From contig CAYGDF010000001.1 of NCBI GenBank assembly GCA_964348675.1, positions 7,199-55,462 of the forward strand: 48,264 bases of DNA. The letters run 5' to 3'. The position numbers were made by a program, and so were the translations under genes. How positions within the stretch are numbered: the stretch's first letter is position 1; every line of letters begins with the position of its first letter. Source of the stretch: an uncultured Candidatus Saccharibacteria bacterium. Lineage in GTDB: Bacteria > Patescibacteriota > Minisyncoccia > Phycocordibacterales > UBA5272. Of this stretch, positions 1-48,264 are shown piece after piece. The notes under the pieces were generated by a model. That model saw nothing but the letters and a program-made list of their open reading frames with translations. It was not told where the DNA came from and did no database searches.

Positions 1-2
1 CC

Positions 3-656
3 ACTATTCCTTCTGGTCAGGATGGTAAGTGGGACTTTTCACTTTTTGATAATGGTGCGCCAGCAGAGACAACTTACTGTTTGAAAATAGTTAAATCAGA
101 TGGTTCTGATATTGACACTTACAGTGTACGACCAGAACTCACCACATCATCTGCCTCCGCCCCTCAAACAATTTCCTTTTCTATTTCCGCTACGTCAATA
201 TATTTTGGAACACTATCATCTGCCTCTACTCGTTACGGTTCAAGCACTAATGTAAATGGAGATTCTCTCCAAGTAGAGGCACACAACTTGGCGGTGGCTA
301 CGAATGCCACAAATGGATACAGTCTCACGGTGCAGGGCGCCACTCTTACGTCAGAGCAAAGTCCAAGCGAGACAATTACTGCGCTTGGAGCGAACACGGC
401 GCCGAGTATAGGTACTGAGCAGTTCGGTATAAGATTAGTCGCAAGTGGGGGAATTGGCACAGTTTCATCTCCTTATGCAGCGAGCGGATTTGCTTATACG
501 GCGACTGATACAACCACAAGTGAAGTGGCTGGAGCCGCAAGTGGGGATAGTGCTACGACAACTTATTCTGTTAGATATATGACAAATATCGGAGCTACAA
601 CCGCTGCTGGAAATTACAGAACAGATTTGGTTTATGTAGTTACGGCGAACTTTTAA
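3..656 (+). CDS. Secreted beta-rich surface subunit, C-terminal part (5' end lies outside the window)
   Basis: The frame is open from nt 3, with no stop before the TTG at 81 that the ORF track uses. The last ~185 aa are paralogous to the C-terminal ~190 aa of 780..1892: SIYFGTL; AHNLAVATNATNGYSLTVQGATLTS vs AHVLTVGTNAPSGYTLTVQGQTLTS; AGNYRTDLVYVVTANF* vs AGTYTASLVYVATANY*. Confidence 0.6.
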   Translation, partial: TIPSGQDGKWDFSLFDNGAPAETTYCLKIVKSDGSDIDTYSVRPELTTSSASAPQTISFSISATSIYFGTLSSASTRYGSSTNVNGDSLQVEAHNLAVATNATNGYSLTVQGATLTSEQSPSETITALGANTAPSIGTEQFGIRLVASGGIGTVSSPYAASGFAYTATDTTTSEVAGAASGDSATTTYSVRYMTNIGATTAAGNYRTDLVYVVTANF

Positions 657-779
657 TTTCCAACACATTTTTTATTTCTTGTAAAAAGTTATCCCCATAT
701 TTGTCTTACAAAACAAGGGTATCTCGCTTATACTTTACATAAGACTATTTAGAGATAGTTTTAGTAGCAAATTAAAAAA

Positions 780-1892
780 ATGAAATATATAAAAACGGCT
801 TCTATGAAAGCAACGGCGGGCATTTTAGTGTCAGGCCTGATAATGGTTGGAGTAGTCGGCATATTTACAACGGGCGTTAGAACAGCAAATGCTGCTTCTT
901 TAACCAGCGTATCGGACACTCAATCGTCTGTGAAAGCGGCCGCCCTTACAAACCATGATTTTAGTTTCGTAACCCCAACTGGTCTTACATCAGGACAAAC
1001 TATCGTTATCGCATTTTCATCGTCCACCGTGATGAACGCATCACTGGACTATACGGATGTTGATATTTTGGATGATGGCGTCAACGTAACACTTGCCGCA
1101 TCTCCATCTGGTGCCACATGGGGAGTTGTTCGTACAAACGCTTCTACACTTACTATTACCAACGGTACAACAGCGGTGGTTGCAGGTAGTGTTGTCCGTA
1201 TAAAGATTGGTACAAATGCTAGCAACCAAACCGTTGGTGTTCGTCAGACGACTAACGATTCAGCCGGAACTCAAATCTACTATATAAGTGGAGGAACGTT
1301 TGCCGACTCAGGTTCAGTCTCTGTAAACTTGATTACGAACGATACAGTTGCTCTTACAGCAACAGTCCAACAGTCAATTTCATTTGCTATCGCCTCTGCT
1401 ACATCAACCGCTTTCTCTAACTCTATTTACTTCGGTACTCTTGCTGCCGGTACTCCTAAGTTTGCTTCGAGTACAAACACTTCAGGAGACACTACTAACG
1501 CATCAGCCGCCCACGTTCTAACAGTAGGAACAAACGCACCTTCAGGATATACACTAACCGTTCAAGGTCAGACCCTTACTTCATCACAGAACGCTGCAAA
1601 CACAATTGATTATGCTGGTGCAGCATCAACTGCGATTGCATCATCTACCGAAATGTTCGGTATTACTGCCACTAAATCAGGAGGTGTTAACGGAACTATA
1701 GACGCAACGTTTGCAACAGCAAACCAGTTCGGATACGACGCCACCGCAACCACATCTGTAACATTTGCTTCTGGTTCAACTCCAACAGCAACTGAAACTT
1801 ATTCTCTAAAATACATTGGAAGTATTTCTGCCCTAACGGAAGCAGGTACTTATACGGCCAGTTTGGTTTACGTAGCCACAGCCAACTATTAG
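780..1892 (+). CDS. Secreted or anchored beta-rich surface subunit (WxL/SCPU-like architecture, recall-level), paralog of 3..656
   Basis: ATG start. N-terminal hydrophobic signal/anchor (GILVSGLIMVGVVGIF...ANA). Thr/Ser/Ala-rich beta-type sequence. The C-terminal domain is shared with the upstream gene and ends in a hydrophobic beta-strand plus an aromatic residue. Confidence 0.6.
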   Translation: MKYIKTASMKATAGILVSGLIMVGVVGIFTTGVRTANAASLTSVSDTQSSVKAAALTNHDFSFVTPTGLTSGQTIVIAFSSSTVMNASLDYTDVDILDDGVNVTLAASPSGATWGVVRTNASTLTITNGTTAVVAGSVVRIKIGTNASNQTVGVRQTTNDSAGTQIYYISGGTFADSGSVSVNLITNDTVALTATVQQSISFAIASATSTAFSNSIYFGTLAAGTPKFASSTNTSGDTTNASAAHVLTVGTNAPSGYTLTVQGQTLTSSQNAANTIDYAGAASTAIASSTEMFGITATKSGGVNGTIDATFATANQFGYDATATTSVTFASGSTPTATETYSLKYIGSISALTEAGTYTASLVYVATANY

Positions 1893-1967
1893 TACCGTTA
1901 ACAAAGGTAAAAAATAATGGTACTCTTAGCATAAGAATATAGAGATTTAAATCTTATAGCCTTCATC

Positions 1968-2948
1968 ATGTCATCGATAAACTTAACTAAAAAAATCTTC
2001 CAAACACTCGTTTTGGCAACTATTTTTGGTGGTATGATGACAGCGCAAGCATTAACCATTTCTCCTGCCAGAATAGAATTGTCCGGTGACCCAGGTACTA
2101 CTATTTCTGATAAGTTTCTTCTGATAAACGAACAGGAGAATGACCAAACTTTCTATACATCAGTAGAGAACTTTCAAGCAAAAGGAGACTCTGGGGCGCC
2201 AAGTTTTTCTGAATTAAAAGAAGGATTTTCATCTTGGGTTACAGTAACAAATCAAATAACTCTTAAAAAGGGCGAACGTGTTGAAATTCCTTTCTCTGTT
2301 CATATTCCAAAGGACGCAGATGCTGGAGGCCATTTTGCGGCTATTTTTATGTCTACCGTACCACCTTCCACAAAAGCTGGAGAACTAGCGGTTGGTGCCA
2401 AAGTCGGAATGCTGATGCTTTTAAGAGTTTCTGGAGATATCAAAGAAGGGGGTGGCGTGTTATCGCTTTCGCTTAAAGAAGGTGGGTTTTTCACAACATC
2501 GCTTCCAATAAACTTCGTGTATCGTTTCAGTAATTCAGGTAATGATAGAGCGAACCCAACTGGAACTCTAAGTGTGCGAAATATGGTTGGATATAAAACA
2601 GAAGATTTAAATGCTAACCCGTCATCTGGTAACGTGCTCCCAAATAGCACTAGACGCTTTGATGTGAAATGGGGAGATGAAGATCCTCTCCCGGCATCAG
2701 CTTCATTTTTAAACCATGTTATATATGAGGCTAGAAATTTTGCATTCGGTCCTTATTTCGTTAATTTACATGTTGCGTTCGGCACTTCCGGTGTTTCTGA
2801 TAAGTTTTTGTTTATCTTTGTATTTCCTTGGCATCTTTTAATAGTAGTTGCTATTATCGGATTTATATTATTTACAATCCTAAGATTGGCGGTTAGAAAA
2901 TATAACAGATTTATTATTGAGCAAGCCAGAAAAGCTTATACAGAATAA
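1968..2948 (+). CDS. Chaperone-like (DUF916/PapD-like, recall-level) surface protein with a C-terminal TM anchor
   Basis: Signal peptide (LVLATIFGGMMTAQA). LTISPARIELSGDPGTTISDKFLLINEQ resembles the start of pilus-chaperone/DUF916 beta-sandwich domains. C-terminal TM helix LLIVVAIIGFILFTILRLAV followed by a basic tail. Confidence 0.5.
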   Translation: MSSINLTKKIFQTLVLATIFGGMMTAQALTISPARIELSGDPGTTISDKFLLINEQENDQTFYTSVENFQAKGDSGAPSFSELKEGFSSWVTVTNQITLKKGERVEIPFSVHIPKDADAGGHFAAIFMSTVPPSTKAGELAVGAKVGMLMLLRVSGDIKEGGGVLSLSLKEGGFFTTSLPINFVYRFSNSGNDRANPTGTLSVRNMVGYKTEDLNANPSSGNVLPNSTRRFDVKWGDEDPLPASASFLNHVIYEARNFAFGPYFVNLHVAFGTSGVSDKFLFIFVFPWHLLIVVAIIGFILFTILRLAVRKYNRFIIEQARKAYTE

Positions 2949-2955
2949 ATTCCGT

Positions 2956-3897
2956 ATGATTAGATTTCGTACGTCGATTATTATAACTCTAAGTATATTT
3001 TCTGTTTTTACTTTTTGTATTGTTAAAGCTGATTTAGTTGCTACCACCACCGTAACAATTACTGCAGTAGTAATTGACCCCAACGCACCACCTGAAACAC
3101 CCCCCACCTCTGGTGGCGGGGGAGGTGGTAGCGGAGGTGGAGTAACACTCGGCACACAGTCAGATGTGGCCGTATTCAAAGGGAATGCCTATCCTGGTAG
3201 TATTGTTACATTGCTTAAAAATGGAGTTATCATGACGGAATTACCAGCAAGTCCAGATGGAACTTTTGAAATACACATTAAAAATTTAAACCCAGGCACT
3301 TACAGTTTTGGAATTCGCGCTGAAGATGCAGATCATTTAAAATCCACATTAGATTTATATACTATTTATGTTTCCTCAGGAGTTACTACGGTCGTTGATG
3401 GAATTTTTATTCCGCCAACTATCACAACGGATAAATTAACGGTTAAACAGGGGGATATTATTACGTTGATGGGTAAATCTGTTCCAGATGCTGATTTAAC
3501 TATTTCAATTCACTCTTTAAAAGAGATTGTTAAGAAAACAACTTCAACTAATAATGGGTCGTGGGTGTATAAACTAGACTCCAGCGAACTGGAAATGGGT
3601 CCACATGAGGGGAAGGTTCGAGCTATAACGGACACTGATTTATCTCTTTATTCAGATGCTTTAGCCTTTAATGTCGGCACACAAAATATTGCTAGACCAA
3701 AAATTGCTGGTACACCAAGTTTGGGAAACAGAACGAAATGTGATTTGAACAGTGATTTAAGAGTTAACCTTCTTGATTTTTCTATAATGGCTTTTTGGTA
3801 TAAAAGAAGTGGTTTTCCTGCAAAAATAGATTTAAATAATGACGGTAAAATAAACCTAACAGATCTTAGTATATTGGCTTATTGCTGGACTGGATAA
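2956..3897 (+). CDS. Dockerin-containing Ig-repeat surface protein
   Basis: I prefer the ATG at 2956; the ORF-track start at 2917 is TTG and lies inside the previous gene. N-terminal TM/signal, a Gly-rich linker (SGGGGGGSGGG) and Ig-like beta repeats. The C-terminus carries a duplicated Ca-binding dockerin motif: CDLNSDLRVNLLDFSIMAF and IDLNNDGKINLTDLSILAY. Confidence 0.7.
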   Translation: MIRFRTSIIITLSIFSVFTFCIVKADLVATTTVTITAVVIDPNAPPETPPTSGGGGGGSGGGVTLGTQSDVAVFKGNAYPGSIVTLLKNGVIMTELPASPDGTFEIHIKNLNPGTYSFGIRAEDADHLKSTLDLYTIYVSSGVTTVVDGIFIPPTITTDKLTVKQGDIITLMGKSVPDADLTISIHSLKEIVKKTTSTNNGSWVYKLDSSELEMGPHEGKVRAITDTDLSLYSDALAFNVGTQNIARPKIAGTPSLGNRTKCDLNSDLRVNLLDFSIMAFWYKRSGFPAKIDLNNDGKINLTDLSILAYCWTG

Positions 3898-3899
3898 AT

Positions 3900-4838
3900 A
3901 TGAACTCTTTTACTTTAAAAATATTTTTATCAGTTTTTTTAATAACCTCGATTCAAGCTAACGCGGCCACTTTAGTATTAGATGCCCCGAGCACAGCACC
4001 ATCTAATCGAAAACCTGTAACGATTAGAGTATATATAGACCCAGAAGGTGTGTCTCTTTCTGCTATTTCTGGAACGCTATCTTTTCCAAGTGAATTATTT
4101 GATGTCGAAGGAATTACAACTCAAAGTAGTATTGTATCTATTTGGACTACTCGTCCACAAGTTTCAAGCGAAAGATATTTCGATTCTAGAACAAGGATAA
4201 ACTTCGAAGGAATAATGCCCGGAGGTTTTGTTGGTGTGCGCAGTCCTTATTACGGTGGTGTAAAACCCGGGGTTGTTTTTACAGTAACACTTTTACCAAA
4301 AACAAACGGCGTCGGTAGTTTGTTATTGGACAATATAGAACTACATGCATACGACAGTGAGGGTACGAAGTTGCCAACTGAGAGTTTCAGCACTAACATA
4401 ACTGTTCCTGAACTTACTTCTGTGATGAAAAAAACTGAAATTATTCCACATAAAATAATTAGTAGTACGTTAAAAGCAAATCTTGCGAGAGATCCTCTTA
4501 TAGCAAATAATTCTTGGTATCTAACAGTTCTTGAAGATGAATCTGTGAGACCGATTAATCATATCGAAGTTACGGAGAATGGTGAGTACAATGGAGATAA
4601 GGTTCCTTCCTATCAATGGAAGGTTACAACAAACCCATACGTGTTACTTTATCAGTCACGAGTTAAATATGTGCATGTGAAAGTCTTTTACGAAAATAAT
4701 ACTTACGCAACACAAACCATTCCTCCTGTTGAAAACTCTTCGGCGTTCCAGTATATATCAATTATACTTATAGGTGTAGTTGTTATACTCCTCGTTCTCT
4801 ACCTTCATGGTAAAAACTTTAAAATCTTTTCTTTCTAA
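3900..4838 (+). CDS. Cohesin-like domain protein with a C-terminal TM anchor
   Basis: ATG at 3900, 3 nt after the upstream stop. Signal peptide (FLITSIQANA). Cohesin-like pattern PVTIRVYIDPEGVSLSAISGTLSFPSELFDVEGITTQSSIVSIW...VVFTVTLLPKTNGVGSLLL. C-terminal TM ISIILIGVVVILLVLYL. Confidence 0.55.
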   Translation: MNSFTLKIFLSVFLITSIQANAATLVLDAPSTAPSNRKPVTIRVYIDPEGVSLSAISGTLSFPSELFDVEGITTQSSIVSIWTTRPQVSSERYFDSRTRINFEGIMPGGFVGVRSPYYGGVKPGVVFTVTLLPKTNGVGSLLLDNIELHAYDSEGTKLPTESFSTNITVPELTSVMKKTEIIPHKIISSTLKANLARDPLIANNSWYLTVLEDESVRPINHIEVTENGEYNGDKVPSYQWKVTTNPYVLLYQSRVKYVHVKVFYENNTYATQTIPPVENSSAFQYISIILIGVVVILLVLYLHGKNFKIFSF

Positions 4839-6555
4839 ATTTCTTTCTAAAAATTTTACAATCGTTCATTCGTTAGTTTTGTTTATTATATTTTTGTCGA
4901 GTTTCGGATTCGCAAATGCCACAAATATAACTCTTTCTCCAAACTCCGCAGATTATACAATTGGTAAAACTTATACCGTAGAAGTAAAAGTAAGTAATAA
5001 CCAAGACGATATCAACGGAGTATCTGGGTCTCTTTCTTTTCCGTCTAATTTATTACAAGTTACATCAATTTCTAAAACAGGTTCAATAATAAACACTTGG
5101 GCCGAAGAGCCTATTTTTTCAAATACGGAAGGAGCTGTTTCTTTTGAAGGAGTTATTTTGAATCCAGGATTTAGTGCCCAGTCGGGTAAGATAATCACTA
5201 TATTTTTTAAAGCAAAGGCTTCGGGTGTCGCCAATATATCCTTTAAATCTGGGTCAGTGCTTGCCAATGATGGGAATGCGACAAATGTGCTTGGAACACT
5301 TGGCTCTGCCTCTTTTAGCATATCCCAACCACTCCTAACTGAGACAACTAGTAGTCTTAAAATAACTACAACTTTATCAGAAGCACCAATAATAACTTCT
5401 TCGACTTACCCAAACCAAAACAAATGGTATTCATCTAGAAAAGCATCCTTTGCCTGGGAAGTTCCTTTGGATGTTGTATCTGTAAGCACACTATATGACG
5501 AAAAAGAAAATTCTGTCCCAACTAAATTTTACACTCCACCTATTAATAACAAATCATTTACTTTAGACAGTGACGGAACCATGTACATGCATGTGCAGTT
5601 TAAAACTAAGAGCGGTCTCGGTAAAATTGCCAATTATAAATTCCAAGTAGATACGATTCCTCCACAAAAGTTAGAAGCGAATCTTCCTGATGGAGTTCTT
5701 ACGTATAACCCAACTCCAGAGGTCGCTGTTAGCGCCATAGACGACCTCTCTGGGTTGGATTACATAACCATGAGCGTGGACTCTAAAGAGCCTGTAGTGT
5801 ATTCGATTAATTCTTCAGGTTTATATACTTTGCCTGAACAGTCTTCTGGTAAACACACTGTTTTAATAACCGTTTATGATAGAGCCGGAAATAAAAATGA
5901 AGTATCTGTTGACTACGCAGTACAAGTTATAGATCCTCCTATGATAACTTCTTATAATAAGCGTATCGAATTAGGGTCTCCACTTTCTGTTGGTGGTAAT
6001 ACTTATCCAAATAGAGAGGTCGAAGTTACGTTAACCGACAAGGATGACAATATAATATCGGAAAAGGTCACTTCTGATGAAAATGGAGTCTTTGTTTTAA
6101 AGTGGTCAGGTGAATTACCTATTGGGGTTTATGAATTAAGAGCAAGGGTTACTGATGCTAACGGTATAAAGAGTAAGTTCTCTGACGCGCGTGCAGTGAG
6201 TGTTGTAAACTCGCTTTTACTAAGGGTTAGTATGTTTATAATGAATTGGATATCAATTATATTAATTGTAATAGTTTCTACTGCTATTCTGGCGGCGATT
6301 GCTTGGTATTCGTATTTCCACTTTGGGCGTTTTACTAGAAATGTAAAAAGAAATACAGAAGAGGCAGAAAATACACTGAGAGTAAATATATCTGCTTTTA
6401 GGCGAGATTTAAATGATTTTTATAATCTTCTTCAAGAAACGGAGAAAAAACGTCCACTTACAAGTGAAGAGCAAAGTATTAAGATGATGATAAAAAAACG
6501 CATAGATACGGCAGAAAACGAAATTGCTAGAAAATTAGAGCCAAAAGAGTATTAA
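4807..6555 (+). CDS. Cohesin-like domain protein with Ig-like repeats, a C-terminal TM anchor and a cytoplasmic coiled-coil tail
   Basis: ATG at 4807 overlaps the upstream gene end by 32 nt. Signal (FIIFLSSFGFANA). Cohesin-like segment TYTVEVKVSNNQDDINGVSGSLSFPSNLLQVTSISKTGSII...GKIITIFFKAKASGVANISF. TM WISIILIVIVSTAILAAIAWYSYF, then a charged tail. Confidence 0.65.
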   Translation: MVKTLKSFLSKFLSKNFTIVHSLVLFIIFLSSFGFANATNITLSPNSADYTIGKTYTVEVKVSNNQDDINGVSGSLSFPSNLLQVTSISKTGSIINTWAEEPIFSNTEGAVSFEGVILNPGFSAQSGKIITIFFKAKASGVANISFKSGSVLANDGNATNVLGTLGSASFSISQPLLTETTSSLKITTTLSEAPIITSSTYPNQNKWYSSRKASFAWEVPLDVVSVSTLYDEKENSVPTKFYTPPINNKSFTLDSDGTMYMHVQFKTKSGLGKIANYKFQVDTIPPQKLEANLPDGVLTYNPTPEVAVSAIDDLSGLDYITMSVDSKEPVVYSINSSGLYTLPEQSSGKHTVLITVYDRAGNKNEVSVDYAVQVIDPPMITSYNKRIELGSPLSVGGNTYPNREVEVTLTDKDDNIISEKVTSDENGVFVLKWSGELPIGVYELRARVTDANGIKSKFSDARAVSVVNSLLLRVSMFIMNWISIILIVIVSTAILAAIAWYSYFHFGRFTRNVKRNTEEAENTLRVNISAFRRDLNDFYNLLQETEKKRPLTSEEQSIKMMIKKRIDTAENEIARKLEPKEY

Positions 6556-6599
6556 AAAATTGTTTATAAGCAAAAATTTGCTGATATACTGGAAATAAT

Positions 6600-8261
6600 A
6601 TGAACCAACCAGATTATGAGAGTGTTTTGGCGACAATTTCTTTATTAATAAAAGGGGATGTGTCTATCTCAGATATTGATAGAGAAAAAATGGCAAGAGA
6701 CACCAGTTTATTTTATGTTAAACCTGAAATGGTTATCTATCCAAAAGATAAAGAGGACATAAAAAAGATAATCAATTTTGTGGCAGACGCAAAACAAAAA
6801 GGCGTGAATATTTCTATCGCCATGCGCGCCGCTGGAACTTGTATGACAGGAGGACCACTTTCACAGTCTATTGTGATTGACACCACGAGATATATGAATC
6901 ACGTAACAAATGTTACAGAGGAATCAGCGACAGCAGAGCCTGGGGTGTTTTATCGTGATTTTGAGAAAGAAACTCTTAAACAGGGATGGCTCATGCCAAG
7001 TTATCCAGCCTCTAGAGAACTTGCTGCTATTGGTGGAATTGTTTCGAATAATTCTGGCGGTGAAAAGACTCTTGTTTATGGAAAAACTGAAAAGTATGTT
7101 AAGTCTGTCGATGTTGTTTATGCAAATGGAGAAACCGATACGCTTGTACCACTTCGTGAGGAAAAATTAATGGCCAAGATGGAAGAACAGTCTGAAAGCG
7201 GACGTATACATCATGAAATGTATAATCTGATAAACGATAATTACGAGGTTATAATGAAATCTAAACCTTCCGTTTCTAAAAACTCATCAGGATACTATCT
7301 GTGGAATGTTTATGATAAAGAGACTGGTCTGTTTGATTTAAATAAATTAATTGTCGGAAGCCAGGGGACACTTGCTTGCGTGACATCTGCCACTTTAACT
7401 GGGGTAAAGCCAAAAATGCATACTAGAATGATGGTTATGTTTGTTCCTTCAACGATACATTTAGGCGAAATTATTCCAGAAATTTTGAAATTCAATCCAG
7501 AAACACTCGAGTCCTATGATGATCAAACATTTAAAGTTGCTATTAAATTCTTCGGCGATATTGTGCTACGTATGGGCGGAAATATGATTACCCTCGGACT
7601 TAAGTTCTTGCCAGAATTTTGGATGGCCATAACCGGTGGTGTACCAAAAATTATCCTAATGACCGAATTTGCCGAAGATACTGAAGAAGAAGCAACTGCG
7701 AAAGTCAATGCTTGCTTTATGGCTATGGAAAAGTTTAATTGCCCTATTAGGAAAATAAAAAATGAACAAGAAGCAAAGAAATACTGGACGTTCCGACGCG
7801 AAGCCTTTAATCTTTTACGTAGCCACATGAAGGGAACTCGTACAGCGCCAACGATTGATGATCTTGTTGTTCATCCGAATGACCTTCCTCAATTTTTGCC
7901 AAAACTTGATGTGATTTTAAAAAAATACCCAGATCTTATTTATACTATGCAGGGGCATATGGGTAATGCTAACTTCCATATAATTCCGCTCGTCGATATT
8001 CACAAGGAAGGAATTGCCCAAACTCTTCATAAGTTAATGGAAGAGGTTTATGCTCTGGTATTTGAGTTTAAGGGCTCTATGTCAGGGGAACACAATGACG
8101 GATTACTTAGAACTCCATATTTACCGCAAATGTACTCATCAGAAATTATTTCTTTATTTGAAAAGACCAAGGATATTTTCGACCCAAAGAATATATTAAA
8201 TCCAAGTAAAAAAGTGCACGGAGATATGGATTTTGCTTGGAAACATATAGATAATAAATGA
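6600..8261 (+). CDS. FAD-binding (PCMH-type) oxidoreductase, GlcD/D-lactate dehydrogenase-like
   Basis: 553 aa. The N-terminal FAD_binding_4-like region contains RAAGTCMTGG and GGIVSNNSGG. The C-terminal FAD-linked oxidase-like region contains GSMSGEHNDG. Confidence 0.7.
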   Translation: MNQPDYESVLATISLLIKGDVSISDIDREKMARDTSLFYVKPEMVIYPKDKEDIKKIINFVADAKQKGVNISIAMRAAGTCMTGGPLSQSIVIDTTRYMNHVTNVTEESATAEPGVFYRDFEKETLKQGWLMPSYPASRELAAIGGIVSNNSGGEKTLVYGKTEKYVKSVDVVYANGETDTLVPLREEKLMAKMEEQSESGRIHHEMYNLINDNYEVIMKSKPSVSKNSSGYYLWNVYDKETGLFDLNKLIVGSQGTLACVTSATLTGVKPKMHTRMMVMFVPSTIHLGEIIPEILKFNPETLESYDDQTFKVAIKFFGDIVLRMGGNMITLGLKFLPEFWMAITGGVPKIILMTEFAEDTEEEATAKVNACFMAMEKFNCPIRKIKNEQEAKKYWTFRREAFNLLRSHMKGTRTAPTIDDLVVHPNDLPQFLPKLDVILKKYPDLIYTMQGHMGNANFHIIPLVDIHKEGIAQTLHKLMEEVYALVFEFKGSMSGEHNDGLLRTPYLPQMYSSEIISLFEKTKDIFDPKNILNPSKKVHGDMDFAWKHIDNK

Positions 8262-8275
8262 TATAATATAAAAAT

Positions 8276-8710
8276 ATGAACCCATTCAACATTATTTATT
8301 CCTTTTTTGATAAATTAGAAGACCGTATACGTGGAACTTTGTCGCGCCATGCATTTATTTATACTTTTATCGGAGGAACCGGTTTGGTTTTATTTTGGCG
8401 AGGTGTTTGGCACGTTGCTGACGCGCTTGAAAATCTAGATGGTTTTTCTAGAGTTTTGTTTTCTCCGATGGGATCAGTCATTTTCGGATCTGTAATTTTA
8501 CTTGCTACAGGGCTCTTTGTTTCAGTTTTTGTTGGAGATTCAATAATTATGTCTGGAATCAAGAAGGACAAGAAAATAATTGATAAAACAATCGACGAGG
8601 TTGAGTCCGAAAGAACAGAAGTCGAACAAACTCTCGCACTTCTTCTTGATGTAAAAAGTGAAGTTGAGAGATTGGAAGGAAAGGTAAGAGATCATAACAG
8701 AAATAATTAG
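8276..8710 (+). CDS. Small membrane protein with a C-terminal coiled coil
   Basis: Two predicted TM helices (FIYTFIGGTGLVLFW, VIFGSVILLATGLFVSVFV) and a charged helical tail. A strong terminator follows. Confidence 0.6.
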   Translation: MNPFNIIYSFFDKLEDRIRGTLSRHAFIYTFIGGTGLVLFWRGVWHVADALENLDGFSRVLFSPMGSVIFGSVILLATGLFVSVFVGDSIIMSGIKKDKKIIDKTIDEVESERTEVEQTLALLLDVKSEVERLEGKVRDHNRNN

Positions 8711-8721
8711 TTAAAGCATTA

Positions 8722-8756
8722 AACAAAAAAACACCCAATTGGGTGTTTTTTTGTTT
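8722..8756 (+). terminator. Rho-independent terminator
   Basis: aaaaaaacaccc-aatt-gggtgttttttt: a GC-containing stem followed by a T-run, directly after 8276..8710. Confidence 0.8.
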
Positions 8757-8880
8757 TAAACACGAAAGTTGTAAGAAAGTTGTTATTTGCTTCGTCAGTA
8801 GTCGTAGGTTCTCCAGTTCGGATGGAAGTTACTTTTTTAGTTTTGGTTAGGTGTCTTTATTATAAATTTATTTATATAAA

Positions 8881-10278
8881 ATGAAAAAAACATATAGTAT
8901 TTCTCGTCTACTGTTTATGGTTTATTTGGCTTTTGCTTTTGTCGTTCCGATGTACGCTTATGCCGAAGCCACAACTACCCCGGAATGTATTTCAGGAAAT
9001 AGTTTTGATGATTTTAATTTAGGGTCTGTAAATGGACAAGGTGGGTGGCGTGTGACTGGAACGTATGATCAAGAAGTTGTTTCTAATATTTTCGGATATC
9101 CAACTTTTGGTTGTAAGTCACTTCGTATATCAGATGCCACAACATCGGTCTTTATATATGACCAGATTTTCTCCACTTCTACTGTAAATGAAGTTGGAGA
9201 AACTGACGCCCAAAGTGGTGACGCTCCCATTGGTGTGCGTCAAACTTACTTTGAAGCGCAATTTGATCTTGCTTCTGTAACGCAAAACGAACAACCAGGA
9301 ATGCATTTATCGGTATCTCCTGACAGGGGGGATGGAACGCGCATGAGTTCATTAGGGTTCGAAGATACATTCTCAGGAATAAATATATATTTCGATGATG
9401 TTATAGGAACAAGTAGTCCGGTAACTTTCAGAGAAACTCAAATCGCTACGGCTCTCACACGATCACTGCCGCATACCATTAAATTTTCTATGGATTTTCT
9501 AGACGGAGAAGGAAATGATGTGGTTAGTATTTACGTGGATGGTGTTCTTGCTCACACGGGAACAAGTTGGGAGAATTTCTACAGGTTTGATCAAGAGGCC
9601 TTTCCTTCACCTAACAACACCAGTCGCACGGTAAATTCTTTAGTTTTTTATGAAAGGGGAACAGCCTCATCATCTGATTTATCCAATGGGTACCTAATAG
9701 ATAACGTGTTGTTAGCAACTGGCACCACAACACTTTCTGTTTCTACAACAACCACCGCAACTTCTACCCAAGCCACTAGTACTGACAGCACCAGTACCTC
9801 TACTCCGCCTATTGAAACAACGCAAAGAGGTGGAGCGGGAGGACCAAATGGATATCCTGGATGTATTGATAAAACAGCGACTAATTATGACCCTACAGCC
9901 ATCTACACGGGAACGTGTACATACGCTACATTGGAGCCGGGTTTAGTTTTGGGTGTTTCAACTTCTACAGTATCTAATTCTACGAGCACCGCAACAACAA
10001 GTGGAAATGGTCCCTTTATAACCATCTCTTCTCTTTCTTCTTCGTTTGATTCAAAAAATAAACACAACTTTCTTAGTGATTTAAAGTTAGGTTCACGTGG
10101 TGAAGATGTTTCTTGGTTACAAGAAATTCTAATGACAGAGGGATTTCTTATCTACAATGGAACAACAAGTTATTTTGGACCACTAACCCAATCAGCGCTT
10201 AAAAAATGGCAAGCAAAGAACGGTATTAATTCTACCGGATATTTTGGAAGACTTTCAAGAGCGTTTCTGAATAGGTAA
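8881..10278 (+). CDS. Secreted protein: lectin/LamG-like N-domain, Thr/Ser linker, C-terminal peptidoglycan-binding domain
   Basis: Signal peptide (LAFAFVVPMYAYA). Thr/Ser-rich linkers. The C-terminal PG_binding_1-like motif is LKLGSRGEDVSWLQEILMTEGFL...YFGPLTQSALKKWQAKNGINSTGYFG. Confidence 0.65.
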   Translation: MKKTYSISRLLFMVYLAFAFVVPMYAYAEATTTPECISGNSFDDFNLGSVNGQGGWRVTGTYDQEVVSNIFGYPTFGCKSLRISDATTSVFIYDQIFSTSTVNEVGETDAQSGDAPIGVRQTYFEAQFDLASVTQNEQPGMHLSVSPDRGDGTRMSSLGFEDTFSGINIYFDDVIGTSSPVTFRETQIATALTRSLPHTIKFSMDFLDGEGNDVVSIYVDGVLAHTGTSWENFYRFDQEAFPSPNNTSRTVNSLVFYERGTASSSDLSNGYLIDNVLLATGTTTLSVSTTTTATSTQATSTDSTSTSTPPIETTQRGGAGGPNGYPGCIDKTATNYDPTAIYTGTCTYATLEPGLVLGVSTSTVSNSTSTATTSGNGPFITISSLSSSFDSKNKHNFLSDLKLGSRGEDVSWLQEILMTEGFLIYNGTTSYFGPLTQSALKKWQAKNGINSTGYFGRLSRAFLNR

Positions 10279-10302
10279 GTAGAGCAATAGTAAACTCGTA
10301 TA

Positions 10303-10393
10303 AGTGTGGCTACAAATATTTTCCGCCGTCGCTCAAAAATCTCGCAGCCCGCCCCTCGTGGTTTTGATTGCTATCAAAACATCACTGCGGCCC
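10303..10393. repeat. Conserved non-coding element, copy A (homologous to 46943..47034)
   Basis: The core 10325..10389 aligns without gaps to 46967..47031 at 53/65 identities by hand. The 8-bp/4-nt hairpin (10361..10380) differs from copy B only by two compensatory base-pair swaps. Confidence 0.6.
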
Positions 10394-10407
10394 TCCACAA
10401 AGCACAA

Positions 10408-10427
10408 AACCTGCCACAGGGCAGGTT
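10408..10427 (-). terminator. Hairpin terminator downstream of tRNA-Ala
   Basis: The stem is aacctgcc/ggcaggtt. On the minus strand it is followed by TTTTGTGCTTTG, and it lies 13 nt past the tRNA 3' end. Confidence 0.55.
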
Positions 10428-10439
10428 GTTGTGTCTTTG

Positions 10440-10512
10440 TGGACCCTAGGAGAATCGAACTCCTCACCTCCGGAGTGCAAAACCGGCGCTCTACCATATG
10501 AGCTAAGGGCCC
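10440..10512 (-). tRNA. tRNA-Ala (anticodon UGC)
   Basis: Reverse complement: GGGCCCT TA GCTC ATATGGTA GAGC G CCGGT TTTGCAC TCCGG AGGTG AGGAG TTCGATT CTCCT AGGGTCC A. It folds as a cloverleaf with anticodon TGC and the G3:U70 alanine identity pair. CCA is not encoded. Confidence 0.9.
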
Positions 10513-10605
10513 TTCTGGAAACAATGTCTATAATACTACCATATCCATAGGAACAAGAAAAGAGTCTTGTGGTAAAATGTACACTACATTATCAACAATA
10601 ACCTT

Positions 10606-10935
10606 ATGGGCAAAATACACAAAATTTTAATAAACTCTCTCCCGATAATTTTAATGGTTGGACTCATACCTTTGATTGCAAACGACTACGTTCTTTCCGT
10701 GGTATACATGACCATAATTATAGTCGCTCTTCTTATAAAGAAAGAAGTACATGATATTACAGCTCTTGTTTTAGGTTTCTTTATAATGATAGTTTCAGAA
10801 TATTTTTTCATTAAAACAGGTGTGGAAACTTTTAACAGAAATTCTCTTTTTAATATGATGCCTCTTTGGTTGCCTCTCTTATGGGCTTACGGTTTCGTCG
10901 CCATTAAACGCACCCTTAACATATTAAATGCTTAA
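10606..10935 (+). CDS. Small integral membrane protein
   Basis: 109 aa with three to four hydrophobic helices. Confidence 0.55.
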   Translation: MGKIHKILINSLPIILMVGLIPLIANDYVLSVVYMTIIIVALLIKKEVHDITALVLGFFIMIVSEYFFIKTGVETFNRNSLFNMMPLWLPLLWAYGFVAIKRTLNILNA

Positions 10936-11001
10936 ATCTTTGCAATATTAACCAAAGCAAGGTATCCTTGTTGCTTAACGGGTGCTAACTAAACAAAAAA
11001 T

Positions 11002-11136
11002 ATGTCAGATGATACAACAAACAATGTGGACACAACAGTAACTTCATCTGTGGAAGAGCCTGTAGTTTCTGCTCCCAACGAAACACCTGAGTCAGTTCCA
11101 GAGACAACTGAAGTTATGGATGCTCCGACAGCGTAA
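11002..11136 (+). CDS. Possible small acidic peptide (44 aa)
   Basis: An ATG..TAA ORF below the ORF-track cutoff: MSDDTTNNVDTTVTSSVEEPVVSAPNETPESVPETTEVMDAPTA. It sits between a gene end and a terminator, and I saw no clear RBS. Confidence 0.25.
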   Translation: MSDDTTNNVDTTVTSSVEEPVVSAPNETPESVPETTEVMDAPTA

Positions 11137-11160
11137 AAAGTCTTTACGTTTAAGACAAAT

Positions 11161-11190
11161 AATAAATCCCCAATTAATTGGGGATTTATT
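11161..11190. terminator. Bidirectional hairpin terminator
   Basis: aaatccccaatt/aattggggattt is a perfect palindrome flanked by A/T runs, between convergent genes. Confidence 0.7.
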
Positions 11191-11875
11191 ATTTCCAGAG
11201 ACTGGTTCCAATTTTATCGTCAGCAAATCTGTGGTTTACATCACGGTGTATCATCTCGTCTTTCAGTGTGGCTTTTATTACATCGACTAAACGTGCATCG
11301 CTGTTTAAATTCCAATAACTCTTGGCAAGTTGAGGCGCCTCTACATTTTCATGGATACTATTTTCAATTAATGCTAAGTAGTGTTCATAACTATTAATTG
11401 CTTCTTCTTCAAAGTATCCAACGACTCGGTGGGCCGTGGCTGGAGAAATTAAATACAAAATAAAGTACAAATGGTAAAAGAAAAATTGGACTATAAAAAT
11501 GAGGACCTTTTCAAAAGAGTTCGGTTTTGCTATTTCGCTGTATACCAGTAAATGGATACGTTCGTTTTCTGCTTCGTCCAAAAGAGTTTTTATCCAGCCT
11601 CTATCATCCCTTATAAACCTTAGAGATTTTAAATGTTGAAGTAACCCTCCAACCATTCCTGGCACAGAAGCAATCGTTTCAAGTACCACAGCCCGATGAC
11701 AGTATCTGTTTTGAAACAAAAAATCAGCGCAAGCAGCCGACGCTCGCACTATATTTTTAGCAACAGTATCTCTTACTCCAGACGGAGTGTGTCTGTAACT
11801 TTCTCTATGAGTTCCTATGTGAGGGGTGACTTCTTTCAAGTTCTCAAACATCACTTCGTCCTTTTCGGTTATCAT
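11189..11875 (-). CDS. Alternative oxidase (AOX, di-iron ubiquinol oxidase family)
   Basis: The four AOX iron-binding regions are visible: VLETIASVPGMVGG, AENERIHLL, YFEEEAINSYEHY, LKDEMIHRDVNH. I prefer the ATG at 11875, since the ORF-track start at 11896 is TTG. The ATG at 11851 is also possible. Confidence 0.8.
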   Translation of the reverse strand: MITEKDEVMFENLKEVTPHIGTHRESYRHTPSGVRDTVAKNIVRASAACADFLFQNRYCHRAVVLETIASVPGMVGGLLQHLKSLRFIRDDRGWIKTLLDEAENERIHLLVYSEIAKPNSFEKVLIFIVQFFFYHLYFILYLISPATAHRVVGYFEEEAINSYEHYLALIENSIHENVEAPQLAKSYWNLNSDARLVDVIKATLKDEMIHRDVNHRFADDKIGTSLWK

Positions 11876-11940
11876 AATAGTAAGTATATCCCACAAAGGT
11901 TACTTTTTGGAAGTCTTGTAAATATGATAGAATAAAAGAC

Positions 11941-13236
11941 ATGTTAGATATTAAATTCATCCGCGAAAATAAGGAAATTGTTGCACAGGCAATCAGAAAC
12001 AGAAACAGAGAAGTTGACCTAGATCTTCTCCTTTCTCTTGCTGATGAAAAAAAGGGCATACGACAGAAACTTGATGAACTTAATCAGAAACGAAACGAAG
12101 CAGCCAAATCAAGAAATATTGAGGAAGGTTCTCGGTTAAAAGGGGAGGCTGAACAGGTTGAAGCGGAGTTTGCAGAATCTGACAAGAAGTACTTCGCTCT
12201 TATGATGAAAGTGCCCAACATTACCTCTTTAGATACGCCAGTTGGTAAAGATGATACAGAAAACAAAATTATTCGTTCGTGGGGAACTCCACCTCAATTT
12301 TCATTTACACCGAAAGAGCATTTTGAACTCGGCGAAGCACTTGGATTTTTGGACATTGAAACTGCAGGACGAATTTCTGGTTCACGCTTTGCGTATATTA
12401 AGGGGGATCTAGCATTGCTTCAATTTGCACTTGTACAAAAGTGCTTCCAGATTCTTACTGATCAGGAAACACTTGAAACAATTGCGAAAGAAGCCGGAGT
12501 ATCCATTTCTGTTGCTTCATTTATTCCAGTCATTCCGCCTGTTTTCGTAAAACCAGCAGTGCAAAATCGCATGGCTCGGTTCCTAACCTCAGAAGAACAC
12601 TATATGTTCCCGAATGATGATTTGATGCTCGTGGGAAGTGCTGAACACACACTTGGACCGATTCATATGGATAGTGTTATTGATGAAAAAGACTTACCCA
12701 TTCGATATGCTGGATACTCAACAGCCTTTCGGCGCGAAGCGGGGTCATACGGCAAAGATACTAAAGGTATTTTAAGGCAACATCAGTTCGACAAGATAGA
12801 GATGGAAGTATTTTCACTTCCAGAAAATGGATTAGAAGAGCAAAATTTTCTCGTTGCCATCCAGGAACATATCTTGAAAACATTGAAACTTTCTCACCAA
12901 GTTGTTATGGTTTGCACTGGCGATATGGGGTTCCCAGATTATCGTCAGATTGATGTTGAGACTTGGATGCCAGGACAGAATACTTTCCGAGAAACTCACA
13001 GCGCTGATTATATTGGTGGATTTCAGGCTCGTCGCTTGAATACGAAAGTTAAGCGAAATGATGGTACGGTGGAGGTTCTACACATGAATGATGCTACTGC
13101 GATTGCGGTGGGGAGAATGTTGATTGCAATTATTGAAAACTATCAGCAAGAAGATGGAACGATTAAGGTGCCTGATGTTTTAGTTCCTTTCATGGCAGGT
13201 AAAACCGTAATTGGTAAACCGTTTCGTTCAAATTAA
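11941..13236 (+). CDS. serS: Seryl-tRNA synthetase
   Basis: MLDIKFIRENKE start, N-terminal coiled coil, and class II motif 2 FRREAGSYGKDTKGILRQHQFDKIE. 431 aa. Confidence 0.9.
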   Translation: MLDIKFIRENKEIVAQAIRNRNREVDLDLLLSLADEKKGIRQKLDELNQKRNEAAKSRNIEEGSRLKGEAEQVEAEFAESDKKYFALMMKVPNITSLDTPVGKDDTENKIIRSWGTPPQFSFTPKEHFELGEALGFLDIETAGRISGSRFAYIKGDLALLQFALVQKCFQILTDQETLETIAKEAGVSISVASFIPVIPPVFVKPAVQNRMARFLTSEEHYMFPNDDLMLVGSAEHTLGPIHMDSVIDEKDLPIRYAGYSTAFRREAGSYGKDTKGILRQHQFDKIEMEVFSLPENGLEEQNFLVAIQEHILKTLKLSHQVVMVCTGDMGFPDYRQIDVETWMPGQNTFRETHSADYIGGFQARRLNTKVKRNDGTVEVLHMNDATAIAVGRMLIAIIENYQQEDGTIKVPDVLVPFMAGKTVIGKPFRSN

Positions 13237-13240
13237 CCCT

Positions 13241-14119
13241 ATGAGAAAAAGGACTTTTGTTCTTTGGAAGAAAATTCTAACCCGGACTTTGGGTTTGGCT
13301 ATAGTTATTTTTACTTTTTATATTTACTTCAAAACAAACTTTTTTACTATTTATACTTACGAAGTAACAGGTGCACCAGAGGATAGAAAAAGCGAAATAG
13401 AAAATAAAATCAAAGAACTTTCAAATACTCCTATTTACAAAGTAATTCCTACCAATAAAATCCTGACCCACAGAGGTAGTCAAATCAAATCTTTGGTAAA
13501 AGAACTTTTACCAAACACAAACGAAGTTGATATTAGTGTTAAGCCGCTTCATACGCTTTTAATTAAGATAACCCCTTACACTGCAACTTTTAAACTTGAT
13601 GACAGGCGTGCAGTAACAAAAGACGGATACATATACTATGAATCTAAAGATTTAGAGAGCATACCGACTATTGTTGTCGCATCTTCTACTATTAGTCTCG
13701 AGAAAAAAGACGGATTAATGGAAAGTAAATTATTAATAGATAAGGCGACGAGTACAGAAATATTATTTGACTCAATCGCTACCATAATTCCTAAAATCAA
13801 TGCAGTGCTATTTGATGTTTCTAAAATAAGCGTGAATCCTGACGGAGATATTATTTTATCCAATAACGAAGGCAGAAGTAGTGTGAAGTTGAATTCTTTG
13901 GTGGATATGGAAAAGGAGTGGTCAAATGTGATTAGCGCCATTGATACGGAGCCACTGAAAACTCTGCTAGAAACAAAAAAAGACTCACTTGAATATATAG
14001 ATGTGCGGTTCGGCAATAAGGTTTTTTATAAGTTTACAAAAGATGGAGGAGCGGCTATAATCTCTGACACTAATAACAACACAAATGCTACGAGCACTTC
14101 TACAGAAACTTCTCGGTAA
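13241..14119 (+). CDS. Membrane-anchored protein, possibly FtsQ/DivIB-like (POTRA)
   Basis: I prefer the ATG at 13241. N-terminal TM (LGLAIVIFTFYIYF) followed by a POTRA-like pattern (IYTYEVTGAPEDRKSEIENKI...LLIKITPY). The family call is weak. Confidence 0.35.
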   Translation: MRKRTFVLWKKILTRTLGLAIVIFTFYIYFKTNFFTIYTYEVTGAPEDRKSEIENKIKELSNTPIYKVIPTNKILTHRGSQIKSLVKELLPNTNEVDISVKPLHTLLIKITPYTATFKLDDRRAVTKDGYIYYESKDLESIPTIVVASSTISLEKKDGLMESKLLIDKATSTEILFDSIATIIPKINAVLFDVSKISVNPDGDIILSNNEGRSSVKLNSLVDMEKEWSNVISAIDTEPLKTLLETKKDSLEYIDVRFGNKVFYKFTKDGGAAIISDTNNNTNATSTSTETSR

Positions 14120-14141
14120 AAAAGAATTGAAGAAAATTAAC

Positions 14142-15164
14142 ATGAACCCAGTTCGTGGTTTTTGGCAGAAGTTAATTGATGAAAAAATTTTGAAAGGAAA
14201 AACACTCTCAGTCGTTGCACCAATGGCAGATGTTACGGATGTGGCTTTTAGAGGTCTGATTGCTAAATATTCTAAACCCGCTGGGCCAGATGTAATGTGG
14301 ACGGAGTTCGTTTCTGCTGATGGTTTATGCAGTGCAGGGCGGGAAGTTTTAAAAAGAGATCTAGAGTTTGGGGATTATGAAAGACCGGTCGTTGCCCAAC
14401 TTTTCACTTCAACCGAAGAGCATATGGAAAAAGCGGCGGTTTTATGTAGAGAACTTGGGTTTGATGGAATAGATATAAACATGGGATGTCCTGATAAAAG
14501 TATTGAGAAGCAAGGTGCTGGAGCGGCTCATATAAAAGATTGGAAGACTGCTCAAAAAATAATTCGTGCCGCACAAAGAGGGGCGCAACATTTACCGGTA
14601 TCAGTGAAGACACGCATGGGGTACAACAAAATAGAATTTATGGAATGGTTACCAAAACTTTTAGAATGTAACATTCCAGTTCTTACTGTGCACCTTCGCA
14701 CTAGAAAAGAAATGTCAAAAGTCGATGCTCACTGGGAAAGAATGCCTGAAGTAGTTAAGTTAGTGCGCGAAATGACCGGGGAAGTAAAAGACGGCGGAAC
14801 AATTATTTTAGGTAATGGTGATGTGAAGTCTGTCTGGGAAGGAAAACAAAAAGCCAAGGAAACTGGGTGTGATGGAGTAATGGTTGGACGTGGAATGTTC
14901 GGCACACCGTGGTTTTTTAACGAAGAAGAATTTGAAAAAGGAAAAACAACTGAGGAAAGGTTAAAGATTTTAGTGGAGCACACTAAACTCTATGAAGAAA
15001 AATTGGGAGATATAAAATCTTTCGCAATCATGAAAAAGCACTACAAGGCATATGTTCATGGTTTTGACGGGGCGAAAGAACTACGAGTAGAACTGATGGA
15101 GTGTGAGAATTCAAAAGAAGTAGAGGAGAAAGTGAAAGTTTTTCTTTCTACGCAAGCTTTATAA
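14142..15164 (+). CDS. tRNA-dihydrouridine synthase
   Basis: APMADVTDVAFRGLI, DINMGCP and VHLRT motifs of the Dus family. I prefer the ATG at 14142. Confidence 0.85.
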   Translation: MNPVRGFWQKLIDEKILKGKTLSVVAPMADVTDVAFRGLIAKYSKPAGPDVMWTEFVSADGLCSAGREVLKRDLEFGDYERPVVAQLFTSTEEHMEKAAVLCRELGFDGIDINMGCPDKSIEKQGAGAAHIKDWKTAQKIIRAAQRGAQHLPVSVKTRMGYNKIEFMEWLPKLLECNIPVLTVHLRTRKEMSKVDAHWERMPEVVKLVREMTGEVKDGGTIILGNGDVKSVWEGKQKAKETGCDGVMVGRGMFGTPWFFNEEEFEKGKTTEERLKILVEHTKLYEEKLGDIKSFAIMKKHYKAYVHGFDGAKELRVELMECENSKEVEEKVKVFLSTQAL

Positions 15165-16008
15165 ATACCGCACCGAGGACTGCAAGTAAAATTGCTATAA
15201 TTTTTTGCTGCCAGTTTGTTTTTTCTCTAAAATAAAATATTCCAATAATCACAGCCAGTATCGCTCCAAGTCTTAACATTGGATAAACGTACGCAATTTG
15301 TACATCTGGCTGAGAAACTAGTTTAATTGAAAGAGCGTATGATAATGTAAAAATAATTCCTACCGGAAGATAAAAAGACAGTCTTTTAATACTAAAATCT
15401 TGCTGGTTTGGTTTATAGAAAAAATACAGAGGAATATTAGACATGAACATGATTAACCAGACGTATAAAAGCGTGTCGAAAAATTTAGCATTATAACTAT
15501 CTAAAAAAATAGCGATTGCTCCGCTAAAAGCGGTAGCCAAACAAAGAAGTAATGCGACATTGCTTATGTCTCTATCTTTTTCTTTTTTATAACTGGCTAA
15601 AATAGACGCAGTGCATATAAAAAGAATCCCTAAAGCCAAATTCGTCGAAATTTTTTGACCCAAGAATAAAAAACCTAAAACAGCGACGAGAATAACTTGC
15701 AGTTGCGTGATGATGGTAAAGGTTGATACAGGGGATTTTTCTAAGGCCACATTGTACACGTATCCAAAAACTCCCCAGGCAATTCCGGCGGTTACAAGAA
15801 GTAACATCTGATGAGCATTTAGGTTTTTCAGCAATCCGAACTTTCCCACAACAAAAGGTAACAATACAACTACGCTGACGGCATTAGTAAAAATTGTAAG
15901 AGGTAATGGTTTAACATTAAACAGAGCATATTTGGTCAAAAGACGATTCGCTGTCTGGGCGAAGATGGTAAAAACAATCAAAGCCCAAGTAAAATTAGAT
16001 AAAATCAT
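15148..16008 (-). CDS. DMT/EamA-family transporter
   Basis: 286 aa, about 10 hydrophobic helices in two halves. Its 3' end overlaps the convergent dus gene by 17 nt. Confidence 0.55.
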   Translation of the reverse strand: MILSNFTWALIVFTIFAQTANRLLTKYALFNVKPLPLTIFTNAVSVVVLLPFVVGKFGLLKNLNAHQMLLLVTAGIAWGVFGYVYNVALEKSPVSTFTIITQLQVILVAVLGFLFLGQKISTNLALGILFICTASILASYKKEKDRDISNVALLLCLATAFSGAIAIFLDSYNAKFFDTLLYVWLIMFMSNIPLYFFYKPNQQDFSIKRLSFYLPVGIIFTLSYALSIKLVSQPDVQIAYVYPMLRLGAILAVIIGIFYFREKTNWQQKIIAILLAVLGAVFIKLA

Positions 16009-16025
16009 TATGGTATAATTCTAAC

Positions 16026-17030
16026 ATGACACAGTATGTAGCGCTTTATCGCAAATATCGACCGCAATCCTTCAAAGATGTTGTGGGACAAGACCAAGTG
16101 GTCACTTTACTTGAGAATTCAATTAAACAAAAAAAGATTGGGCACGCATACCTATTTTGCGGAGGACGTGGAACCGGAAAGACTACAGTTGCTAGAATTT
16201 TTGCCAGAGACATTGGTTGTAACCCCGAAGACATAATTGAAATTGATGCAGCAAGTAACCGTGGTATTGACGAAATCCGCGAACTTCGCGATGCGGTACG
16301 CACCGCACCTTTTTCATCTCCTTATAAAGTTTATATTGTAGATGAAGCCCACATGCTCACTAAGGAAGCGGCGAACGCTCTTCTTAAGACTCTAGAAGAA
16401 CCGCCGTCTCATGTTGTGTTTATTTTAGCTACCACTGATCCAGATAAATTACCACAGACGATTGTGTCTCGTTGTCAAAAGGTTGAGTTTAAACAGCCTG
16501 ACATTCAAACACTCGTGGATAGATTGCTATATGTTGTAGAGCAAGAAGTTAGATCACTTGAAAAAGAAAGCGCTGAATTAATCGCACGTCATGGTAAGGG
16601 TTCGTATCGTGATGCACTTGGAGTGCTTGAGCAAATTCTCGCTGTATCTGAAAAGAAAATTAATCATGAAGTTGTAATGGCGACTTTAGGAACTCCCCAC
16701 GAAGAAACACTTTTAGAGTTACTAGACGTAGTTTGCCAGAAAAATAGTAAAGGAATAATAGATAAACTGAAAAGACTGAAAACTAGAAATTCTTCTGCAC
16801 TTCGCACTTATGATGAATTCATAGAACTAGTTAGACAAGGACTTCTAATTAGAATAGGCCAGTTAGATGATAAAAAGGCCGAACTTACTCGCATTGCTAG
16901 CACCTATCCTCATACCATAGGCTCAAAACTAGTGCTAGAACTGCTAGAGAAGCGTCATTTGTTAGAAGTGTCGGATAGCCATTCCTGGACTGCTTTTGAG
17001 GCAGTTTTGCTGTCTGTTGTGGAACAGTGA
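16026..17030 (+). CDS. dnaX: DNA polymerase III gamma/tau subunit (short form)
   Basis: YRPQSFKDVVGQ, Walker A GGRGTGKTT, Walker B VDEAHML, sensor SRCQ. Confidence 0.9.
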   Translation: MTQYVALYRKYRPQSFKDVVGQDQVVTLLENSIKQKKIGHAYLFCGGRGTGKTTVARIFARDIGCNPEDIIEIDAASNRGIDEIRELRDAVRTAPFSSPYKVYIVDEAHMLTKEAANALLKTLEEPPSHVVFILATTDPDKLPQTIVSRCQKVEFKQPDIQTLVDRLLYVVEQEVRSLEKESAELIARHGKGSYRDALGVLEQILAVSEKKINHEVVMATLGTPHEETLLELLDVVCQKNSKGIIDKLKRLKTRNSSALRTYDEFIELVRQGLLIRIGQLDDKKAELTRIASTYPHTIGSKLVLELLEKRHLLEVSDSHSWTAFEAVLLSVVEQ

Positions 17031-17491
17031 TTATGGATGAAATAGAATTAAAAAACTTTATATTTGAAGCAAGCCGAGCCACTTACGCTTCTGGGGATGA
17101 ATCTCTTAAACATAAAGAGGGTGATGGTTCTACGACTATTGTTTATGAAAAGGGTGGTTATAAAATGCATGACAACTATTTTGGTGGTGAGCCATATTGT
17201 GGTCGTGAGGTTATTTTTTTAGAGAACAAAGCGATTTGGATGATGGTTTATTATGGATTAGTCTATGAGGGCGTTGTTCACGCTGATGTATATAAGTTTT
17301 TAATGTCAGCGCTTTCTAATAATACTAACGAAATGCCGTATCGAGGGCCGACACTCTACGAAAAAGATAATTGGAGATACGAAAACAGTTTTGTGGGTGA
17401 CGTGAGTAATCTTTCAGGTACAGAAAAAATCTTTAAAGATAATCTTTGTGTTTATGAGGCTAGTTATCTTGGCGGTTTTGTGGACAGATAA
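17027..17491 (+). CDS. Hypothetical cytoplasmic protein (DUF5680-like, recall-level)
   Basis: 154 aa. It overlaps the dnaX stop by 4 nt (ATGA-type coupling). Confidence 0.5.
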   Translation: MIMDEIELKNFIFEASRATYASGDESLKHKEGDGSTTIVYEKGGYKMHDNYFGGEPYCGREVIFLENKAIWMMVYYGLVYEGVVHADVYKFLMSALSNNTNEMPYRGPTLYEKDNWRYENSFVGDVSNLSGTEKIFKDNLCVYEASYLGGFVDR

Positions 17492-17535
17492 GAAAGCGAT
17501 AGCACTTTTAAGTTTTAATTAGTACACTTATTGCA

Positions 17536-18615
17536 ATGTATAAAAGACTATCTTCTCTAACAAAACACACGGCACATTTAACTACGATTATTTTTCTTGC
17601 CGGATTTTTGTTTGATGCTTTTTTGCTACCAGACATAGAAGATCCGATAGCGAGATATGTTGGTTTCGGATATTTGTTTTTAATTGGACTCCTTATCATG
17701 TTTCGAGAGTGGGTGGTGTCACGAAACACAGCAAGTGAGTTTGAACAAAAAGTTTACTCATTTGCCACTTTCGGCATTTCTTACTTTTCTGGTTCTGCGT
17801 TATCGTTTGTTTTTATATTTGCTATACGTAGCGCTCAACTGTCTGTTTCTTGGCCACTATTTTTAATTTTGCTTCTTTGTATCTTTGCAAATGAATTTGT
17901 ATCTACACATGATTTTAGATTCGCTTTAGACATAGGGGTTCTGTTAACTGCACTTTTATTCTTTGTAATATTTAATGCACCACTTTGGTTAAAGGTTCAA
18001 AATGATACAACCTTCGCCTTAGCTGTTGGCATCACTGTTTTAATATCTGTCACTTATATTTATTTACTGAAATTTTCTTCCGAGAATGCTCTTTTTCAAG
18101 CACCGCGTGGATACGCCTTGGCCGTTGGAATTCCAATGTTTGTGGCTATGCTTTATTTTCTAAACGTAATGCCAGCAGTACCTCTTTCACTTAAAGATGC
18201 CGGTGTTTATCATAATGTGATTAGAAACGGTGAAGGAGATTTTATCGCTCAAAAAGAAAGAGATGACAGAAAGTGGGCAAAATACCGCACACCGATTTAT
18301 CATTTAATGCCCGTAGATGATGGCGTCTTCTTTTTTAGTGCCGTAAACGCTCCAGCAGAATTAACCGCCCCTATTTCATACGTTTGGGAATATTATGACA
18401 ATGAAAAAAAGAAATGGTTTACATCTGGCGTGCCAATTTCTTTTACTTTAGAAGGTGGCAGAGAAGACGGTTATAGAGCGTACTCTCAAAAGCAAAATAT
18501 AACTGAAGGTTTGTGGCGAGTTACAGTTAAAGTTGGTAATAAGCGTGTCATCGGTAGGGTAAAATTTTTAGTGACAAGAGAAGGTGTGCCGGAGGTAAAT
18601 GAAGTTAAACTCTAG
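17536..18615 (+). CDS. Polytopic membrane protein with a C-terminal soluble beta domain
   Basis: Six to seven TM helices in the N-terminal 220 aa, then a Trp/Tyr-rich domain (YVWEYYDNEKKKWF...GLWRVTVKV). Confidence 0.55.
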   Translation: MYKRLSSLTKHTAHLTTIIFLAGFLFDAFLLPDIEDPIARYVGFGYLFLIGLLIMFREWVVSRNTASEFEQKVYSFATFGISYFSGSALSFVFIFAIRSAQLSVSWPLFLILLLCIFANEFVSTHDFRFALDIGVLLTALLFFVIFNAPLWLKVQNDTTFALAVGITVLISVTYIYLLKFSSENALFQAPRGYALAVGIPMFVAMLYFLNVMPAVPLSLKDAGVYHNVIRNGEGDFIAQKERDDRKWAKYRTPIYHLMPVDDGVFFFSAVNAPAELTAPISYVWEYYDNEKKKWFTSGVPISFTLEGGREDGYRAYSQKQNITEGLWRVTVKVGNKRVIGRVKFLVTREGVPEVNEVKL

Positions 18616-18617
18616 AA

Positions 18618-19505
18618 TTATTTTACCTTACACAAAGTTTTAAGATCTCGCACATCATCTTCACTTAAAGTAAGTGTACTACTTTGGTTTAGTGAATACA
18701 TAATAGAAATCGGATTACTATTGTGATTTACTCCTAACGCGTGACCTAATTCATGAGCCAGCACACGATTTAGTTTGTTTTGAGTACTGTACTCATAAAT
18801 ATTTATAGTGTTTGTAGTCGGGTCATAAGAACCTTCTTGGAATTCTTGTCCGGCAGTTTGATTGATTGTATCTATGTTGGCGTTCGCTGTTTGAACAAGC
18901 AAATTATATTTATTTATAAAAACATTAACTTTTTCAGCAGTATTATTTAAAATTACCCCTTTCTTTTCCAAGGTTTGCTGTTCTGTTAAAAGATTTTGTC
19001 TCTCAGTTTGTAATTTATTATATTCATCAGATGGCGCGCCACCACGCTCGTTCCAGTACGTTACTTTTTCAGAATAAGCATCACGCTCTATCTGGAATTT
19101 ATATAATTCAGCATTGTATATCTGTTTATCTCTCTCTAGATCTGCCAGCAACCCTTCATATTCCTCTTTTACAGAACCAGCCAGTTTACTTATCTTGTCT
19201 ACGTCGGCCTTTAACACCTGATTTTGTTGGGTTGTTTTTTGTCTTTCGTCATAAATTAAATTCAGAGCCAACTCTCCATTGGGATTATAAACAAAAAGTT
19301 CCTTACCTAAAGGATTTGCCCAAATATCAGCCGCTTCTTTAATTGAAGATATTAATTTGGCTTCAGATAATTTGAATCCAGGATCAACTTTTCCTATTTT
19401 ATATGAGATAGGGGAGTCACAAGGATTTGTGTTTATAAAATTAAAATAAAAAACAACAGCAATAATACCTGCTACCCACCATAGATTTTTCCCAATGAAG
19501 TTCAT
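18618..19505 (-). CDS. Membrane-anchored matrixin-like (M10) zinc metalloprotease with a coiled-coil insert
   Basis: HELGHALGVNH (HExxHxxGxxH) followed by a Met-turn (SIMY). N-terminal TM WWVAGIIAVVFYF. I prefer the ATG at 19505, since the track start at 19541 is TTG. Confidence 0.75.
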   Translation of the reverse strand: MNFIGKNLWWVAGIIAVVFYFNFINTNPCDSPISYKIGKVDPGFKLSEAKLISSIKEAADIWANPLGKELFVYNPNGELALNLIYDERQKTTQQNQVLKADVDKISKLAGSVKEEYEGLLADLERDKQIYNAELYKFQIERDAYSEKVTYWNERGGAPSDEYNKLQTERQNLLTEQQTLEKKGVILNNTAEKVNVFINKYNLLVQTANANIDTINQTAGQEFQEGSYDPTTNTINIYEYSTQNKLNRVLAHELGHALGVNHNSNPISIMYSLNQSSTLTLSEDDVRDLKTLCKVK

Positions 19506-19545
19506 ACTCCTAGTATTTATTACATTACCTAGTATTGTCAACCGA

Positions 19546-20244
19546 TTATTTCCCCCACTCTTTTATACTGGCGGCTTCTCTTTCTACTTTAGAGGCCTTT
19601 CTGATATATTTCTGATTCTTCTTGGGAATAATCGACTCATGCTTCATATCAAAAATAGTTTCTGCTATTTTCCATAAATCTGTCTTTGCGTTTATCCAAT
19701 TCTTTCCGAATCTGTTTAAGTTAATCGGTCGGGAAAAACCGACTAATGTTTTTTCACCGTTTTTAGTCAAAAAGTATTCGTGGAAATAAGATAAAGCCAA
19801 CTCACGGATGGTTTTATATATAGGATCTCTATACCTAAGTACTGCGTGGTTAGTTTTACTGATTGCACCCCAGTAACCATTTCTTTTATACAAAGCGACA
19901 ACGTGGTCATAATCTTCTCCTTTAACTTTCAAACTCATAACAAGTGGCTTCTGTCCTGTTTCTTTGAGTGCCGCAGCGGCTAACATCGCACCCTCTATAC
20001 AATGCGCTTTCTTCTCTTTAAGAACGGATTCTGGTGACATGCAAGTTTCGCCATTCTTTTCATAGTTGAAAGGAATAGAATCCAAGTAGGTTTGGATTTT
20101 TTCAGGCGTATTTAATTTCTGAAATGGTTTAACCATAAAACGTGGAGATAATATCCAGTATACGCTATCGGGATTACCGAACCAGTAAAACTCCTCCATA
20201 AAGAGGGTTTCTGTTGGTTTGTTATTTACAGAAACATTAGCCAT
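19546..20244 (-). CDS. Hypothetical protein, possibly a transglutaminase-like Cys-His-Asp fold
   Basis: KKAHCIEGAMLAAAAL ... DHVVALYK suggests a papain/transglutaminase-like triad. This is weak. Confidence 0.35.
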   Translation of the reverse strand: MANVSVNNKPTETLFMEEFYWFGNPDSVYWILSPRFMVKPFQKLNTPEKIQTYLDSIPFNYEKNGETCMSPESVLKEKKAHCIEGAMLAAAALKETGQKPLVMSLKVKGEDYDHVVALYKRNGYWGAISKTNHAVLRYRDPIYKTIRELALSYFHEYFLTKNGEKTLVGFSRPINLNRFGKNWINAKTDLWKIAETIFDMKHESIIPKKNQKYIRKASKVEREAASIKEWGK

Positions 20245-20755
20245 TTTCTTGGTATTGTCTTACTTCTACTGCTCCGTGAGTTAGGAAAATATCCTGCACG
20301 CTTGAAGGTGCGCCGTGACATACAATTAATACATCACCTTCACGGACATGTTTTTCGTATAGTTCTACATCGTCTTTAGAGACTCCTAACTTTGTTAGGG
20401 CTCCTATGAGTCCACCAGCCACTGCCCCCGTAGCAGCGCCAGCCGCTGTCGTTGCCAAAGCGCCAGTGAGACCTAGGGCTGTAGCAAGCGGACCAGCAAC
20501 AAACAATGTCCCCAATCCCGGAAGGACGCCATTTGCTACAACAAGACCAGCGAGACCGCCGACTACAGCACCCGTAGTCACACCACTGGCCGCTCCGGCG
20601 CCAACCTTTTCGCCAGTTTGCGAGTCTTTAATATCCCCGTCTATGTTTTTATATACGTAAGATAGTTCTTTCTCACCCACACCGAAATCTCTAAGTTCCC
20701 TAAGTGCGTTCTCCGCATTACCGTGGTTAGTAAAGATGCCAATTGTTGTAATCAT
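20237..20755 (-). CDS. YflT-like general stress protein with a glycine-zipper segment
   Basis: N-terminal IGIFTNHGNAENALRELRDFGV, a central Gly/Ala zipper (GAGAASGVTTGAVVGGLAGL...) and a C-terminal LYEKHVREGDVLIV. Confidence 0.5.
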   Translation of the reverse strand: MITTIGIFTNHGNAENALRELRDFGVGEKELSYVYKNIDGDIKDSQTGEKVGAGAASGVTTGAVVGGLAGLVVANGVLPGLGTLFVAGPLATALGLTGALATTAAGAATGAVAGGLIGALTKLGVSKDDVELYEKHVREGDVLIVCHGAPSSVQDIFLTHGAVEVRQYQENG

Positions 20756-20905
20756 ATGTTTTTGAAAATTATTTTATTAAGAAGTACGCGCCCCATCAGA
20801 AATAGGTGCTAATACCATGACGGTTACAGATACTTTTACTTACAAAATATATCTGTAAGATTATCCAACAATGTACGTCGTAAAAAGTACTTAAGAAGAA
20901 ATATT

Positions 20906-21394
20906 ATGAAAGCGATGAAATCTATCCTATTCTCAAAAAATTACTCTATTATCATGATAGTTTTCTCATTAACTTTACCACTTGCCTATGCAACCACAGA
21001 GACTAAAGGGGTAGGGGGAGATTTAAATAGTGTTACATCAAATTTACAGAACAGTACAACTACTTTATTTATTTCAACCAGTACGCTAGAAACTTTGAAC
21101 ATTGTTACTGGACCAACATTTGGTACCGAAATAAAAGTTAGAAAAGGGAAAATAATTAATATAAATACCACAGAAAATTCATTCCTATTTAAAATGGCTA
21201 GTTCCACTGTAAAAGTTTTTTATGATGCGACTTCTACTTTTTTAACTGGAAATGAAGAACAGATACAGATTGATGACATAGACACAGATTTTATGGTTTA
21301 TGTTTTTGGGTATATTAAAAGTGACAAAACAGAAATTTTAGCATCTAAGGTTGTACAGGCCAACAAAAGCAGGTTTTTGACTTTAAGACGTTAA
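20906..21394 (+). CDS. Secreted hypothetical protein
   Basis: Signal peptide (IIMIVFSLTLPLAYA). 162 aa. Confidence 0.5.
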   Translation: MKAMKSILFSKNYSIIMIVFSLTLPLAYATTETKGVGGDLNSVTSNLQNSTTTLFISTSTLETLNIVTGPTFGTEIKVRKGKIININTTENSFLFKMASSTVKVFYDATSTFLTGNEEQIQIDDIDTDFMVYVFGYIKSDKTEILASKVVQANKSRFLTLRR

Positions 21395-22107
21395 GATATT
21401 TCTTCGAGTTTTTTGTGTATATGTTCATCTTCTTTTGGGTAAGTTCTTTTATCTCGCACGAAACTATTTTTGATATTTTGAATAAATCTCTTTTTGGAAA
21501 CTATCCTTTCTAACCAGGCCACTAGAAATAGAGTAATTAACGACCCAATCATCGCCACAAAGAGATCTTTCGTTGCGTCAAAGGGATCACTTCCTCCTAT
21601 AAATAAATAGCCGACATCGGGATTGTATTTAAGCACGGTTATCCATTCATATATTTCATAAAAAGTACCTAAAGTTATAATAGCCATAAAAGGGGATAGA
21701 TAACTCCAAAAACCTTTCATCTTGGCAATTCTTAGAAACATTTCACGCAGAGGATAAACTATCAATAACCCGAAGGAAAAGTGAACTATTTTATCGTAGA
21801 GGTTATTACTAGTTTCAAATATTGTCCCCAGTGTTGTTCCAAAAGGAACAGAGCCGTAATCATAATGAGCCCCCACGAGATGAAGTAATGTGAAAAGAGT
21901 AACCAATGTTAGTGATAATTTAGAAAATTTTATGTACCAAATGAAAAGAAAATATATAAATGGAGCCGAAAAGAAGACAGCCTTGTTTTCTAGTAACCAA
22001 TTATCTTGGTGGGTTGGATTCCACATGGACCATCCCCAAAACAGAAGAAAAACTACAAGCAATAGAATCTTATAGTATCTATCGAAGTTATTCTTTTTTT
22101 CGTTCAT
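21391..22107 (-). CDS. Polytopic membrane protein (DUF2238/YjdF-like, recall-level)
   Basis: 238 aa with six to seven hydrophobic helices. Confidence 0.45.
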   Translation of the reverse strand: MNEKKNNFDRYYKILLLVVFLLFWGWSMWNPTHQDNWLLENKAVFFSAPFIYFLFIWYIKFSKLSLTLVTLFTLLHLVGAHYDYGSVPFGTTLGTIFETSNNLYDKIVHFSFGLLIVYPLREMFLRIAKMKGFWSYLSPFMAIITLGTFYEIYEWITVLKYNPDVGYLFIGGSDPFDATKDLFVAMIGSLITLFLVAWLERIVSKKRFIQNIKNSFVRDKRTYPKEDEHIHKKLEEIS

Positions 22108-22211
22108 ACCACAAGAGACGTATCTAGTAACCCAATTGTTACAGACTGTAAATTAGGATTTTTTCTTGGAAACGGTTTTCTTTTTACTTATTCCGTTATT
22201 TAACTTATTGA

Positions 22212-22643
22212 TTAGTCTAATTTAATTCCTAAGTTTTTTAGTGTCCAAGTTTTTCCCGGGCCATGTGCAATCATAAAAAGAAAACCAGCAATCATAACAA
22301 AATGGTCTACGAAAAATCCAAACTCATTTGGATTATAGTTCCAAAGAGACGGCCCATGAAAGGCAAACGCTAGGAATATAACGTAAGCAGACAGCAGAAG
22401 AGATGCTCCTCTAAAAAATACTCCAACAACTATGCATAAACCAAGCACTAACTCAAATATCGCAGCAAGCCATGTAAGTAGTTTAGGTAGAGGAAAACCT
22501 ACCGAAGTAATGTAAAGAGCGGTGCTGTCAATATCACTAAACTTCATGTAAGCTGCCATCAAGAAGATTCCACCCATTATTAATCTAGCCAAAAGTAATC
22601 CGTGAGTTCTCCAGAAAACGTTTTCAGTAATTACTCTTATCAT
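22212..22643 (-). CDS. DoxX-family membrane protein
   Basis: LLARLIMGGIFLMAAYMKF and a four-TM layout typical of DoxX. Confidence 0.65.
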   Translation of the reverse strand: MIRVITENVFWRTHGLLLARLIMGGIFLMAAYMKFSDIDSTALYITSVGFPLPKLLTWLAAIFELVLGLCIVVGVFFRGASLLLSAYVIFLAFAFHGPSLWNYNPNEFGFFVDHFVMIAGFLFMIAHGPGKTWTLKNLGIKLD

Positions 22644-22655
22644 AAATTTATTTCG

Positions 22656-23207
22656 TTAATTCCCAATATTTATCGGAAGTGAAACAGAAGCATCTTTCTC
22701 AGCGAGGCCTGATGGATTGTCTTTGTTTAAAGTAACGGTCGCTGGCCCTGTGTAGCTTCCAGGTATTTTAATGTCAATTTTAAAAGGAACAAAATCTGGG
22801 GTCATCCAATCAGACTGGGCTTGTGCCGGCCCTTGGAACAAAACTATGCCATTATTATCCGTAACCACGACTGGGAAAGAAGCTTCGAAATACCACGTTC
22901 CTCTTGCGGTGCCTGTTATGCCGAAATTATTTGTAACTTTTGCACCTGGTCTAGGTGATGATACCTTAATTAGATCATCTGTTGCGTTAACATATTTCAT
23001 CTCTACTTTCAGTGCCTCTGTAAAAGTAATGCCACCAGAAGTTCTACATTGTCTCGGATAACTTTCTATAACAGGGTATCCAGCAGTTACACACTCCTCA
23101 AAAGAGTTCGCTATAATGATATTGGGTTTATTTATGACTGAATAATAAAGCGCCCAACCTACGAGAAGAACCACGACCACAGTGATAGCAATTGTTGTTT
23201 TTTTCAT
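22656..23207 (-). CDS. Secreted Gmad2-like immunoglobulin-fold protein
   Basis: N-terminal anchor. ITGTARGTWYFEASFPVVVTDNNGIVLFQGPAQAQSDWMT..FVPF matches the Gmad2 pattern (recall-level). Confidence 0.5.
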   Translation of the reverse strand: MKKTTIAITVVVVLLVGWALYYSVINKPNIIIANSFEECVTAGYPVIESYPRQCRTSGGITFTEALKVEMKYVNATDDLIKVSSPRPGAKVTNNFGITGTARGTWYFEASFPVVVTDNNGIVLFQGPAQAQSDWMTPDFVPFKIDIKIPGSYTGPATVTLNKDNPSGLAEKDASVSLPINIGN

Positions 23208-23229
23208 ATATTTAGTATATCAAATTTAG

Positions 23230-23874
23230 TTAAATAGAGTCCGCGCTACTTCCAGTAATCGGTATTTCTTCACCCAGATATTTCGGCACTCTTTTATATA
23301 CGATATCCATTACAGCCTTTATGTTGGCCAGTAACTCCCGCGCATTGTTTTTCACTGAATAAGTATGTTGGTCGGAAGGAAATCCGTAGGCTTCAATCCC
23401 CAACTTCCGAGCGATGAACACCGCTCGAGGTAAATGAAACGACTGAGTCACAATAATGGTTTTGTCGACAAGAAAAACTTCACGTGCGCGATACATGCTA
23501 CTGTATGTGTCAAAGCCAGCATGATCTAAAAAAATGTGTTCGCTCGGAATATTTTTTGACATCAAGTAATTTCTTGACGGATTAACCTCGTTATAAAAAG
23601 AACTTCCATCGTCTCCTGTAACCAAAATCACGTCAACTAAACCCTTTTCGTACAATTCCAATGTCCTATCCATTCTGTCTCTAAGTATTTCAGTTAATTC
23701 TCCGTTTTTTAGTACACCTGCACCTAAAACAATAGCAGTACGAACATGAGGGAGTTTTTCTCTATCTTGTGTTATGTACTGGTCAGATCCAAGCCTTATT
23801 ATCAGGTAGATAAGTGTTATAAAAAGGACCATAACAACACCAACACGCCAAATAATAAGAAAGAAAACCCTCAT
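23230..23874 (-). CDS. SanA/YdcF (DUF218) family protein
   Basis: N-terminal TM. AIVLGAGV, VTGDDGS and LDHAGFDTYSS motifs. Confidence 0.65.
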   Translation of the reverse strand: MRVFFLIIWRVGVVMVLFITLIYLIIRLGSDQYITQDREKLPHVRTAIVLGAGVLKNGELTEILRDRMDRTLELYEKGLVDVILVTGDDGSSFYNEVNPSRNYLMSKNIPSEHIFLDHAGFDTYSSMYRAREVFLVDKTIIVTQSFHLPRAVFIARKLGIEAYGFPSDQHTYSVKNNARELLANIKAVMDIVYKRVPKYLGEEIPITGSSADSI

Positions 23875-23933
23875 AGCACTGATGACGCACGGATAGGGGG
23901 TATTCTTACTTAGATTTCAGTGCGTAATCGGTT

Positions 23934-24323
23934 TTACATTAGGCTCGATTTATATTTTTCAGGATAGTGGGCACCCAAAACAACATACTCGATATTTATT
24001 TTTTCTAACTCATCGGCGATTCCTTGTTGATCATACCCCAAGATTATAATGTCTGGCTTTTCTTGCTTTAATACTGACCATTCTCCTAATTTAGAATCAC
24101 CCTCTATAACATTTAAATTGTGATTGGAATCTTTTACATTTTTTATTCGTTTATCCAGTGAGTCTTTTGGAGTGGTGTTTTTTAAAATTTTAGAAATTTC
24201 AGGTAACGTCACCACCACTGTTAGTTTTTCACACAAAGAAAATGCCTCTCTTAAAAAATGTTCATGTCCAAGGTGAAAGTTATCGAAAACTCCAAAGACA
24301 ATTCCTTTTGAGTACGGCTTCAT
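23934..24323 (-). CDS. Cytidylyltransferase-like nucleotidyltransferase (HxGH class)
   Basis: GVFDNFHLGHEHFL near the N-terminus. 129 aa. Confidence 0.6.
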   Translation of the reverse strand: MKPYSKGIVFGVFDNFHLGHEHFLREAFSLCEKLTVVVTLPEISKILKNTTPKDSLDKRIKNVKDSNHNLNVIEGDSKLGEWSVLKQEKPDIIILGYDQQGIADELEKINIEYVVLGAHYPEKYKSSLM

Positions 24324-24331
24324 TTTTTAAC

Positions 24332-24499
24332 CTATGCTCCAAAAATCGGGGCAAAGAAAATACCCAAGTAGTATGGCCACAAAAGGACAGCAAACAGACC
24401 CTTAACAAAGGTTAAATGTAGAAATCCTATAGTGAATAACCAGCCCCCCAACCAAATCCCACCAGATAATGTGTTGTTAGTTATATTTATTTTTTCCAT
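24332..24499 (-). CDS. Possible small two-TM membrane protein (55 aa)
   Basis: An ATG..TAG ORF below the track cutoff: MEKINITNNTLSGGIWLGGWLFTIGFLHLTFVKGLFAVLLWPYYLGIFFAPIFGA. It ends 8 nt before the start of 23934..24323 on the same strand. Confidence 0.4.
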   Translation of the reverse strand: MEKINITNNTLSGGIWLGGWLFTIGFLHLTFVKGLFAVLLWPYYLGIFFAPIFGA

Positions 24500-24549
24500 T
24501 TATTAAGTGTACCACTTTGTAGATCTAAAATCTTTATTAACTTATCAAC

Positions 24550-24578
24550 TTGACTATACCCCCTAGGGGGTATATAAT
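24550..24578 (+). promoter_or_regulatory. Sigma70-type promoter (TTGACT-17-TATAAT) with a 20-bp CsoR-type operator palindrome (24555..24574) in the spacer
   Basis: TTGACT at 24550-24555, TATAAT at 24573-24578, and the perfect palindrome TATACCCCCTAGGGGGTATA at 24555-24574. The csoR ATG at 24586 is only 7 nt after the -10 box. Confidence 0.75.
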
Positions 24579-24585
24579 TAAGAGT

Positions 24586-24849
24586 ATGCAAAATAATAAT
24601 CCGAAATTAATACGCAGATTAAAAATAATAGAGGGTCAGGTGCGGGGAATCAGAGAAATGGTTGAACGTGGCGAATACTGTATAGATGTCATTACCCAGA
24701 GTTCAGCCATTAAGCAAGGTCTTTCTAATGTCGAAGATCTTCTACTTGAAGGTCATCTTTCTACTTGCGTGGTTAAACAGATTAAAAAGGGTGATACGGA
24801 AAAGGCTGTAAATGAAGTTCTTAAGGTTTATCAACTTAAAAGAAAATAA
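24586..24849 (+). CDS. csoR: CsoR-family copper-sensing repressor
   Basis: [39 protein letters not shown]...EGHLSTCV carries the conserved Cys/His/Cys ligands. I prefer the ATG at 24586, since the track start lies inside the promoter. Confidence 0.85.
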
Positions 24850-24850
24850 C

Positions 24851-27160
24851 ATGCAAAATTCTCAAATCTATCGCGTTAAAGGTATGCACTGCGCCAGTTG
24901 TGCAAGCATTATTGAAAGAACATTAAAAAAAGTAGATGGTGTAGAAAATATTTCTGTAAACAGTGGTACAGAGAATGCGAAAATTTCTTTCGACCAAGCA
25001 AAGGCTAATATTTTAGATTTTAATAAAAAGTTAGAGCCCTTGGGATACACGCTAGTTGATTCGTCTATAAATATGCCGTCAGCAGGTGAAATGGGTATGA
25101 GTGAAGATGAACACAAATCTCACCTCGGATTAAGTCAGTCTAAATCTGAAAAATTAGAGGAAATTTCTACGATGAAAAAAAGTTTATTTGGCGCAATCCC
25201 AGTAGCGCTAATTAGTATTTTCATTATGGGGTGGGATATTTTCAGTAAATATAAACTAGTGGCGGAGATGTCTCCCACTGTAAGCACTTTTTTCCATCAC
25301 TTATTGCCAATTCTCGCTACGTACATCTTTGTGAGCATAGGTAAACCATACTTACTCGGTGTGTATAGATTTTTCAGATACGGAAAGGCTAATATGGATA
25401 CTTTGATTGGTTTAGGTACCTCCGTTGCTTTTATTTATAGTTTCATCGTGACGGCTTTTGAAAATGTTTTGAAACCATATTTAAACGTTGAATACAATTT
25501 TTATGATGTAACAATTATAGTTATTACATTTATTGCCCTTGGAAAGTTTTTAGAAGCACGTTCTAAATTAAAAACTGGCGACGCCATAGAGAAACTTCTT
25601 AATTTGCAAGCAAAAACCGCTCTTGTTATCCGGAACGGAAAAGAAGTTGAAATTAAAGCAGAACAGGTGGTGGTAGGAGATATAGTCATAGTAAAACCTG
25701 GACAAAAAATTCCAGTTGATGGAGAGGTGGTTGAGGGATTTTCTTACATTGATGAATCGATGATTACGGGGGAGCCAGTTCCTGTAGAAAAATCAATCGG
25801 AGCAAAAGTAGTGGCTGGAACGATAAACACGACGGGTACTTTTAATTTTAAAGCAACTAAGGTCGGCTCTGAGACGCTTTTATCTCACATAATAAAAATG
25901 GTGGAGGATGCCCAAGGAAGTAAAGCCCCGATTCAAGCCATGGCGGATAAAATATCGGCAGTCTTTGTTCCAATAGTTTTAGTCTTGTCTTTCGTATCGC
26001 TTGGAGCATGGCTTTATTTTGGAATTCCCGTTTTAGGTTTTTCTCAAGCACTATCCTACGGTTTAACTTCATTTGTTGGAATACTTGTTATTGCTTGCCC
26101 ATGTGCGCTGGGTCTTGCTACTCCAACTGCAATTATCGTGGGAGTTGGTAAAGGTGCAAAAGAAGGAATCCTTGTGAAGGATGCGGCGGCACTGGAAACA
26201 TTACACAAAGCAAACGTAATAGTAGTAGATAAAACTGGAACGATTACAAAAGGAAAGCCAGAACTTACAAATATAGAAATTAAAAGCGAAATGACGGAAG
26301 CGGAAGTTATTTCAATCTTGGCGACGCTTGAAAGTAAATCCGAACATCCGATTGCTAATGCGATTGTTAATTACGCAAAAGAAAATAATATAAACGTAGG
26401 CATCGTAAGTGATTTTGAAATCCTTAAAGGAAAAGGATTAAGAGCAAAAATAAATGAAGTGGAATATTTTGCTGGAAATATGAGGATGATTGCAGATCTA
26501 AATATAAAACATGACACTAAGTCTTTAGAAAGAGAAACGAAAAATGGTAAGACTCCAGTTTTACTTGCGACAAAAGATAAGCTTTTAGCAGTTGCTTATG
26601 TAACAGATCCGATTAAACCCGAAGCCATTGAGACTGTGAAGGCGTTGCATAAGTTAAACAAGAAAATAATAATGCTTACGGGGGATAACAAAAACACTGG
26701 CGAATATATCGCAAAACTTGTCGGAATAGACGAGGTAATCGCCGAAGTAATGCCAGAAGACAAACTAAATGTAATAAAAAACCTCCAATCTAACGGTAAA
26801 ATCGTGGCCATGGTAGGAGATGGCGTAAATGATGCTCCAGCACTTGCTCAGGCCAATATTGGGATTGCCATGGGCACTGGGACTGACGTGGCTATCGAAT
26901 CCGCTGGTATAACGCTTCTAGGTGGAGATATCTCTAAACTCGTTAAAGCAGTACGCCTATCGAAACTCACCATGAACGGGATAAAGCAGAATCTTTTCTG
27001 GGCATTCTTTTATAATGTCATAGGCATCCCTCTTGCTGGCGGTGCGTTTTATCCTGTGTTTGGTCTATTGCTGTCACCCGTCTTTGCCGGATTTGCTATG
27101 GCCATGTCATCGGTATCGGTTGTCTCTAACTCTTTAAGAATTAAAGCTAAAACTCTATAA
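24851..27160 (+). CDS. copA: Copper-translocating P1B-type ATPase
   Basis: N-terminal [16 protein letters not shown] motif ([12 protein letters not shown]), DKTGTIT, and [10 protein letters not shown]. The ATG at 24851 is 2 nt after the csoR stop. Confidence 0.92.
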
Positions 27161-27163
27161 AAT

Positions 27164-28165
27164 ATGAAATCATACACTTTACACGTTTCTGGCACACATT
27201 GCGCTTCATGCAAAATATTGATAGAAGATATTTTAAGTGAGCAAGAAGGAATTTCAAATGTTAATGTTGATTTGAAAACTGAAACTGTTACTTTTGAAAC
27301 TGACAACGAGCAGAAAGGTTTGCTAAAGATTCTTAATGAAAAACTTCATAATCATAAATACTCTTTATCTTACGAAAAAGAAAACGTGGTTAATAGGAGT
27401 AAAAATGTTCTTTGGCAAGCACTCCCAATCGGTATAACTTTTCTAGTCTTATTTTTCGCATTACAAAAGTCAGGAATATTGAATTTCGGAATAGGCGGAC
27501 AAACAACGCCCACGACAAGTTTCTTAATCGGTCTTATCGCTTCGGTTTCTAGTTGTCTAGCCGTTGTCGGAGGATTAGTGCTTTCATTGTCCGCAAAGGT
27601 TGCAGAAGATGATAGTAAAGATAAAAAACCTTTTTATCTATTCCATTTCGGAAGACTGGCTGGCTTTGCGGTTCTCGGAGGAGTTTTAGGTCTAATTGGG
27701 GAAACTGTGGGTATTAATTATATATTTTCATCCATATTAGGACTGCTCGCTTCCGCGATTATGATAGTGCTCGGACTAAATTTAGTCGGGGTGTTTAAGA
27801 AAAATAAATTAACTCTACCTTCTGGAATTTTCAAGTTTTTTAGAAAAATAGAACATCAGGCACTCGCTCCACTACTACTTGGAGTTGGAACCTTCTTTCT
27901 TCCGTGTGGGTTTACCCAATCTATGCAGTTCTCAGCGCTTTCCAGTGGATCATTTACATCAGGATTACTAATTATGTTCTTCTTCGCTTTAGGAACACTA
28001 CCCGTGCTCGCACTTCTTTCATTCGGTTCAGTTTCTTTTGCGCACTCCAAACATGCACCACTCTTCTTTAAATCTGCCGGAATAGTGGTAATTGGACTTG
28101 GATTATTCTCACTTCTAGCCGGACTTGCGGGTTTGGGTGTTATTAATCCACTATTTAACATATAA
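27164..28165 (+). CDS. HMA domain fused to a TauE/SafE (DsbD_2-like) polytopic membrane protein
   Basis: N-terminal GTHCASCK heavy-metal-associated domain, then about seven TM helices. It follows copA after 3 nt. Confidence 0.6.
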   Translation: MKSYTLHVSGTHCASCKILIEDILSEQEGISNVNVDLKTETVTFETDNEQKGLLKILNEKLHNHKYSLSYEKENVVNRSKNVLWQALPIGITFLVLFFALQKSGILNFGIGGQTTPTTSFLIGLIASVSSCLAVVGGLVLSLSAKVAEDDSKDKKPFYLFHFGRLAGFAVLGGVLGLIGETVGINYIFSSILGLLASAIMIVLGLNLVGVFKKNKLTLPSGIFKFFRKIEHQALAPLLLGVGTFFLPCGFTQSMQFSALSSGSFTSGLLIMFFFALGTLPVLALLSFGSVSFAHSKHAPLFFKSAGIVVIGLGLFSLLAGLAGLGVINPLFNI

Positions 28166-28173
28166 TAAAATCT

Positions 28174-28581
28174 ATGAGTAAAACCACCTCAATCATCTTG
28201 TCTCTGCTAATCATCGCCTCGGCTTCTTATTTTGCTTTTGGCGGTTTTGATAAAACAGATGCACCGAAAAGTGAAACGGTTAATAAGGCTGTTCAAAATA
28301 GTGAAATAAGAGGTGGTATTCAGTACGTAACCATAACAGCAAAAGGTGGCTATTCGCCAAGAGTGTCAGTTGCAACTTCCGGAATTCCGACAAAACTAGT
28401 TATTAAAACAAACAGCACTTATGACTGTTCGGCAGCGCTTGTGATTAATTCGCTTAATTTTAGAAAAATGTTAACAAACACAGGAGAAACTGTAATAGAT
28501 GCAGGAACACCTGAACAAGGAGATGTAATTCAAGGGATTTGTGCCATGGGTATGTATAGTTTCGCTATAAACTTTAAATAG
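28174..28581 (+). CDS. Membrane-anchored cupredoxin-like (Cupredoxin_1) protein
   Basis: N-terminal anchor. YDCSAALVI ... GICAMGMYSFAINF resembles the Cys...Cys-x-x-Met end of Cupredoxin_1 (recall-level). Confidence 0.5.
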   Translation: MSKTTSIILSLLIIASASYFAFGGFDKTDAPKSETVNKAVQNSEIRGGIQYVTITAKGGYSPRVSVATSGIPTKLVIKTNSTYDCSAALVINSLNFRKMLTNTGETVIDAGTPEQGDVIQGICAMGMYSFAINFK

Positions 28582-28678
28582 AGGTAAGAAAGTCCATACA
28601 GCAACGTCACTAGTATGCACGGGGTAAATACTACCCTCTATAAAGTTTGCTTTACTAAAAATCTCTACATCAAAAACT

Positions 28679-28804
28679 ATGAACCAAAACTACGACGATA
28701 AAAGAAATAAAAATGGAACTCAAAATCCATCTAACCCAAATGAACCCAAAAAGGAAGGGGAAGATAAACCAGACGAAGAACCAAAGTCTGACGACGGTAA
28801 ATAA
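28679..28804 (+). CDS. Possible small hydrophilic peptide (41 aa)
   Basis: ATG..TAA ORF MNQNYDDKRNKNGTQNPSNPNEPKKEGEDKPDEEPKSDDGK, followed by a terminator. It is low-complexity and speculative. Confidence 0.2.
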   Translation: MNQNYDDKRNKNGTQNPSNPNEPKKEGEDKPDEEPKSDDGK

Positions 28805-28811
28805 TCTACCT

Positions 28812-28838
28812 AAAATAGAGGGTATTCCCCTCTATTTT
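28812..28838 (+). terminator. Rho-independent terminator
   Basis: aaaatagaggg-tattc-ccctctatttt. Confidence 0.65.
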
Positions 28839-28923
28839 CGTGAATAAGGACTTTGACAATGACCATAATGCGTTTTAATATAAATATGGGAAGTCTTTTC
28901 TTAATAATTTAGTAATAAGATTC

Positions 28924-29565
28924 ATGAAAACAAAAACAATTCTCGTTTCAACTATTTTGGCAGCACTTGCCACGTTTTCAGTTGTAAGTGCTCAAGGGCT
29001 ATCGGTCAGCGTTTCTGCTAAGGCGAACGTGGGGGCTGCGACAGCCAGCACCACTGCTAGTACTACTGTAAAAGAAAATAAAGGAAACTCCACAACTACC
29101 AAAAATAATAATGCGAGCACTACCGCAAACACTGATGGGCAGTTGAATGCGGACTCTCATCGAAGTGCGGTTTCTTTATTTGTTAAGTCTCTGCTAGATA
29201 TTGCAAATCGTGAAGGTGGAATCGGAAGCCAAGTTAGACTTATTGCACAGAAGCAAAACGTTTCTGCGACCACAACTACAAGTGCCATGGCAAAAGTAGA
29301 CGGGCGTAGCACTTTAAGAACACTTTTGCTTGGAACTGATTACAAAAATCTTGGAGTTATAAGAAGTGAAATCGCTACTACGAGTGGAAATATTGCTCAA
29401 TTAAAAACTCTTCTTTCTGGAGTTGTTAATGAATCTGACAGAGTTGCCCTTGATGCTCAAATCAAAGTTCTAGAAAATCAACAGATTAAAATAGAAGCAT
29501 ATGTAAAAGCTCATGAGAATGTTTTCGGTGTATTCGGATGGTTCTCAAAATTATTTTCTAAATAG
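28924..29565 (+). CDS. Secreted hypothetical protein
   Basis: Signal peptide (ILAALATFSVVSAQG), a Thr/Ser/Asn-rich segment and a helical C-terminal half. Confidence 0.55.
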   Translation: MKTKTILVSTILAALATFSVVSAQGLSVSVSAKANVGAATASTTASTTVKENKGNSTTTKNNNASTTANTDGQLNADSHRSAVSLFVKSLLDIANREGGIGSQVRLIAQKQNVSATTTTSAMAKVDGRSTLRTLLLGTDYKNLGVIRSEIATTSGNIAQLKTLLSGVVNESDRVALDAQIKVLENQQIKIEAYVKAHENVFGVFGWFSKLFSK

Positions 29566-29587
29566 AAAATAATTTAATTACCATAAA

Positions 29588-29627
29588 AATAAAATCACCA
29601 GGTAAAGAACTTGGTGATTTTATTTTT
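29588..29627. terminator. Bidirectional hairpin terminator
   Basis: aaaatcacca-ggtaaagaac-ttggtgatttt, flanked by A and T runs between convergent genes. Confidence 0.6.
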
Positions 29628-29634
29628 GTGAAGT

Positions 29635-29991
29635 TTATCTGTAACCTTTCTTTTTAAAATCTAAGAACCCCCAAAGTGATAAAGCGGCCGTGAGTAGGGC
29701 GATAATATAAAAGTAATCCTCAAATGGTTGATTCAAAAAGTAAAACAAAATTGCGCCGATAGCAAAGCCGAACAGACCGACAATAATGTCCATAATTACA
29801 TTAACAGATGGCTCGATTATCTTGACAACCCATTCAAATGCTTCCCAAGCCATCAGTAGCAGGGCTGAAATAAAGAGTGCTGAAGTAATTTGATATCCCA
29901 GTTTGTAAAAAATGGCCACCAATAAAAATCCTGAAAGGAAATGTACCAAAGACCACATATCGACATATTTACCATGCTTCCAAATATCCAT
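29635..29991 (-). CDS. Small integral membrane protein
   Basis: 118 aa with four hydrophobic helices. Confidence 0.55.
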   Translation of the reverse strand: MDIWKHGKYVDMWSLVHFLSGFLLVAIFYKLGYQITSALFISALLLMAWEAFEWVVKIIEPSVNVIMDIIVGLFGFAIGAILFYFLNQPFEDYFYIIALLTAALSLWGFLDFKKKGYR

Positions 29992-30160
29992 AAGAGTTTA
30001 ATTATTTAAATAAAATAGGCTAAATTAGAAAGCGTAGTCTAATTATACCTTGAAAGTAGGTAAAAAATCCAAAAAAATGTAAGAATTTTAACGGTTTTCC
30101 GTCATCTATATTGGGTACACAGCACCCTTTGGTAATTATAAAAACTAATCTATACATAAT

Positions 30161-31048
30161 ATGACAAAAAGAATAACTCTAGCAATCGCAGTTTTAGCAT
30201 TGCTATTCTCCTTTTCCGGCGCCACAGCAGAGGCCACGACAACGCCTACGTGGGACGCGACTGGGGCTTGGAATATCTCATTTGACTATCTTGGCGCATC
30301 TTACATGCATGACATGACACTGGTACAAGATAGCACTGGGTCAGTGACAGGTTTGGGTGGATATCCTGCAGGAGGCCCTCACACATACACCTGGATGATT
30401 GATACCGGAACAATGAGTGGTAACTTCATGCATCTAAATACACATTACACCTTAGGCGCTGTGTGTACGATGACAATTGATGGTCTAGTAGCCACAACTA
30501 CCGGTAACATGAGCGGTACGTGGTCAGATAATTGCGGAGGATCACGAAGTGGTACATGGGTATCAACGAGTGGAACATCTTCTCCGATACTGGTGGCGCC
30601 TACGCTTCTATCTCCAATAAACGGATACTCTACAACAACTGCTGGATTTACAAAAGCTGATTGGACTGATGTAATAGATCCATTCTTGCCAATGAGGTAC
30701 GTATATCAAGTTTCTAATTCATCATCAACTAATCCTGATGGTTCATTTGTGACACCTGTTTACACTTCAGGGTTCCTAAATGTTTCTGAAATTGGAACTG
30801 CTGGAACACCGAGTGGAACGTATTATTGGCATGTTAGGGCTGTTGATTTTGCAAGCAACATGAGTGCTTGGAGTACGACATGGTCTGTAATTGTGGATAA
30901 TACCCCGATTATAGTAGTGCCTCCACCAACATCAACAACCACACCAACAACAAAAGACATGTGTAAAAAAGGAGGATGGAAAACATTCACAAATCCATCA
31001 TTCAGAAATCAAGGGCAGTGCGTAAGTTGGTCTAACCACAATAATTAG
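30161..31048 (+). CDS. Secreted protein with an Ig/FN3-like domain
   Basis: Signal peptide (LALLFSFSGATAEA). The YYWHVRAVDFASNMSAWS motif is typical of bacterial Ig-like surface domains. There is also a Thr/Pro linker. Confidence 0.5.
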   Translation: MTKRITLAIAVLALLFSFSGATAEATTTPTWDATGAWNISFDYLGASYMHDMTLVQDSTGSVTGLGGYPAGGPHTYTWMIDTGTMSGNFMHLNTHYTLGAVCTMTIDGLVATTTGNMSGTWSDNCGGSRSGTWVSTSGTSSPILVAPTLLSPINGYSTTTAGFTKADWTDVIDPFLPMRYVYQVSNSSSTNPDGSFVTPVYTSGFLNVSEIGTAGTPSGTYYWHVRAVDFASNMSAWSTTWSVIVDNTPIIVVPPPTSTTTPTTKDMCKKGGWKTFTNPSFRNQGQCVSWSNHNN

Positions 31049-31060
31049 TAAAAGTTAAAT

Positions 31061-31095
31061 AATAAATAAACCGCCTATCAGGCGGTTTATTTATT
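31061..31095. terminator. Bidirectional hairpin terminator
   Basis: aaataaaccgcc-tatca-ggcggtttattt. Confidence 0.75.
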
Positions 31096-31130
31096 ATTTA
31101 AGAAATGCCTTGTTCCTACTTGAAATTGAT

Positions 31131-31541
31131 TTATTTTACTTCTTCCAAATTCCCATTTATCACGATAGGGGAGAAGCCGATGATTTCATCTTTTAGTATT
31201 CCTTCTGGAACAGGATTATACAAATAAACCTTTTTTCCTAATCTAAAAGCATCATACATTTCTAGAAAAGTAGCTCCACCGATATAATTTGCAACACCCT
31301 TCTTTTCGAAATTCAAAACCAAAACCGCGTCCATATCGTTTATGACGTCTGTGCTATGTTTTAACATTCCCGCTTTCCATTTTGCATGTTCGTCAACACC
31401 TAGATTTCTAAACTCATCTTCCGCGAGCGGATTATCGTATGAATTGGGTAGCGTTATCTCGTGACCAGCAGATTCCAGTTGATTTTTAATTTCGGGAATT
31501 CTATCGTAAAAACTTTTACTGCAAATAAGAAAAATCTTCAT
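31131..31541 (-). CDS. Nucleoside 2-deoxyribosyltransferase-like protein
   Basis: MKIFLICSKSFYDRIPEIKNQLESAGHEITLP start, plus DAVLVLN...YIGGATFLEMYDAFRLGKKVY. The family call is recall-level. Confidence 0.45.
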   Translation of the reverse strand: MKIFLICSKSFYDRIPEIKNQLESAGHEITLPNSYDNPLAEDEFRNLGVDEHAKWKAGMLKHSTDVINDMDAVLVLNFEKKGVANYIGGATFLEMYDAFRLGKKVYLYNPVPEGILKDEIIGFSPIVINGNLEEVK

Positions 31542-31566
31542 GGAATAACTACTAAAGTGCTACAAA

Positions 31567-31824
31567 CTATTTATGGTTACTAAACAATTCTGAAACTTTC
31601 AACTTTGCGAATCCGAATAGATAAATAATTTCTAAGATACCAGCAGTGTTAATCAAAAGCATGGCGACGAACCACCAAACTTGTCCACGTCTTCCAGAGT
31701 GCCAAAGTGCTAGACCTTTCCAAATGAGACCCCAGATCATCATAAGCATAAATAATCCGCCAAAAGCAGGTAACCATGAATACATAGAACCGTTTGTTGT
31801 AAAATAATTTAGATTTTGCATCAT
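31567..31824 (-). CDS. DUF5652-like small membrane protein
   Basis: WKGLALWHSGRRGQVWWFVAMLLINTAGILEIIYL. Confidence 0.55.
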   Translation of the reverse strand: MMQNLNYFTTNGSMYSWLPAFGGLFMLMMIWGLIWKGLALWHSGRRGQVWWFVAMLLINTAGILEIIYLFGFAKLKVSELFSNHK

Positions 31825-31892
31825 ATATGTTTTTATAACTTAATAATATTAAGTATATACCACTTATCTTTTCTTTGGTATTCTAATCTTAT

Positions 31893-32141
31893 ATGACAGA
31901 ACGAATTTCTGGTGGCGTTGTACATAAACTCCCTAAAGATCTGCGGGATATGATTATCGCTACGCCAAAGGTAAAACTACTGTGGGAGGATATAACACCT
32001 CTGGCTCGCAACGAGTGGATATGTTGGGTTGAGGAAGCCAAGCAAGAAAAGACCAGAAAAGGACGCATTGAAAAGACTCGTTCAAAAATGTTAGGAGGGA
32101 TGAGACGTCCTTGTTGCTGGGCGGGGTGCACCCATAGGTAA
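31893..32141 (+). CDS. YdeI/OmpD-associated (OmdA-like) family protein
   Basis: LPKDLRDMIIATPKVKLLWEDITPLARNEWICWVEEAKQEKTRKGRIEKT. I prefer it to the antisense ORF 31889..32131. Confidence 0.6.
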   Translation: MTERISGGVVHKLPKDLRDMIIATPKVKLLWEDITPLARNEWICWVEEAKQEKTRKGRIEKTRSKMLGGMRRPCCWAGCTHR

Positions 32142-32168
32142 GTGCGGTAGAAGTTTCAGAAACTGATG

Positions 32169-32744
32169 TTATTTCGAAACAATTTCAAAAGTTGGACTAG
32201 TTAGACTTCCTATTTGGAACTCGTATATACCTGGTTTTATATTTGTAGGGATAGTGTAAGTGTAGGCGTGCTTATTTTCGATTCCGTAGACTCTGTCTGA
32301 AATACTTACCGATGAGCCCTCATCTTTAAGCGAAACATCAATTAGAAATATCTGTGTAGTTTCTTCGCGCCCACCAGTCCATGTGAGCTGATAACTTTGT
32401 CCCTGAACTAATTTTTCTCCGCCTTTTGGAAAAGTTATCGAGTTTTCAGCACGAAAGTAAAATAGTGCGAAAAAAGCAACCAATACCACAACAGCCAGGT
32501 AACCAACCATTTTCATAAAATAGATGAGTGCTTCTTTTTTATGATTGTCGAAATAAAGTTTAAACGGTTGATAGAAAAACAGAAATGCCATGACCGCGGC
32601 AGAAAGTGTAAAGAGACTAAGTAGGAATATAGGGGCAAGTATGGTATCAGGAGTATTAGGTGATTGTAAAGAATAAATAATACCAACAACTACCAAGATA
32701 TAAGCAACTACACCTAACGCATTTATAAAGGGGTTTATTTTCAT
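32169..32744 (-). CDS. Membrane protein with a C-terminal Ig-like (Kre9/KNH-like) domain
   Basis: Four TM helices, then ITFPKGGEKLVQGQSYQLTWTGG. Confidence 0.5.
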   Translation of the reverse strand: MKINPFINALGVVAYILVVVGIIYSLQSPNTPDTILAPIFLLSLFTLSAAVMAFLFFYQPFKLYFDNHKKEALIYFMKMVGYLAVVVLVAFFALFYFRAENSITFPKGGEKLVQGQSYQLTWTGGREETTQIFLIDVSLKDEGSSVSISDRVYGIENKHAYTYTIPTNIKPGIYEFQIGSLTSPTFEIVSK

Positions 32745-32811
32745 ATGTGTTTAGTGTACACCCAATACCAAAAAGAATAAAAAACTTAAATCTAAGGTAA
32801 ATTAGGCTTTT

Positions 32812-33390
32812 TTATTGAGCAATGCGAATACTATCTCTTACTTGCACAAAGTCTTGGATGATTGGGGAACCCATTTCTAAATACGTAACCGTCGCCACAT
32901 ACACCCACGAAGGTAACGCCGTAACGATAGTCGTACCTTCATATAGACCAGACCACCTATATGATAAGGCAGGGAAGTTGCTAAGTGTGGTTGAGGCTAA
33001 GTTGCCGTCTGATAATTTAAAATTTGATTCACTAGTGTTACGAATCCAATTTTCTGTTGTTTGATTATCTAGATTATTCTGATAAATCTCAACCGTAATC
33101 GACTGAGGTCCTTCTCCTCCAACAGGAGCGGGTAAATCTTCACTACGCATTAAATTAATAATGTGGTGTTTACGCATTCCACTACCCGGTGCCTCTATTT
33201 CATTTAAGACGTAGTTTTTCGGGTAGGTAAAAGATATACCGTAGACATCGCTTGAATAAGTCTGACTGGATGAATCAATCAGAGGAGTTTGTGGAAAGAA
33301 AATACGCTGTGTTAAGAAAAATCCGCCAACTAAAATTAGAACTACTAAAAATCCAATTGTTCTTCCGATGAAAAATTTTCTAAGAGTCAT
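32812..33390 (-). CDS. Membrane-anchored hypothetical protein
   Basis: N-terminal TM (IGFLVVLILVGGFFL). 192 aa. Confidence 0.5.
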   Translation of the reverse strand: MTLRKFFIGRTIGFLVVLILVGGFFLTQRIFFPQTPLIDSSSQTYSSDVYGISFTYPKNYVLNEIEAPGSGMRKHHIINLMRSEDLPAPVGGEGPQSITVEIYQNNLDNQTTENWIRNTSESNFKLSDGNLASTTLSNFPALSYRWSGLYEGTTIVTALPSWVYVATVTYLEMGSPIIQDFVQVRDSIRIAQ

Positions 33391-33556
33391 ATGCTTAGAG
33401 TTTAACGCAAAAAATGTGAAAAGAAAGGTATTGGGGGGGTTAAAACTCGAACAATATCTAACCTCTCCATAAGTAGAGGGGGTATTTGCGATTAACTTAT
33501 TAATAATGTAATGTTTGTTGTATATCTTGTCCTTTTAACATTTGGGAGATTCAATC

Positions 33557-34582
33557 GTGGACTTACCAATCGAAGAATACTACGCTCACGCTCTCCAGAT
33601 GCACGAGCGCGAGTTACAAATACGCGACGAAATTGTTGGGTGGTTGCCCGACGACATCATCGACGCTCACGCTCACTGCAACCTGAAGGAACATGTACAT
33701 GGTGTAGACCCGCGAGCTCGCGGCCATATGCTGTCGACTTTCCCGTATTTCCCACTCGAAATGTCGAAGCAACTTCATGAGATGTTCTTTCCTGGCAAGC
33801 GGATTCGTTCGCTTCGCTTTCCGAAAACATTTCGTGGAATTGACCACCGTTCCGCCAACCAGTATCTGCTTCAGAACAGCCCTGAAGAAGACCGGATCGC
33901 ACTCTTTGGTTTACCGGAAGATGTTGCGTACACCAACGCTATGCTGGCCCATCCGAGAGTGTCCGCACTTAAGATGTACTGGTCGTACGTAGACCCAACG
34001 GCAAAGACAATCTACGAGTTCTTCAGGCCAGAAATCCTTGAAGAGAGTCAAGCGCGTGACATTCCAATAGTCCTCCATCTGCCGCGAGTTTTAGTGGCAA
34101 GCATCAACGACTTGGTGCAAGTCGTAAAAGACTTTCCGCGACAGAGAGTGGTCTTGGCTCACCTTGGCTTGTCCAAGATGGTTATTCAGGGACTGGAGGA
34201 GACAATGAAAACGGCGGCGGCCTTTGACAACGTTTTCATGGACACGGCACTTAACCCTTCGGCAGAAGTTGTCTCGCTCGCACTTAAATGTTTCGGTAAG
34301 GAGCGAATTCTGTTTGGTTCTGACGAACCTCTCAGCCTGATTCGTTCGGTCGCGTACAGACACCCGCAAAAAGGGGAGCGAATCGTCACTGACTTCAAGT
34401 ACCACTGGGTGGACAGCGACGAGGTCAGGGAATACGGGCATCTCGCCCAAAGTGCGACGCACGCTCACTGGCAGTCGATGTTGGCGATAAAGAGGGCTGT
34501 GGAACTTCTTCCTCGAGACCAACAAGAAGTTACCAAGGATTGGGTTTTTCGGAAAACCGCCGAGGCCGTGTATAACTTCTAG
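33557..34582 (+). CDS. Amidohydrolase_2-type metal-dependent hydrolase (TIM barrel), with compositionally foreign GC
   Basis: IDAHAHCN, PIVLHLPR, VLAHLG and FGSDEP motifs. The GTG at 33557 is preceded by GGGAGA 7 nt upstream; the track start is TTG at 33542. Two sampled lines give about 52-53% GC. Confidence 0.7.
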   Translation: MDLPIEEYYAHALQMHERELQIRDEIVGWLPDDIIDAHAHCNLKEHVHGVDPRARGHMLSTFPYFPLEMSKQLHEMFFPGKRIRSLRFPKTFRGIDHRSANQYLLQNSPEEDRIALFGLPEDVAYTNAMLAHPRVSALKMYWSYVDPTAKTIYEFFRPEILEESQARDIPIVLHLPRVLVASINDLVQVVKDFPRQRVVLAHLGLSKMVIQGLEETMKTAAAFDNVFMDTALNPSAEVVSLALKCFGKERILFGSDEPLSLIRSVAYRHPQKGERIVTDFKYHWVDSDEVREYGHLAQSATHAHWQSMLAIKRAVELLPRDQQEVTKDWVFRKTAEAVYNF

Positions 34583-34603
34583 AGACCACTGACCAATAGT
34601 TTT

Positions 34604-34631
34604 AAAGGCTTCGCGTGCGAGGCCTTTTTTT
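34604..34631. terminator. Hairpin terminator
   Basis: aaaggcttcgc-gtg-cgaggccttttttt, between the convergent amidohydrolase and HIT genes. Confidence 0.7.
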
Positions 34632-35097
34632 ATTGTTCTCCTTTAATTTTCTTAGCGAGAGCGCTAAGTTTTTCGTCGTCAGCTCTTAAAAAATCGTGCG
34701 AAGATATGTATCCTTCGTACTTATCAAAATACTTACTTACATTTGACGAACGCTTCTCCCAATCATTTGCCCTAGTTCCATGCATTGGAAATAATTTTGC
34801 ATGAATATGATCAACACCAAAACCTTCAAAGATCATACCTGTGCGACCAACGTCTTCTAATTTTTCATCTAAAAGTTTTGCAACTTTTTTTGTAGCATGC
34901 ACCAAACCATCAATTACACCATCCTCTAAATCAAACAAATAACTGCCATGGTGTTCTTTTGTTATCACGACCGAAAAACCTTCCGTGTTAGGAAATATAG
35001 AGAGAAAAGCAAGATGCTTATCGTCCTCCCAAATTTTATGGCAAGGCGCGTCTCCTTTGGCTATTTTGCAAAAAATACAATCTTCTTTGGTTGTCAT
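34630..35097 (-). CDS. HIT-family protein with a variant triad
   Basis: N-terminal CIFCKI, plus the HIT region GVDHIHAKLFP (H-I-H-A-K, where the canonical third His is Lys). Low GC like the host background. Confidence 0.7.
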   Translation of the reverse strand: MTTKEDCIFCKIAKGDAPCHKIWEDDKHLAFLSIFPNTEGFSVVITKEHHGSYLFDLEDGVIDGLVHATKKVAKLLDEKLEDVGRTGMIFEGFGVDHIHAKLFPMHGTRANDWEKRSSNVSKYFDKYEGYISSHDFLRADDEKLSALAKKIKGEQ

Positions 35098-35206
35098 AAC
35101 CTTATTATAATAGTCTTGTATAAAAAAAGAAAGTCTGGAACATTTATAGTCCAGACCTCGTTCGCTTTGCAGTTTTCCAACTACTTCTCTTTTTAAGACA
35201 AACCCG

Positions 35207-36007
35207 TCAGAGGTTTCGGCTGATTTTCTTTTTTATTGTGTAAATTCCTCCACGAGGAATTTGAAGCATCAGCCTCTCATCTCCCGCCGGTATCTTTCTG
35301 TACACCTTGACGAAATAACTCAGATATTTACCGTTTTCATTGAATAAAGATAGATATCTAAGCCAATTACTTCTGGTGTCTGGGGACATCTGGTTAATGT
35401 ACTGATCAACTCTTGTCTTGTCACCAGGGGAGACCTCATAGTCAGCCTCGTACTCTGTGGTGAGTGGAAGGTTGTTGAACAAATTCGACCAGCTTGCCCT
35501 GTCTCCTTGGGGAGTCAAATTTGTGCCAATTGTTTCGTTGAAATCAGCGACAAGTTTTGGGGGCGGAGTGGAATGGTAGTAGTAAAGCGCTACCAGCATA
35601 TACCCCCACGGTCTCAGCACACGCAACGCCTCAGCAATATGCTGTTTCCTTATTTCTTCGGGAATAAAAGGAAGATGCCCGCCTATGACAACATGACTGA
35701 AGGAATTGTCCTTGAAGGGTAAGTTAGACGCATCTCCCTTCTCGAAAGAAACCTTGTCTGCGATAAAGCGATCAACGTTTTCCTTGGCGGACCTGACGCT
35801 TTCTTCATGAAGGTCCACACCGACACATCTTGCCCCTGTGTAGCGTGCCATTTCGATGGTTATGAACCCCGTTGAACAACCCACCTCGAGAACCGTAGAG
35901 TTTTCGTACATAAAGGAATTCATGGCCCATTCCTTCACGGTCACGTAGCTCCCAGGGGGTGTATTGACTTGGCCAGACCTTGCAACAGTAGACAGATACT
36001 CATTCAT
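35207..36007 (-). CDS. Class I SAM-dependent methyltransferase
   Basis: Motif I VLEVGCSTGFITIEMA and motif II-like CVGVDL. I prefer the ATG at 36007 because AGAGG lies 7 nt upstream; the longer ORF starts at 36058. One sampled line gives about 47% GC. Confidence 0.7.
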   Translation of the reverse strand: MNEYLSTVARSGQVNTPPGSYVTVKEWAMNSFMYENSTVLEVGCSTGFITIEMARYTGARCVGVDLHEESVRSAKENVDRFIADKVSFEKGDASNLPFKDNSFSHVVIGGHLPFIPEEIRKQHIAEALRVLRPWGYMLVALYYYHSTPPPKLVADFNETIGTNLTPQGDRASWSNLFNNLPLTTEYEADYEVSPGDKTRVDQYINQMSPDTRSNWLRYLSLFNENGKYLSYFVKVYRKIPAGDERLMLQIPRGGIYTIKKKISRNL

Positions 36008-36099
36008 TGGATGACCTCTATAAGAAGTTGAAAGAACACGATTTCTATTAGACCACATAAATCATGTTATTATATAAAATGAGATAAAGCCAACTAGAC

Positions 36100-36483
36100 A
36101 TGCAAAAAAAACCTTATAGACCATTTCAAATATCTTGTGGTTTGATGGAAGGCTACGATGCAGAAACAGCCACCTCTCATACCATTGAAGAAGCAAGTGT
36201 AATTATTCAAAACTGGATTAGGGACAGAGTCGTCTCTAATAAAAAGGTGGTGGCTGGGACTCTAATAGAAGGTCAATTTATTTACCCAATAAATAAAAAT
36301 CAAAACCTCAGCGCTCAAATTGAACCATCTTTCCATTATAAAGGAATTGTAAGAGAAGACACCTCTGACGAAGAGGCACTGGAGTTGCTAGAAGATTTAG
36401 TAAAAAATTTATCACAAAAATTAAATCAAAAAAGAATACATATTCAGTTTTGTTCTGATTATTTTTTGTTTGAAAAAGAATAA
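36100..36483 (+). CDS. Hypothetical protein
   Basis: 127 aa, low GC, no recognised motif. Confidence 0.45.
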   Translation: MQKKPYRPFQISCGLMEGYDAETATSHTIEEASVIIQNWIRDRVVSNKKVVAGTLIEGQFIYPINKNQNLSAQIEPSFHYKGIVREDTSDEEALELLEDLVKNLSQKLNQKRIHIQFCSDYFLFEKE

Positions 36484-36486
36484 AAA

Positions 36487-36512
36487 AACTGGGGCAACTA
36501 GGGCCCCAGTCT
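36487..36512 (-). terminator. Rho-independent terminator of the GC-rich aaRS operon
   Basis: On the minus strand the stem CTGGGGC/GCCCCAG is followed by TTTTTTT. It abuts the stop codon of the low-GC gene 36100..36483. Confidence 0.7.
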
Positions 36513-36531
36513 CGACTCAGCCCGCTGGCAT

Positions 36532-37839
36532 TTACGGCGTGAGCCGGTTCATGCCACGGTAGAGGTAGGTGACTTCACGCACGTTCGGACGTCCGAGCAT
36601 GATCATCAGCAGTCGCGTCAGACCGATGCCACAGCCACCGTGCGGAGGACATCCGTAGCGGAAAAAGTTGAAGTAGTGCTCGAGCGGACCGTGGCTGAAA
36701 CCGCGGTCGGTGGCCTGAGCCTTCAGCTTTTCGTAACGATGCTCGCGCATCGCACCCGTCGTGATTTCGATTCCGTTCCACAGCAAATCGAAACTCATCG
36801 TCAGGTCAGGGCGATCTTCATGCCGCATGTGGTAGAACGCTCGCACCTCGGTCGGGTAATCGGTCACGAAAACGAATTCGTGACCGAACTCTTCCTTGAT
36901 GTAGGCGCTCAGCATGCGCTCGCCTTGTGGGTCGAGATCCTCCTTGTGGTTGATGAAGTGCCCGCGTTCCGCCAACACCTCCCGCGCCCGTGCCAACGTG
37001 ATGCGCGGGAAAGGAGTTGTCGGCACCACCACGTTGACTTGAAAGGCCTCCTTGATGGCTTCACCGTGCTTGGCGGCAACGATTGCCATCATGTGCCCGA
37101 TCCAGTTCTCCTCCACCTGCATGACGTCCTCGTGGGATTCGATCCACGAGATTTCCATGTCGACGGAAGTGAACTCGGTGTCATGCCGTGACGTCATCGA
37201 CGGGTTCGCCCGGAAAACCGGGCCGATCTCGAAGATGCGGTCGAAGCCGGCGGCCATCGCCATCTGCTTGTAGAACTGCGGCGACTGGGCGAGATTGGCT
37301 GTCCGGCCGAAGTACGGCAAGGTAAACAACTCCGCGCCGGACTCACTCGCCGTGCCCATCAGCTTCGGGGAGTGGATTTCCAGGAACCCTTCCTTCTCCC
37401 AGAATCCCCGCATGGCGATTTCCATCGTGGTTTGCACCTGGAAGATCAGCAGGTTCTTGGGCTCGCGCAAACTGAGTTGGCGCCAGTCCATCTGCTTCTC
37501 GAGCGAGGATTCCGCGGTGACCGGAAGCGGGGCTTCCGCGACACTGTGGACTTCCACGGACCCGACTTGAATCTCCAGGCCGCCCAACTTCACGTTGGGC
37601 GCTTCGACGACGAGCCCCTTCACCGTCACGGCTGAACCAGGTGTCAGTCCGCTGATGATCGATGAAAGGGCGGCGCCCTCGTCACTCTTCGGATGCACGG
37701 CCTGCACCTTTCCGGTGCGGTCTTGCAAGATGAGGAACTGCATCCGTTTCTGGTCGCGGACGGCGTCCACGAAACCTTTCACGGAAACAACTTCTCCGAG
37801 GCAGCCACTCAGGCTGCAAATCCAAGTTCTCTGTTTCAT
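36532..37839 (-). CDS. Class IIb aminoacyl-tRNA synthetase, archaeal-type AspRS-like
   Basis: N-terminal OB fold (GFVDAVRDQKRMQFLILQDRTGKVQAV). Motif 2 is GPVFRANPSMTSRHDTEFTSVDMEISW, with Asn where the fRxE Glu is usual. Motif 3 is GGCGIGLTRLLM. GGAG lies 6 nt before the ATG. About 60% GC. Confidence 0.75.
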   Translation of the reverse strand: MKQRTWICSLSGCLGEVVSVKGFVDAVRDQKRMQFLILQDRTGKVQAVHPKSDEGAALSSIISGLTPGSAVTVKGLVVEAPNVKLGGLEIQVGSVEVHSVAEAPLPVTAESSLEKQMDWRQLSLREPKNLLIFQVQTTMEIAMRGFWEKEGFLEIHSPKLMGTASESGAELFTLPYFGRTANLAQSPQFYKQMAMAAGFDRIFEIGPVFRANPSMTSRHDTEFTSVDMEISWIESHEDVMQVEENWIGHMMAIVAAKHGEAIKEAFQVNVVVPTTPFPRITLARAREVLAERGHFINHKEDLDPQGERMLSAYIKEEFGHEFVFVTDYPTEVRAFYHMRHEDRPDLTMSFDLLWNGIEITTGAMREHRYEKLKAQATDRGFSHGPLEHYFNFFRYGCPPHGGCGIGLTRLLMIMLGRPNVREVTYLYRGMNRLTP

Positions 37840-37859
37840 GACTTTCTCCGGTAACTGAA

Positions 37860-39176
37860 TTAAGGGTAGACCCGGCGACGCACCACTCGTGGGAATGGAA
37901 TAGCGTCACGGACGTGGGGGATGTTGAGCAACCAACGAATCAGCCGTTCGAGTCCCATGCCGAAGGCGATATGGGGAACGCAACCGGCGTGATGAACATC
38001 GCGGACAAACTGATACCTCGGTTCGGTGAGCTTGCCCTTTTCGTCGAGCCGCTCGTCCAGCATCTTCGGATCGTGGATTTTCTCCGCGACGCCCAACAGT
38101 TCTCCGTAGCCATTGCTGGCGATCAGATCGGCCACCATCGTCACTCGCGTGTCGTTGGGGTCAATCACGTACGGGAACGGCTCGACGGCTCGTGGTATTC
38201 CCACAATCCAGAAGGGGCTCTTGTAAAGCTTGGACAGGATTTCTTCCTCAGACGTGCTGAGGGCTTGTCCGAACTTTGCGTCGAGACCCTGCTCTTGCAG
38301 ATACTTCACGGCATCCTCGTACGAAATGCGCGGGAAGGGCGTTTTCAGCCCATCCAGGCATAACTGGGTGCCGAGCGTGCTCATGATGCCAGGGCATCGT
38401 GCCTGGCATTCTGTGGTCACGTAGCCGAGGATGTCTTCCACCAGTTTGATGATGTCCTCACGGTTCCCGAAAGCGACCTCGGCCTTGATGTGCCAGTACT
38501 CCATGAGGTGGCGCTTGCTCCGCGACTCTTCACCACGGAAGCTAGGCCCCATGTTGAAGATCCGTTCGAAGGCATGCACTCCGGCCTCCAGGTAGAAGCC
38601 GGCACACTGGGAGAGGAACAGGTTCTCATCGTGCACGTTGATCGACATCGCTGTCTTTCCGTCGTAGAGCGGTGTCGGCGTGAGGATCGGCGCATCGAAT
38701 TCCATGAAGCGGTTCTTGTAAAACCACTCACGGACGATACGCATCAACTCAGCACGAAACTGGAGAACCGCCATCACCTTCGGGTTGCGAAGATAGATGT
38801 GCCGGTAGTCGAGCATCTGGTTCGTGTGACGTTCGTCAAACGGATCGAAGTTCGACCGTGGCTGAGGTTCCAGCCGAAGCGTGGCCTTACCCAGCACCGC
38901 AAAGTTACTTGCGTGGAGTTCGTTCTCTTGCCCGTTTCGCCGAGAAAGGTTTCCGTGTATCTCGACACCCGACTCGAGCGGCACCGTTGACGCCAGGTCA
39001 AATTCATCTTCAGAAATCGAGGACTTCTGGATGACGACCTGGATGGTGCCAGTTGAGTCGGAAATATCGAGAAAGATTATTTTTCCTTGTCGCCTCCGAT
39101 GTTTGAGCCACCCCATAAGAGTAGCTGCCCCACCAGGATTCGCAGCAAGGAAGTCGGTAACAAAGAGCGTCTTCAT
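37860..39176 (-). CDS. Class IIb aminoacyl-tRNA synthetase, AsnRS-like
   Basis: OB fold (GWLKHRRRQGKIIFLDISDSTGTIQVV). Motif 2 is GPSFRGEESRSKRHLMEYWHIKAEVAF. The C-terminus is VPHIAFGMGLERLIRWLLNIPHVRDAIPFPRVVRRRVYP, an AsnRS-type ending. It lies 20 nt upstream of the AspRS-like gene. About 62% GC. Confidence 0.75.
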   Translation of the reverse strand: MKTLFVTDFLAANPGGAATLMGWLKHRRRQGKIIFLDISDSTGTIQVVIQKSSISEDEFDLASTVPLESGVEIHGNLSRRNGQENELHASNFAVLGKATLRLEPQPRSNFDPFDERHTNQMLDYRHIYLRNPKVMAVLQFRAELMRIVREWFYKNRFMEFDAPILTPTPLYDGKTAMSINVHDENLFLSQCAGFYLEAGVHAFERIFNMGPSFRGEESRSKRHLMEYWHIKAEVAFGNREDIIKLVEDILGYVTTECQARCPGIMSTLGTQLCLDGLKTPFPRISYEDAVKYLQEQGLDAKFGQALSTSEEEILSKLYKSPFWIVGIPRAVEPFPYVIDPNDTRVTMVADLIASNGYGELLGVAEKIHDPKMLDERLDEKGKLTEPRYQFVRDVHHAGCVPHIAFGMGLERLIRWLLNIPHVRDAIPFPRVVRRRVYP

Positions 39177-39426
39177 GTCACTTTCCTTCCATTGGTTAAC
39201 ATGGGCGACATGCCCGACTTGATACTACAATCATAATCGCACTTTGTCAAAAAAATATTTAATCAAAAATCGAGTAAAATAACACGTATTTCAATCAGAA
39301 ATATCAATTTATTTTCATAAAAATATATCACTAAAATTGTGTGACAGCTCTCTGAAAAAGTTGGAACAAATTTATAAATAGGATAGGATACAACCATCTG
39401 TTCGTCATAAAACAAGGAGTAAAGTT

Positions 39427-39672
39427 ATGGTCTACAAGACCGTCCCGCAATTGGGCATCACGATTTCCGTGAAGCCCTATCGAAAAAGCCGTGGAATGAA
39501 AGGCTGTGGACGTGTAGGAAGCACTGGCAAGAAAGCCTACATCACAAAAGCAGGGGAGGAGACGGTCACCATCAAGGGTGACTCGTTCAAACACCTCTGC
39601 CAGCAGATTCGTGAGCAGTTCAAGATTCCGCCGAGTGTCACCATCAACTCCTCGGGCGAGACCTACGTCTGA
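39427..39672 (+). CDS. Small basic hypothetical protein (81 aa), GC-rich, divergent from the aaRS operon
   Basis: AAGGAG lies 7 nt before the ATG, and the gene has its own terminator. MVYKTVPQLGITISVKPYRKSRGMKGCGRVGSTGKKAYITK... I recognise no family. Confidence 0.65.
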   Translation: MVYKTVPQLGITISVKPYRKSRGMKGCGRVGSTGKKAYITKAGEETVTIKGDSFKHLCQQIREQFKIPPSVTINSSGETYV

Positions 39673-39689
39673 GTCAGTCCGCCATCGCC

Positions 39690-39719
39690 AAAAAAGCCCG
39701 TTTCGGCGGGCTTTTTTAT
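39690..39719 (+). terminator. Rho-independent terminator
   Basis: aaaaaagcccg-tttcgg-cgggctttttt. Confidence 0.8.
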
Positions 39720-39769
39720 TTGGTAAAAGTTGGGACGAAGTTGAAACAGAATTAGTAAGAAATTCTTGC

Positions 39770-40027
39770 TTAGTTTAGTGGGTAGATTTTATTAAGTTCA
39801 GGTTCTTCGGGGTACTCAGCGTGATGCTCTTTTACGTCTTTCCAGTCTATTGCATTTATAACGGCATCACCTGTACAACCTTCGTATGGACACATTTGTA
39901 ATACATCATCCATTTCTGAAGTCATTACATGCTTAAAATTACCACTTTTATAAACTCTTTCACAGTGCATACAATACAAATAACCATTACCACTTACCTT
40001 CCCAAAAATATATTCTCTCTCATTCAT
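39770..40027 (-). CDS. Small zinc-ribbon-like protein
   Basis: CMHC ... CPYEGC (CxxC plus CxxxxC). 85 aa, low GC. Confidence 0.5.
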   Translation of the reverse strand: MNEREYIFGKVSGNGYLYCMHCERVYKSGNFKHVMTSEMDDVLQMCPYEGCTGDAVINAIDWKDVKEHHAEYPEEPELNKIYPLN

Positions 40028-40067
40028 TTTTTTAAGTATATTAAACTATCAATTTTTAATAAAAAGC

Positions 40068-40631
40068 TCACTTCTTTGATGAACTCTTCTTAGGTTCTAG
40101 GTTTTTAAAAAGTTCAGGGAACATTATAGGCATTTCTCTGTTGAAAGTAATTGTGTGCTCTTCATTAAATTCCGTAAGATCATGTTCAAGCTTTGCAACC
40201 AGTTCAGCTGTAGTTTTTCCTCTTTTTCTTTTTACCATTTCTTCCACTATAAAACCCTTCATATGTCCTCCTAGTTTGTATGCTTTTTTTATTTCATTAA
40301 TAAAAGATTTCCTATCAATTTTTAAGATGTTGTGTATTACTTCGTTTCGTTTTTTTCTATAGATATTCAGGTTGCTGTATAATTTTCGGTCAATCTTTCC
40401 TAAAAGGAAAAGTTCGTCGGAAATTCTTGCAATTTCAAAAGTAGAAAACTTACTTTTTAGTTCTGGTATTTTTTCTAAATGAGCACTAAGAACTTCCATC
40501 GCATAATTTTTAATAACGCCCTCTATTACACATGACTGTACTAAAAAGGCATCCAAATAGCGTTTATTTTTGTAGGCATTTTCAGCCATATCCACTAAAT
40601 ATCTATAGTTTTTTGAGTCTGATGTTCCCAT
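40068..40631 (-). CDS. All-helical protein with a HEPN-like Rx4H motif
   Basis: RKKRNEVIHNIL contains R-N-E-V-I-H. 187 aa, helical and charged. The family call is inference. Confidence 0.4.
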   Translation of the reverse strand: MGTSDSKNYRYLVDMAENAYKNKRYLDAFLVQSCVIEGVIKNYAMEVLSAHLEKIPELKSKFSTFEIARISDELFLLGKIDRKLYSNLNIYRKKRNEVIHNILKIDRKSFINEIKKAYKLGGHMKGFIVEEMVKRKRGKTTAELVAKLEHDLTEFNEEHTITFNREMPIMFPELFKNLEPKKSSSKK

Positions 40632-40679
40632 ACTTATTATATTATCACTTAATAGGGTCGGGACTGTCTTTAAAGTTGC

Positions 40680-40707
40680 TTGACTTTTTATCTACATGTA
40701 ATATACT
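40680..40707 (+). promoter_or_regulatory. Putative sigma70-type promoter of the higB operon
   Basis: TTGACT (40680-40685), a 16-nt spacer, then TATACT (40702-40707). The imperfect palindrome cttcccactatgggag follows. Confidence 0.4.
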
Positions 40708-40749
40708 TCCCACTATGGGAGTAAATACATTTGTATCAAAACCACCCAC

Positions 40750-41040
40750 ATGATTATGCAACTAATTGGCAAAGAAATCTTAGGCACCTTCAAAAACGAG
40801 CATTCTGATGCTCAGTCGCAAATTGACTCCTGGATTTCAGAAGTTGAAGCGGCTACTTGGAGGGTCCCACAAGATGTTGGCAAGAGATTCAAGGCAGACT
40901 TCCCAGGCAATAACCAGATTATATTTGATATTTGTTGGAATAAATATCGAATATGGGTCAAAGTTACCTATAAAAGTGGAATTGTTATTGTTAAGTCAGT
41001 AGGAACTCATAAAGAGTACGATAAGTGGAAATTCAAATAA
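40750..41040 (+). CDS. higB: HigB-family type II toxin (RelE/ParE superfamily)
   Basis: FPGNNQIIFDICWNKYRIWVKVTYKSGIVIVKSVGTHKEYDKWKF matches the HigB_toxin pattern. 96 aa. Confidence 0.7.
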   Translation: MIMQLIGKEILGTFKNEHSDAQSQIDSWISEVEAATWRVPQDVGKRFKADFPGNNQIIFDICWNKYRIWVKVTYKSGIVIVKSVGTHKEYDKWKFK

Positions 41041-41044
41041 ATAT

Positions 41045-42268
41045 ATGAATGATATAAAAATAATTAAAAATCAAGAAGACTATCGTAACGCTCTCAATTT
41101 TGTCGAGCAGATTATTGATCGTGATCCAGAACCTGGAACTGTGGACTCTGATCATCTTATTCTTCTTACTGCACTCATAAAAGAGTATGAATCAAAAGCT
41201 TATCCAGAACATTTGCCTGACCCAATAGAAGCAATAAAATTTCGCATGGAACAACAAAATCTTAAACCTGCGGATCTTATACCTTACATTGGTAGTGCAG
41301 GTAGAGTTTCTGAAGTGCTTTCTGGAAAGAGACAGCTTACCCTTGATATGGTTAGGGCTCTTTCTTCAGGCTTGGGAATTCCAGCAAAAGTACTTATACA
41401 AAAACCGTCGCGAGATTTTGAATCTCAAAATTGGGATACCACGCTTGTAAAGACAATGCAGAAACGCGGTTATTTCGGCAAAAACTCTTTAAAAGATCAA
41501 AATAAATCAGAACTAATTAGTGGTTTCTTTTCTTCATTTGGACAACTCCAACCCGCCGCTTTATACCGAAAAACAAATTTTCGATCAGCACCTCGTACAG
41601 ATAATAATGCTCTACTTGCATGGGGTATTCGTGTGTTGGAGAAAGCGTCTAAAATAAAAGTTTCCACAAAGTACAAAAAGGGAACAGTTGATTTATTTTT
41701 TATGCGTGCAGCAATAAAGTTAAGTTCAAAAGATAATGGGCCTCTTCTTGTCCGTGATTATCTCGAAGAGTATGGTATTAAATTAGTTATTGAGCCACAC
41801 CTCCCTAAGACTCATCTTGATGGTGCTGTCTTGCTGTTTGATAAAGATAATCCAGTGATAGGTCTTACAATCCGTCATGACCGACCAGATAATTTTTGGT
41901 TTACGTTAATGCATGAACTTGCTCACGTAGCGCTTCACTACGAGGATGACGTTGAATCCTTTTATGATGAAGGACTTCAAGATAAAGATGGTGTGGGAGA
42001 TGACCCTAAAGAAAAGGAAGCTGATCTTCTAGCAGAAGAGGCTATTCTTCCAAAAGGTAAATGGGAGACTAGTGCGGCAAGAACAACCCCGAATCAGTTT
42101 TCTACTGAAGACCTTGCAAATGAGTTGGGGATACAGACGGCTGTCATTGCAGGAATGATTCGATTTAAACATCAAAATTTTTACTATTTAAATAAGATAG
42201 TAAATGATAAAAACTTAACCATTAAAAAATATTTTAAAAATGACTTTTTAGAAGAAAAACATGACTAA
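41045..42268 (+). CDS. HigA-like XRE HTH fused to an ImmA/IrrE (M78) metallopeptidase domain
   Basis: An N-terminal HigA-type helix bundle plus HTH (LKPADLIPYIGSAGRVSEVLSGKRQLTLDMVRAL). The C-terminal HExxH is FTLMHELAHVALH. Confidence 0.75.
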   Translation: MNDIKIIKNQEDYRNALNFVEQIIDRDPEPGTVDSDHLILLTALIKEYESKAYPEHLPDPIEAIKFRMEQQNLKPADLIPYIGSAGRVSEVLSGKRQLTLDMVRALSSGLGIPAKVLIQKPSRDFESQNWDTTLVKTMQKRGYFGKNSLKDQNKSELISGFFSSFGQLQPAALYRKTNFRSAPRTDNNALLAWGIRVLEKASKIKVSTKYKKGTVDLFFMRAAIKLSSKDNGPLLVRDYLEEYGIKLVIEPHLPKTHLDGAVLLFDKDNPVIGLTIRHDRPDNFWFTLMHELAHVALHYEDDVESFYDEGLQDKDGVGDDPKEKEADLLAEEAILPKGKWETSAARTTPNQFSTEDLANELGIQTAVIAGMIRFKHQNFYYLNKIVNDKNLTIKKYFKNDFLEEKHD

Positions 42269-43394
42269 TATAATTAAACCTTATGTGCCTGTATTACGTT
42301 GGAGAGCTGCTGAGATGGCAGCAATGGAAAAACTGCTTCCTAACGATAGATCAAATGTTACACCCTTGATCGAGTTCATAATGCCAGCACCCTCAGTTGA
42401 TAAAAAGAATCGTAAAAAAATTTTAAAAACACCTAAAGAGAAGTTTTTAGAGACCCTGCCCAATGTGGCAAAAGATCTATCAAAGTCTTGCGGACAAAGC
42501 CCAGTATTCATTGATGTCCATCTCCTTGATGGTGACATTCGGTCATCTTCCCTTAATCAAATTCTCTCCTCATCAAGTGAACTTAATATATTCTCCATTC
42601 CTGTTACATATGTGATTCCAGTAACAAGTACAGACGCTGATACTGAAACGCGTTCGACTGCAATTAGTTATGCAAAGTCGAGTGGACATGGTTTATGTAT
42701 TCGCATAGATAATTCGCATCTTTCGGAGCCTGATTTAGCTTCTCATTTACTTCATTTTATTAAGAGTAACAATCTCGACATTAAAAATACTGACTTACTT
42801 GTTGATCTGCGATTCATTCCTGATATAGATACCAAAAAAGTAATTGATGAAATTGAAAAACTCCCAAATCTAAAAGAGTGGCGCTCCTTTATTGTGTCTG
42901 GAGGAGTTTTCCCTAAGGATTTGACTGAGTTCGCCGCCGGTGCAGCCTATTCACTTGATCGACTAGATTGGAAATTTTGGAATACAATACGTGAATCAAA
43001 AATAACTCGTGTCCCATCTTTCTCTGACTATACAATTCAGCACCCATTCTATGAATATGTGGCAGCTATTGGCAGTGCAAGTATAAGATATACGGCTGAT
43101 GACCAATGTTGGATTTTCAGAGGAACGAAGCCAGGATTAATTAATCGTAAAACTCAAGAAAAGGGCCCTGGGCGAGAGCAATATATTGGGCACGCAAAAA
43201 CTCTTGTAAAACGAGATTTTTACAAGGGAGATGGCTATAGTTTTGGTGATGCAGAAATTACGAGAATCGCTGACCCCTTAAATACAAAACCGGGTAGTCC
43301 TACTACATGGCTTACGATTGGTATTAACCACCATATAACGCTAGCTGCACGTCAGGCCTCCAACCTTCACGAGAACTCTGAAGAACAGATCTAA
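42261..43394 (+). CDS. Beta_protein (PF14350)/sce7725-like protein (recall-level)
   Basis: The N-terminus YVPVLRWRAAEMAAMEKL...VTPLIEF resembles the Beta_protein family start. It overlaps the upstream gene by 8 nt, so it belongs to the same operon. Confidence 0.4.
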   Translation: MTNIIKPYVPVLRWRAAEMAAMEKLLPNDRSNVTPLIEFIMPAPSVDKKNRKKILKTPKEKFLETLPNVAKDLSKSCGQSPVFIDVHLLDGDIRSSSLNQILSSSSELNIFSIPVTYVIPVTSTDADTETRSTAISYAKSSGHGLCIRIDNSHLSEPDLASHLLHFIKSNNLDIKNTDLLVDLRFIPDIDTKKVIDEIEKLPNLKEWRSFIVSGGVFPKDLTEFAAGAAYSLDRLDWKFWNTIRESKITRVPSFSDYTIQHPFYEYVAAIGSASIRYTADDQCWIFRGTKPGLINRKTQEKGPGREQYIGHAKTLVKRDFYKGDGYSFGDAEITRIADPLNTKPGSPTTWLTIGINHHITLAARQASNLHENSEEQI

Positions 43395-43929
43395 CATGTT
43401 TTTTTAGTGGTTCTAACTCTACTGATTCTGCAATCCTTGCATAGATAACCTCACGAGGTTTTGAACGGATACCATCCGCCTTACCTATGCTTTCTAGTAA
43501 ATCAAGTGCTTCATGTCTCCACAGAAGTCTAGCGATTGATTTATTGTCTTGAGCTGGATTATTTTTAGCCTCTCGAATTGTATTGAAGAAAATTCCACCG
43601 TTCTCACTAGTATGAGCTATTTCAACACCCCACCAATCAGGGATAATTTTAAATGCATCAACAAAGTGTCTACTGCCAACAACGAGGGTCACTTTATCAA
43701 AAACAGAATTATATGCCTCTCTTTGTTCAGGTAAGCGAAGTAGGGTGTCACGGTCGCTTTTGATTTCAAATCCGTGCAGTACTCCGTTTACAACAGCAAC
43801 ATCTATTCTCGCAGCTCCATGACAAAGACCCAACTCCGGAATTACACGATAGTCTGACTGCGCCACATACTCTTCTTTTAGTTTGCTTACTAGAGCTTCT
43901 CTTATTACTGTGTCGTTTGTTTGATACAT
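43324..43929 (-). CDS. PD-(D/E)xK-type nuclease-fold protein, sce7726/MmcB-like (recall-level)
   Basis: IPELGLCHGAARIDVAVVNGVLHGFEIKSDRD carries a D...E-x-K signature. Its 3' end overlaps the convergent gene by 71 nt. Confidence 0.45.
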   Translation of the reverse strand: MYQTNDTVIREALVSKLKEEYVAQSDYRVIPELGLCHGAARIDVAVVNGVLHGFEIKSDRDTLLRLPEQREAYNSVFDKVTLVVGSRHFVDAFKIIPDWWGVEIAHTSENGGIFFNTIREAKNNPAQDNKSIARLLWRHEALDLLESIGKADGIRSKPREVIYARIAESVELEPLKKHVRSVLQSSREGWRPDVQLALYGG

Positions 43930-44093
43930 CTTAATATATAAAAGAGAAATACGTATTTAAATTTTAACATACTTATGAACGCTAGGCATGTTAAAGTTAT
44001 CCCCGTATGACTGGTAACTACAAAATGAATATGTAAAACCTCGTTACCTTTGTAGCTTTTATTTCTTTAAATTTCGGCTTGCATTTTTCTTGC

Positions 44094-44306
44094 CTACAAT
44101 ACACTCTCATAACTATCGCTACTCGTACCGACAATATTTTTGTTATCACTTATTTGCATTAAAAATTGTTGTCGCACCAACTCATCTTTCTTCTCATTCT
44201 CCTTGTTCACTTGGTTAAAAAAATCTCTTCCAAAGAAACCAATCACAAAACTTGCACAAATAGAAAATATTACTAAAAGTGTAATGGCTATCTTATTAAA
44301 ATACAT
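44094..44306 (-). CDS. Small membrane-anchored protein
   Basis: N-terminal TM (IAITLLVIFSICASFVIGFF). I prefer it to the antisense ORF 44140..44424. Confidence 0.4.
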   Translation of the reverse strand: MYFNKIAITLLVIFSICASFVIGFFGRDFFNQVNKENEKKDELVRQQFLMQISDNKNIVGTSSDSYESVL

Positions 44307-44420
44307 CGCAAGGTTTTTAATATTAATAACTGGGGTAGCAAAACACTGCCCTGGAATAGGAACCTTGCGAGTAACCCACTCCGAGTGGCGGAGCTTTTAT
44401 CGCAAGATATTAGAATTTGT

Positions 44421-44603
44421 TTAAATGAAAAGCAATAGACCTCCAACTACAATCATAGGTATTCCTATTACCGCTCCAACGAACGTGAAGCAAAGAAGAG
44501 TACCGAGAATAGCAAATAATAGACCTATTGTTTTTCTAATCGGTTTTAAATATAAAGCCAAAGCCAACAAGATAATACCTATGAGCGCGACCAAAGTTTC
44601 CAT
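44421..44603 (-). CDS. Small two-TM membrane protein
   Basis: 60 aa, two hydrophobic helices. I prefer it to the antisense ORF 44425..44607. Confidence 0.4.
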   Translation of the reverse strand: METLVALIGIILLALALYLKPIRKTIGLLFAILGTLLCFTFVGAVIGIPMIVVGGLLLFI

Positions 44604-44635
44604 ATAAAGTTCAGTATATGTCTAGTTTATTTTTA

Positions 44636-44658
44636 GTACAAGGAGTCTCGGTCATAAA
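44636..44658. repeat. Direct repeat, left boundary of the methyltransferase/HNH cassette
   Basis: GTACAAGGAGTCTCGGTCATAAA matches 46935..46957 (GTACAAGGAGTCTCGGTCACAAA) at 22/23. Confidence 0.8.
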
Positions 44659-44681
44659 CATCAGTTGTAAGGTAAGTACTT

Positions 44682-45785
44682 TTATTTCCCAGATTTTCTT
44701 CTATTGTCCTCTTTACAGAGCATTTTACAATTTTCTGCTACAGTTTTCCCACCTATGTGCCATGGGTCAATATGGTCTGCTTCCATCTCTGAAAACTCAA
44801 AATGGTTTTTACAATCCGAACAAATACCATTTTGTCTTTCGTATGCTTCGCGTCTCATATTTGGATTAAATGCACGAATAGAAAGATAACTTTCTTTTCT
44901 AGTTAACACATATGGATAAATCCCTGATTTTTTAGTCACGTCTTCGTCTTGCATTAGTGTTTTTATTTCTTTTTCTAATTCATCTCCGTCAAATTTTTTA
45001 TCCTTAAATTGATTATAGAGTTCACCCCAATTCACATTTGTCATTTCCTTACGATAAAAAGGAAATGTTTTTCTTACCCAATGAATAACATTTTGAAAAT
45101 ATTTCCATAGTTCGTCCGCATTTTCATCATGCTGATGTTTTGCCATATATTCTTCTACTTGCTCATTATTTATCCACGAAAGTGCTGTTTCTAGATATTC
45201 TTGACGAATTGGGGAGCCTGACACCAACTGACCGCCATCATTTGCCAAAAGATACCCAGCGCAATTTGTTTTACTAAACTTTAGTTTTGCATCTGAGAGC
45301 CATGGGCCAGTGTATACCGCATTTCTTAACTCTTGATTTGTTAATTGTTCTCCTGCAATATTAATAATTTTAAACCAATCAAGTTTTTCTTTATCAGTTC
45401 CTTCACAGTGGTAAATCATGAGTTCATAATTCAAAATTTGCTCTTGTTCTTCTTTGGTTAGATTGTGAAACATTGCAATTCTTCCATTAAATTCAATTGA
45501 AAAATCACCATTTACAAATTGAGCAATACTGATTGTTCGCTGTTGTCCGTCGAGTACTTCAAAATTACCGTCTTCTTTTTTTACCCAGTACATTACATTC
45601 AAAGGAAAATCGTTTTTTATAGTGCGAATAACCTCATCGCGTTGTTTGCCACTGTATACAAATTCTCGTTGATATTTTGGACGAATATCTAATTTACCAC
45701 CAAAAGCACTTACACCTTCTTCGGCGCTGTCTTTATAGTCTTTGACTACATCAGAAACTTTTATTGTGTGTAATTTTATTTCCAT
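44682..45785 (-). CDS. DUF262 (ParB/GmrSD-N-like) domain fused to an HNH endonuclease
   Basis: The DUF262 signature is LDGQQRT. The C-terminal HNH is CSDCKNHFEFSEMEADHIDPWHIGGKTVAENCKMLCKEDNRRK. Confidence 0.75.
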   Translation of the reverse strand: MEIKLHTIKVSDVVKDYKDSAEEGVSAFGGKLDIRPKYQREFVYSGKQRDEVIRTIKNDFPLNVMYWVKKEDGNFEVLDGQQRTISIAQFVNGDFSIEFNGRIAMFHNLTKEEQEQILNYELMIYHCEGTDKEKLDWFKIINIAGEQLTNQELRNAVYTGPWLSDAKLKFSKTNCAGYLLANDGGQLVSGSPIRQEYLETALSWINNEQVEEYMAKHQHDENADELWKYFQNVIHWVRKTFPFYRKEMTNVNWGELYNQFKDKKFDGDELEKEIKTLMQDEDVTKKSGIYPYVLTRKESYLSIRAFNPNMRREAYERQNGICSDCKNHFEFSEMEADHIDPWHIGGKTVAENCKMLCKEDNRRKSGK

Positions 45786-45786
45786 A

Positions 45787-46881
45787 CTATCTTTGTGGTT
45801 TTTTATTTTTAATTAAAATACGTGCATAAGTATTTTTAGATTTTATTAAAGGGCGAGCATCTTTAAATCCTTCTAATTTAGGTATTCCTACTATTTCAGC
45901 GTCATAACCAGCACTTGCTGACATTCCTAAAATTTGGAATTGATTGGGGTTATACTTATCAATAAAAGTAATGGGGACACCCATTACACCATTAAAATCC
46001 GTGGGTATGTCTTGAACTTTTGAAACTTCAATAGCCTCATAATTATCGTACGAAGGATACTCTTTAGTTGTATATTTTTTGTAAAGAGTAATATCTTGTT
46101 TATGCTTTTCAACTTCAAGGTTTGTAAACCAGCACGACGTTGAAACTCTTGCTATTTTGTTTCCATTTTCATTAACATGGTGATATTGTTCCCAATCATC
46201 TGGCACTACAAAAAACATTCCCACATTGAAATTGGTATAACCAGTACGGAGTTTATCATCTTTGATTAATTTAAAAATTTCTTTATAAGTTATTGCGTTT
46301 GTATTTCCTATAATAAGAAATTTTTTATTATATTCTACTAACTGTGTCATATATTCACGAAATAATGAAAACGGTGGATTAGTAATGATAATATTTGCTT
46401 CTTTTAGTAATTCTATACTCTCTTTACTTCTAAAATCTCCATCACCCTCCAGTGGTGACCACTCGTTATTTTTGTTTGCCTTGAGTTGCTCGGCGATATC
46501 ACGCAAATCAAAAGCACCATCACCGTCTAAATCATCAACTTCGTTGATAATAAATTTATTGGCAGTTGCTTTTGGGCGACCTTTTAGCGTACTGAGAGTT
46601 TTATCGTCTCCAAATAATCCTAGTTGAGTATTGGCAATAGGTGATGGCTTGTAACTTGTAGCGATAAGTTTCTTTAAACCAAGAGCGTTAAAATTCGAAG
46701 CAAAGTACTTGAAGAAATTACTTTCAAATGGGTCGTCGCAATTACAATACACCACTTTCCCACGAAATTGCTCTTTATAATGTTTTAACTCTTTTTCAAT
46801 ATCAACAAGTTGGGTATAGAACTCGTCTTTCTTGGCCTTATTGGCTTTATGTAAATTTGAGTTTGATGATGTGTTTGCCAT
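45787..46881 (-). CDS. N6-adenine DNA methyltransferase, EcoRI-methylase-like family
   Basis: KKDEFYTQ, CNCDDP and the catalytic motif ITNPPFS. Its stop is 1 nt from the DUF262-HNH start. Confidence 0.75.
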   Translation of the reverse strand: MANTSSNSNLHKANKAKKDEFYTQLVDIEKELKHYKEQFRGKVVYCNCDDPFESNFFKYFASNFNALGLKKLIATSYKPSPIANTQLGLFGDDKTLSTLKGRPKATANKFIINEVDDLDGDGAFDLRDIAEQLKANKNNEWSPLEGDGDFRSKESIELLKEANIIITNPPFSLFREYMTQLVEYNKKFLIIGNTNAITYKEIFKLIKDDKLRTGYTNFNVGMFFVVPDDWEQYHHVNENGNKIARVSTSCWFTNLEVEKHKQDITLYKKYTTKEYPSYDNYEAIEVSKVQDIPTDFNGVMGVPITFIDKYNPNQFQILGMSASAGYDAEIVGIPKLEGFKDARPLIKSKNTYARILIKNKKPQR

Positions 46882-46934
46882 TTTATTTTGCGGTTACACT
46901 TGTCGGACACTTGAACTATATTCAATTTGGCTGG

Positions 46935-46957
46935 GGTACAAGGAGTCTCGGTCACAA
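46935..46957. repeat. Direct repeat, right boundary of the methyltransferase/HNH cassette; overlaps a copy of the tRNA-Gln 3' end
   Basis: See 44636..44658. In addition, GCTGGGGTACAAGGA at 46929..46943 is identical to 47108..47122, which is the tRNA-Gln 3' end plus 1 nt. Confidence 0.8.
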
Positions 46958-47034
46958 ATCTTTTCATGCCGTCGCCTGAAAAGTTCGCGACCCGCCGCTC
47001 GTGGTTTCGCTTGCTAGCGAAACATCACTGCGCC
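46943..47034. repeat. Conserved non-coding element, copy B (homologous to 10303..10393)
   Basis: It has the same order and spacing of conserved blocks as copy A: GCCGTCGC, CCCGCC, CTCGTGG, hairpin, ATCACTGCG. Hairpin 47003..47022 keeps its pairing through two compensatory swaps. Confidence 0.6.
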
Positions 47035-47035
47035 C

Positions 47036-47078
47036 ATTCGAGTCCTTACGAAAGTGAAGCAGTTCACTTTCTGTACCC
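47036..47078 (+). repeat. Inverted partial copy of the tRNA-Gln 3' end, interrupted by a 22-nt hairpin
   Basis: TTCGAGTCCTT + ac + GAAAGTGAA-gcag-TTCACTTTC + t + GTACCCC. The uninterrupted tRNA reads TTCGAGTCCTTGTACCCC. Confidence 0.6.
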
Positions 47079-47108
47079 CGAAAAGAAATAAGCCTTGCTT
47101 TTTCTTTG

Positions 47109-47179
47109 CTGGGGTACAAGGACTCGAACCTCGATACTCAGGACCAAAACCTGATGTCCTACCATTAGACGATACCCCA
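47109..47179 (-). tRNA. tRNA-Gln (anticodon UUG)
   Basis: Reverse complement: TGGGGTA TC GTCT AATGGTA GGAC A TCAGG TTTTGGT CCTGA GTAT CGAGG TTCGAGT CCTTG TACCCCA G. It forms a cloverleaf with anticodon TTG. Confidence 0.88.
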
Positions 47180-47275
47180 ATATTATTTCTATTCTGTGAG
47201 CAGTTTATGTTTTGAGAGTTTGGTCCTGCTCAGGACCGCTTTCTTTATGTCTCGCAGGCTCGACGCTGATATCCC

Positions 47276-47298
47276 ACCATTAGACGATACCCCAATAT
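47276..47298 (-). pseudogene. Duplicated 5' fragment of tRNA-Gln
   Basis: The exact 23-mer ACCATTAGACGATACCCCAATAT is shared with 47161..47183. No matching anticodon arm, T arm or 3' acceptor strand lies downstream. Confidence 0.7.
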
Positions 47299-47309
47299 GT
47301 TTTTTGTTT

Positions 47310-47351
47310 ACCAATTAGACCTGCCTGCGCAGGCAGGCGATACCCCAATAT
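47310..47351 (-). pseudogene. Second 5' fragment of tRNA-Gln, interrupted by an 18-nt perfect palindrome
   Basis: ACCAATTAGAC + CTGCCTGCGCAGGCAGGC + GATACCCCAATAT. The palindrome CCTGCCTGCGCAGGCAGG is at 47320..47337. Confidence 0.65.
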
Positions 47352-47516
47352 CTACATTAGTTTCTATACCAATGTGCCAAATACAATACCATTTTTTAAC
47401 TGTTTTTGAAAGGGACAGGGGCACTTCAAAATAAAATATAAAATTAACAAATATTTGACTCATTACGTGAAAGGAGTAAAGTTGGAAAAGGCATCACGCC
47501 TGACAAAGGAGACAAG

Positions 47517-47909
47517 ATGATTATGAAGTTCCTGGTTGCTTCGGCAATCCTGACCGTTCCGTTCTTTTCCACAGCCGATGCGTCCATCGACGCCGGCCTG
47601 AAGGGGAAACTGGATGTCCTCTGCATCGGCCCGATGATGGGCATCCAGGAGAACTACGAAAGCAAGAAGAAGCCAAGCACGTGGAACTTCCTGGAAGCAG
47701 ACAGGCATGTCCGCTACATCATGGGCGGGGCCTACCCACAACTCGTGGACTTGCTCACGCCAGTCGTGCTCCGCACGGTTAACAATGCGGTTCACTCCGT
47801 GCGGGACGAGAAAAACCGCCGGCATCTGACCGCCAAGTTGGTCATCCTGTCCAACATGTGCGTGAAAGACCTGCAGGAGCAGGTCAAGGCCGTGACACCC
47901 ACGAAATAG
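47517..47909 (+). CDS. Secreted hypothetical protein, GC-rich single-gene cassette
   Basis: AGGAG lies 5 nt before the ATG. Signal peptide MKFLVASAILTVPFFSTADA. It has its own terminator. One sampled line gives about 63% GC. I prefer it to the antisense ORF 47463..47924. Confidence 0.6.
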   Translation: MIMKFLVASAILTVPFFSTADASIDAGLKGKLDVLCIGPMMGIQENYESKKKPSTWNFLEADRHVRYIMGGAYPQLVDLLTPVVLRTVNNAVHSVRDEKNRRHLTAKLVILSNMCVKDLQEQVKAVTPTK

Positions 47910-47926
47910 TGTGGTGTCACGCAAGG

Positions 47927-47956
47927 AAAAAGGCTCGCCAATGCGAGCTTTTTTAT
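47927..47956 (+). terminator. Rho-independent terminator
   Basis: aaaaaggctcgc-caat-gcgagctttttt. Confidence 0.8.
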
Positions 47957-48074
47957 TTTCTCCATCTTATTTTTCTTTTTTTCACAAGGGCGAAGTAATT
48001 TTTAAAAAGATTGCTTGCATGATTATAAAAGGTAGGAGTATACTCTCCGCATACTACTTCTGAACAAAAAATAT

Positions 48075-48264
48075 ATGTCATTTCCATCACATGAATTCTC
48101 GATAGACGAAGCATCAAATCACAAAATGAACCTTCCGACAGAATTAAAAGGATTTGAAGAAGCGGGGAATAAATTGAGATGTAATATGGAAGATTTGTCA
48201 GTAAAAATGGCCTGCGAAATGGTAGACAGCGCGATACTCCGAACCCGCGCTCACAGTGCATAAC
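48075..48264 (+). CDS. Hypothetical protein, N-terminal part (continues beyond the window)
   Basis: ATG at 48075, downstream of a plausible TTGCAT-18-TATACT promoter (48015..48044). The sequence is more protein-like than the Cys-rich antisense ORF 47953..48261. Confidence 0.35.

Follow-up and report, generated by a model that had tools for sequence, protein, structure and literature searches.

The stretch of DNA analyzed here (the window, 48,264 nucleotides) comes from an uncultured bacterium of the CPR (Patescibacteria). Three adjacent genes within it, designated g4, g5 and g6, encode one secreted dockerin protein (g4, 2956..3897, 313 aa) and two membrane-anchored cohesin proteins (g5, 3900..4838, 312 aa, and g6, 4807..6555, 582 aa). 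All three lie on the plus strand, as do all features of the window described below, and the peptide strings quoted in the original prediction were all located in plus-strand open reading frames. The stop codon of g4 (TAA, 3895-3897) is followed by a 2-nt spacer, rather than the 3 nt first reported, and the ATG of g5 at 3900. The 32-nt overlap of the two cohesin genes was read correctly and spans 4807-4838. Both in the window and in two further loci (L002 and L003), neighbouring genes lie close together or overlap, and this spacing suggests that g4, g5 and g6 may be translationally coupled.

A fibre-like module had been placed directly upstream of these genes. Its position was right, but its identity had been missed: g1-g3 are a Pam-type donor-strand-exchange pilus gene set, a system described in a preprint (10.64898/2026.03.03.709456). 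The first gene, g1 (3..656), is cut by the window edge, with its frame open to base 3, and encodes the C-terminal part of a pilus tip protein with a Pam pilin C-terminal acceptor domain. It matched the NCBIfam model NF058581 (CPR_Pam_pilin_C) with 76.4 bits (cut-off 55 bits) and PamT with an E-value of 3e-13. Full-length g1 orthologs are ~320 or ~1100 aa long (about 1050-1120 aa in L004-L019). The product of g2 (804..1892) is a Pam-type major pilin. Its signal peptide precedes an N-terminal beta-sandwich, and a linker strand (NDTVALTATVQQ) leads on to the Ig-like acceptor domain at the C-terminus. This pilin scored 49.2 bits (E 5.7e-13) against NF058581, and the model was matched by 34/34 members of the g2 family (best E 7.2e-25). 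The AlphaFold2 model of g2 (pLDDT 86) shows a pair of beta domains; over residues 181-190, the linker block, the mean pLDDT is 55. In the chaperone-like g3 (1968..2948), a signal peptide is followed by an ectodomain rich in beta structure and then by a C-terminal TM helix (residues 291-309), the architecture reported for PamC/PamD (10.64898/2026.03.03.709456).

The upstream genes share some features with the WxL/WxLIP (DUF916-DUF3324-TM) clusters of Firmicutes (PMC10599100). Pfam WxLIP_PGBD (DUF916) was matched by 14/29 g3 orthologs (best E 2.1e-8), and WxL clusters are built in a similar way: a large protein has its C-terminal domain in common with small ones, and strand insertion is predicted for a TM-anchored partner with beta-rich domains (PMC10599100). 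However, the Pam-type pilins lack Trp-x-Leu motifs, none of 34 pilin-family members matched a Pfam WxL-domain family at E up to 0.05, and WxL clusters contain neither cohesin nor dockerin.

The g4 protein begins with a signal peptide read from its sequence (residues 1-25, MIRFR...CIVKA, 2956..3030; hydrophobic residues 7-25 and then VKA). This is followed by a free beta-strand, TTTVTITAVVI (3043..3075), a low-complexity, flexible Pro/Gly-rich linker (DPNAPPETPPTSGGGGGGSGGG, 3076..3141) that is kept in the ortholog alignment, and two Bap-like Ig domains of the Big_6/Big_13 type (3163..3690). Big_6 was found in 32/34 orthologs (best E 8.2e-10), and the family profile matched the Bap structure 7dm0 (E 1.3e-6). 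The C-terminal dockerin (3739..3894) comprises two F-hand Ca loops, two helices and a terminal WTG; the two F-hand segments, DLNSDLRVNLLD and DLNNDGKINLTD, make up the last 52 residues of the protein. The dockerin call made in the original prediction was borne out by a Pfam Dockerin_1 match of 33.4 bits (E 5e-8; gathering cut-off 22.9), which was also present in 33/34 orthologs, and by direct matches to the solved dockerins 2y3n_B (E 1e-3) and 1daq. Conservation of the Ca ligands, which had been named as a check, was evident in the ortholog alignment: the ligand columns are conserved in 29-34/34 sequences, or in 30-34/34 when Asn/Asp interchange is counted at two positions. The terminal WTG is invariant (34/34). 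NCBIfam models gave no match to g4 or g5.

The short cohesin protein, g5, carries a cohesin domain at residues 22-172 (3963..4415), a second, Fn3/Ig-like beta domain common to g6 (4452..4724; model strands 191-274), and a C-terminal TM helix (4743..4814; hydropathy peak 2.79 at residues 282-300, model helix 284-310), after which come 7 tail residues. A Pfam search with g5 returned no match. The AlphaFold2 model of g5 has a mean pLDDT of 89, and a Foldseek search of the PDB returned cohesins as the top matches: 2w1n (E 3.9e-10), 2vo8, 2jh2 (target TM-score 0.71 for both 2vo8 and 2jh2) and 2xdh. Identity of g5 to solved cohesins is 10-17% by sequence. A joint profile of the g5 and g6 cohesin domains matched solved cohesins by sequence (5m2o_A, E 1.7e-5). 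Conservation between the g5 and g6 families is highest in the motifs SGxxSFPxDxL, WxxxP and FEGIxPGGF. These fall in strands of the g5 model at residues 53-63, 81-88 and 97-110, which would correspond to strands 3, 5 and 6 on the dockerin-binding face of canonical cohesins.

The long cohesin protein, g6, is a paralog of g5: the two family profiles align over ~260 columns with an hhalign probability of 99.5% (E 1.8e-22). Its cohesin domain (residues 36-185, 4912..5361) is followed by a stalk (5374..6201) made up of the second beta domain shared with g5 and then Ig-like domains (Big_3_2/DUF7743-like and Big_13), as indicated by Pfam and the family profile, and the latter matched Bap 7dm0 (E 2.6e-9). 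A TM helix lies at 6238..6312 (hydropathy peak 2.71 at residues 481-499). Both cohesin proteins had been described as starting with a signal sequence and ending in a single TM helix; the signal peptide and the single C-terminal TM helix are present in both, but g6 continues past the helix with a conserved, charged cytoplasmic tail of ~80 aa (6313..6552). In the family alignment L542, R549, L551 and E555 of this tail are invariant, and a consensus is conserved throughout. The only Pfam match of g6 itself was Big_13 (39.4 bits, cut-off 27). In the Pfam profile searches, g5 and g6 themselves fall below the Cohesin threshold, while 14/58 g6 orthologs match Cohesin (best E 3.6e-7). Together with the Foldseek, hhalign and joint-profile results, these matches uphold the cohesin assignments.

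The presence of both domain types raises the alternative that the set is a minimal scaffold of the cellulosome kind, holding enzymes that degrade polysaccharides; we regard this as highly improbable. Its sole support, apart from the domains, is a pair of GH15 and GH57 genes a few kb downstream in one other locus (L003), but these lie on the opposite strand and have no Dockerin_1 match. Members of the GH15 and GH57 families usually act on intracellular glycogen or starch. A scan of window ORFs of at least 120 aa across the 48 kb found no glycoside hydrolase or CBM, as had been predicted, and no second dockerin, multi-cohesin scaffoldin or dockerin-bearing enzyme; the single dockerin sits on a protein whose other domains are Ig domains only. 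The non-cellulosomal reading of the original prediction is therefore retained. The set does resemble the cellulosomal type I pairs of C. thermocellum (1ohz) and C. cellulolyticum (2vn5) in the two F-hand Ca loops of g4 and in the beta-sandwich fold of the cohesins, and the near-symmetric dockerin segments (VNLLDFSIMAFWY and INLTDLSILAYCW) recall dockerins with dual binding modes. It differs from them in lacking enzymes, CBM and a multi-cohesin scaffoldin, and in that g5 and g6 are anchored by their own TM helices rather than by SLH domains or sortase. Non-cellulosomal modules resemble the set as well: cohesins of Archaeoglobus fulgidus (2xdh) and Clostridium perfringens GH84C/GH33 (2w1n, 2vo8, 2jh2) rank among the top structural matches of g5, the best of them, 2w1n, is a cohesin-Fn3 double module with the tandem arrangement of g5, and their functions lie outside cellulose degradation. 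These modules belong to toxin or glycosidase complexes, or their partners are not known. None of them is known from a pilus operon or with a signal peptide-cohesin-stalk-TM layout.

Running from the tip protein through pilins, chaperone and dockerin to two cohesins (g1 to g6, with one to four copies of g2), the gene order is repeated in 35 Patescibacteria genome loci, in which the cohesin-dockerin genes form the conserved last part of the Pam pilus operon. These include loci labelled Paceibacterota, Saccharibacteria, Magasanikbacteria and others. In distant loci, including Jorgensenbacteria, Liptonbacteria and Komeilibacteria, g3 to g6 are kept, and the pilin-like genes upstream have weak or no match to Pam models. 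Exactly one dockerin gene is present per locus (37/37), with the cohesin genes directly after it; most complete loci have two cohesin genes, and L032 and L037 have three. The surface-structure role suggested earlier for an episymbiont fits this operon context.

It is conceivable, though improbable, that the cohesin-like domains of g5 and g6 instead form an usher-like assembly platform that binds pilins or chaperone, and that the g4 dockerin is a Ca-stabilized module for another ligand, such as a cell-wall polymer. The sub-threshold Pfam scores of g5 and g6 would fit such a role, and dockerin-like modules without known cohesin partners are reportedly common (Peer and colleagues, 2009). The role is also vacant in Pam pili, because no dedicated trans-envelope assembly machinery was found for them (10.64898/2026.03.03.709456). 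However, the matches to cohesins are specific both in fold and in sequence, the most conserved g5/g6 motifs map putatively to the dockerin-binding face, and the invariable adjacency of one dockerin gene to cohesin genes also speaks against it. This adjacency and co-occurrence suggest that the dockerin of g4 may bind at least one of the two cohesins.

The free N-terminal strand of g4 is a candidate donor strand. At this position 23/37 orthologs carry a [VI]x[VIL]x[AG]x[VI] motif. The strand resembles the g2 linker consensus TVxVSATV, and its motif [VI]x[VIL]xAxV fits the linker strand of the pilins, the one that serves as donor in solved Pam pili. Apart from the pilins, g4 is the only operon protein in which a free strand lies between the signal peptide and a Pro/Gly linker. 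The best PSSM score falls on this strand in ~22/37 orthologs, but the scores are weak: the median best score was -1.6 compared to -5.3 for shuffled sequences, whose 95th percentile was 1.9, a statistically weak likeness. As a generic beta-strand pattern, moreover, the motif turns up 0.3-3.3 times per 1000 aa in the remaining proteins of the operon and in the neighbouring g7, which served as control.

This weak likeness would suit independent surface display, in which g4 is a Bap-like Ig adhesin docked on g5/g6 and co-transcribed with the pilus genes but not joined to the pilus. We consider this unlikely, although the domain identities of g4-g6 fit it too, and the Big_6 domains of g4 are indeed Bap-like. 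In L001 a lone g6 ortholog occurs with g1-g5 not nearby, and an essential dockerin protein unconnected to pili has been reported in a saccharibacterium (PMC10633639). On the other hand, g4 holds a conserved place directly after the pilin and chaperone genes, with g3 immediately upstream in 30/31 loci that reach far enough (the exception is L037). Surface display gives no account of the conserved free strand and Pro/Gly tether of g4, and it would leave the pilus operon without a terminator or anchor; these loci yielded no protein resembling PamR.

Beyond the domain identities, topology, operon membership and conservation established for g4-g6, we propose, with about even confidence, that they form the membrane-anchoring module of a Pam-type (CPR-specific) pilus operon, in which g4, as a pilus-base adaptor, caps the basal pilin and docks on the membrane cohesins. 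The role most likely played by g4-g6 is to tether the pilus base to the cell membrane. In this mechanism g5 and g6 would be type I membrane proteins, each holding an N-terminal cohesin off the membrane on a short (g5) or long (g6) stalk. g4 would be exported by Sec, and its dockerin would bind, in a Ca-dependent manner, the cohesin of either g5 or g6, or those of both. The free strand of g4, tethered by the Pro/Gly linker, would slot into the Ig-like domain that is open at the C-terminus of the last pilin (g2), which would end polymerization and join the filament to the cell. The retention of two cohesin proteins is not accounted for by the pilus-anchor reading.

In chaperone-usher pili a dedicated last subunit, PapH, gives its strand to the preceding pilin and growth stops. 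The proposed termination by g4 is analogous to this in mechanism, but PapH lacks a dockerin and remains at the usher in the outer membrane, whereas CPR cells lack an outer membrane. No usher was found for Pam pili (10.64898/2026.03.03.709456). A counterpart within Pam pili is PamR, which is proposed to terminate and anchor the pilus of Ca. Mycosynbacter amalyticus and consists of an N-terminal strand, two FnIII domains and a TM helix (10.64898/2026.03.03.709456). As compared by description only, g4 likewise has an extra N-terminal beta-strand followed by two Ig/FnIII-type domains; each of the two proteins is encoded alongside Pam pilins and membrane-anchored chaperones in its operon, and the same job, capping the last pilin and tying the filament to the membrane, is proposed for PamR and for g4-g6. 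They differ in that PamR has its own C-terminal TM helix, whereas g4 has a dockerin instead and would obtain its anchor from two separate cohesin proteins. The preprint mentions neither cohesin nor dockerin (10.64898/2026.03.03.709456). The task proposed for PamR as a single protein in Ca. Mycosynbacter amalyticus would here be split between g4 and g5/g6, two polypeptides held together non-covalently. If this reading is true, g4-g6 represent a split, two-polypeptide pilus anchor that differs from the PamR anchor of the 2026 preprint.

Three closely packed genes occupy positions 2956-6555 of the forward strand: g4, which encodes the dockerin protein (2956-3897, 313 aa), g5, which encodes a short cohesin protein (3900-4838, 312 aa), and g6, which encodes a long cohesin protein (4807-6555, 582 aa). 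The g4 stop codon (TAA, 3895-3897) is followed by the g5 start codon (ATG) at 3900, and the gene coordinates confirmed the 32-nt overlap of g5 and g6 that had been claimed from the sequence alone. All of the peptide strings quoted in that original prediction were found in forward-strand genes, and its observation and interpretation were both upheld, with minor points corrected. The genetic code is the standard one, and g4, g5 and g6 all terminate in TAA. Genetic code 25, which was examined because one relative bears the label Gracilibacteria, was ruled out: TGA terminates 6 of 37 long ORFs, with TAA or TAG as the stop of the genes of interest.

The last 52 residues of g4 matched the Pfam type I dockerin model (PF00404, Dockerin_1) at 33.4 bits (gathering cut-off 22.9, E = 5e-8), and the same model was matched by 33 of 34 g4 orthologs gathered from genome loci, with a best E value of 6.2e-11. 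Within the domain a unit of about 22 residues, an F-hand calcium loop plus the helix after it, occurs twice in tandem. The loops, defined by the pattern D-x-N-x-D-x-x-x-N-x-x-D, lie at D263-D274 and D292-D303 and can be aligned to the solved dockerins 2y3n_B (E = 1e-3), 1daq and 2mte. The calcium-ligand columns are nearly invariant among the 34 orthologs. In the first loop D263 is conserved in 33 and N265, D267 and D274 in 34 each, with N271 kept in 31 and Asp in 3 more; in the second loop the counts are 33 for D292, 29 for N294, 32 for D296 and 34 for D303, with N300 kept in 22 and Asp in 8 more. The protein ends in WTG in all 34 orthologs (ortholog alignment A3; 3739-3894). The original prediction had staked the dockerin on conservation of the Asp/Asn ligands in orthologs; these are conserved, the PF00404 score lies above its cut-off, and the C-terminus of g4 was therefore judged to be a real dockerin. 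Cys262 and Cys310 are both present in 18 of the 34 orthologs and both absent in 15, and the pattern suggests a disulfide clasp that joins the start and end of the dockerin in one clade.

Ahead of the dockerin, g4 has a signal peptide and a short beta-strand, after which a Pro/Gly-rich linker leads into two Bap-like Ig domains; there is no TM helix. The Ig assignment was supported by Big_6 matches in 32 of 34 orthologs and by a match of the g4 family profile to the Bap structure 7dm0 (E = 1.3e-6). Some orthologs carry an insert between the N-terminal strand and the Gly-rich stretch (in the relatives' loci L021, L022, L024, L026, L027, L029, L033 and L037), which is either an Fn3 domain (Pfam fn3, E = 3e-9) or a set of Cys-rich CGNxxxExGExCD-type repeats (DUF4215-like).

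The cohesin relationship of g5 and g6 emerged only via family profiles, hhalign and a structure model. Direct sequence searches of both proteins against the PDB and Pfam returned no cohesin match; the Pfam Cohesin model (PF00963) matched neither of them at E up to 1, and it matched none of 53 g5 orthologs. The same model was matched by 14 of 58 g6 orthologs (best E = 3.6e-7). The g5 family consists of proteins of about 310-330 aa that lack Pfam annotation. An AlphaFold2 model of g5 had a mean pLDDT of 89, and the first 33 matches in a Foldseek search of this model against the PDB were all cohesins, with E values down to 3.9e-10. The top match was the cohesin-Fn3 tandem 2w1n (E = 3.9e-10), the target TM-score reached 0.71 for 2vo8 and 2jh2, and the non-cellulosomal A. 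fulgidus cohesin 2xdh was among the matches. The model thus gives g5 an N-terminal domain with the cohesin beta-sandwich fold. The g5 and g6 families were aligned by hhalign over about 260 columns (probability 99.5%, E = 1.8e-22), a region that spans the cohesin and a second beta domain, and a joint profile of 74 cohesin domains drawn from both families matched solved cohesins by sequence (5m2o_A, E = 1.7e-5; 5aoz, 3.5e-5; 3l8q, 0.0099).

Both proteins also carry a signal peptide and one TM helix near the C-terminus, and together with the cohesin fold and profile matches these features bear out the claim of two membrane-anchored cohesin proteins. In g5 the TM helix is followed by 7 residues to the end of the protein. 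In g6 the stalk includes further Ig-like domains (Big_13 at 39.4 bits), and after the TM helix comes a cytoplasmic tail of about 80 residues (6313-6552), conserved and charged, that is missing from g5; the tail is probably helical, and L542, R549, L551 and E555 within it are invariant.

Cohesin-dockerin pairs are familiar as the glue of cellulosomes. HMM and regular-expression searches of the 48-kb window yielded no further dockerin or cohesin, and the scanned genes showed no glycoside hydrolase, CBM, multi-cohesin scaffoldin or dockerin-bearing enzyme. Within the genes scanned a cellulosome was excluded, as originally predicted: the sole dockerin of the window sits on an Ig-domain protein, and g5 and g6 each carry a single cohesin.

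The upstream genes g1-g3 form one unit with g4-g6. The stretch at 3-2948, earlier described as a fibre-like module, is a Pam-type pilus gene set that encodes a tip protein (g1), one major pilin (g2) and a membrane-anchored chaperone-like protein (g3). The Pam pilus was described in a preprint of June 2026: its pilins start with a sandwich domain, from which a linker donor strand leads to a C-terminal domain of truncated Ig-like fold, PamT is the tip pilin, and PamC and PamD are PapD-like chaperones with a TM helix (10.64898/2026.03.03.709456). The g1 gene is incomplete and extends past the 5' edge of the window; its product scored 76.4 bits against the NCBIfam model NF058581 (CPR_Pam_pilin_C; cut-off 55) and also matched PamT (E = 3e-13). 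The g2 protein scored 49.2 bits against NF058581, under the cut-off of 55 (E = 5.7e-13), and the model was matched by all 34 members of the g2 pilin family. The monomer structure model of g2 has two beta domains connected by a linker of low confidence (low pLDDT). In solved Pam filaments the pilin linker is the strand donated (10.64898/2026.03.03.709456), and the conserved, low-pLDDT linker of the g2 model is consistent with linker-strand insertion as the filament principle. A Foldseek search of the g2 model against the PDB returned only generic tandem Ig adhesins (ClfA, SdrE, BslA); the Pam pilin structures were not located in the PDB copy searched. At their extreme C-terminus the pilins share a conserved GxYxxxLxYxATAN[FY] motif (LVYVATAN[FY]).

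The g3 gene (1968-2948), which adjoins the pilin genes, encodes a protein whose beta-rich ectodomain lies between a signal peptide and a C-terminal TM helix. Sequence searches with g3 gave no PapD match. Pfam WxLIP_PGBD (DUF916) was matched by 14 of 29 g3 orthologs (best E = 2.1e-8), and the g3 family profile matched the E. faecium WxLIP1 structure 9i1y weakly (E = 0.58). Because of the WxLIP_PGBD matches, membership of the upstream genes in a WxL cluster was considered. This reading was dropped because neither a WxL domain nor Trp-x-Leu motifs are present: at E up to 0.05, none of the 34 pilin-family members matched a Pfam WxL-domain family. NCBIfam identifies these proteins as Pam pilins. 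The g3 matches hint that the CPR Pam chaperones and the WxL/WxLIP surface clusters of Firmicutes are linked in evolution.

Conservation was assessed with one genome per species, and 35 loci were returned. Their labels are of the Patescibacteria group (including Paceibacterota, Jorgensenbacteria, Magasanikbacteria, Wolfebacteria, Komeilibacteria and Liptonbacteria) or the unspecific "uncultured bacterium", save four MAGs labelled Gammaproteobacteria, which were taken to be mislabelled. The loci fetched here bear Paceibacterota-type labels, whereas Pam prevalence was reported to be highest in Saccharimonadia and Microgenomatia (10.64898/2026.03.03.709456). Where the contig permits, g1 (orthologs of about 320 or about 1100 aa) comes first, followed by g2 in one to four copies and then by g3, g4, g5 and g6. 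Exactly one dockerin gene is present in each of 37 loci, with the cohesin genes directly after it; most complete loci have two cohesin genes, and L032 and L037 have three. The g5/g6 overlap also occurs in L002 and L003, where it is 53 nt. In distant loci, small pilin-like proteins with the same C-terminal motif are encoded upstream of g3, and their matches to the Pam models are weak or absent. From 1.84 billion cluster representatives (50% identity) the g5 profile retrieved 5,002 with E values of 1e-3 or lower, of which 2,626 lay at 1e-10 or lower; the g5 family is therefore large.

Loci differ in how many g6-type cohesin genes they have and in the surroundings of these genes. L032 has a second g6-type copy 4 kb downstream (16719-18458), L037 has two tandem g6-type copies (9881-12361), and L001, on a 775-kb Paceibacterota contig, is an exception in which a lone g6 ortholog (7977-9761) lacks g1-g5 and adjoins an FAD oxidase gene. 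The window, too, has an FAD-linked oxidase gene (FAD_binding_4 and FAD-oxidase_C; 6600-8261) after g6, an arrangement shared by nearly all close relatives, among them L001, where the pilus genes are missing. The g6-FAD oxidase neighbourhood probably reflects lineage synteny and not a functional link.

Two further regions of the window were recorded. A GC-rich island at 34000-40000 (GC 0.45-0.53 versus about 0.37 elsewhere) contains a methyltransferase gene and two paralogous class II aminoacyl-tRNA synthetase genes (Asp/Asn/Lys type) in tandem on the reverse strand (36532-37839 and 37860-39176), and may be horizontally acquired DNA. A defence-like gene group at 41045-46881 comprises an IrrE-like M78 peptidase with a PF14350 "Beta protein" (41045-43394, forward strand), a GmrSD_N-HNH nuclease (44682-45785, reverse strand) and an EcoRI-type adenine methylase (45787-46881, reverse strand).

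In the Pam preprint, the proposed terminator and anchor of the pilus is PamR, a single polypeptide in which an N-terminal strand and two FnIII domains are joined to a TM helix (10.64898/2026.03.03.709456). The g4 protein resembles PamR in that it also combines a strand, two Ig domains and an anchor; it differs in that a dockerin takes the place of the TM helix, with a predicted cohesin as the N-terminal domain of g5. No PamR-type gene (RbmA-like, with two FnIII domains, a TM helix and an N-terminal strand) was found between or after the pilin genes. Neither "cohesin" nor "dockerin" occurs in the Pam preprint (10.64898/2026.03.03.709456), and searches of the literature on dockerins or cohesins in CPR, Parcubacteria or Patescibacteria found no account of this module. 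A dockerin-domain envelope protein, SEML1_0315, is among the essential genes identified by Tn-seq in the saccharibacterium Southlakia epibionticum (PMC10633639). We read g4-g6 as the anchoring end of a Pam-type pilus operon without PamR, an arrangement of which the Pam preprint and the other literature searched gave no description.

One secreted dockerin protein and two membrane-anchored cohesin proteins with stalks of unequal length are thus encoded in a fixed position behind the pilin and chaperone-like genes. The g4 dockerin would bind one or both membrane cohesins with calcium, and the genes for the two domains co-occur in 37 loci. By the same proposal g4 would tie the pilus to the g5 and g6 cohesins, a link that we infer because of the g4 N-terminus. 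After the signal peptide g4 has a conserved strand (TTTVTITAVVI in the window, xNITISATVLQ in relatives), joined to the first Ig domain by a Pro/Gly tether of about 20 residues. Its pattern, [VI]x[VIL]xAxV, is the same as that of the pilin linker (consensus DDTVxVSATVxQ). A PSSM of the g2 linker found its best match within g4 on the N-terminal strand in about 22 of 37 orthologs, with scores that are not significant and overlap those of shuffles. The likeness of the g4 strand to the pilin donor strand is therefore suggestive at most. The main rival explanation is that g4 is an adhesin shown on g5 and g6 independently of the filament. Because the strand similarity is not statistically strong, we regard the full anchor model, in which g4 docks on g5, g6 or both and joins the pilus to the membrane, as evenly poised between right and wrong.

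A large part of bacterial diversity belongs to CPR bacteria. Those few that have been cultivated are mostly Saccharibacteria and live attached to host cells (PMC10633639). The Pam work of 2026 is a mere beginning on how these bacteria build and hold surface filaments without an outer membrane or usher. We tentatively propose, with slightly less than even confidence, that a large part of the CPR has recruited a cohesin-dockerin pair to couple a donor-strand-exchange pilus with the cytoplasmic membrane, such that a dockerin-tipped terminator plugs into the final pilin and through its dockerin engages TM-anchored cohesins of two heights. The idea of a cohesin-dockerin anchor is open to direct test with recombinant domains or multimer prediction. 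If it is true, pilus biogenesis would have its first cohesin-dockerin pair and pili a second, modular means of anchoring, with a calcium-dependent, non-covalent joint that could in principle be released. The idea would also assign a role to the approximately 5,000 representatives of the g5 profile, a large protein family that lacks annotation, and would extend cohesin-dockerin biology far past polysaccharide degradation.

Follow-up and report, generated by a model that had tools for sequence, protein, structure and literature searches.

Theta ribozymes, which are minimal HDV-like ribozymes, adjoin phage tRNAs, and an action on the 3′ end of the tRNA has been suggested for them (Kienbeck et al. 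2024, PMC10879173). Like the putative RNA of the cassette described here, they are small, structured, protein-less RNAs that lie on the 3′ side of many tRNAs and in the same orientation. Integrative elements that occupy the 3′ ends of tRNA and tmRNA genes, together with derivatives of theirs that have no integrase (CIMEs and satellites), resemble the cassette in another way, as their target runs from the T-loop to the 3′ end and an intact tRNA is retained. They also share with it a direct repeat of the tRNA end on the far side and tandem accretion. Complementarity to a target is found in guide RNAs, and TnpB systems derive their guide from the flank of the element itself. A TasR clade with a dead RuvC, linked to stem-loop arrays, occurs in CPR bacteria (PMC12045711). 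The cassette reported here was found as two copies, A and B, in a 48,264-nt stretch of DNA from an uncultured Candidatus Saccharibacteria bacterium; this whole stretch is referred to as the window. The cassette was not previously catalogued: it has no Rfam match, no associated protein was found, and a full-text literature search returned no description of it.

Results

Two copies of one element in the window

The initial annotation had reported a non-coding element of about 90 nt beside two tRNA genes, with an ungapped match between its copies at 53 of 65 positions. The number of identities was reproduced, but the register was one base off, and the partner of the copy A segment is 46968-47032 and not 46967-47031. 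The runner-up 65-mer on either strand of the window reached 32/65 identities, and a pattern of 27 specified bases taken from the conserved blocks matched only two sites in the window, with 0.00 expected from 100 shuffles. Both copies do lie on the 3′ side of minus-strand tRNA genes, which ARAGORN and Rfam identified as tRNA-Ala(tgc) and tRNA-Gln(ttg), and the spacings given earlier, 50 and 77 nt, were correct. The central hairpin sequences, with two double substitutions that preserve pairing, were also as described. No reading frame is shared, as had been stated. Only short overlapping ORFs cross the element, and a coding role was rejected because these ORFs have no common frame. The conserved element proved to exceed the segment described earlier, with cores of 81 and 82 nt inside units of about 140 and about 180 nt. 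Likewise, the different hairpins noted between the element and each tRNA are present but belong to the unit itself (Table 1).

The two cores differ in length by one indel, which falls inside the second hairpin. When folded on the minus strand, which is the strand of the tRNAs, copy A reached −34.2 kcal/mol (z −4.4) and copy B −43.0 kcal/mol (z −4.0), compared with z-scores of −1.7 and −2.5 for the plus strand, so that good folding was confined to the minus strand. The copies fold as two hairpins and not as one, and hairpin HP3 also varies between them by compensatory changes; its G–U pairs correspond to C–A on the opposite strand. No promoter-like site was found between the tRNA and the element at either window locus. 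Four points had escaped the initial annotation, namely the multiple copies in CPR, the tRNA-specific arms, the tRNA-Gln repeat that brackets copy B and the intervening hairpins.

Table 1. Features of copies A and B and of the tRNA genes upstream of them, in window coordinates
Feature	Position	Strand	Evidence or remark
tRNA-Ala(tgc), upstream of copy A	10439-10512	−	ARAGORN; Rfam RF00005, 61.2 bits
Copy A (short form), hairpin HPc	10394-10443	−	Sequence; flagged as hairpin
Copy A, junction GGGCC	10389-10393	−	Penultimate base paired with the N of CCACGAG-N; pair 11-48 of alignment A2
Copy A, conserved core, 81 nt	10308-10388	−	R1 covariance model, 102.1 bits, E 2e-22; fold
Copy A, hairpin Pa	about 10354-10390, closing pairs included	−	
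Copy A, hairpin HP3	10308-10349	−	
Copy A, sense arm X2 (CACAC)	10304-10308	−	Repeats C72-A73-C74-A of tRNA end
tRNA-Gln(ttg), upstream of copy B	47108-47179	−	ARAGORN; Rfam
Copy B, X1, last 20 nt of tRNA-Gln, T54 to G73	47109-47128	−	
Copy B (long form), HP1, weak A/U-rich trailer hairpin	47081-47108	−	
Copy B, X′acc, reverse complement of tRNA-Gln acceptor 3′ strand	47073-47080	−	
Copy B, HP2, 9-bp hairpin, loop CUGC (47059-47062)	47050-47071	−	A4 covariation
Copy B, X′T, reverse complement of tRNA-Gln T54-U64	47037-47047	−	11/11 complementary to X1
Copy B, junction UGGGC	47032-47036	−	
Copy B, conserved core, 82 nt	46950-47031	−	R1, 112.5 bits; fold
Copy B, core hairpins	Pa 46997-47033; HP3 46950-46992	−	
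Copy B, X2, direct repeat of tRNA-Gln 3′ end, G57 to 1 base beyond discriminator	46930-46949	−	

In copy A, the stem of HPc starts inside the tRNA at U70-A73 and its loop, CUGU, occupies 10416-10419. The 5′ strand of this hairpin is X1, made of the tRNA end and the trailer, and the 3′ strand is the antisense arm X′; X2 can pair with GUG of X′, which closes stem P1. In copy B, X′T forms the 5′ strand of P1, and X2 carries two extra nucleotides (AC) at tRNA position 59/60. An exact 14-mer of the tRNA-Gln end is found at 46931-46944 and 47109-47122 and at no other window site. This repeat brackets the 178-nt unit and not the defence island downstream of copy B. A third copy of the tRNA-Ala or tRNA-Gln end was not found in the window, and the idea that the copies mark island boundaries was thus not borne out.

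Units follow tRNA and tmRNA genes in CPR genomes

The DNA pattern GCAGTGATG-N(14-26)-CCACGAG-N-GGCGGG was run on 185,579 species genomes and gave 32 loci, 31 of them apparently genuine; a match in Euzebya (L030) was rejected as a family member because it arose by chance. The names attached to 25 of the genuine loci are Nomurabacteria, Paceibacterota, Saccharibacteria or Gracilibacteria, and the others have no phylum in their names. A metagenome scan added 40 further loci. A covariance model, R1, was built from 29 copies, and its strong matches (E below 1e-10) numbered 85, representing 65 distinct cores that lie nearly throughout on CPR/Patescibacteria contigs. The viral contigs that were scanned held no real copy, with one chance match in G+C-rich coding DNA, and a phage origin was rejected on this ground.

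The linkage to tRNA and tmRNA 3′ ends was exclusive and co-oriented. All 48 distinct cores with a tRNA at most 450 nt upstream share the strand of that tRNA, and they represent 27 tRNA species; two other copies (L008 and L020) lie downstream of a tmRNA gene identified by Rfam. The association with tRNA genes noted for the two window copies was upheld. The remaining 17 of the 65 distinct cores have no tRNA within 450 nt upstream, and nine of them are within about 210 nt of the locus end. Between the tRNA end and the start of the core are 36-90 nt, in which a terminator-like hairpin often lies. A reverse complement of the tRNA's own 3′ end was found at most 330 nt downstream for 42 of the 74 distinct tRNAs in the collected loci, among them tRNAs followed by units whose cores are of quite another kind, and roughly half of the tRNAs on the same contigs are without any unit. 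A search of the window and 23 loci with Rfam 15 (4227 models) at the gathering threshold returned only tRNA and tmRNA, and nothing relevant appeared around either copy at E up to 10. The element belongs to no Rfam family, in agreement with the earlier failure to match it by eye to tmRNA, SRP RNA, RNase P or 6S RNA.

The core is a conserved three-way junction

The core forms a three-way junction made of the closing stem P1 and the hairpins Pa and HP3, and it is 82 nt long in 27 of 34 copies. Alignment A2 contains 30 predicted pairs, in which 99.1% of the cells are standard pairs, compared with 83% after column shuffles and about 44% when the partners were slid. Changes on both sides were seen in 17 of the 30 pairs, and none of 500 shuffles equalled the observed covariation score or paired fraction. 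Two G–U pairs at the base of HP3 are invariant, which places the structure on the tRNA-sense strand. About 35 unpaired or junction positions are also invariant, comprising GCAGUGAUG, CCACGAG, GGCGGG, a bulged A and UUGUAGCC. The base just 5′ of GCAG (A2 pair 11-48) covaries with the N of CCACGAG-N, as C–G in 15 cases, U–A in seven and G–C in six. When HP2 and P1 were added, in alignment A4, 30 of 47 pairs were compensatory. HP2 accounted for eight compensatory pairs out of nine, with 96.5% of its cells paired, and P1 showed covariation that included G–U pairs. Mutual information over 65 sequences revealed nested pairs only and no pseudoknot.

The earlier proposal of a structured RNA or a bound site, as opposed to a decayed repeat, was strengthened by these alignments, since the stem holds over 29 to 85 copies and a second and longer hairpin appears. 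Several more specific assignments were rejected. GUGAUG was not accepted as a k-turn or a box C/D motif, because the covariation of pairs 17-42 and 18-41 is that of a plain helix. No support was found for a kissing interaction of the CUGC loop with the invariant GCAG: type 2 cores keep CUGC without GCAG, and five type 1 copies lack CUGC. The layouts of hammerhead, twister, pistol, hatchet and HDV ribozymes did not fit the junction lengths by eye, and Rfam was silent on them.

The arms are specific to the locus

Two forms of the unit were distinguished. The long form comprises copy B and about 28 others and reads, on the tRNA strand, X1 from T54, HP1, X′acc, A, HP2, GU, X′T, core and X2. Its HP1 frequently resembles a terminator and continues as a long palindrome that is almost perfect. 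X′ is split into X′acc and X′T by HP2, which has 22 nt, a 9-bp stem and the loop CUGC; X′T is the reverse complement of tRNA T54-N64/65, and X2 is a direct repeat from about position 57. The short form, found in copy A and about 16 others, consists of the tRNA, one long hairpin with the loop CUGC (CUGU in copy A), the core and GUAGC-CAC. Its stem starts at C72-A73-C74, and GUAGC-CAC, which repeats the tRNA end, is present in all short forms. At four related tRNA-Arg short-form loci, the 21-bp stem stays paired with 10 of its 21 pairs compensatory.

The arms were compared with the X1 of their own locus, and this showed that X′T matches at 247 of 259 positions and X′acc at 160 of 207, a count that includes five structurally different copies. 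X2 matches X1 at 174/213 positions in its T part and 99/207 in its acceptor part, often ends at an abrupt breakpoint and often has two extra bases at tRNA position 59/60. The direct repeat of the tRNA end varies between loci from 3 to 24 nt. X′ is the Watson–Crick complement of the tRNA 3′ strand and not a copy of the 5′ strand; in a tRNA-Ala with a G3–U70 pair (L011), X′ carries A opposite U70, and for one tRNA-Arg it carries C opposite G69. Single mismatches in the arms on the sense strand comprised 43 G–U and 4 A–C, compared with 18 G–U when the antisense strand was folded.

The pairings X1:X′ and X′:X2 are mutually exclusive. The minimum-energy fold of the whole copy B transcript had the unit looped out of the T-arm (−112.5 kcal/mol, z −7.9). 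In copy B and about nine other long forms, X′ is able to pair with a full X2; the acceptor part of X2 is lost in most copies, and the short forms have no acceptor-like pairing. HP1 of many long forms and HPc of copy A score as terminator-like, whereas the conserved core does not.

Units stack, exchange cores and lack a protein gene in cis

Units were found stacked in tandem and with swapped cores, and their presence differed between related loci. A complete older unit lies downstream of the newer unit's X2 at L022 and L061, three units follow a tRNA-Pro at L052, and L062 and L070 contain tandem arrays with a 95-nt period. Many units are truncated. Between the two loci L008 and L020, the flanks, HP1, HP2 and X′ hardly vary and the cores differ, and one tRNA-Gly(gcc) carries different core types in related genomes. 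The type 2 core is a short single hairpin, UAGGGGUCGCGA...UUUGUGACC. Other alternative cores are larger and come with an uninterrupted X′, and the arms are common to several core types. In tRNA-Arg(tcg) orthologues, nt 1-56 are identical and the differences are confined to the last 20 nt, where they are tracked by X′ and not by X2. The same form persists at the same tRNA across genomes, for instance at tRNA-Ala loci, with the hairpin kept by compensatory change, and the copies within one genome are well diverged. In the search for near-identical strains, the neighbouring protein of the window loci led to no more than two short contigs.

A protein partner in cis was rejected, as neither the window nor the neighbourhoods of 34 copies contained a candidate. 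Pfam annotation of the whole window gave no transposase, integrase, reverse transcriptase, Nop/Tas or TnpB, and there is no ORF within the 178-nt insert of copy B. ORFs at most 3.5 kb from the 34 copies were clustered all against all, and no protein gene recurred near the copies other than syntenic housekeeping genes, as judged by eye.

Discussion

We favour, with a probability of about 0.45, the interpretation that the element is a non-autonomous cassette inserted into tRNA and tmRNA genes and that selection acts on its co-transcribed RNA. The full-length repeats, the stacking, the core swaps and the alternative cores are the main points for mobility. Against this interpretation stands that no transposase, integrase, reverse transcriptase, Nop/Tas or TnpB gene occurs in the window or recurs near the copies. 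Insertion would occur at the T-loop in the long form, as in copy B, or at the acceptor end in the short form, as in copy A. On the upstream side the 3′ end of the tRNA would stay intact, and on the downstream side a displaced copy of it, X2, would decay. Transcription of the cassette would come from read-through from the tRNA promoter, and the terminator-like HP1 ahead of many long forms would limit this read-through. X′ would pair with the tRNA's own end or with X2, so that the insert would fold as a compact self-contained domain, like a T-loop insertion. The highly conserved core would act as an RNA, possibly as a small ribozyme or as a platform for a universal tRNA-processing enzyme, and might release the cassette from the tRNA precursor, help it to propagate, or do both. 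On sequence grounds, the core might act as a ribozyme, offer RNase P, RNase Z or the CCA-adding enzyme a place to dock, or be a part needed for propagation; the single-hairpin type 2 core is a poor candidate for a ribozyme. A bolder proposal, which we hold to be doubtful, is a new kind of mobile element without an autonomous enzyme, viroid-sized at about 95-200 nt of RNA or single-stranded DNA, in which the core would be a new class of ribozyme or a recombination scaffold. Such an element would home into any tRNA or tmRNA gene at its T-loop or acceptor end, rewrite the last 20 nt of that gene and copy from it a target-complementary arm of its own.

The main point for a host function is that one form stays at the same tRNA over the long term while compensatory change preserves its pairing; together with the divergence within genomes, this suits an old element selected by the host no less than a mobile one. 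The unit would then be a host-owned, immobile cis-acting RNA of the pre-tRNA or pre-tmRNA, either a processing ribozyme or a switch, which we regard as unlikely but credible. As a switch, X′ would sequester the 3′ end of the tRNA up to the point at which the core has folded and X′ is displaced by X2, in keeping with the mutual exclusion of X1:X′ and X′:X2, and the RNA would control 3′-end maturation or quality control, as has been proposed for theta ribozymes and phage tRNAs. Strong purifying selection acts across lineages on about 35 unpaired positions of the core, compensatory change keeps the hairpin at orthologous tRNAs, and tRNA substitutions are tracked by X′. Moreover, tRNA-type 3′ processing also applies to tmRNA, and small ribozymes directly 3′ of tRNAs have precedent (PMC10879173). 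However, the full-length repeats, which reach up to 24 nt and continue past the tRNA end into the trailer, have no obvious purpose in an RNA, and stacked, truncated and swapped units resemble an insertion history. It also fits poorly that roughly half of the tRNAs on the same contigs have no unit, that the same arms occur on several unrelated cores and that the unit is set 36-90 nt away from the tRNA, in many cases beyond a terminator-like hairpin. The structure could instead be one of single-stranded DNA, in which strand-specific pairing with G–T would also hold. Once DNA had been taken up, or on the lagging-strand template, the tRNA-sense strand would fold, the X′:X duplex would mimic the tRNA-gene target, and a host or helper recombinase or an HUH enzyme would act on the fold. 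CTX-type integration reportedly involves a folded hairpin site, and the order X1, body, X′, spacer of about 82 nt and X2 would match the one that such integration leaves. Integrases classically target tRNA and tmRNA 3′ ends, and the irregularity of 2 or 9 nt at tRNA position 59/60 of X2 is recurrent. We nevertheless find a single-stranded DNA recombination structure quite unlikely, as there is no recombinase nearby in the window or the copy neighbourhoods, the duplex lacks the two-arm core-site layout used by tyrosine recombinases, and GTTCGAA does not fit the attC R-box consensus GTTRRRY. The invariant G–U pairs, the RNA-like internal loops and the strict co-orientation with a strong promoter are better explained by RNA.

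The arms could also be guides against the tRNA gene or the tRNA, with X′ and X2 directing an enzyme encoded elsewhere (an IS110-type bridge recombinase, a TIGR-Tas or box C/D-like protein, or TnpB/IscB) and the core serving as a protein scaffold. TnpB guides likewise come from the element flank, the conserved stem-loop HP2 lies between two target-complementary segments of 8-12 nt, and a third segment is complementary to the other strand. A link between the dead-RuvC TasR clade and stem-loop arrays in CPR bacteria (PMC12045711) points the same way. We consider a guide RNA improbable, given that no such gene lies beside any of about 70 loci or in the window, that the arms have no flanking box C (CCA) or box D (UG) motifs, that both X′ segments pair with the same strand and that X′ and X2 pair with each other; the plain-helix covariation of pairs 17-42 and 18-41 contradicts a k-turn in GUGAUG. 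Very improbable, finally, is inert debris in the form of attL/attR scars of integrase-driven islands, extended terminators or a decaying repeat, even though copy B has a defence island on its downstream side, the scores of the hairpins are terminator-like and many units are truncated. The tRNA-Gln repeat brackets 178 nt and not an island, phage contigs have no real matches, and the core has a fixed length of 82 nt, does not vary at about 35 positions and shows compensatory change throughout in dozens of genomes; in our view, the covariation statistics already refute this explanation.

If the insertion cassette is real, roughly half of the tRNA genes in many CPR genomes are trailed by an uncatalogued, conserved structured RNA. 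It could be a new small ribozyme or processing platform, which would change the view of tRNA and tmRNA 3′ maturation in minimal cells, or a new protein-less route by which DNA colonises tRNA genes and overwrites their 3′ ends. It could also be a programmable, target-templated RNA architecture with possible use in biotechnology. The finding accounts for stray partial-tRNA fragments and long palindromes in CPR assemblies, and covariance model R1 is a ready annotation marker for the units.

Comparison with known systems

Non-coding RNAs that share a transcript with a tRNA or tRNA-like structure, as the cassette would, are found in plant tRNA-snoRNA genes, mitochondrial t-elements and MALAT1-mascRNA. 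With regard to tRNA-like signals, X′ and X2 of copy B can form an acceptor-like and a T-like helix with a side arm, but this helix has no T-loop elbow at the measured distance, and copy A has no such helix. Segments complementary to the insertion site are a feature common to the cassette, the EBS/IBS of group II introns, the TnpB omega RNA, the IS110 bridge RNA and tigRNA. The guides of the cassette differ in that they pair with each other and with the RNA of the upstream gene, and in that a hairpin splits the guide; an intron core, an adjacent protein and box motifs are lacking. No DEDD or Nop gene of the kind that accompanies the IS110 bridge RNA or tigRNA was found in the window or recurrently near the copies, the X′ segments are contiguous and address one strand, and they have no CCA/UG flanks. 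Group I and group II introns were set aside because there is no Rfam intron match and the upstream tRNA is intact.

The possibility that the element is the terminal part of a known MITE or IS200/IS605 family was also discounted, because the features that define these families were absent. In a MITE, the inverted segments belong to the element, whereas those of the cassette copy the local tRNA, and the direct repeat is variable at 3-24 nt. In contrast to IS200/IS605 ends, PATE and the TnpB omega RNA, the target is duplicated and no TnpA or TnpB was found in the window or recurrently among the ORFs near the copies, and HP2 and HP3 are unrelated in sequence. The attP(+) site of the CTX phage and the attC site of integrons share with the cassette the inverted target-like repeats around a structured spacer, the strand-specific folding and the hybrid repeat at the other end. 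However, the cassette has no IntI and, by inspection, no R″/R′ boxes (RYYYAAC / GTTRRRY). The spacer is variable in attC and highly conserved in the cassette, and it is the arms of the cassette that change with each tRNA.

The two closest systems differ from the cassette as well. Theta and other HDV-like ribozymes are separated from it by the absence of an HDV-clan Rfam match at E up to 10 and of pseudoknot covariation. A theta ribozyme abuts the tRNA and cleaves at its own 5′ end, whereas the core of the cassette starts 36-90 nt past the tRNA. The cassette further has tRNA-complementary arms and a repeated tRNA end, and it resides on CPR chromosomes and not on viral contigs. As for integrative elements, the direct repeat that flanks the insert in an attL/attR pair is present in the cassette (the 14-mer in copy B, up to 24 nt elsewhere), but the insert of 178 nt holds no recombinase gene, and none was found in the window or recurrently near the copies. 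The cassette thus conforms to the definition of neither theta ribozymes nor integrative elements, nor to those of MITEs, IS200/IS605, IS110/TIGR, attC or introns, so we rate it, with its putative function, as outside the known kinds. Compared with integrative elements, it is small, at 135-200 nt, places one core behind at least 27 tRNAs, and combines an inverted copy of its target with an RNA-type fold.

Core types and variation among cassettes

The antisense arm, the downstream direct repeat of the tRNA 3′ end (X2) and the CUGC hairpin also occurred with a second core type, a single hairpin of ~47 nt, UAGGGGUCGCGA...UUUGUGACC. Additional core types, in which the antisense arm was uninterrupted and the core measured ~150 nt, were found behind tRNA-Asn (locus L003), tRNA-Leu(taa) (L023), tRNA-Thr (L027) and tRNA-Gly (L029). 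At two loci the cassette lay 3′ of a tmRNA gene (Rfam RF00023) instead of a tRNA gene, and there the flanks were near-identical whereas the cores differed.

The short-form core was also seen in tandem arrays with a 95-nt period, joined by the linker CAC-AA-GUG-CCGACC, and the HP3 hairpin loop of one unit carried a 23-nt insertion. Other cores had a net insertion of 27 nt between the GGCGGG block and HP3, where the 30-nt sequence UGAUUAGUAAAUCAUGCCGNGAGGCCAAAG replaced CUG and probably forms an extra hairpin.

Behind one tRNA-Pro gene we found a "solo" state, in which a terminator hairpin preceded the reverse complement of the acceptor strand, and the CUGC hairpin, the core and the repeat were all missing. 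This state is either an intermediate or the product of a deletion. A recurrent irregularity of X2 was the presence of two extra bases (AC, AT, CA or CC) exactly at tRNA position 59/60, as in copy B of the window and in L023, L010, L001, L061, L052 and L025, and the repeat behind the L029 tRNA-Gly had nine extra bases at the same position. These bases may mark a joint or may be a functional bulge.

Features of the window and of cassette loci
Sequence	Position	Feature
Window	11189-11896	Alternative oxidase (AOX), E 4e-70
Window	34000-40000	G+C-rich patch
Window	36532-37839, 37860-39176	Paralogous class II aminoacyl-tRNA synthetases (Asp/Asn/Lys type) in tandem
Window	41045-46881	Defence-type island
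Window	41045-42268	IrrE/HTH pair
Window	42261-43394	"Beta protein"
Window	44682-45785	GmrSD_N+HNH nuclease
Window	45787-46881	EcoRI-family adenine methyltransferase
Window	46930-46949	X2 of copy B
Window	47221-47238	G+C-rich hairpin
Window	47276-47298 (minus)	Partial tRNA-Gln copy
L001	4457-4546	Second core type, tRNA-Lys
L004		Second core type, two tRNA-Met
L023	3535-3660	Second core type, tRNA-Cys
L031, L044, L054		Second core type
L008	3247-3351	tmRNA cassette
L020	2157-2260	tmRNA cassette
L062	1-460	Tandem array
L070	13640-13975	Tandem array
L011	7211-7341	Core with insertion
L025	4891-5021, 5300-5430	Cores with insertion
L018	4966-5020	Solo state

Genomic surroundings in the window

Copy B is followed immediately downstream by the defence-type island, which no tRNA-Gln repeat brackets. 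About 95 nt upstream of the genuine tRNA-Gln gene is a 23-nt partial copy, comprising the first 19 nt of the gene and 4 nt of its upstream flank, with a G+C-rich hairpin between the two. The partial copy may be a pseudo-tRNA or the leftover of another rearrangement at tRNA-Gln.

The G+C-rich patch (45-52%, vs ~37% elsewhere), which contains the two synthetase paralogues, looks like horizontally acquired DNA. Apart from AOX, the host genome looks like CPR/Paceibacterota, a fermentative group in which AOX is unusual.

Follow-up and report, generated by a model that had tools for sequence, protein, structure and literature searches.

A GC-rich asnL-aspS operon of Patescibacteria with putative microcin C-detoxifying hydrolases as neighbours

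Why does a pair of aminoacyl-tRNA synthetase genes of about 59 % GC lie in a genome of 38 % GC, and what is the pair doing there? We addressed this question in a window, the whole stretch of 48,264 nucleotides that was analysed, whose host is placed in Parcubacteria by SerRS. The region from 36.5 to 39.2 kb of the window is a bicistronic asnL-aspS operon with its own terminator and its own promoter, the latter recognized by a consensus match:

37860-39176, minus strand: asnL, first gene of the operon, 438 aa, Pfam tRNA_anti-codon and tRNA-synt_2
36532-37839, minus strand: aspS, second gene of the operon, 435 aa, Pfam tRNA_anti-codon and tRNA-synt_2
39222..39250, minus strand: candidate sigma-70-like promoter TTGACA-17-TAGTAT, by match to the consensus only
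36485..36513, minus strand: intrinsic terminator of the operon, 11-bp stem with 6 G-C pairs, then a T run

The first-pass annotation had described a two-gene operon, and both open reading frames, the 20-nt spacer and a ribosome-binding site at each gene (GGAAGGA 5' of asnL, GGAG inside the spacer) bear this out. The candidate promoter is found 46 nt upstream of the asnL ATG in an AT-rich intergenic stretch (GC 0.30). The terminator, also described earlier, starts 2 nt from the stop codon of a convergent low-GC gene (36100-36483).

The foreign composition claimed for the block is real. Measured against the 47 other genes of the window (mean GC3 of 0.311, standard deviation of 0.057), GC3 reaches 0.78 in aspS (z = 8.2) and 0.70 in asnL (z = 6.8), and the shift is uniform across all codon classes. 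The exact GC contents, 0.593 and 0.560, are high but slightly below the 60-62 % first given, and serS, previously taken as host-like, has a GC3 of 0.33. The genes surrounding the operon are the following:

33542-34582, plus strand: Amidohydro_2 protein (Pfam), GC3 of 0.59
34630-35097, minus strand: MccH-type HIT hydrolase (Pfam HIT) with an ExxxxxHxHxKxx motif (EGFGVDHIHAKLF), GC3 of 0.28
35207-36058, minus strand: SAM-dependent methyltransferase, with a weak PCMT match among many generic ones, GC3 of 0.49
36100-36483, plus strand: 127-aa hypothetical protein, convergent with aspS, host-like GC3 of 0.25
39427-39672, plus strand: 81-codon ORF, putative gene with an AAGGAG ribosome-binding site, GC3 of 0.70

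The Amidohydro_2 gene, the methyltransferase gene (moderately) and the 81-codon ORF are also GC-rich, with the host-like HIT and 127-aa genes between GC-rich ones. Since host-like composition is also found within the module, in the HIT gene, and in the 250 nt that hold the promoter (39177-39426, GC 0.30), the compositional anomaly is a mosaic rather than a single block. Amidohydro_2 adjoins the pair in 14 of 74 loci, its identity to relatives tracking that of the pair, and the methyltransferase neighbours the pair in 4 loci. The 81-codon ORF is followed by a hairpin terminator (~39690-39716). Its small basic product had been put forward as a partner of the synthetases. It is no conserved partner, since about 170 related loci contain no homologue of it and gene calling in the public collection passed over the ORF.

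An assembly chimera of a GC-rich fragment and a low-GC contig, named at first pass as a result that would overturn the finding, would fit the ends of Logan contigs at 37191 and 39606. Contigs of two runs (ERR3094302, ERR3094292) match the window at 27704/29541-37191 and again at 39606-45393/42298, with 99.99-100 % identity. Both Logan assemblies, however, cross from the low-GC flank into aspS and cover 660 bp of it, and a 50-kb ENA contig (ERZ27247837, an independent MEGAHIT assembly) covers 29770-48264 with only 11 mismatches, holding the whole block and both flanks in one contig. The gene order is repeated in the related loci L132 and L169, where the 127-aa protein occupies the same position. 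Because three independent assemblies cross the junctions, the block is not a chimera, and this explanation is effectively refuted.

All 11 mismatches in this 18.5-kb alignment of two otherwise identical assemblies fall inside the pair, in two patches:

37192..37279, no strand: polymorphic patch 1, 5 SNPs in 88 bp between the two assemblies
38517..38711, no strand: polymorphic patch 2, 6 SNPs in 195 bp between the two assemblies

Under uniform placement, the chance of finding all 11 in the 2.6-kb pair is about 5e-10. The two Logan contigs that stop at 37191 do so immediately before patch 1. The alleles of the pair have a history that differs from that of the flanks.

One source proposed for such alleles is a host or neighbour of high GC, such as an Actinomycetota, from which they would have come in one recent transfer. 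This would fit the GC3 of 0.70-0.78 against 0.31, and in a neighbour-joining tree Solirubrobacterales, which carry a FRAN-type AspRS, come closest among the groups outside Patescibacteria. Yet both genes have their closest relatives within Patescibacteria (about 77 % amino-acid identity for AspRS and 87 % for AsnL), compared to only 60-66 % for Solirubrobacterales, and AsnL is not found beside AspRS in any of those Solirubrobacterales loci. Our search for a donor with more than 75 % nucleotide identity found none. The host-like promoter region and HIT gene also argue against one event, as does the same GC excess in dozens of lineages: the GC3 of the pair's AspRS exceeds that of its flanks by a median of +0.11 and a maximum of +0.43, with a difference above +0.1 in 20 of 37 loci and below -0.1 in 1 of 37. 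High GC is a recurrent trend of the whole Patescibacteria clade, of which the window is an extreme case, and the recent replacement suggested in the first-pass annotation is highly improbable. In one well-sampled sub-clade the pairwise divergence of HIT, AsnL and AspRS is the same and the GC3 gap is still present; a maintained bias such as GC-biased gene conversion fits this at least as well as repeated import does.

What kind of enzymes does the operon encode? The aspS product scores 458 bits with NCBIfam NF003483 (cut-off 353) and has 3nel as its best PDB match (2.3e-95). Its motif 2 reads FRAN and its C-terminus ...YLYRGMNRLTP, as had been noted, but neither is an anomaly: FRAN is present in 114 of the 120 closest homologues, and FRAN, FRAD and FRAE alternate, with an unchanged C-terminus, in the wider clade (Actinomycetota, Anaerolineae, Clostridia, Tenericutes, Patescibacteria). 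FRAN and the LYRGxNRLTP tail are clade signatures of a large bacterial short-AspRS family. The residues of the aspartate pocket (QSPQFYKQ, D, QREHR) are canonical. The L1 anticodon loop (..NVKLGG..) carries KLGG where second AspRS copies of relatives and the T. thermophilus ND-AspRS2 carry APGG; the role of P72 in this loop has been described (10.64898/2026.05.03.722492). The loop resembles that of the discriminating Thermococcus enzyme and not the Pro-containing non-discriminating type, and by this analogy the enzyme may be discriminating. Judged by its sequence, aspS encodes a short, GAD-less, archaeal-genre AspRS of the bacterial KLGG/LYRGPNRLxP clade, an ordinary and putatively working enzyme of presumed tRNA specificity.

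It is AsnL, and not AspRS, that is the divergent member of the pair. The AsnRS-like protein had been regarded as the normal one, and it does keep FRGE in motif 2 and a PFPR C-terminus, but other residues (Y171, C191, G193, K231, K366) stand at all five positions that contact asparagine in the canonical enzyme. In T. thermophilus numbering, the alpha-amino ligands change from E164 to Y, S185 to C and Q187 to G, A or T in the subfamily (G in the window), and both side-chain (asparagine-amide) ligands change to Lys (E225, R368), in addition to Q367 to E. This replacement is coordinated and invariant throughout a deep AsnL subfamily; the counted pocket charge moves from -1 in the canonical enzyme to +1, and no intermediates are found among 50 representatives down to 31 % identity. 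While the best PDB match is the AsnRS 1x54 (2.6e-81), scores against the NCBIfam asnS models (294.7 and 257.5 bits) are below their cut-offs (414 and 342.6), and the RAPGG anticodon loop of canonical AsnRS is missing or variable. The ATP/Mg residues (R208, E210, E360, R412) and the anticodon readers F/Q/E are kept. AsnL is best described as a predicted AsnRS-derived class IIb enzyme with a rebuilt amino-acid pocket.

One explanation for this pocket is that AsnL is a repurposed paralogue, adenylating something besides free L-asparagine and acting with AspRS and an adenylate-cleaving hydrolase in an undescribed pathway. Candidate substrates are acidic or N-blocked: beta-carboxyl-bound aspartate, N-acyl-aspartate or a peptide C-terminal Asp. 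The invariant swap of alpha-amino and both side-chain ligands, the charge reversal with no intermediates, the sub-threshold asnS scores with the altered RAPGG loop, and the tight operon linkage with AspRS and an adenylate hydrolase all argue for this. However, the anticodon-binding domain of AsnL is complete and still has the core F/Q/E readers, whereas this domain is absent from known paralogues that no longer charge tRNA (AsnA, EpmA). There is also no conserved acceptor alongside, the 81-aa ORF being confined to the window and a ~90-aa upstream ORF to 10 loci, and in Firmicutes a canonical AsnRS takes the corresponding operon position. Repurposing had been suggested for the pair; it applies to AsnL, the divergent member, if to either enzyme, and we consider it a tentative possibility, on the doubtful side.

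Conservation of the asnL-aspS pair extends to more than 70 Patescibacteria contigs, and the two genes are adjacent in about 55 of the 60 loci with enough flank. Beside the pair, in 35 of 40 non-redundant informative loci, is a hydrolase of the MccH-type HIT, S51 or MccF-like S66 family (HIT only in 17, S51 only in 11, S66 only in 6, HIT and S66 in 1, none in 5). Processed microcin C mimics aspartyl-adenylate and blocks AspRS; detoxification of this compound is reported for all three families. The ExxxxxHxHxKxx motif, an MccH-clade signature (PMC7157772), is present in 22 of 22 HIT neighbours of the pair, and a Parcubacteria homologue conferred McC resistance in the same study (PMC7157772); in the window HIT, alignment to 1y23 places Phe at the N-terminal catalytic-support His. 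An S51 hydrolase acts as MccG (PMC9239234). Catalytic Ser/His motifs are intact in the S51 and S66 neighbours, and the S66 neighbour matches MccF-like structures at 1e-79 and 1e-35 compared to 1e-13 for LdcA. Large serine recombinases adjoin the module in 4 loci. The window holds no mccA/mccB or other microcin C producer genes, and no att-like repeats bound the block.

Could this be plain housekeeping, with an ordinary AspRS and AsnRS, hydrolases that reflect synteny or Asx/peptide metabolism, and a GC content without functional meaning? The pair has a wide distribution and strong purifying selection acts on it, its AspRS pocket is canonical, PGAP and JGI annotate the proteins as these synthetases, and Firmicutes relatives also pair this AspRS type with a canonical AsnRS (L076, 640 bits on asnS). 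On the other hand, AsnL has lost every canonical asparagine contact, SNPs cluster in the pair only, and the families that alternate beside the pair, with next to no overlap, are exactly the three known for microcin C detoxification. In addition, a second AspRS (bacterial, APGG or long-loop type) is found within 10 kb of the pair in at least 15 loci. The first-pass annotation had weighed whether such FRAN enzymes are sole-copy synthetases of a well-sampled clade; the clade is indeed well sampled, but with these second copies the pair often does not provide the only AspRS. We find a pure housekeeping role somewhat unlikely.

The second AspRS copies, which are host-like in GC, suggest that the pair may be horizontally acquired antibiotic-insensitive duplicates, comparable to mupirocin-resistant IleRS2, with a sensitive native AspRS elsewhere. 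A host-GC AspRS beside the GC-rich pair in many relatives, the foreign composition and mosaic polymorphism, and the linkage to McC-type immunity hydrolases favour this, together with the motif-2 change of Glu to Asn (FRAN), which is located in the adenylate site of class II enzymes. The earlier idea of auxiliary or resistant copies has thus gained unexpected support from the neighbouring genes, but the 48-kb window contains no second AspRS. Moreover, FRAN, FRAD and FRAE vary across whole phyla with no known resistance link, and the cited microcin C papers describe no resistant AspRS. We regard insensitive duplicates as quite unlikely.

The reading we prefer, while judging it evenly poised between right and wrong, is a laterally exchanged module joining an antibiotic target with a putative antidote. 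The module would consist of an asnL-aspS core and one of three interchangeable hydrolases, conserved across Patescibacteria, with the MccH-type HIT (34630-35097) as the third part here. AsnL would still bind ATP and the G34-U35 tRNA anticodon and would supply the asparagine side of Asx decoding; with both amide and all three alpha-amino ligands lost, this supply of Asn-tRNA is our assumption. The antibiotic target, AspRS, would be coupled with an antidote hydrolase, and the synthetase genes would have been imported and exchanged between lineages by homologous recombination, which would explain both the foreign composition of about 59 % GC and the patchy polymorphism. Housekeeping roles are also known for S51, S66 and HIT proteins, which counts against an antidote, and the module may merely reflect shared Asx metabolism or co-regulation. 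If true, the coupling of target and antidote would suit peptide-scavenging episymbionts exposed to Trojan-horse peptide-nucleotides.

Among known systems, the aspS product has the length and domain order of T. kodakarensis AspRS (3NEL/1B8A; phmmer, 324 bits) and T. thermophilus AspRS2 (1N9W; 262 bits). It is identical to archaeal-genre AspRS in the Asp pocket (QSPQ.YKQ Lys, D, QREHR Arg), motif-2 Arg and motif 3, and differs in motif 2 (FRAN instead of FRAE/WRME) and at the C-terminus (YLYRGMNRLTP instead of FPRDRRRLTP). Its KLGG loop is like the Thermococcus K85-L-G, while the non-discriminating Thermus enzyme has APGG. The best structural-sequence relatives of AsnL are the canonical AsnRS of P. 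horikoshii (1X54, 277 bits) and T. thermophilus (5ZG8, 249 bits), with which it shares fold plan, FRxE motif 2, motif 3, Mg-binding Glu, YLE segment and PFPR C-terminus. It departs from the T. thermophilus enzyme at E164, S185, Q187, E225 and R368 (Y, C, G, K and K) and in the absent 'AP' of RAPGG. AsnA (archaeal asparagine synthetase A) and EpmA/GenX likewise keep the class IIb core with changed amino-acid or acceptor contacts, and the NCBIfam models of asparagine synthetase A (143 bits, cut-off 368) and GenX match AsnL weakly; unlike AsnL, which retains the domain and core readers, these paralogues are without an anticodon-binding domain.

The neighbours of the pair, known here from sequence, resemble MccH, MccG and MccF in family, in the MccH-clade motif of the HITs and in catalytic residues, the S51 likeness to MccG being at family level. 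They are outside an mcc biosynthetic cluster and linked instead to the gene for the antibiotic's target; papers on Mcc hydrolases term such genes 'standalone', without mention of AspRS linkage (e.g. PMC7157772). Thermus and Deinococcus have a discriminating AspRS1 and AsnRS beside a non-discriminating archaeal-type AspRS2 and GatCAB (PMC4206432). Relatives L001, L142, L151, L154 and L159 similarly carry the pair and a second AspRS with an APGG loop. Here, however, the 'AsnRS' has a non-canonical pocket and the three synthetase genes are clustered, two of them compositionally foreign; GatCAB is not seen at any of the loci. Finally, resistant target paralogues such as IleRS2 (for the general concept of aaRS paralogues see PMC5388404) and mosaic pbp alleles offer a further comparison. 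The pair differs in showing no sign of lower inhibitor sensitivity and in co-diverging with a host-GC neighbour in one sub-clade. Like them, it has a foreign composition and a native homologue in many relatives, and, as in mosaic target genes, short recombination tracts are confined to the target genes.

The GC-rich block of class IIb synthetase genes reported in the first-pass annotation is a real two-gene operon, beyond what chance would produce, as judged from its open reading frames, domains, third-position GC (GC3) and promoter and terminator signals. The AsnRS-like protein, hereafter AsnL, and the AspRS each consist of an OB-fold anticodon domain and a class II D/K/N core. Both exceed the gathering scores for PF01336 and PF00152 and contain the motif-2 arginine and the motif-3 GxGxGxxR. 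The two genes are separated by 20 nt with GGAG inside the spacer. The block comprises the following features.

33542-34582, Amidohydro_2 gene, GC-rich
34630-35097, minus strand, HIT hydrolase gene, host-like composition
35207-36058, methyltransferase gene, GC-rich
3' of the aspS stop codon, strong hairpin and T run, starting 2 nt from the stop codon of a convergent gene of 127 aa
36532-37839, minus strand, aspS (AspRS), 435 aa
37860-39176, minus strand, asnL (AsnL), 438 aa
46 nt 5' of the asnL ATG, minus strand, promoter-like TTGACA-17-TAGTAT within an AT-rich region of 250 nt
39427-39672, 81-codon ORF, GC-rich

The GC content is 0.56 for asnL and 0.59 for aspS, and GC3 reaches 0.70 and 0.78 respectively compared to 0.311 ± 0.057 for the 47 other genes of the window, giving z-scores of 6.8 for asnL and 8.2 for aspS; serS of the window has a GC3 of 0.33. 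Two-fold pyrimidine, two-fold purine and four-fold codons are all shifted alike, with G and C contributing equally, so the high GC3 is a compositional signature and translational selection is ruled out as its cause. The 127-aa gene and the operon promoter region share the host-like composition of the HIT gene, and the anomaly is a mosaic of GC-rich and host-like genes.

Viewed as a genomic island, the region has the deviant composition, with GC3 z-scores of 6.7-8.2, and a contiguous block with integrase and flanking repeats was not found: the window holds no recombinase and no att-like repeats were detected around the block. Rfam searches 5' of asnL for a T-box or other leader, at gathering and E-value thresholds, returned only chance-level matches, and no dedicated tRNA gene recurs next to the pair across 50 loci. 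Anti-phage defence was searched with PADLOC, resulting in a marginal HIT match and a generic methyltransferase match only, and the small ORFs have no PHROG match that would point to a phage origin.

The abrupt change in composition is not an assembly artefact. Logan assemblies of two runs match the window at 27704-37191 (100 %) and 29541-37191 (99.99 %), both crossing the junction from low to high GC at 36.49 kb, and on the other side contigs of the same two runs match 39606-45393 and 39606-42298 at 100 %. In addition, a 50-kb contig from a separate ENA assembly spans the block and its flanks (window 29770-48264). Eleven positions distinguish this contig from the window, and every one lies in one of two patches within the synthetase genes (37192-37279 and 38517-38711); about 16 kb of flanks are identical. 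Assuming a uniform spread over the 18.5-kb alignment, the probability that all 11 mismatches fall in the 2.6-kb pair is about 5e-10. Over these 18.5 kb only the pair is polymorphic, and the rest is clonal. The Logan contigs of the two runs stop exactly at 37191, one base short of the first SNP. They also break exactly at 39606, where there is no SNP relative to the ENA contig, suggesting a further population variant near 39.6 kb.

Elsewhere the window is ordinary chromosomal sequence, with serS, dus, a holB-like gene, a Cu-ATPase and two tRNAs, and contains no gatCAB, asnA/B or further class IIb gene. For SerRS, which is encoded in the low-GC part, the closest named relatives are Parcubacteria/Paceibacteria (Zambryskibacteria, Taylorbacteria, "Patescibacteria group"), and other SerRS relatives are 87-90 % identical. 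Next to serS, in this Parcubacteria-type contig, we observed an alternative oxidase (11189-11896, minus strand; PF01786, 236 bits), which is unexpected in a lineage usually called fermentative. Directly adjoining the block, a row of mobile or defence-type genes occupies 40750-46881 (HigB toxin, M78/HigA-like, Beta_protein, P4 cII-like, GmrSD/HNH endonuclease and EcoRI-type adenine methylase). At the window end, another GC-rich ORF (47463-47924, minus strand; GC 0.55, GC3 0.55, z = 4.1) adjoins tRNA-Gln (47108-47179).

The first-pass annotation had listed, as one of three possibilities, a very recent replacement of housekeeping genes by the pair, possibly from a high-GC host or neighbour. A foreign history is retained by our analysis, but a single recent transfer into this genome does not fit, because the nearest relatives of the pair are Patescibacteria, the compositional pattern is a mosaic and the GC excess is widespread: the pair has a GC3 of 0.6-0.8 alongside genes of GC3 0.3 in many lineages. 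Our search for a close nucleotide donor gave a best match of only 74-75 % identity. The SNP patches and the foreign codon usage are consistent with repeated allele import through homologous recombination, as are the large serine recombinases (Resolvase, Recombinase and Zn ribbon) that lie one to two genes away from the module in four relative loci (L112:493-2079, L117, L123 and L138). Alternatively, a bias that is kept up over time, for instance by GC-biased gene conversion at a recombination hot spot, is suggested by one sub-clade (clade A), in which HIT, AsnL and AspRS show equal pairwise divergence and the GC3 gap is still there; this co-divergence counts against a simple recent transfer in that sub-clade. 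Comparing the identity of the pair with that of its neighbours, we found that HIT is 74-78 % identical in most loci regardless of the pair and 56-66 % in a few, and that Amidohydro_2 identity co-varies with the pair. With its GC3 excess in many lineages and its confined polymorphism, the pair offers a clean natural case to separate recurrent allele import from GC-biased gene conversion.

Many relatives encode a further AspRS within 10 kb of the pair, of three types.

L001, L142-148, L151, L154, L159: second AspRS of the APGG type
L007, L111, L115, L162, L163: second AspRS of the long-loop short type
L110, L116: second AspRS of the bacterial type

These second copies have host-like GC3 (median differences of -0.085 and about 0). 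For the AspRS of the pair the median GC3 difference from the flanks is +0.11 with a maximum of +0.43 in this genome, and it exceeds +0.1 in 20 of 37 loci and falls below -0.1 in one. In a neighbor-joining tree without support values, the APGG copies and part of the long-loop copies split off as a Patescibacteria/Dehalococcoidales clade of their own, and the pair-type AspRS group together, with Solirubrobacterales adjacent. The bacterial-type AspRS adjoining the pair in L110 (14898-16337) is only 479 aa long and matches the 590-aa model in two separate stretches, which suggests that the GAD insertion domain has been deleted.

Two features of the AspRS in the window, FRAN in place of the motif-2 fRxE and an unusual C-terminus, had been singled out in the first-pass annotation as anomalies. 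Both turn out to be clade signatures. Of the 120 closest homologues, 114 carry FRAN along with a C-terminus that reads L/I-Y-R-G-P/M-N-R-L-x-P. A scan of species-representative genomes places the clade in Solirubrobacterales, Streptomyces/Kitasatospora, Micrococcales, Anaerolineae, Latescibacterota, Clostridia, Tenericutes and Patescibacteria. Because this motif-2 position holds N, D or E depending on the lineage within this clade, Firmicutes and Tenericutes sequences included, the loss of the glutamate is a tolerated variant and does not exclude the protein from AspRS. The acidic residue of class II motif 2 contacts adenine N6, and N or D at this position could retain the hydrogen bond.

The protein aligns end to end with Thermococcus AspRS and scores 458.2 bits on NF003483, the NCBIfam model for archaeal-genre AspRS (cut-off 353), and slightly under the cut-off on TIGR00458 (363.7 vs 368.4). 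The ligands of the aspartate side chain (Lys of QSPQxxKQ, Asp of xxDxE, Arg of QREHR) and of the alpha-amino group (Glu of sEsGa, Ser and Gln of QSPQ) are kept: ASESGAELF, AQSPQFYKQ, SVDMEISW and GAMREHR can each be aligned to 3NEL with no gap and show no variation across the clade alignment. By its sequence, the enzyme is an ordinary member of a large AspRS clade. To evaluate tRNA discrimination, we used the L1 loop, where Pro (APGG) marks non-discriminating enzymes and Lys the discriminating Thermococcus enzyme; K85P mutagenesis has reportedly addressed this Lys. The operon AspRS has PNVKLGG, resembling ..KAKLG. of Thermococcus, and the second AspRS copies of relatives have ..QAPGG.., as in the non-discriminating AspRS2 of T. 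thermophilus. By analogy, this suggests that the operon AspRS may be discriminating. Pro72 of the APGG-type loop has been implicated in U36 tolerance (cited in 10.64898/2026.05.03.722492).

The features that deserve attention are instead the AsnRS-like enzyme, which the first-pass annotation took to be the normal one, and the module context. AsnL falls below the asnS equivalog cut-offs on both NF003037 (294.7 vs 414) and TIGR00457 (257.5 vs 342.6), as do its homologues in L001 and L008. We aligned AsnL to P. horikoshii and T. thermophilus AsnRS; between the strongly conserved motifs on either side, no gaps occur. The ligands of the alpha-amino group, whose roles are established from class IIb structures, are the Glu of vEGg and the Ser and second Gln of QSxQ; relative to T. 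thermophilus AsnRS they are replaced in AsnL as E164 to Y171, S185 to C191 and Q187 to G193. Likewise, the ligands of the asparagine amide are swapped (E225 to K231 and R368 to K366), as is Q367 (E365 in AsnL), and the counted charge of the pocket goes from -1 to +1. E225 and R368 are specificity contacts of AsnRS (numbered Glu-233 and Arg-377 in PMC7387524).

These replacements are fully conserved in 118 close homologues. Scanning 1.84 billion cluster representatives in full with HMMER identified 26 AsnL-type sequences, down to about 31 % identity, with a Y-C-(G/A/T/S)-K pattern; 24 of them have the second Lys at position 368 and the other two keep K225 and have Phe at 368. Canonical AsnRS at 30-34 % identity show E-S/T-Q-E-R, and no intermediate was found in the scan, making the pattern binary. 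All short representatives, among which archaeal asparagine synthetase A was sought, are fragments of AsnRS or AsnL. AsnL nonetheless still resembles an enzyme that binds ATP and tRNA, because the equivalents of R208, E210, E360 and R412 (motif-2 Arg and Glu, Mg-binding Glu, motif-3 Arg) are kept and the F/Q/E anticodon readers are invariant; the canonical RAPGG loop of AsnRS is absent or variable. This deep and abundant subfamily is universally annotated as "asparagine--tRNA ligase", yet every canonical residue that holds asparagine is replaced. Either asparagine recognition can take a wholly different form, or genome-based synthetase inventories of Patescibacteria are wrong here.

To define the context of the pair, we clustered all ORFs neighbouring it in about 74 non-redundant AsnL loci obtained from lookups and two collection scans. 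AspRS directly follows AsnL in almost every locus with sufficient sequence. The recurrent neighbour families are HIT (22 loci), Peptidase S51 (15), Amidohydro_2 (14), histidine kinase (13), an ORF of about 90 aa overlapping the AsnL start (10) and Peptidase S66 (9). In 40 loci the downstream sequence extends for 700 nt or more; of the three hydrolases, HIT is the sole one in 17 of them, S51 in 11 and S66 in 6, one locus combines HIT and S66, and 5 lack all three.

HIT, S51 and S66 are exactly the three families shown to detoxify processed microcin C, an aspartyl-adenylate mimic that inhibits AspRS: MccH (HIT, PMC7157772), MccG (S51, PMC9239234) and MccF (S66). The HIT of the window has the MccH-clade motif ExxxxxHxHxKxx, in which the third His is changed to Lys and a Glu lies five residues upstream, as EGFGVDHIHAKLF, and so do the 21 other HIT neighbours. 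Its N-terminal catalytic-support His is replaced by Phe (TEGFSVVI vs TKGHTLVI of B. subtilis Hit 1Y23), a change found in 19 of the 22; the pattern is unmatched in three, one of which is a truncated ORF. For the S66 neighbour, matches to MccF-like structures reach 1e-79 and 1e-35 compared to 1e-13 for murein LD-carboxypeptidase, and both the S51 and the S66 neighbours retain intact catalytic motifs.

Among the Pfam-scanned genes of the window, no ThiF-like gene or exporter of an mcc biosynthetic cluster (mccA ending in Asn, ThiF-like MccB, exporter) was found, and a ThiF gene lies near the pair only in L001. In that locus we observed ThiF-like and nitroreductase-like genes, a C39 peptidase and ABC exporters of RiPP/bacteriocin type (1828-5632 and 14558-21311), and in L008 two radical-SAM/SPASM genes of the same type near the module (430-5158). 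A sensor histidine kinase, often with a response regulator, is located 0.3-1.5 kb upstream of the pair in the 13 loci mentioned (L001, L007, L110, L111, L113, L116, L132 and others), a hint that module expression is regulated. The ORF of about 90 aa lies directly 5' of asnL (L097:287-574, L008:6904-7191 and 8 other loci), carries the motif SSSPTAAYEM...AKAxRWLxxLRRDYP, has no Pfam match and is missing from the window. Three loci (L010, L011 and L021) place a Patescibacteria-type module on contigs titled 'Bdellovibrionales' or 'Bacteroidia', probably from mislabelled or contaminated bins.

For the 81-codon ORF, whose product had been put forward as a partner of the pair, searches of about 170 loci with phmmer, tblastx and blastn found no homologue, which rules out a conserved partner. 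The ORF is left uncalled as a gene in the public protein collection. Within 39427-39725 it has an AAGGAG ribosome-binding site and a bidirectional terminator hairpin, and RNA folding is only moderately stronger than in shuffles on the two strands (z of -3.5 and -3.3), with the terminator contributing. The ORF may represent a remnant, an orphan gene or an RNA.

Taken together, the reading best supported by these data is a laterally exchanged module that unites an antibiotic target with its antidote, and we give it an even chance of being correct. In this module, the AspRS would charge tRNA-Asp, the HIT of the window would destroy aspartyl-adenylate mimics, and AsnL would presumably serve Asx decoding in a manner yet to be defined. 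The first-pass annotation was partly right, in the foreign history and possibly in an auxiliary or resistance role, which it had already considered; it misplaced the anomaly on the AspRS. Alternatively, AsnL may not be an AsnRS at all: an unrecognised class IIb family that has kept tRNA binding and acts on an acidic or N-blocked aspartyl-type substrate, in a new tRNA-linked pathway or in anti-microcin defence with the AspRS and hydrolase. Examples would be an Asn-tRNA route bypassing the poisoned step or the neutralisation of peptidyl- or aspartyl-adenylates. We regard this second hypothesis as rather unlikely.

For the target-antidote module, the comparison is with the known microcin C systems. 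An MccH homologue from Parcubacteria GWA2_40_37 is active and shields E. coli from McC, while that of DG_74_2 is inactive, and MccH-type genes have been regarded as standalone (PMC7157772). In the literature searched, we found no link between these hydrolases and AspRS genes, and a link between microcin C and Patescibacteria only in the form of that MccH test. Across these loci the gene for the target of microcin C-type antibiotics is physically joined to all three known families of detoxifying hydrolases, as alternatives, and the idea that Trojan-horse peptide-nucleotides exert pressure on peptide-scavenging ultrasmall bacteria becomes directly testable.

Follow-up and report, generated by a model that had tools for sequence, protein, structure and literature searches.

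The window, a stretch of 48,264 nucleotides from an uncultured Candidatus Saccharibacteria bacterium, carries a three-gene operon that, judged from its sequence, is the named defence system PD-lambda-2, faced by a gene of the type of cII of satellite phage P4; the locus is therefore a conserved four-gene variant linking two known systems. The three-gene system was already known, and what is new here is the fourth gene, cII. We are highly confident of the identity of the parts and of the four genes forming one unit. By analogy with characterized relatives, a defence function of the cassette is quite likely, and we favor, with moderate confidence, a reading of the whole locus as a self-contained anti-phage cassette in which a PD-lambda-2-family operon and a convergent cII-type nuclease gene operate along the lines proposed below.

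Organization of the locus

The first-pass annotation had described three plus-strand genes and one gene facing them, and all four proved to be real open reading frames with unchanged coordinates: a HigB-like protein (A, 96 residues, 40750–41040, with a true start that may be the ATG at 40756), a HigA::M78 fusion (B, 407 residues, 41045–42268), a Beta-family protein (C, 377 residues, 42261–43394) and, on the minus strand, a cII/sce7726-family protein of 201 residues (43324–43929) convergent on the Beta gene. As had been claimed, the plus-strand genes are tightly packed, with a 4-nt gap (41041–44) and an 8-nt overlap (42261–68) according to the open reading frame coordinates. This co-directional, tightly packed A–B–C arrangement is that of a PD-lambda-2 operon, and the gene order is common to 49 related loci.

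A promoter-like site (TTGACT-16 nt-TATACT, plus strand, 40680–40707) precedes the HigB start by about 43 nt and is the top sigma-70-type match of the region (10/12). It is a candidate promoter only, since the total number of sigma-70-type matches does not exceed the shuffled expectation; indeed, neither promoter nor terminator predictions across the locus rose above chance. The cassette lies in an AT-rich island, which we read as horizontally acquired, and a restriction–modification system and a tRNA-Gln gene adjoin it.

The HigB–HigA::M78 pair

The assignment of A to the HigB-type, RelE-fold toxins stood: the protein matches HigB_toxin in a Pfam search (PF09907, 1.1e-20) and the PADLOC model PD-Lambda-2_A (8e-34, the alignment starting at residue 3). 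A search of the PDB with the single HigB sequence gave no significant match, and the family profile was required to recover E. coli HigB (5ifg_A/5ycl_B, 6e-13). In 76 of 80 loci, the gene immediately upstream of the M78 gene encodes a HigB homologue.

Protein B, which has more than 4700 homologues, matches PD-Lambda-2_B over residues 1–398 (9.6e-135, 447.9 bits). Its N-terminal profile retrieves E. coli HigA (5ifg_B/5ycl_A, 5e-13) over nearly the whole chain, so that residues 7–118 (41063–41398, plus strand) form a HigA-like domain with an Xre-type HTH; HTH_3 of Pfam is weakly matched at residues 65–114, and the domain shares 51% identity with a stand-alone regulator found in Stx phages. The M78 peptidase domain spans residues 242–369 (41768–42151, plus strand; PF06114, 2.7e-9) and contains the HELAH zinc motif (H290, E291 and H294, encoded at 41912–41926 on the plus strand). 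H290, E291 and H294 do not vary among homologues, and together with E323 they are invariant across 42 four-gene cassettes. Thus, as the first reading had proposed for the joined HTH and HELAH domains, and as judged from these profile matches, B is a complete HigA antitoxin fused to an ImmA/IrrE M78 metallopeptidase.

Adjacent HigB and HigA homologues, as in a type II HigBA pair, are present here (5ifg_A and 5ifg_B, about 6e-13 each), A resembling HigB and residues 7–118 of B resembling HigA of the E. coli K-12 complex (PDB 5IFG, 5YCL). However, A–B is not a canonical two-protein HigBA, because the antitoxin is fused to M78, the fused peptidase region amounting to about 290 residues that the K-12 antitoxin does not carry. 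Moreover, the toxic and neutralizing roles in the E. coli PD-lambda-2 homologue are reversed with respect to K-12 HigBA.

The Beta protein

Protein C had been likened, at its N-terminus, to the Beta_protein/sce7725 family. The Beta half of this proposal was borne out and extended: C matches Beta_protein (PF14350, 1.5e-57) over residues 8–362, so that the whole protein is Beta-like, beyond the N-terminus alone, and it also matches PD-Lambda-2_C (1e-43) and the P4 'beta' model (5.8e-10). The sce7725 half was not, in that NCBIfam yielded no sce7725 match to the window's Beta at E <= 0.1; nor did the sce7725 model match P4 beta, Rac beta or E. coli PD-lambda-2 C at E <= 0.01.

The AlphaFold2 (AF2) model of C (pLDDT 84.8, pTM 0.88) predicts a TIM-barrel-like alpha/beta fold. 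In the PDB it found TIM barrels at low similarity only (TM 0.33–0.5), none of them informative, and it resembled gp33 of Gordonia phage Powerball more closely (TM 0.76); a sequence-profile search of the PDB with the Beta alignment returned no significant match. Several of the weak fold matches are xylose-isomerase-like (among them sugar epimerases and AP/UV endonuclease family 2), but they point to no more than a generic TIM barrel and are too weak for an activity to be assigned.

The facing gene

The converging protein had been proposed to be an sce7726-family member with a D...ExK signature, and this was upheld by a match to sce7726_fam (NF033832, 2.8e-49, 167.5 bits against a cut-off of 70). 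It also matches PADLOC 'cll' (4.5e-28), and in precomputed annotations its Pfam family is PF26915, Phage_P4_cII. The name cII in P4 first came from a lysogeny-related plaque phenotype. The proposed sce7725/sce7726 pair is therefore only half present as such: the sce7726 partner is there, but its companion is a Beta protein rather than an sce7725 protein, and the pair is of the P4 beta/cII type.

The AF2 model of the cII-like protein (pLDDT 87.9) retrieved 3dnx with Foldseek (9e-6), followed by SfsA, tRNA-splicing endonuclease, NucS, YaeQ and XPF with weak E-values, whereas a sequence-profile search of the PDB with the cII alignment gave no significant match. The protein is accordingly a predicted PD-(D/E)xK nuclease with a restriction-endonuclease-like alpha/beta core, the model combining the fold core and the D...(D/E)xK motif by which that superfamily is recognized. 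The catalytic-type residues E32, D43, E55 and K57 (encoded within 43759–43836, minus strand) are invariant in the family, the motif being unchanged in P4, actinophages and Bacillus phages alike.

Conservation of the four-gene cassette

Gene neighborhoods, whose comparison had been suggested by the first-pass annotation, showed the four genes together in every case: HigB, HigA::M78, Beta and a convergent, overlapping cII occur in 44/44 loci of the window's M78 clade, counting the members with at least 1.8 kb of contig downstream. The four-gene form is thus strictly conserved in its clade. The 44 loci belong to CPR lineages, Planctomycetota, Acidobacteriota, Bacteroidota, Proteobacteria, Chloroflexota and others, and the cassette is spread over at least ten phyla besides the CPR bacteria. 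A fifth conserved gene was sought in the flanks and none was found, any flanking family being common to at most 4 of 45 loci. Pairwise identities correlate among M78, Beta and cII (r = 0.62–0.78), with the highest value for M78 against cII (r = 0.78).

The Beta and cII genes overlap at their 3' ends by 71 nt (43324–43394, open reading frame coordinates), so that each transcript would there be antisense to the other; no terminator, bidirectional or otherwise, was predicted between the two stop codons. Among the 48 Beta/cII pairs first collected, 46 overlap, by 26–101 nt (mode 50), the two others being P4, which has a 27-nt gap, and L053, in which Beta is a fragment. All 46 overlaps have a length equal to 2 modulo 3, which places the genes in the same relative frame, and the same phase is found in 71 of 74 Beta/cII pairs from phage contigs.

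Relation to PD-lambda-2

PD-lambda-2 is a named defence system of E. coli (ECOR42) that emerged from a phage-defence selection and was validated experimentally; it acts by abortive infection, with B toxic, A rescuing and C (Beta) required (Vassallo 2022, PMC9519451). In a related, experimentally characterized defence system, the phage gene orf184 is the trigger (bioRxiv 10.1101/2023.04.06.535777). The window's operon has the same three families (HigB_toxin, HigA HTH with a C-terminal M78, and Beta) in the same order and equally tightly packed, and all three proteins pass the PADLOC models. The early view that the locus was not a characterized arrangement therefore holds for the four genes together, which are undescribed, but not for the trio, since three of the four genes belong to an already named system (PADLOC PD-Lambda-2 A, B and C). 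By the same matches, the suggestion of an anti-phage module was probably a correct one.

Nevertheless, the locus departs from the validated form and from the PADLOC model, both of which comprise three genes only, in that a convergent cII is present in all 44 clade members. The M78 proteins of the E. coli-type loci belong to a clade of their own, and these loci contain no cII gene in any frame. The validated ECOR42 insert extends only 396 bp beyond gene C, and the clone was therefore too short to hold a cII gene. Beta has also diverged: the window's C is about 23% identical to E. coli PD-lambda-2 C (21–23% over the Beta proteins of the E. coli homologues) and scores 148 bits against PD-Lambda-2_C, compared to 544 bits for the E. 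coli protein. A distant blastn search of 5,426 E. coli genomes with the window's cassette and an Enterobacterales relative (L066) gave no match, and the ECOR42-type locus was not recovered when plasmid and phage collections were searched with the M78 protein; E. coli-type loci were reached only via an IMG/VR relative (L091). Since defence by the validated E. coli system needs no cII, the PD-lambda-2 mechanism does not in general depend on this gene, whose role in the window's cassette could be regulatory or redundant.

Relation to gop-beta-cII and to bare Beta/cII pairs

The second known system to which the locus is related is gop-beta-cII of P4, for which an earlier reference is reportedly Ghisotti 1990. 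It is a named, validated, anti-lambda and toxin–antitoxin-like system (Rousset 2022, PMC9122126). Its layout, with gop and beta in one direction and cII facing them, brings together the Beta and cII families that are also found, and likewise convergent, in the window. By contrast, P4 has Gop upstream of beta where the window has HigB and HigA::M78, and the PADLOC gop model matched none of the eight open reading frames of the island. P4 cII is longer (264 against 201 residues), its 27-nt gap to beta holds an annotated terminator where the window has an overlap, and the window's Beta matches the P4 'beta' model at 6e-10 only.

Beta and cII also occur as a pair of their own. Of the 78 cII genes in phage and prophage contigs, 74 are convergent on a Beta gene that they overlap, in most cases with neither HigB nor M78; 43 of these 74 Betas have no co-directional upstream gene, and no HigB occurs with any of them. 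Bare pairs, without the HigB or M78 front-end, are exemplified by E. coli Rac-SA53, Mycolicibacterium phage Mycofy1 and Gordonia phage Powerball, and are convergent and 3'-overlapping in the same phase as the window's pair. Where M78 front-ends do lie beside Beta, they vary, with a short stand-alone M78 in L122 and L135 and an HTH-M78 without HigB in L180, L085 and L084. These observations argue for another reading of the locus, in which Beta/cII is an ancient two-gene defence core (sensor plus nuclease) and HigB–HigA::M78 a regulating or dependence add-on, like Gop in P4. We consider it rather unlikely: E. coli PD-lambda-2 works without cII, HigB–HigA::M78 is itself widespread without Beta (about 35 loci), and a literature search found no report of the bare pair as a defence system in its own right.

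Proposed working of the cassette

On the favored reading, that of a PD-lambda-2-family cassette with a cII-type nuclease gene, A would bind the HigA domain of B in the uninfected cell, as suggested by their matches to the two chains of the E. coli HigB–HigA crystal complex. The pair would be mutually neutralized, the neutralization of B by A having been demonstrated for the E. coli homologue only, and the HTH would autoregulate the operon. Beta may be the common link between phage infection and the toxic outputs, acting as a sensor or an adaptor; it is required in E. coli PD-lambda-2 defence and neutralizes Gop in P4. Infection would then release the HigB/M78 module, leading to cell arrest and abortive infection as shown for the E. 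coli homologue. Finally, cII may act as a Beta-dependent nuclease arm or as a DNA sensor, its expression being coupled through the frame-locked antisense 3' overlap, a step that we infer from the way the genes are laid out, from their strict co-occurrence and from the preservation of the catalytic motif. The specific roles given here to Beta and cII are tentative.

The homology of A and of the N-terminus of B to a classical type II HigBA pair, the location of the cassette in a horizontally acquired AT-rich island and the presence of two-gene HigB–HigA::M78 modules inside other mobile or defence gene clusters would also suit a toxin–antitoxin addiction module whose function is to stabilize the mobile island, without any action against phages in the native host. 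This is improbable, because the closest characterized relatives came from a phage-defence selection and need Beta, which is not a toxin–antitoxin component, and because four co-inherited genes, two of them for enzyme-like proteins, exceed the needs of addiction.

The first-pass annotation had also pointed to RosmerTA, in which the HTH-M78 protein would be the antitoxin RmrA of a variable toxin. The architecture is common to both, but the RmrA models match B weakly and within the M78 domain only (about residues 219–365; best match 6e-7, 26.9 bits), compared to the full-length match of 448 bits with PD-Lambda-2_B, and the locus is therefore not RosmerTA; furthermore, in the E. coli homologue the HTH-M78 protein is toxic and the HigB-like protein rescues, the reverse of the Rosmer logic (PMC9519451). 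Such an assignment is thus very improbable. More generally, RosmerTA (RmrT/RmrA), CapP/CapH (B matches PADLOC capP weakly, 2e-8) and ImmA/ImmR resemble the window in coupling an M78 to an Xre-type HTH in the setting of defence or mobile elements, but the likeness extends no further than the peptidase domain, and these systems have other partner genes and neither Beta nor cII. Lastly, although the cII family occurs alone in some lytic phages (Mx4, Bacillus phage Edson) and E. coli PD-lambda-2 lacks it, the idea that the window's cII is an unrelated neighbour, i.e. a stand-alone nuclease or a phage remnant, is effectively refuted by the census, in which cII was found at 44/44 loci, with the overlap phase kept across many phyla, the four genes staying together while the flanks vary, and M78 and cII identities correlated.

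Significance

PD-lambda-2 and gop-beta-cII, both validated against lambda, are catalogued as unrelated entries that happen to have a "Beta" protein in common. The window's cassette and its 44 relatives link them through a conserved Beta/cII module and mark the E. coli PD-lambda-2 studied to date as a reduced, three-gene form. Annotation tools may under-call the four-gene system, because they leave cII as an orphan. Should the mechanistic proposal be wrong, the result would remain as a re-annotation of a known system.

We also advance, as a possibility, a broader view in which the frame-locked Beta/cII pair would be an ancient immune core with interchangeable front-ends, namely Gop in P4, stand-alone or HTH-fused M78, and HigB–HigA::M78 in PD-lambda-2, so that PD-lambda-2 and gop-beta-cII would form one super-family. 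The four-gene form, which is abundant in CPR/Patescibacteria, would then be the fuller one, in which Beta may control both cII and the toxin–antitoxin-like arm while the antisense overlap sets their relative expression. The cassette offers genetic handles on the role of Beta and, by analogy with the E. coli system, would document a multi-gene cassette of the abortive-infection type across many phyla.

Identification of the operon and of the gene facing it

The four ORFs described in the first-pass annotation, packing included, are present exactly as given. Three lie on the plus strand and encode a 96-aa HigB_toxin-family protein (40750-41040; match to HigB_toxin, 1.1e-20), a 407-aa Peptidase_M78 protein (41045-42268; Peptidase_M78, 2.7e-9, and a weak HTH_3 match) and a 377-aa Beta_protein (42261-43394; 1.5e-57), with a 4-nt gap between the first and second ORFs and an 8-nt overlap between the second and third. 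The fourth, on the minus strand, encodes a 201-aa sce7726_fam protein (43324-43929; 2.8e-49), and this gene, hereafter cII, overlaps the 3' end of the Beta gene by 71 nt. The likeness to Beta_protein had been attributed to the N-terminus alone; the family assignment holds, but the match spans residues 8-362 and therefore covers the whole protein.

When compared with PADLOC-DB, the plus-strand proteins matched PD-Lambda-2_A (8e-34), PD-Lambda-2_B (9.6e-135, full length) and PD-Lambda-2_C (1e-43); at the level of sequence, the three-gene operon is the named system PD-λ-2. The earlier RosmerTA lead was rejected because the RmrA models match the M78 domain only, at 6e-7 or worse. PD-λ-2 was recovered by functional selection from E. 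coli ECOR42 and consists of a HigB-like protein (A), a fusion of a HigA-like HTH and a peptidase (B) and a relative of a P4 antitoxin (C); B is toxic when overexpressed alone and is rescued by A, and defence against λvir requires C, the phenotype being abortive infection (PMC9519451).

The 201-aa protein matches the PADLOC model 'cll' (4.5e-28), its precomputed annotation is Pfam PF26915 Phage_P4_cII, and we assign the gene facing the operon to the P4 cII family. RefSeq labels P4 cII and P4 β as 'sce7726 family protein' and 'beta family protein', respectively. The phage P4 system, ordered gop→β→ ←cII, is a validated one that acts on λ and P1, and its Gop component is toxic if β is absent (PMC9122126); its trigger is the phage gene orf184 (bioRxiv 10.1101/2023.04.06.535777). 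β and cII are convergent in both P4 and the window, but a 27-nt gap containing an annotated terminator separates them in P4, as opposed to the overlap found here. As for the sce7725/sce7726 pair put forward initially, the sce7726 partner stands and sce7725 does not: the NCBIfam sce7725 model matched none of the Beta proteins tested (the window's, P4 β, Rac β and E. coli PD-λ-2C), and the conserved pair is therefore Beta/sce7726.

A clade with the four genes as one unit

Homologues of the M78 protein number more than 4,700, and the nearest (76-84% identity) come from CPR/Patescibacteria metagenomes. We searched 80 loci from species-representative genomes with profiles of all four proteins. The gene immediately before M78 is HigB in 76 of the 80 loci, the one immediately after it is Beta in 49, and a convergent cII gene overlaps the Beta 3' end in 44. 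Mapping of gene content onto a neighbour-joining tree of the M78 proteins showed that it tracks the M78 clades. In the window's clade, all four genes are found in 44/44 loci whose contig runs on for 1.8 kb or more downstream, and the loci short of four genes all break off at the end of a contig. The E. coli loci belong to a second clade, limited to HigB-M78-Beta. About 35 further loci make up a third group with HigB-M78 alone; downstream comes a mixture of other defence genes (HsdR, HsdM, a NACHT protein and a cyclase among them).

The hosts of the four-gene clade include Patescibacteria lineages, Planctomycetota, Acidobacteriota, Bacteroidota, Chloroflexota, Nitrospirota and Proteobacteria, among others. 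The flanks are not conserved, any flanking family being common to at most 4 of 45 loci, and M78, Beta and cII have correlated pairwise identities (r = 0.62-0.78). In one locus (L004:2281-2580), HigB seems lost only because of a single in-frame TGA at an invariant Trp codon (W37 in the window's protein); either the gene is a recent pseudogene or TGA is a sense codon in this host. The variable flanks, the correlated identities and the single TGA add to the 44/44 co-occurrence in support of HigB, HigA::M78, Beta and cII constituting one unit in this clade.

In the roughly 35 loci with HigB and HigA::M78 but no Beta (L045-L080, e.g. L058, L070, L076 and L065), the pair often directly precedes type I R-M subunits (HsdR, HsdM) or a NACHT/STAND gene; the pair by itself seems to be a common module in its own right.

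The validated E. coli form has no cII

E. coli-type loci were reached via an IMG/VR relative. On three chromosomes, that of strain C among them, genes for HigB, ImmA/IrrE and a beta family protein are followed by a gene that differs between loci (a hypothetical protein, SIR2 or DUF3223); for the strain C proteins, the PADLOC A, B and C models give 97, 619 and 544 bits. A six-frame search of these loci with the HMMER speed filters off gave no cII match, even with the threshold relaxed to E < 1. Moreover, the insert validated by Vassallo et al. (228989-232396) extends at most 396 bp past either end of the genes (229385-232009), so that a cII gene (about 600 bp) could not fit.

The β/cII pair beyond PD-λ-2

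The main rival reading makes β/cII the real core and treats the HigB-M78 genes as an add-on. A cII-centred scan of IMG/VR gave 80 loci, 78 of them informative, and a convergent, overlapping Beta gene lies beside cII in 74/78; HigB is present in none, and an M78 gene upstream of Beta in only a few. The bare pair is also carried by the prophage Rac-SA53 and by the phages Mycofy1 (Mycolicibacterium) and Powerball (Gordonia). Judged from these occurrences, β/cII is a widespread core. M78 proteins accompany Beta in several forms (a stand-alone short M78, an HTH-M78 without HigB, and HigB-HigA::M78), which suggests a recurrent functional link between M78 and Beta.

The length of the Beta/cII overlap is 2 mod 3 in all 46 overlapping pairs first collected (26-101 nt, mode 50) and in 71/74 viral pairs; conservation therefore extends to the frame that the two antisense genes keep relative to each other. 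In the window, terminator prediction gives none on the plus strand from the Beta stop codon to 44379, and operon transcripts may therefore run antisense through all of cII. A terminator-like hairpin on the minus strand (43165-43179) lies about 145 nt past the cII stop codon, within the Beta coding sequence.

A separate case is plasmid pAC1530 of Acinetobacter nosocomialis (L084; NZ_CP045561.1, ~68.1-70.6 kb), in which an ImmA/IrrE gene is followed by no more of Beta than an N-terminal fragment, and then by an IS30-family transposase and blaNDM-1. The paper describing the plasmid puts a sce7726 gene across Tn125 from these, so the NDM-1 transposon seems to have landed within Beta at what was an M78-Beta-cII locus.

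Genomic setting

The cassette lies in an AT-rich island (~39.7-47.1 kb, 33-40% GC) bordered by a 57-59% GC stretch on one side and a tRNA-Gln gene (47108-47179, minus strand) on the other. Directly downstream is a type II R-M pair, comprising a GmrSD_N+HNH REase (44682-45785) and an EcoRI-like MTase (45787-46881), flanked by exact 19-nt direct repeats (44636-44654 and 46936-46954; chance expectation 0). A longer repeat copy (46927-46947) shares 90% identity with 47105-47125, a segment overlapping the tRNA-Gln 3' end, and a 43-nt partial copy of the tRNA 5' half lies at 47266-47308. The repeats and the partial tRNA copy look like att-type scars left by one island after another inserting at the tRNA; no integrase was seen.

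Divergent from the operon are two small genes (39770-40631, minus strand), one for an 85-aa CxxC-type zinc-ribbon-like protein and the other for a 187-aa protein without a family match. Both accompany the cassette in two other metagenome contigs (L193 and L194); they are not conserved across related four-gene loci. Beyond them (36532-39176, minus strand) are two class II tRNA-synthetase paralogues of Asp/Asn type in tandem (tRNA-synt_2 with an OB anticodon-binding domain), which may have been acquired horizontally; the GC content of this block is 57-59%, compared to ~37% for the remainder of the window.

Protein-level predictions and proposed mechanism

The HigB family profile of A and residues 7-118 of B match E. 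coli HigB and HigA, respectively; as these partners occur in the same crystal complexes (5IFG, 5YCL), A very probably binds the N-terminal domain of B. B residues 5-130 (41057-41434) are HigA-like and 51% identical to a stand-alone regulator from the immunity region of many Stx1a/Stx2-converting phages, which suggests that the fusion derived from an ordinary phage-borne HigA. In the M78 domain, the HExxH motif and E323 are invariant. The AF2 model of cII (pLDDT 87.9) resembles restriction-endonuclease-fold proteins (3dnx, 9e-6; with weak E-values, SfsA, a splicing endonuclease, NucS, YaeQ and XPF), and E32, D43, E55 and K57 are invariant from P4 through actinophages and Bacillus phages. The AF2 model of Beta (pLDDT 84.8) is TIM-barrel-like, with weak, generic matches, and the few acidic and histidine residues that stay invariant in it (E18, D182, D256, H358) would fit an enzyme or a metal-binding scaffold as candidate roles.

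The arrangement had been taken as uncharacterised; it proves to be mostly two named systems, PD-λ-2 and gop-β-cII. Three things are new: a four-gene architecture that is strictly conserved, the lack of this architecture in the validated form, and the frame-locked β/cII overlap; none of them is mentioned in the literature searched.

In our best reading, the whole four-gene cassette would be an abortive-infection-type system. Of its steps, only those covered by the E. coli and P4 experiments have been demonstrated, and we infer all specifics of the window locus. The HigB/HigA::M78 pair would form the toxic arm, mutually neutralised and autoregulated. Beta, which is required in PD-λ-2 and neutralises Gop in P4, would act as a shared coupling or sensing component. 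cII would be a nuclease arm or DNA sensor linked to Beta, with its expression tied to that of the operon through convergent, overlapping transcription.
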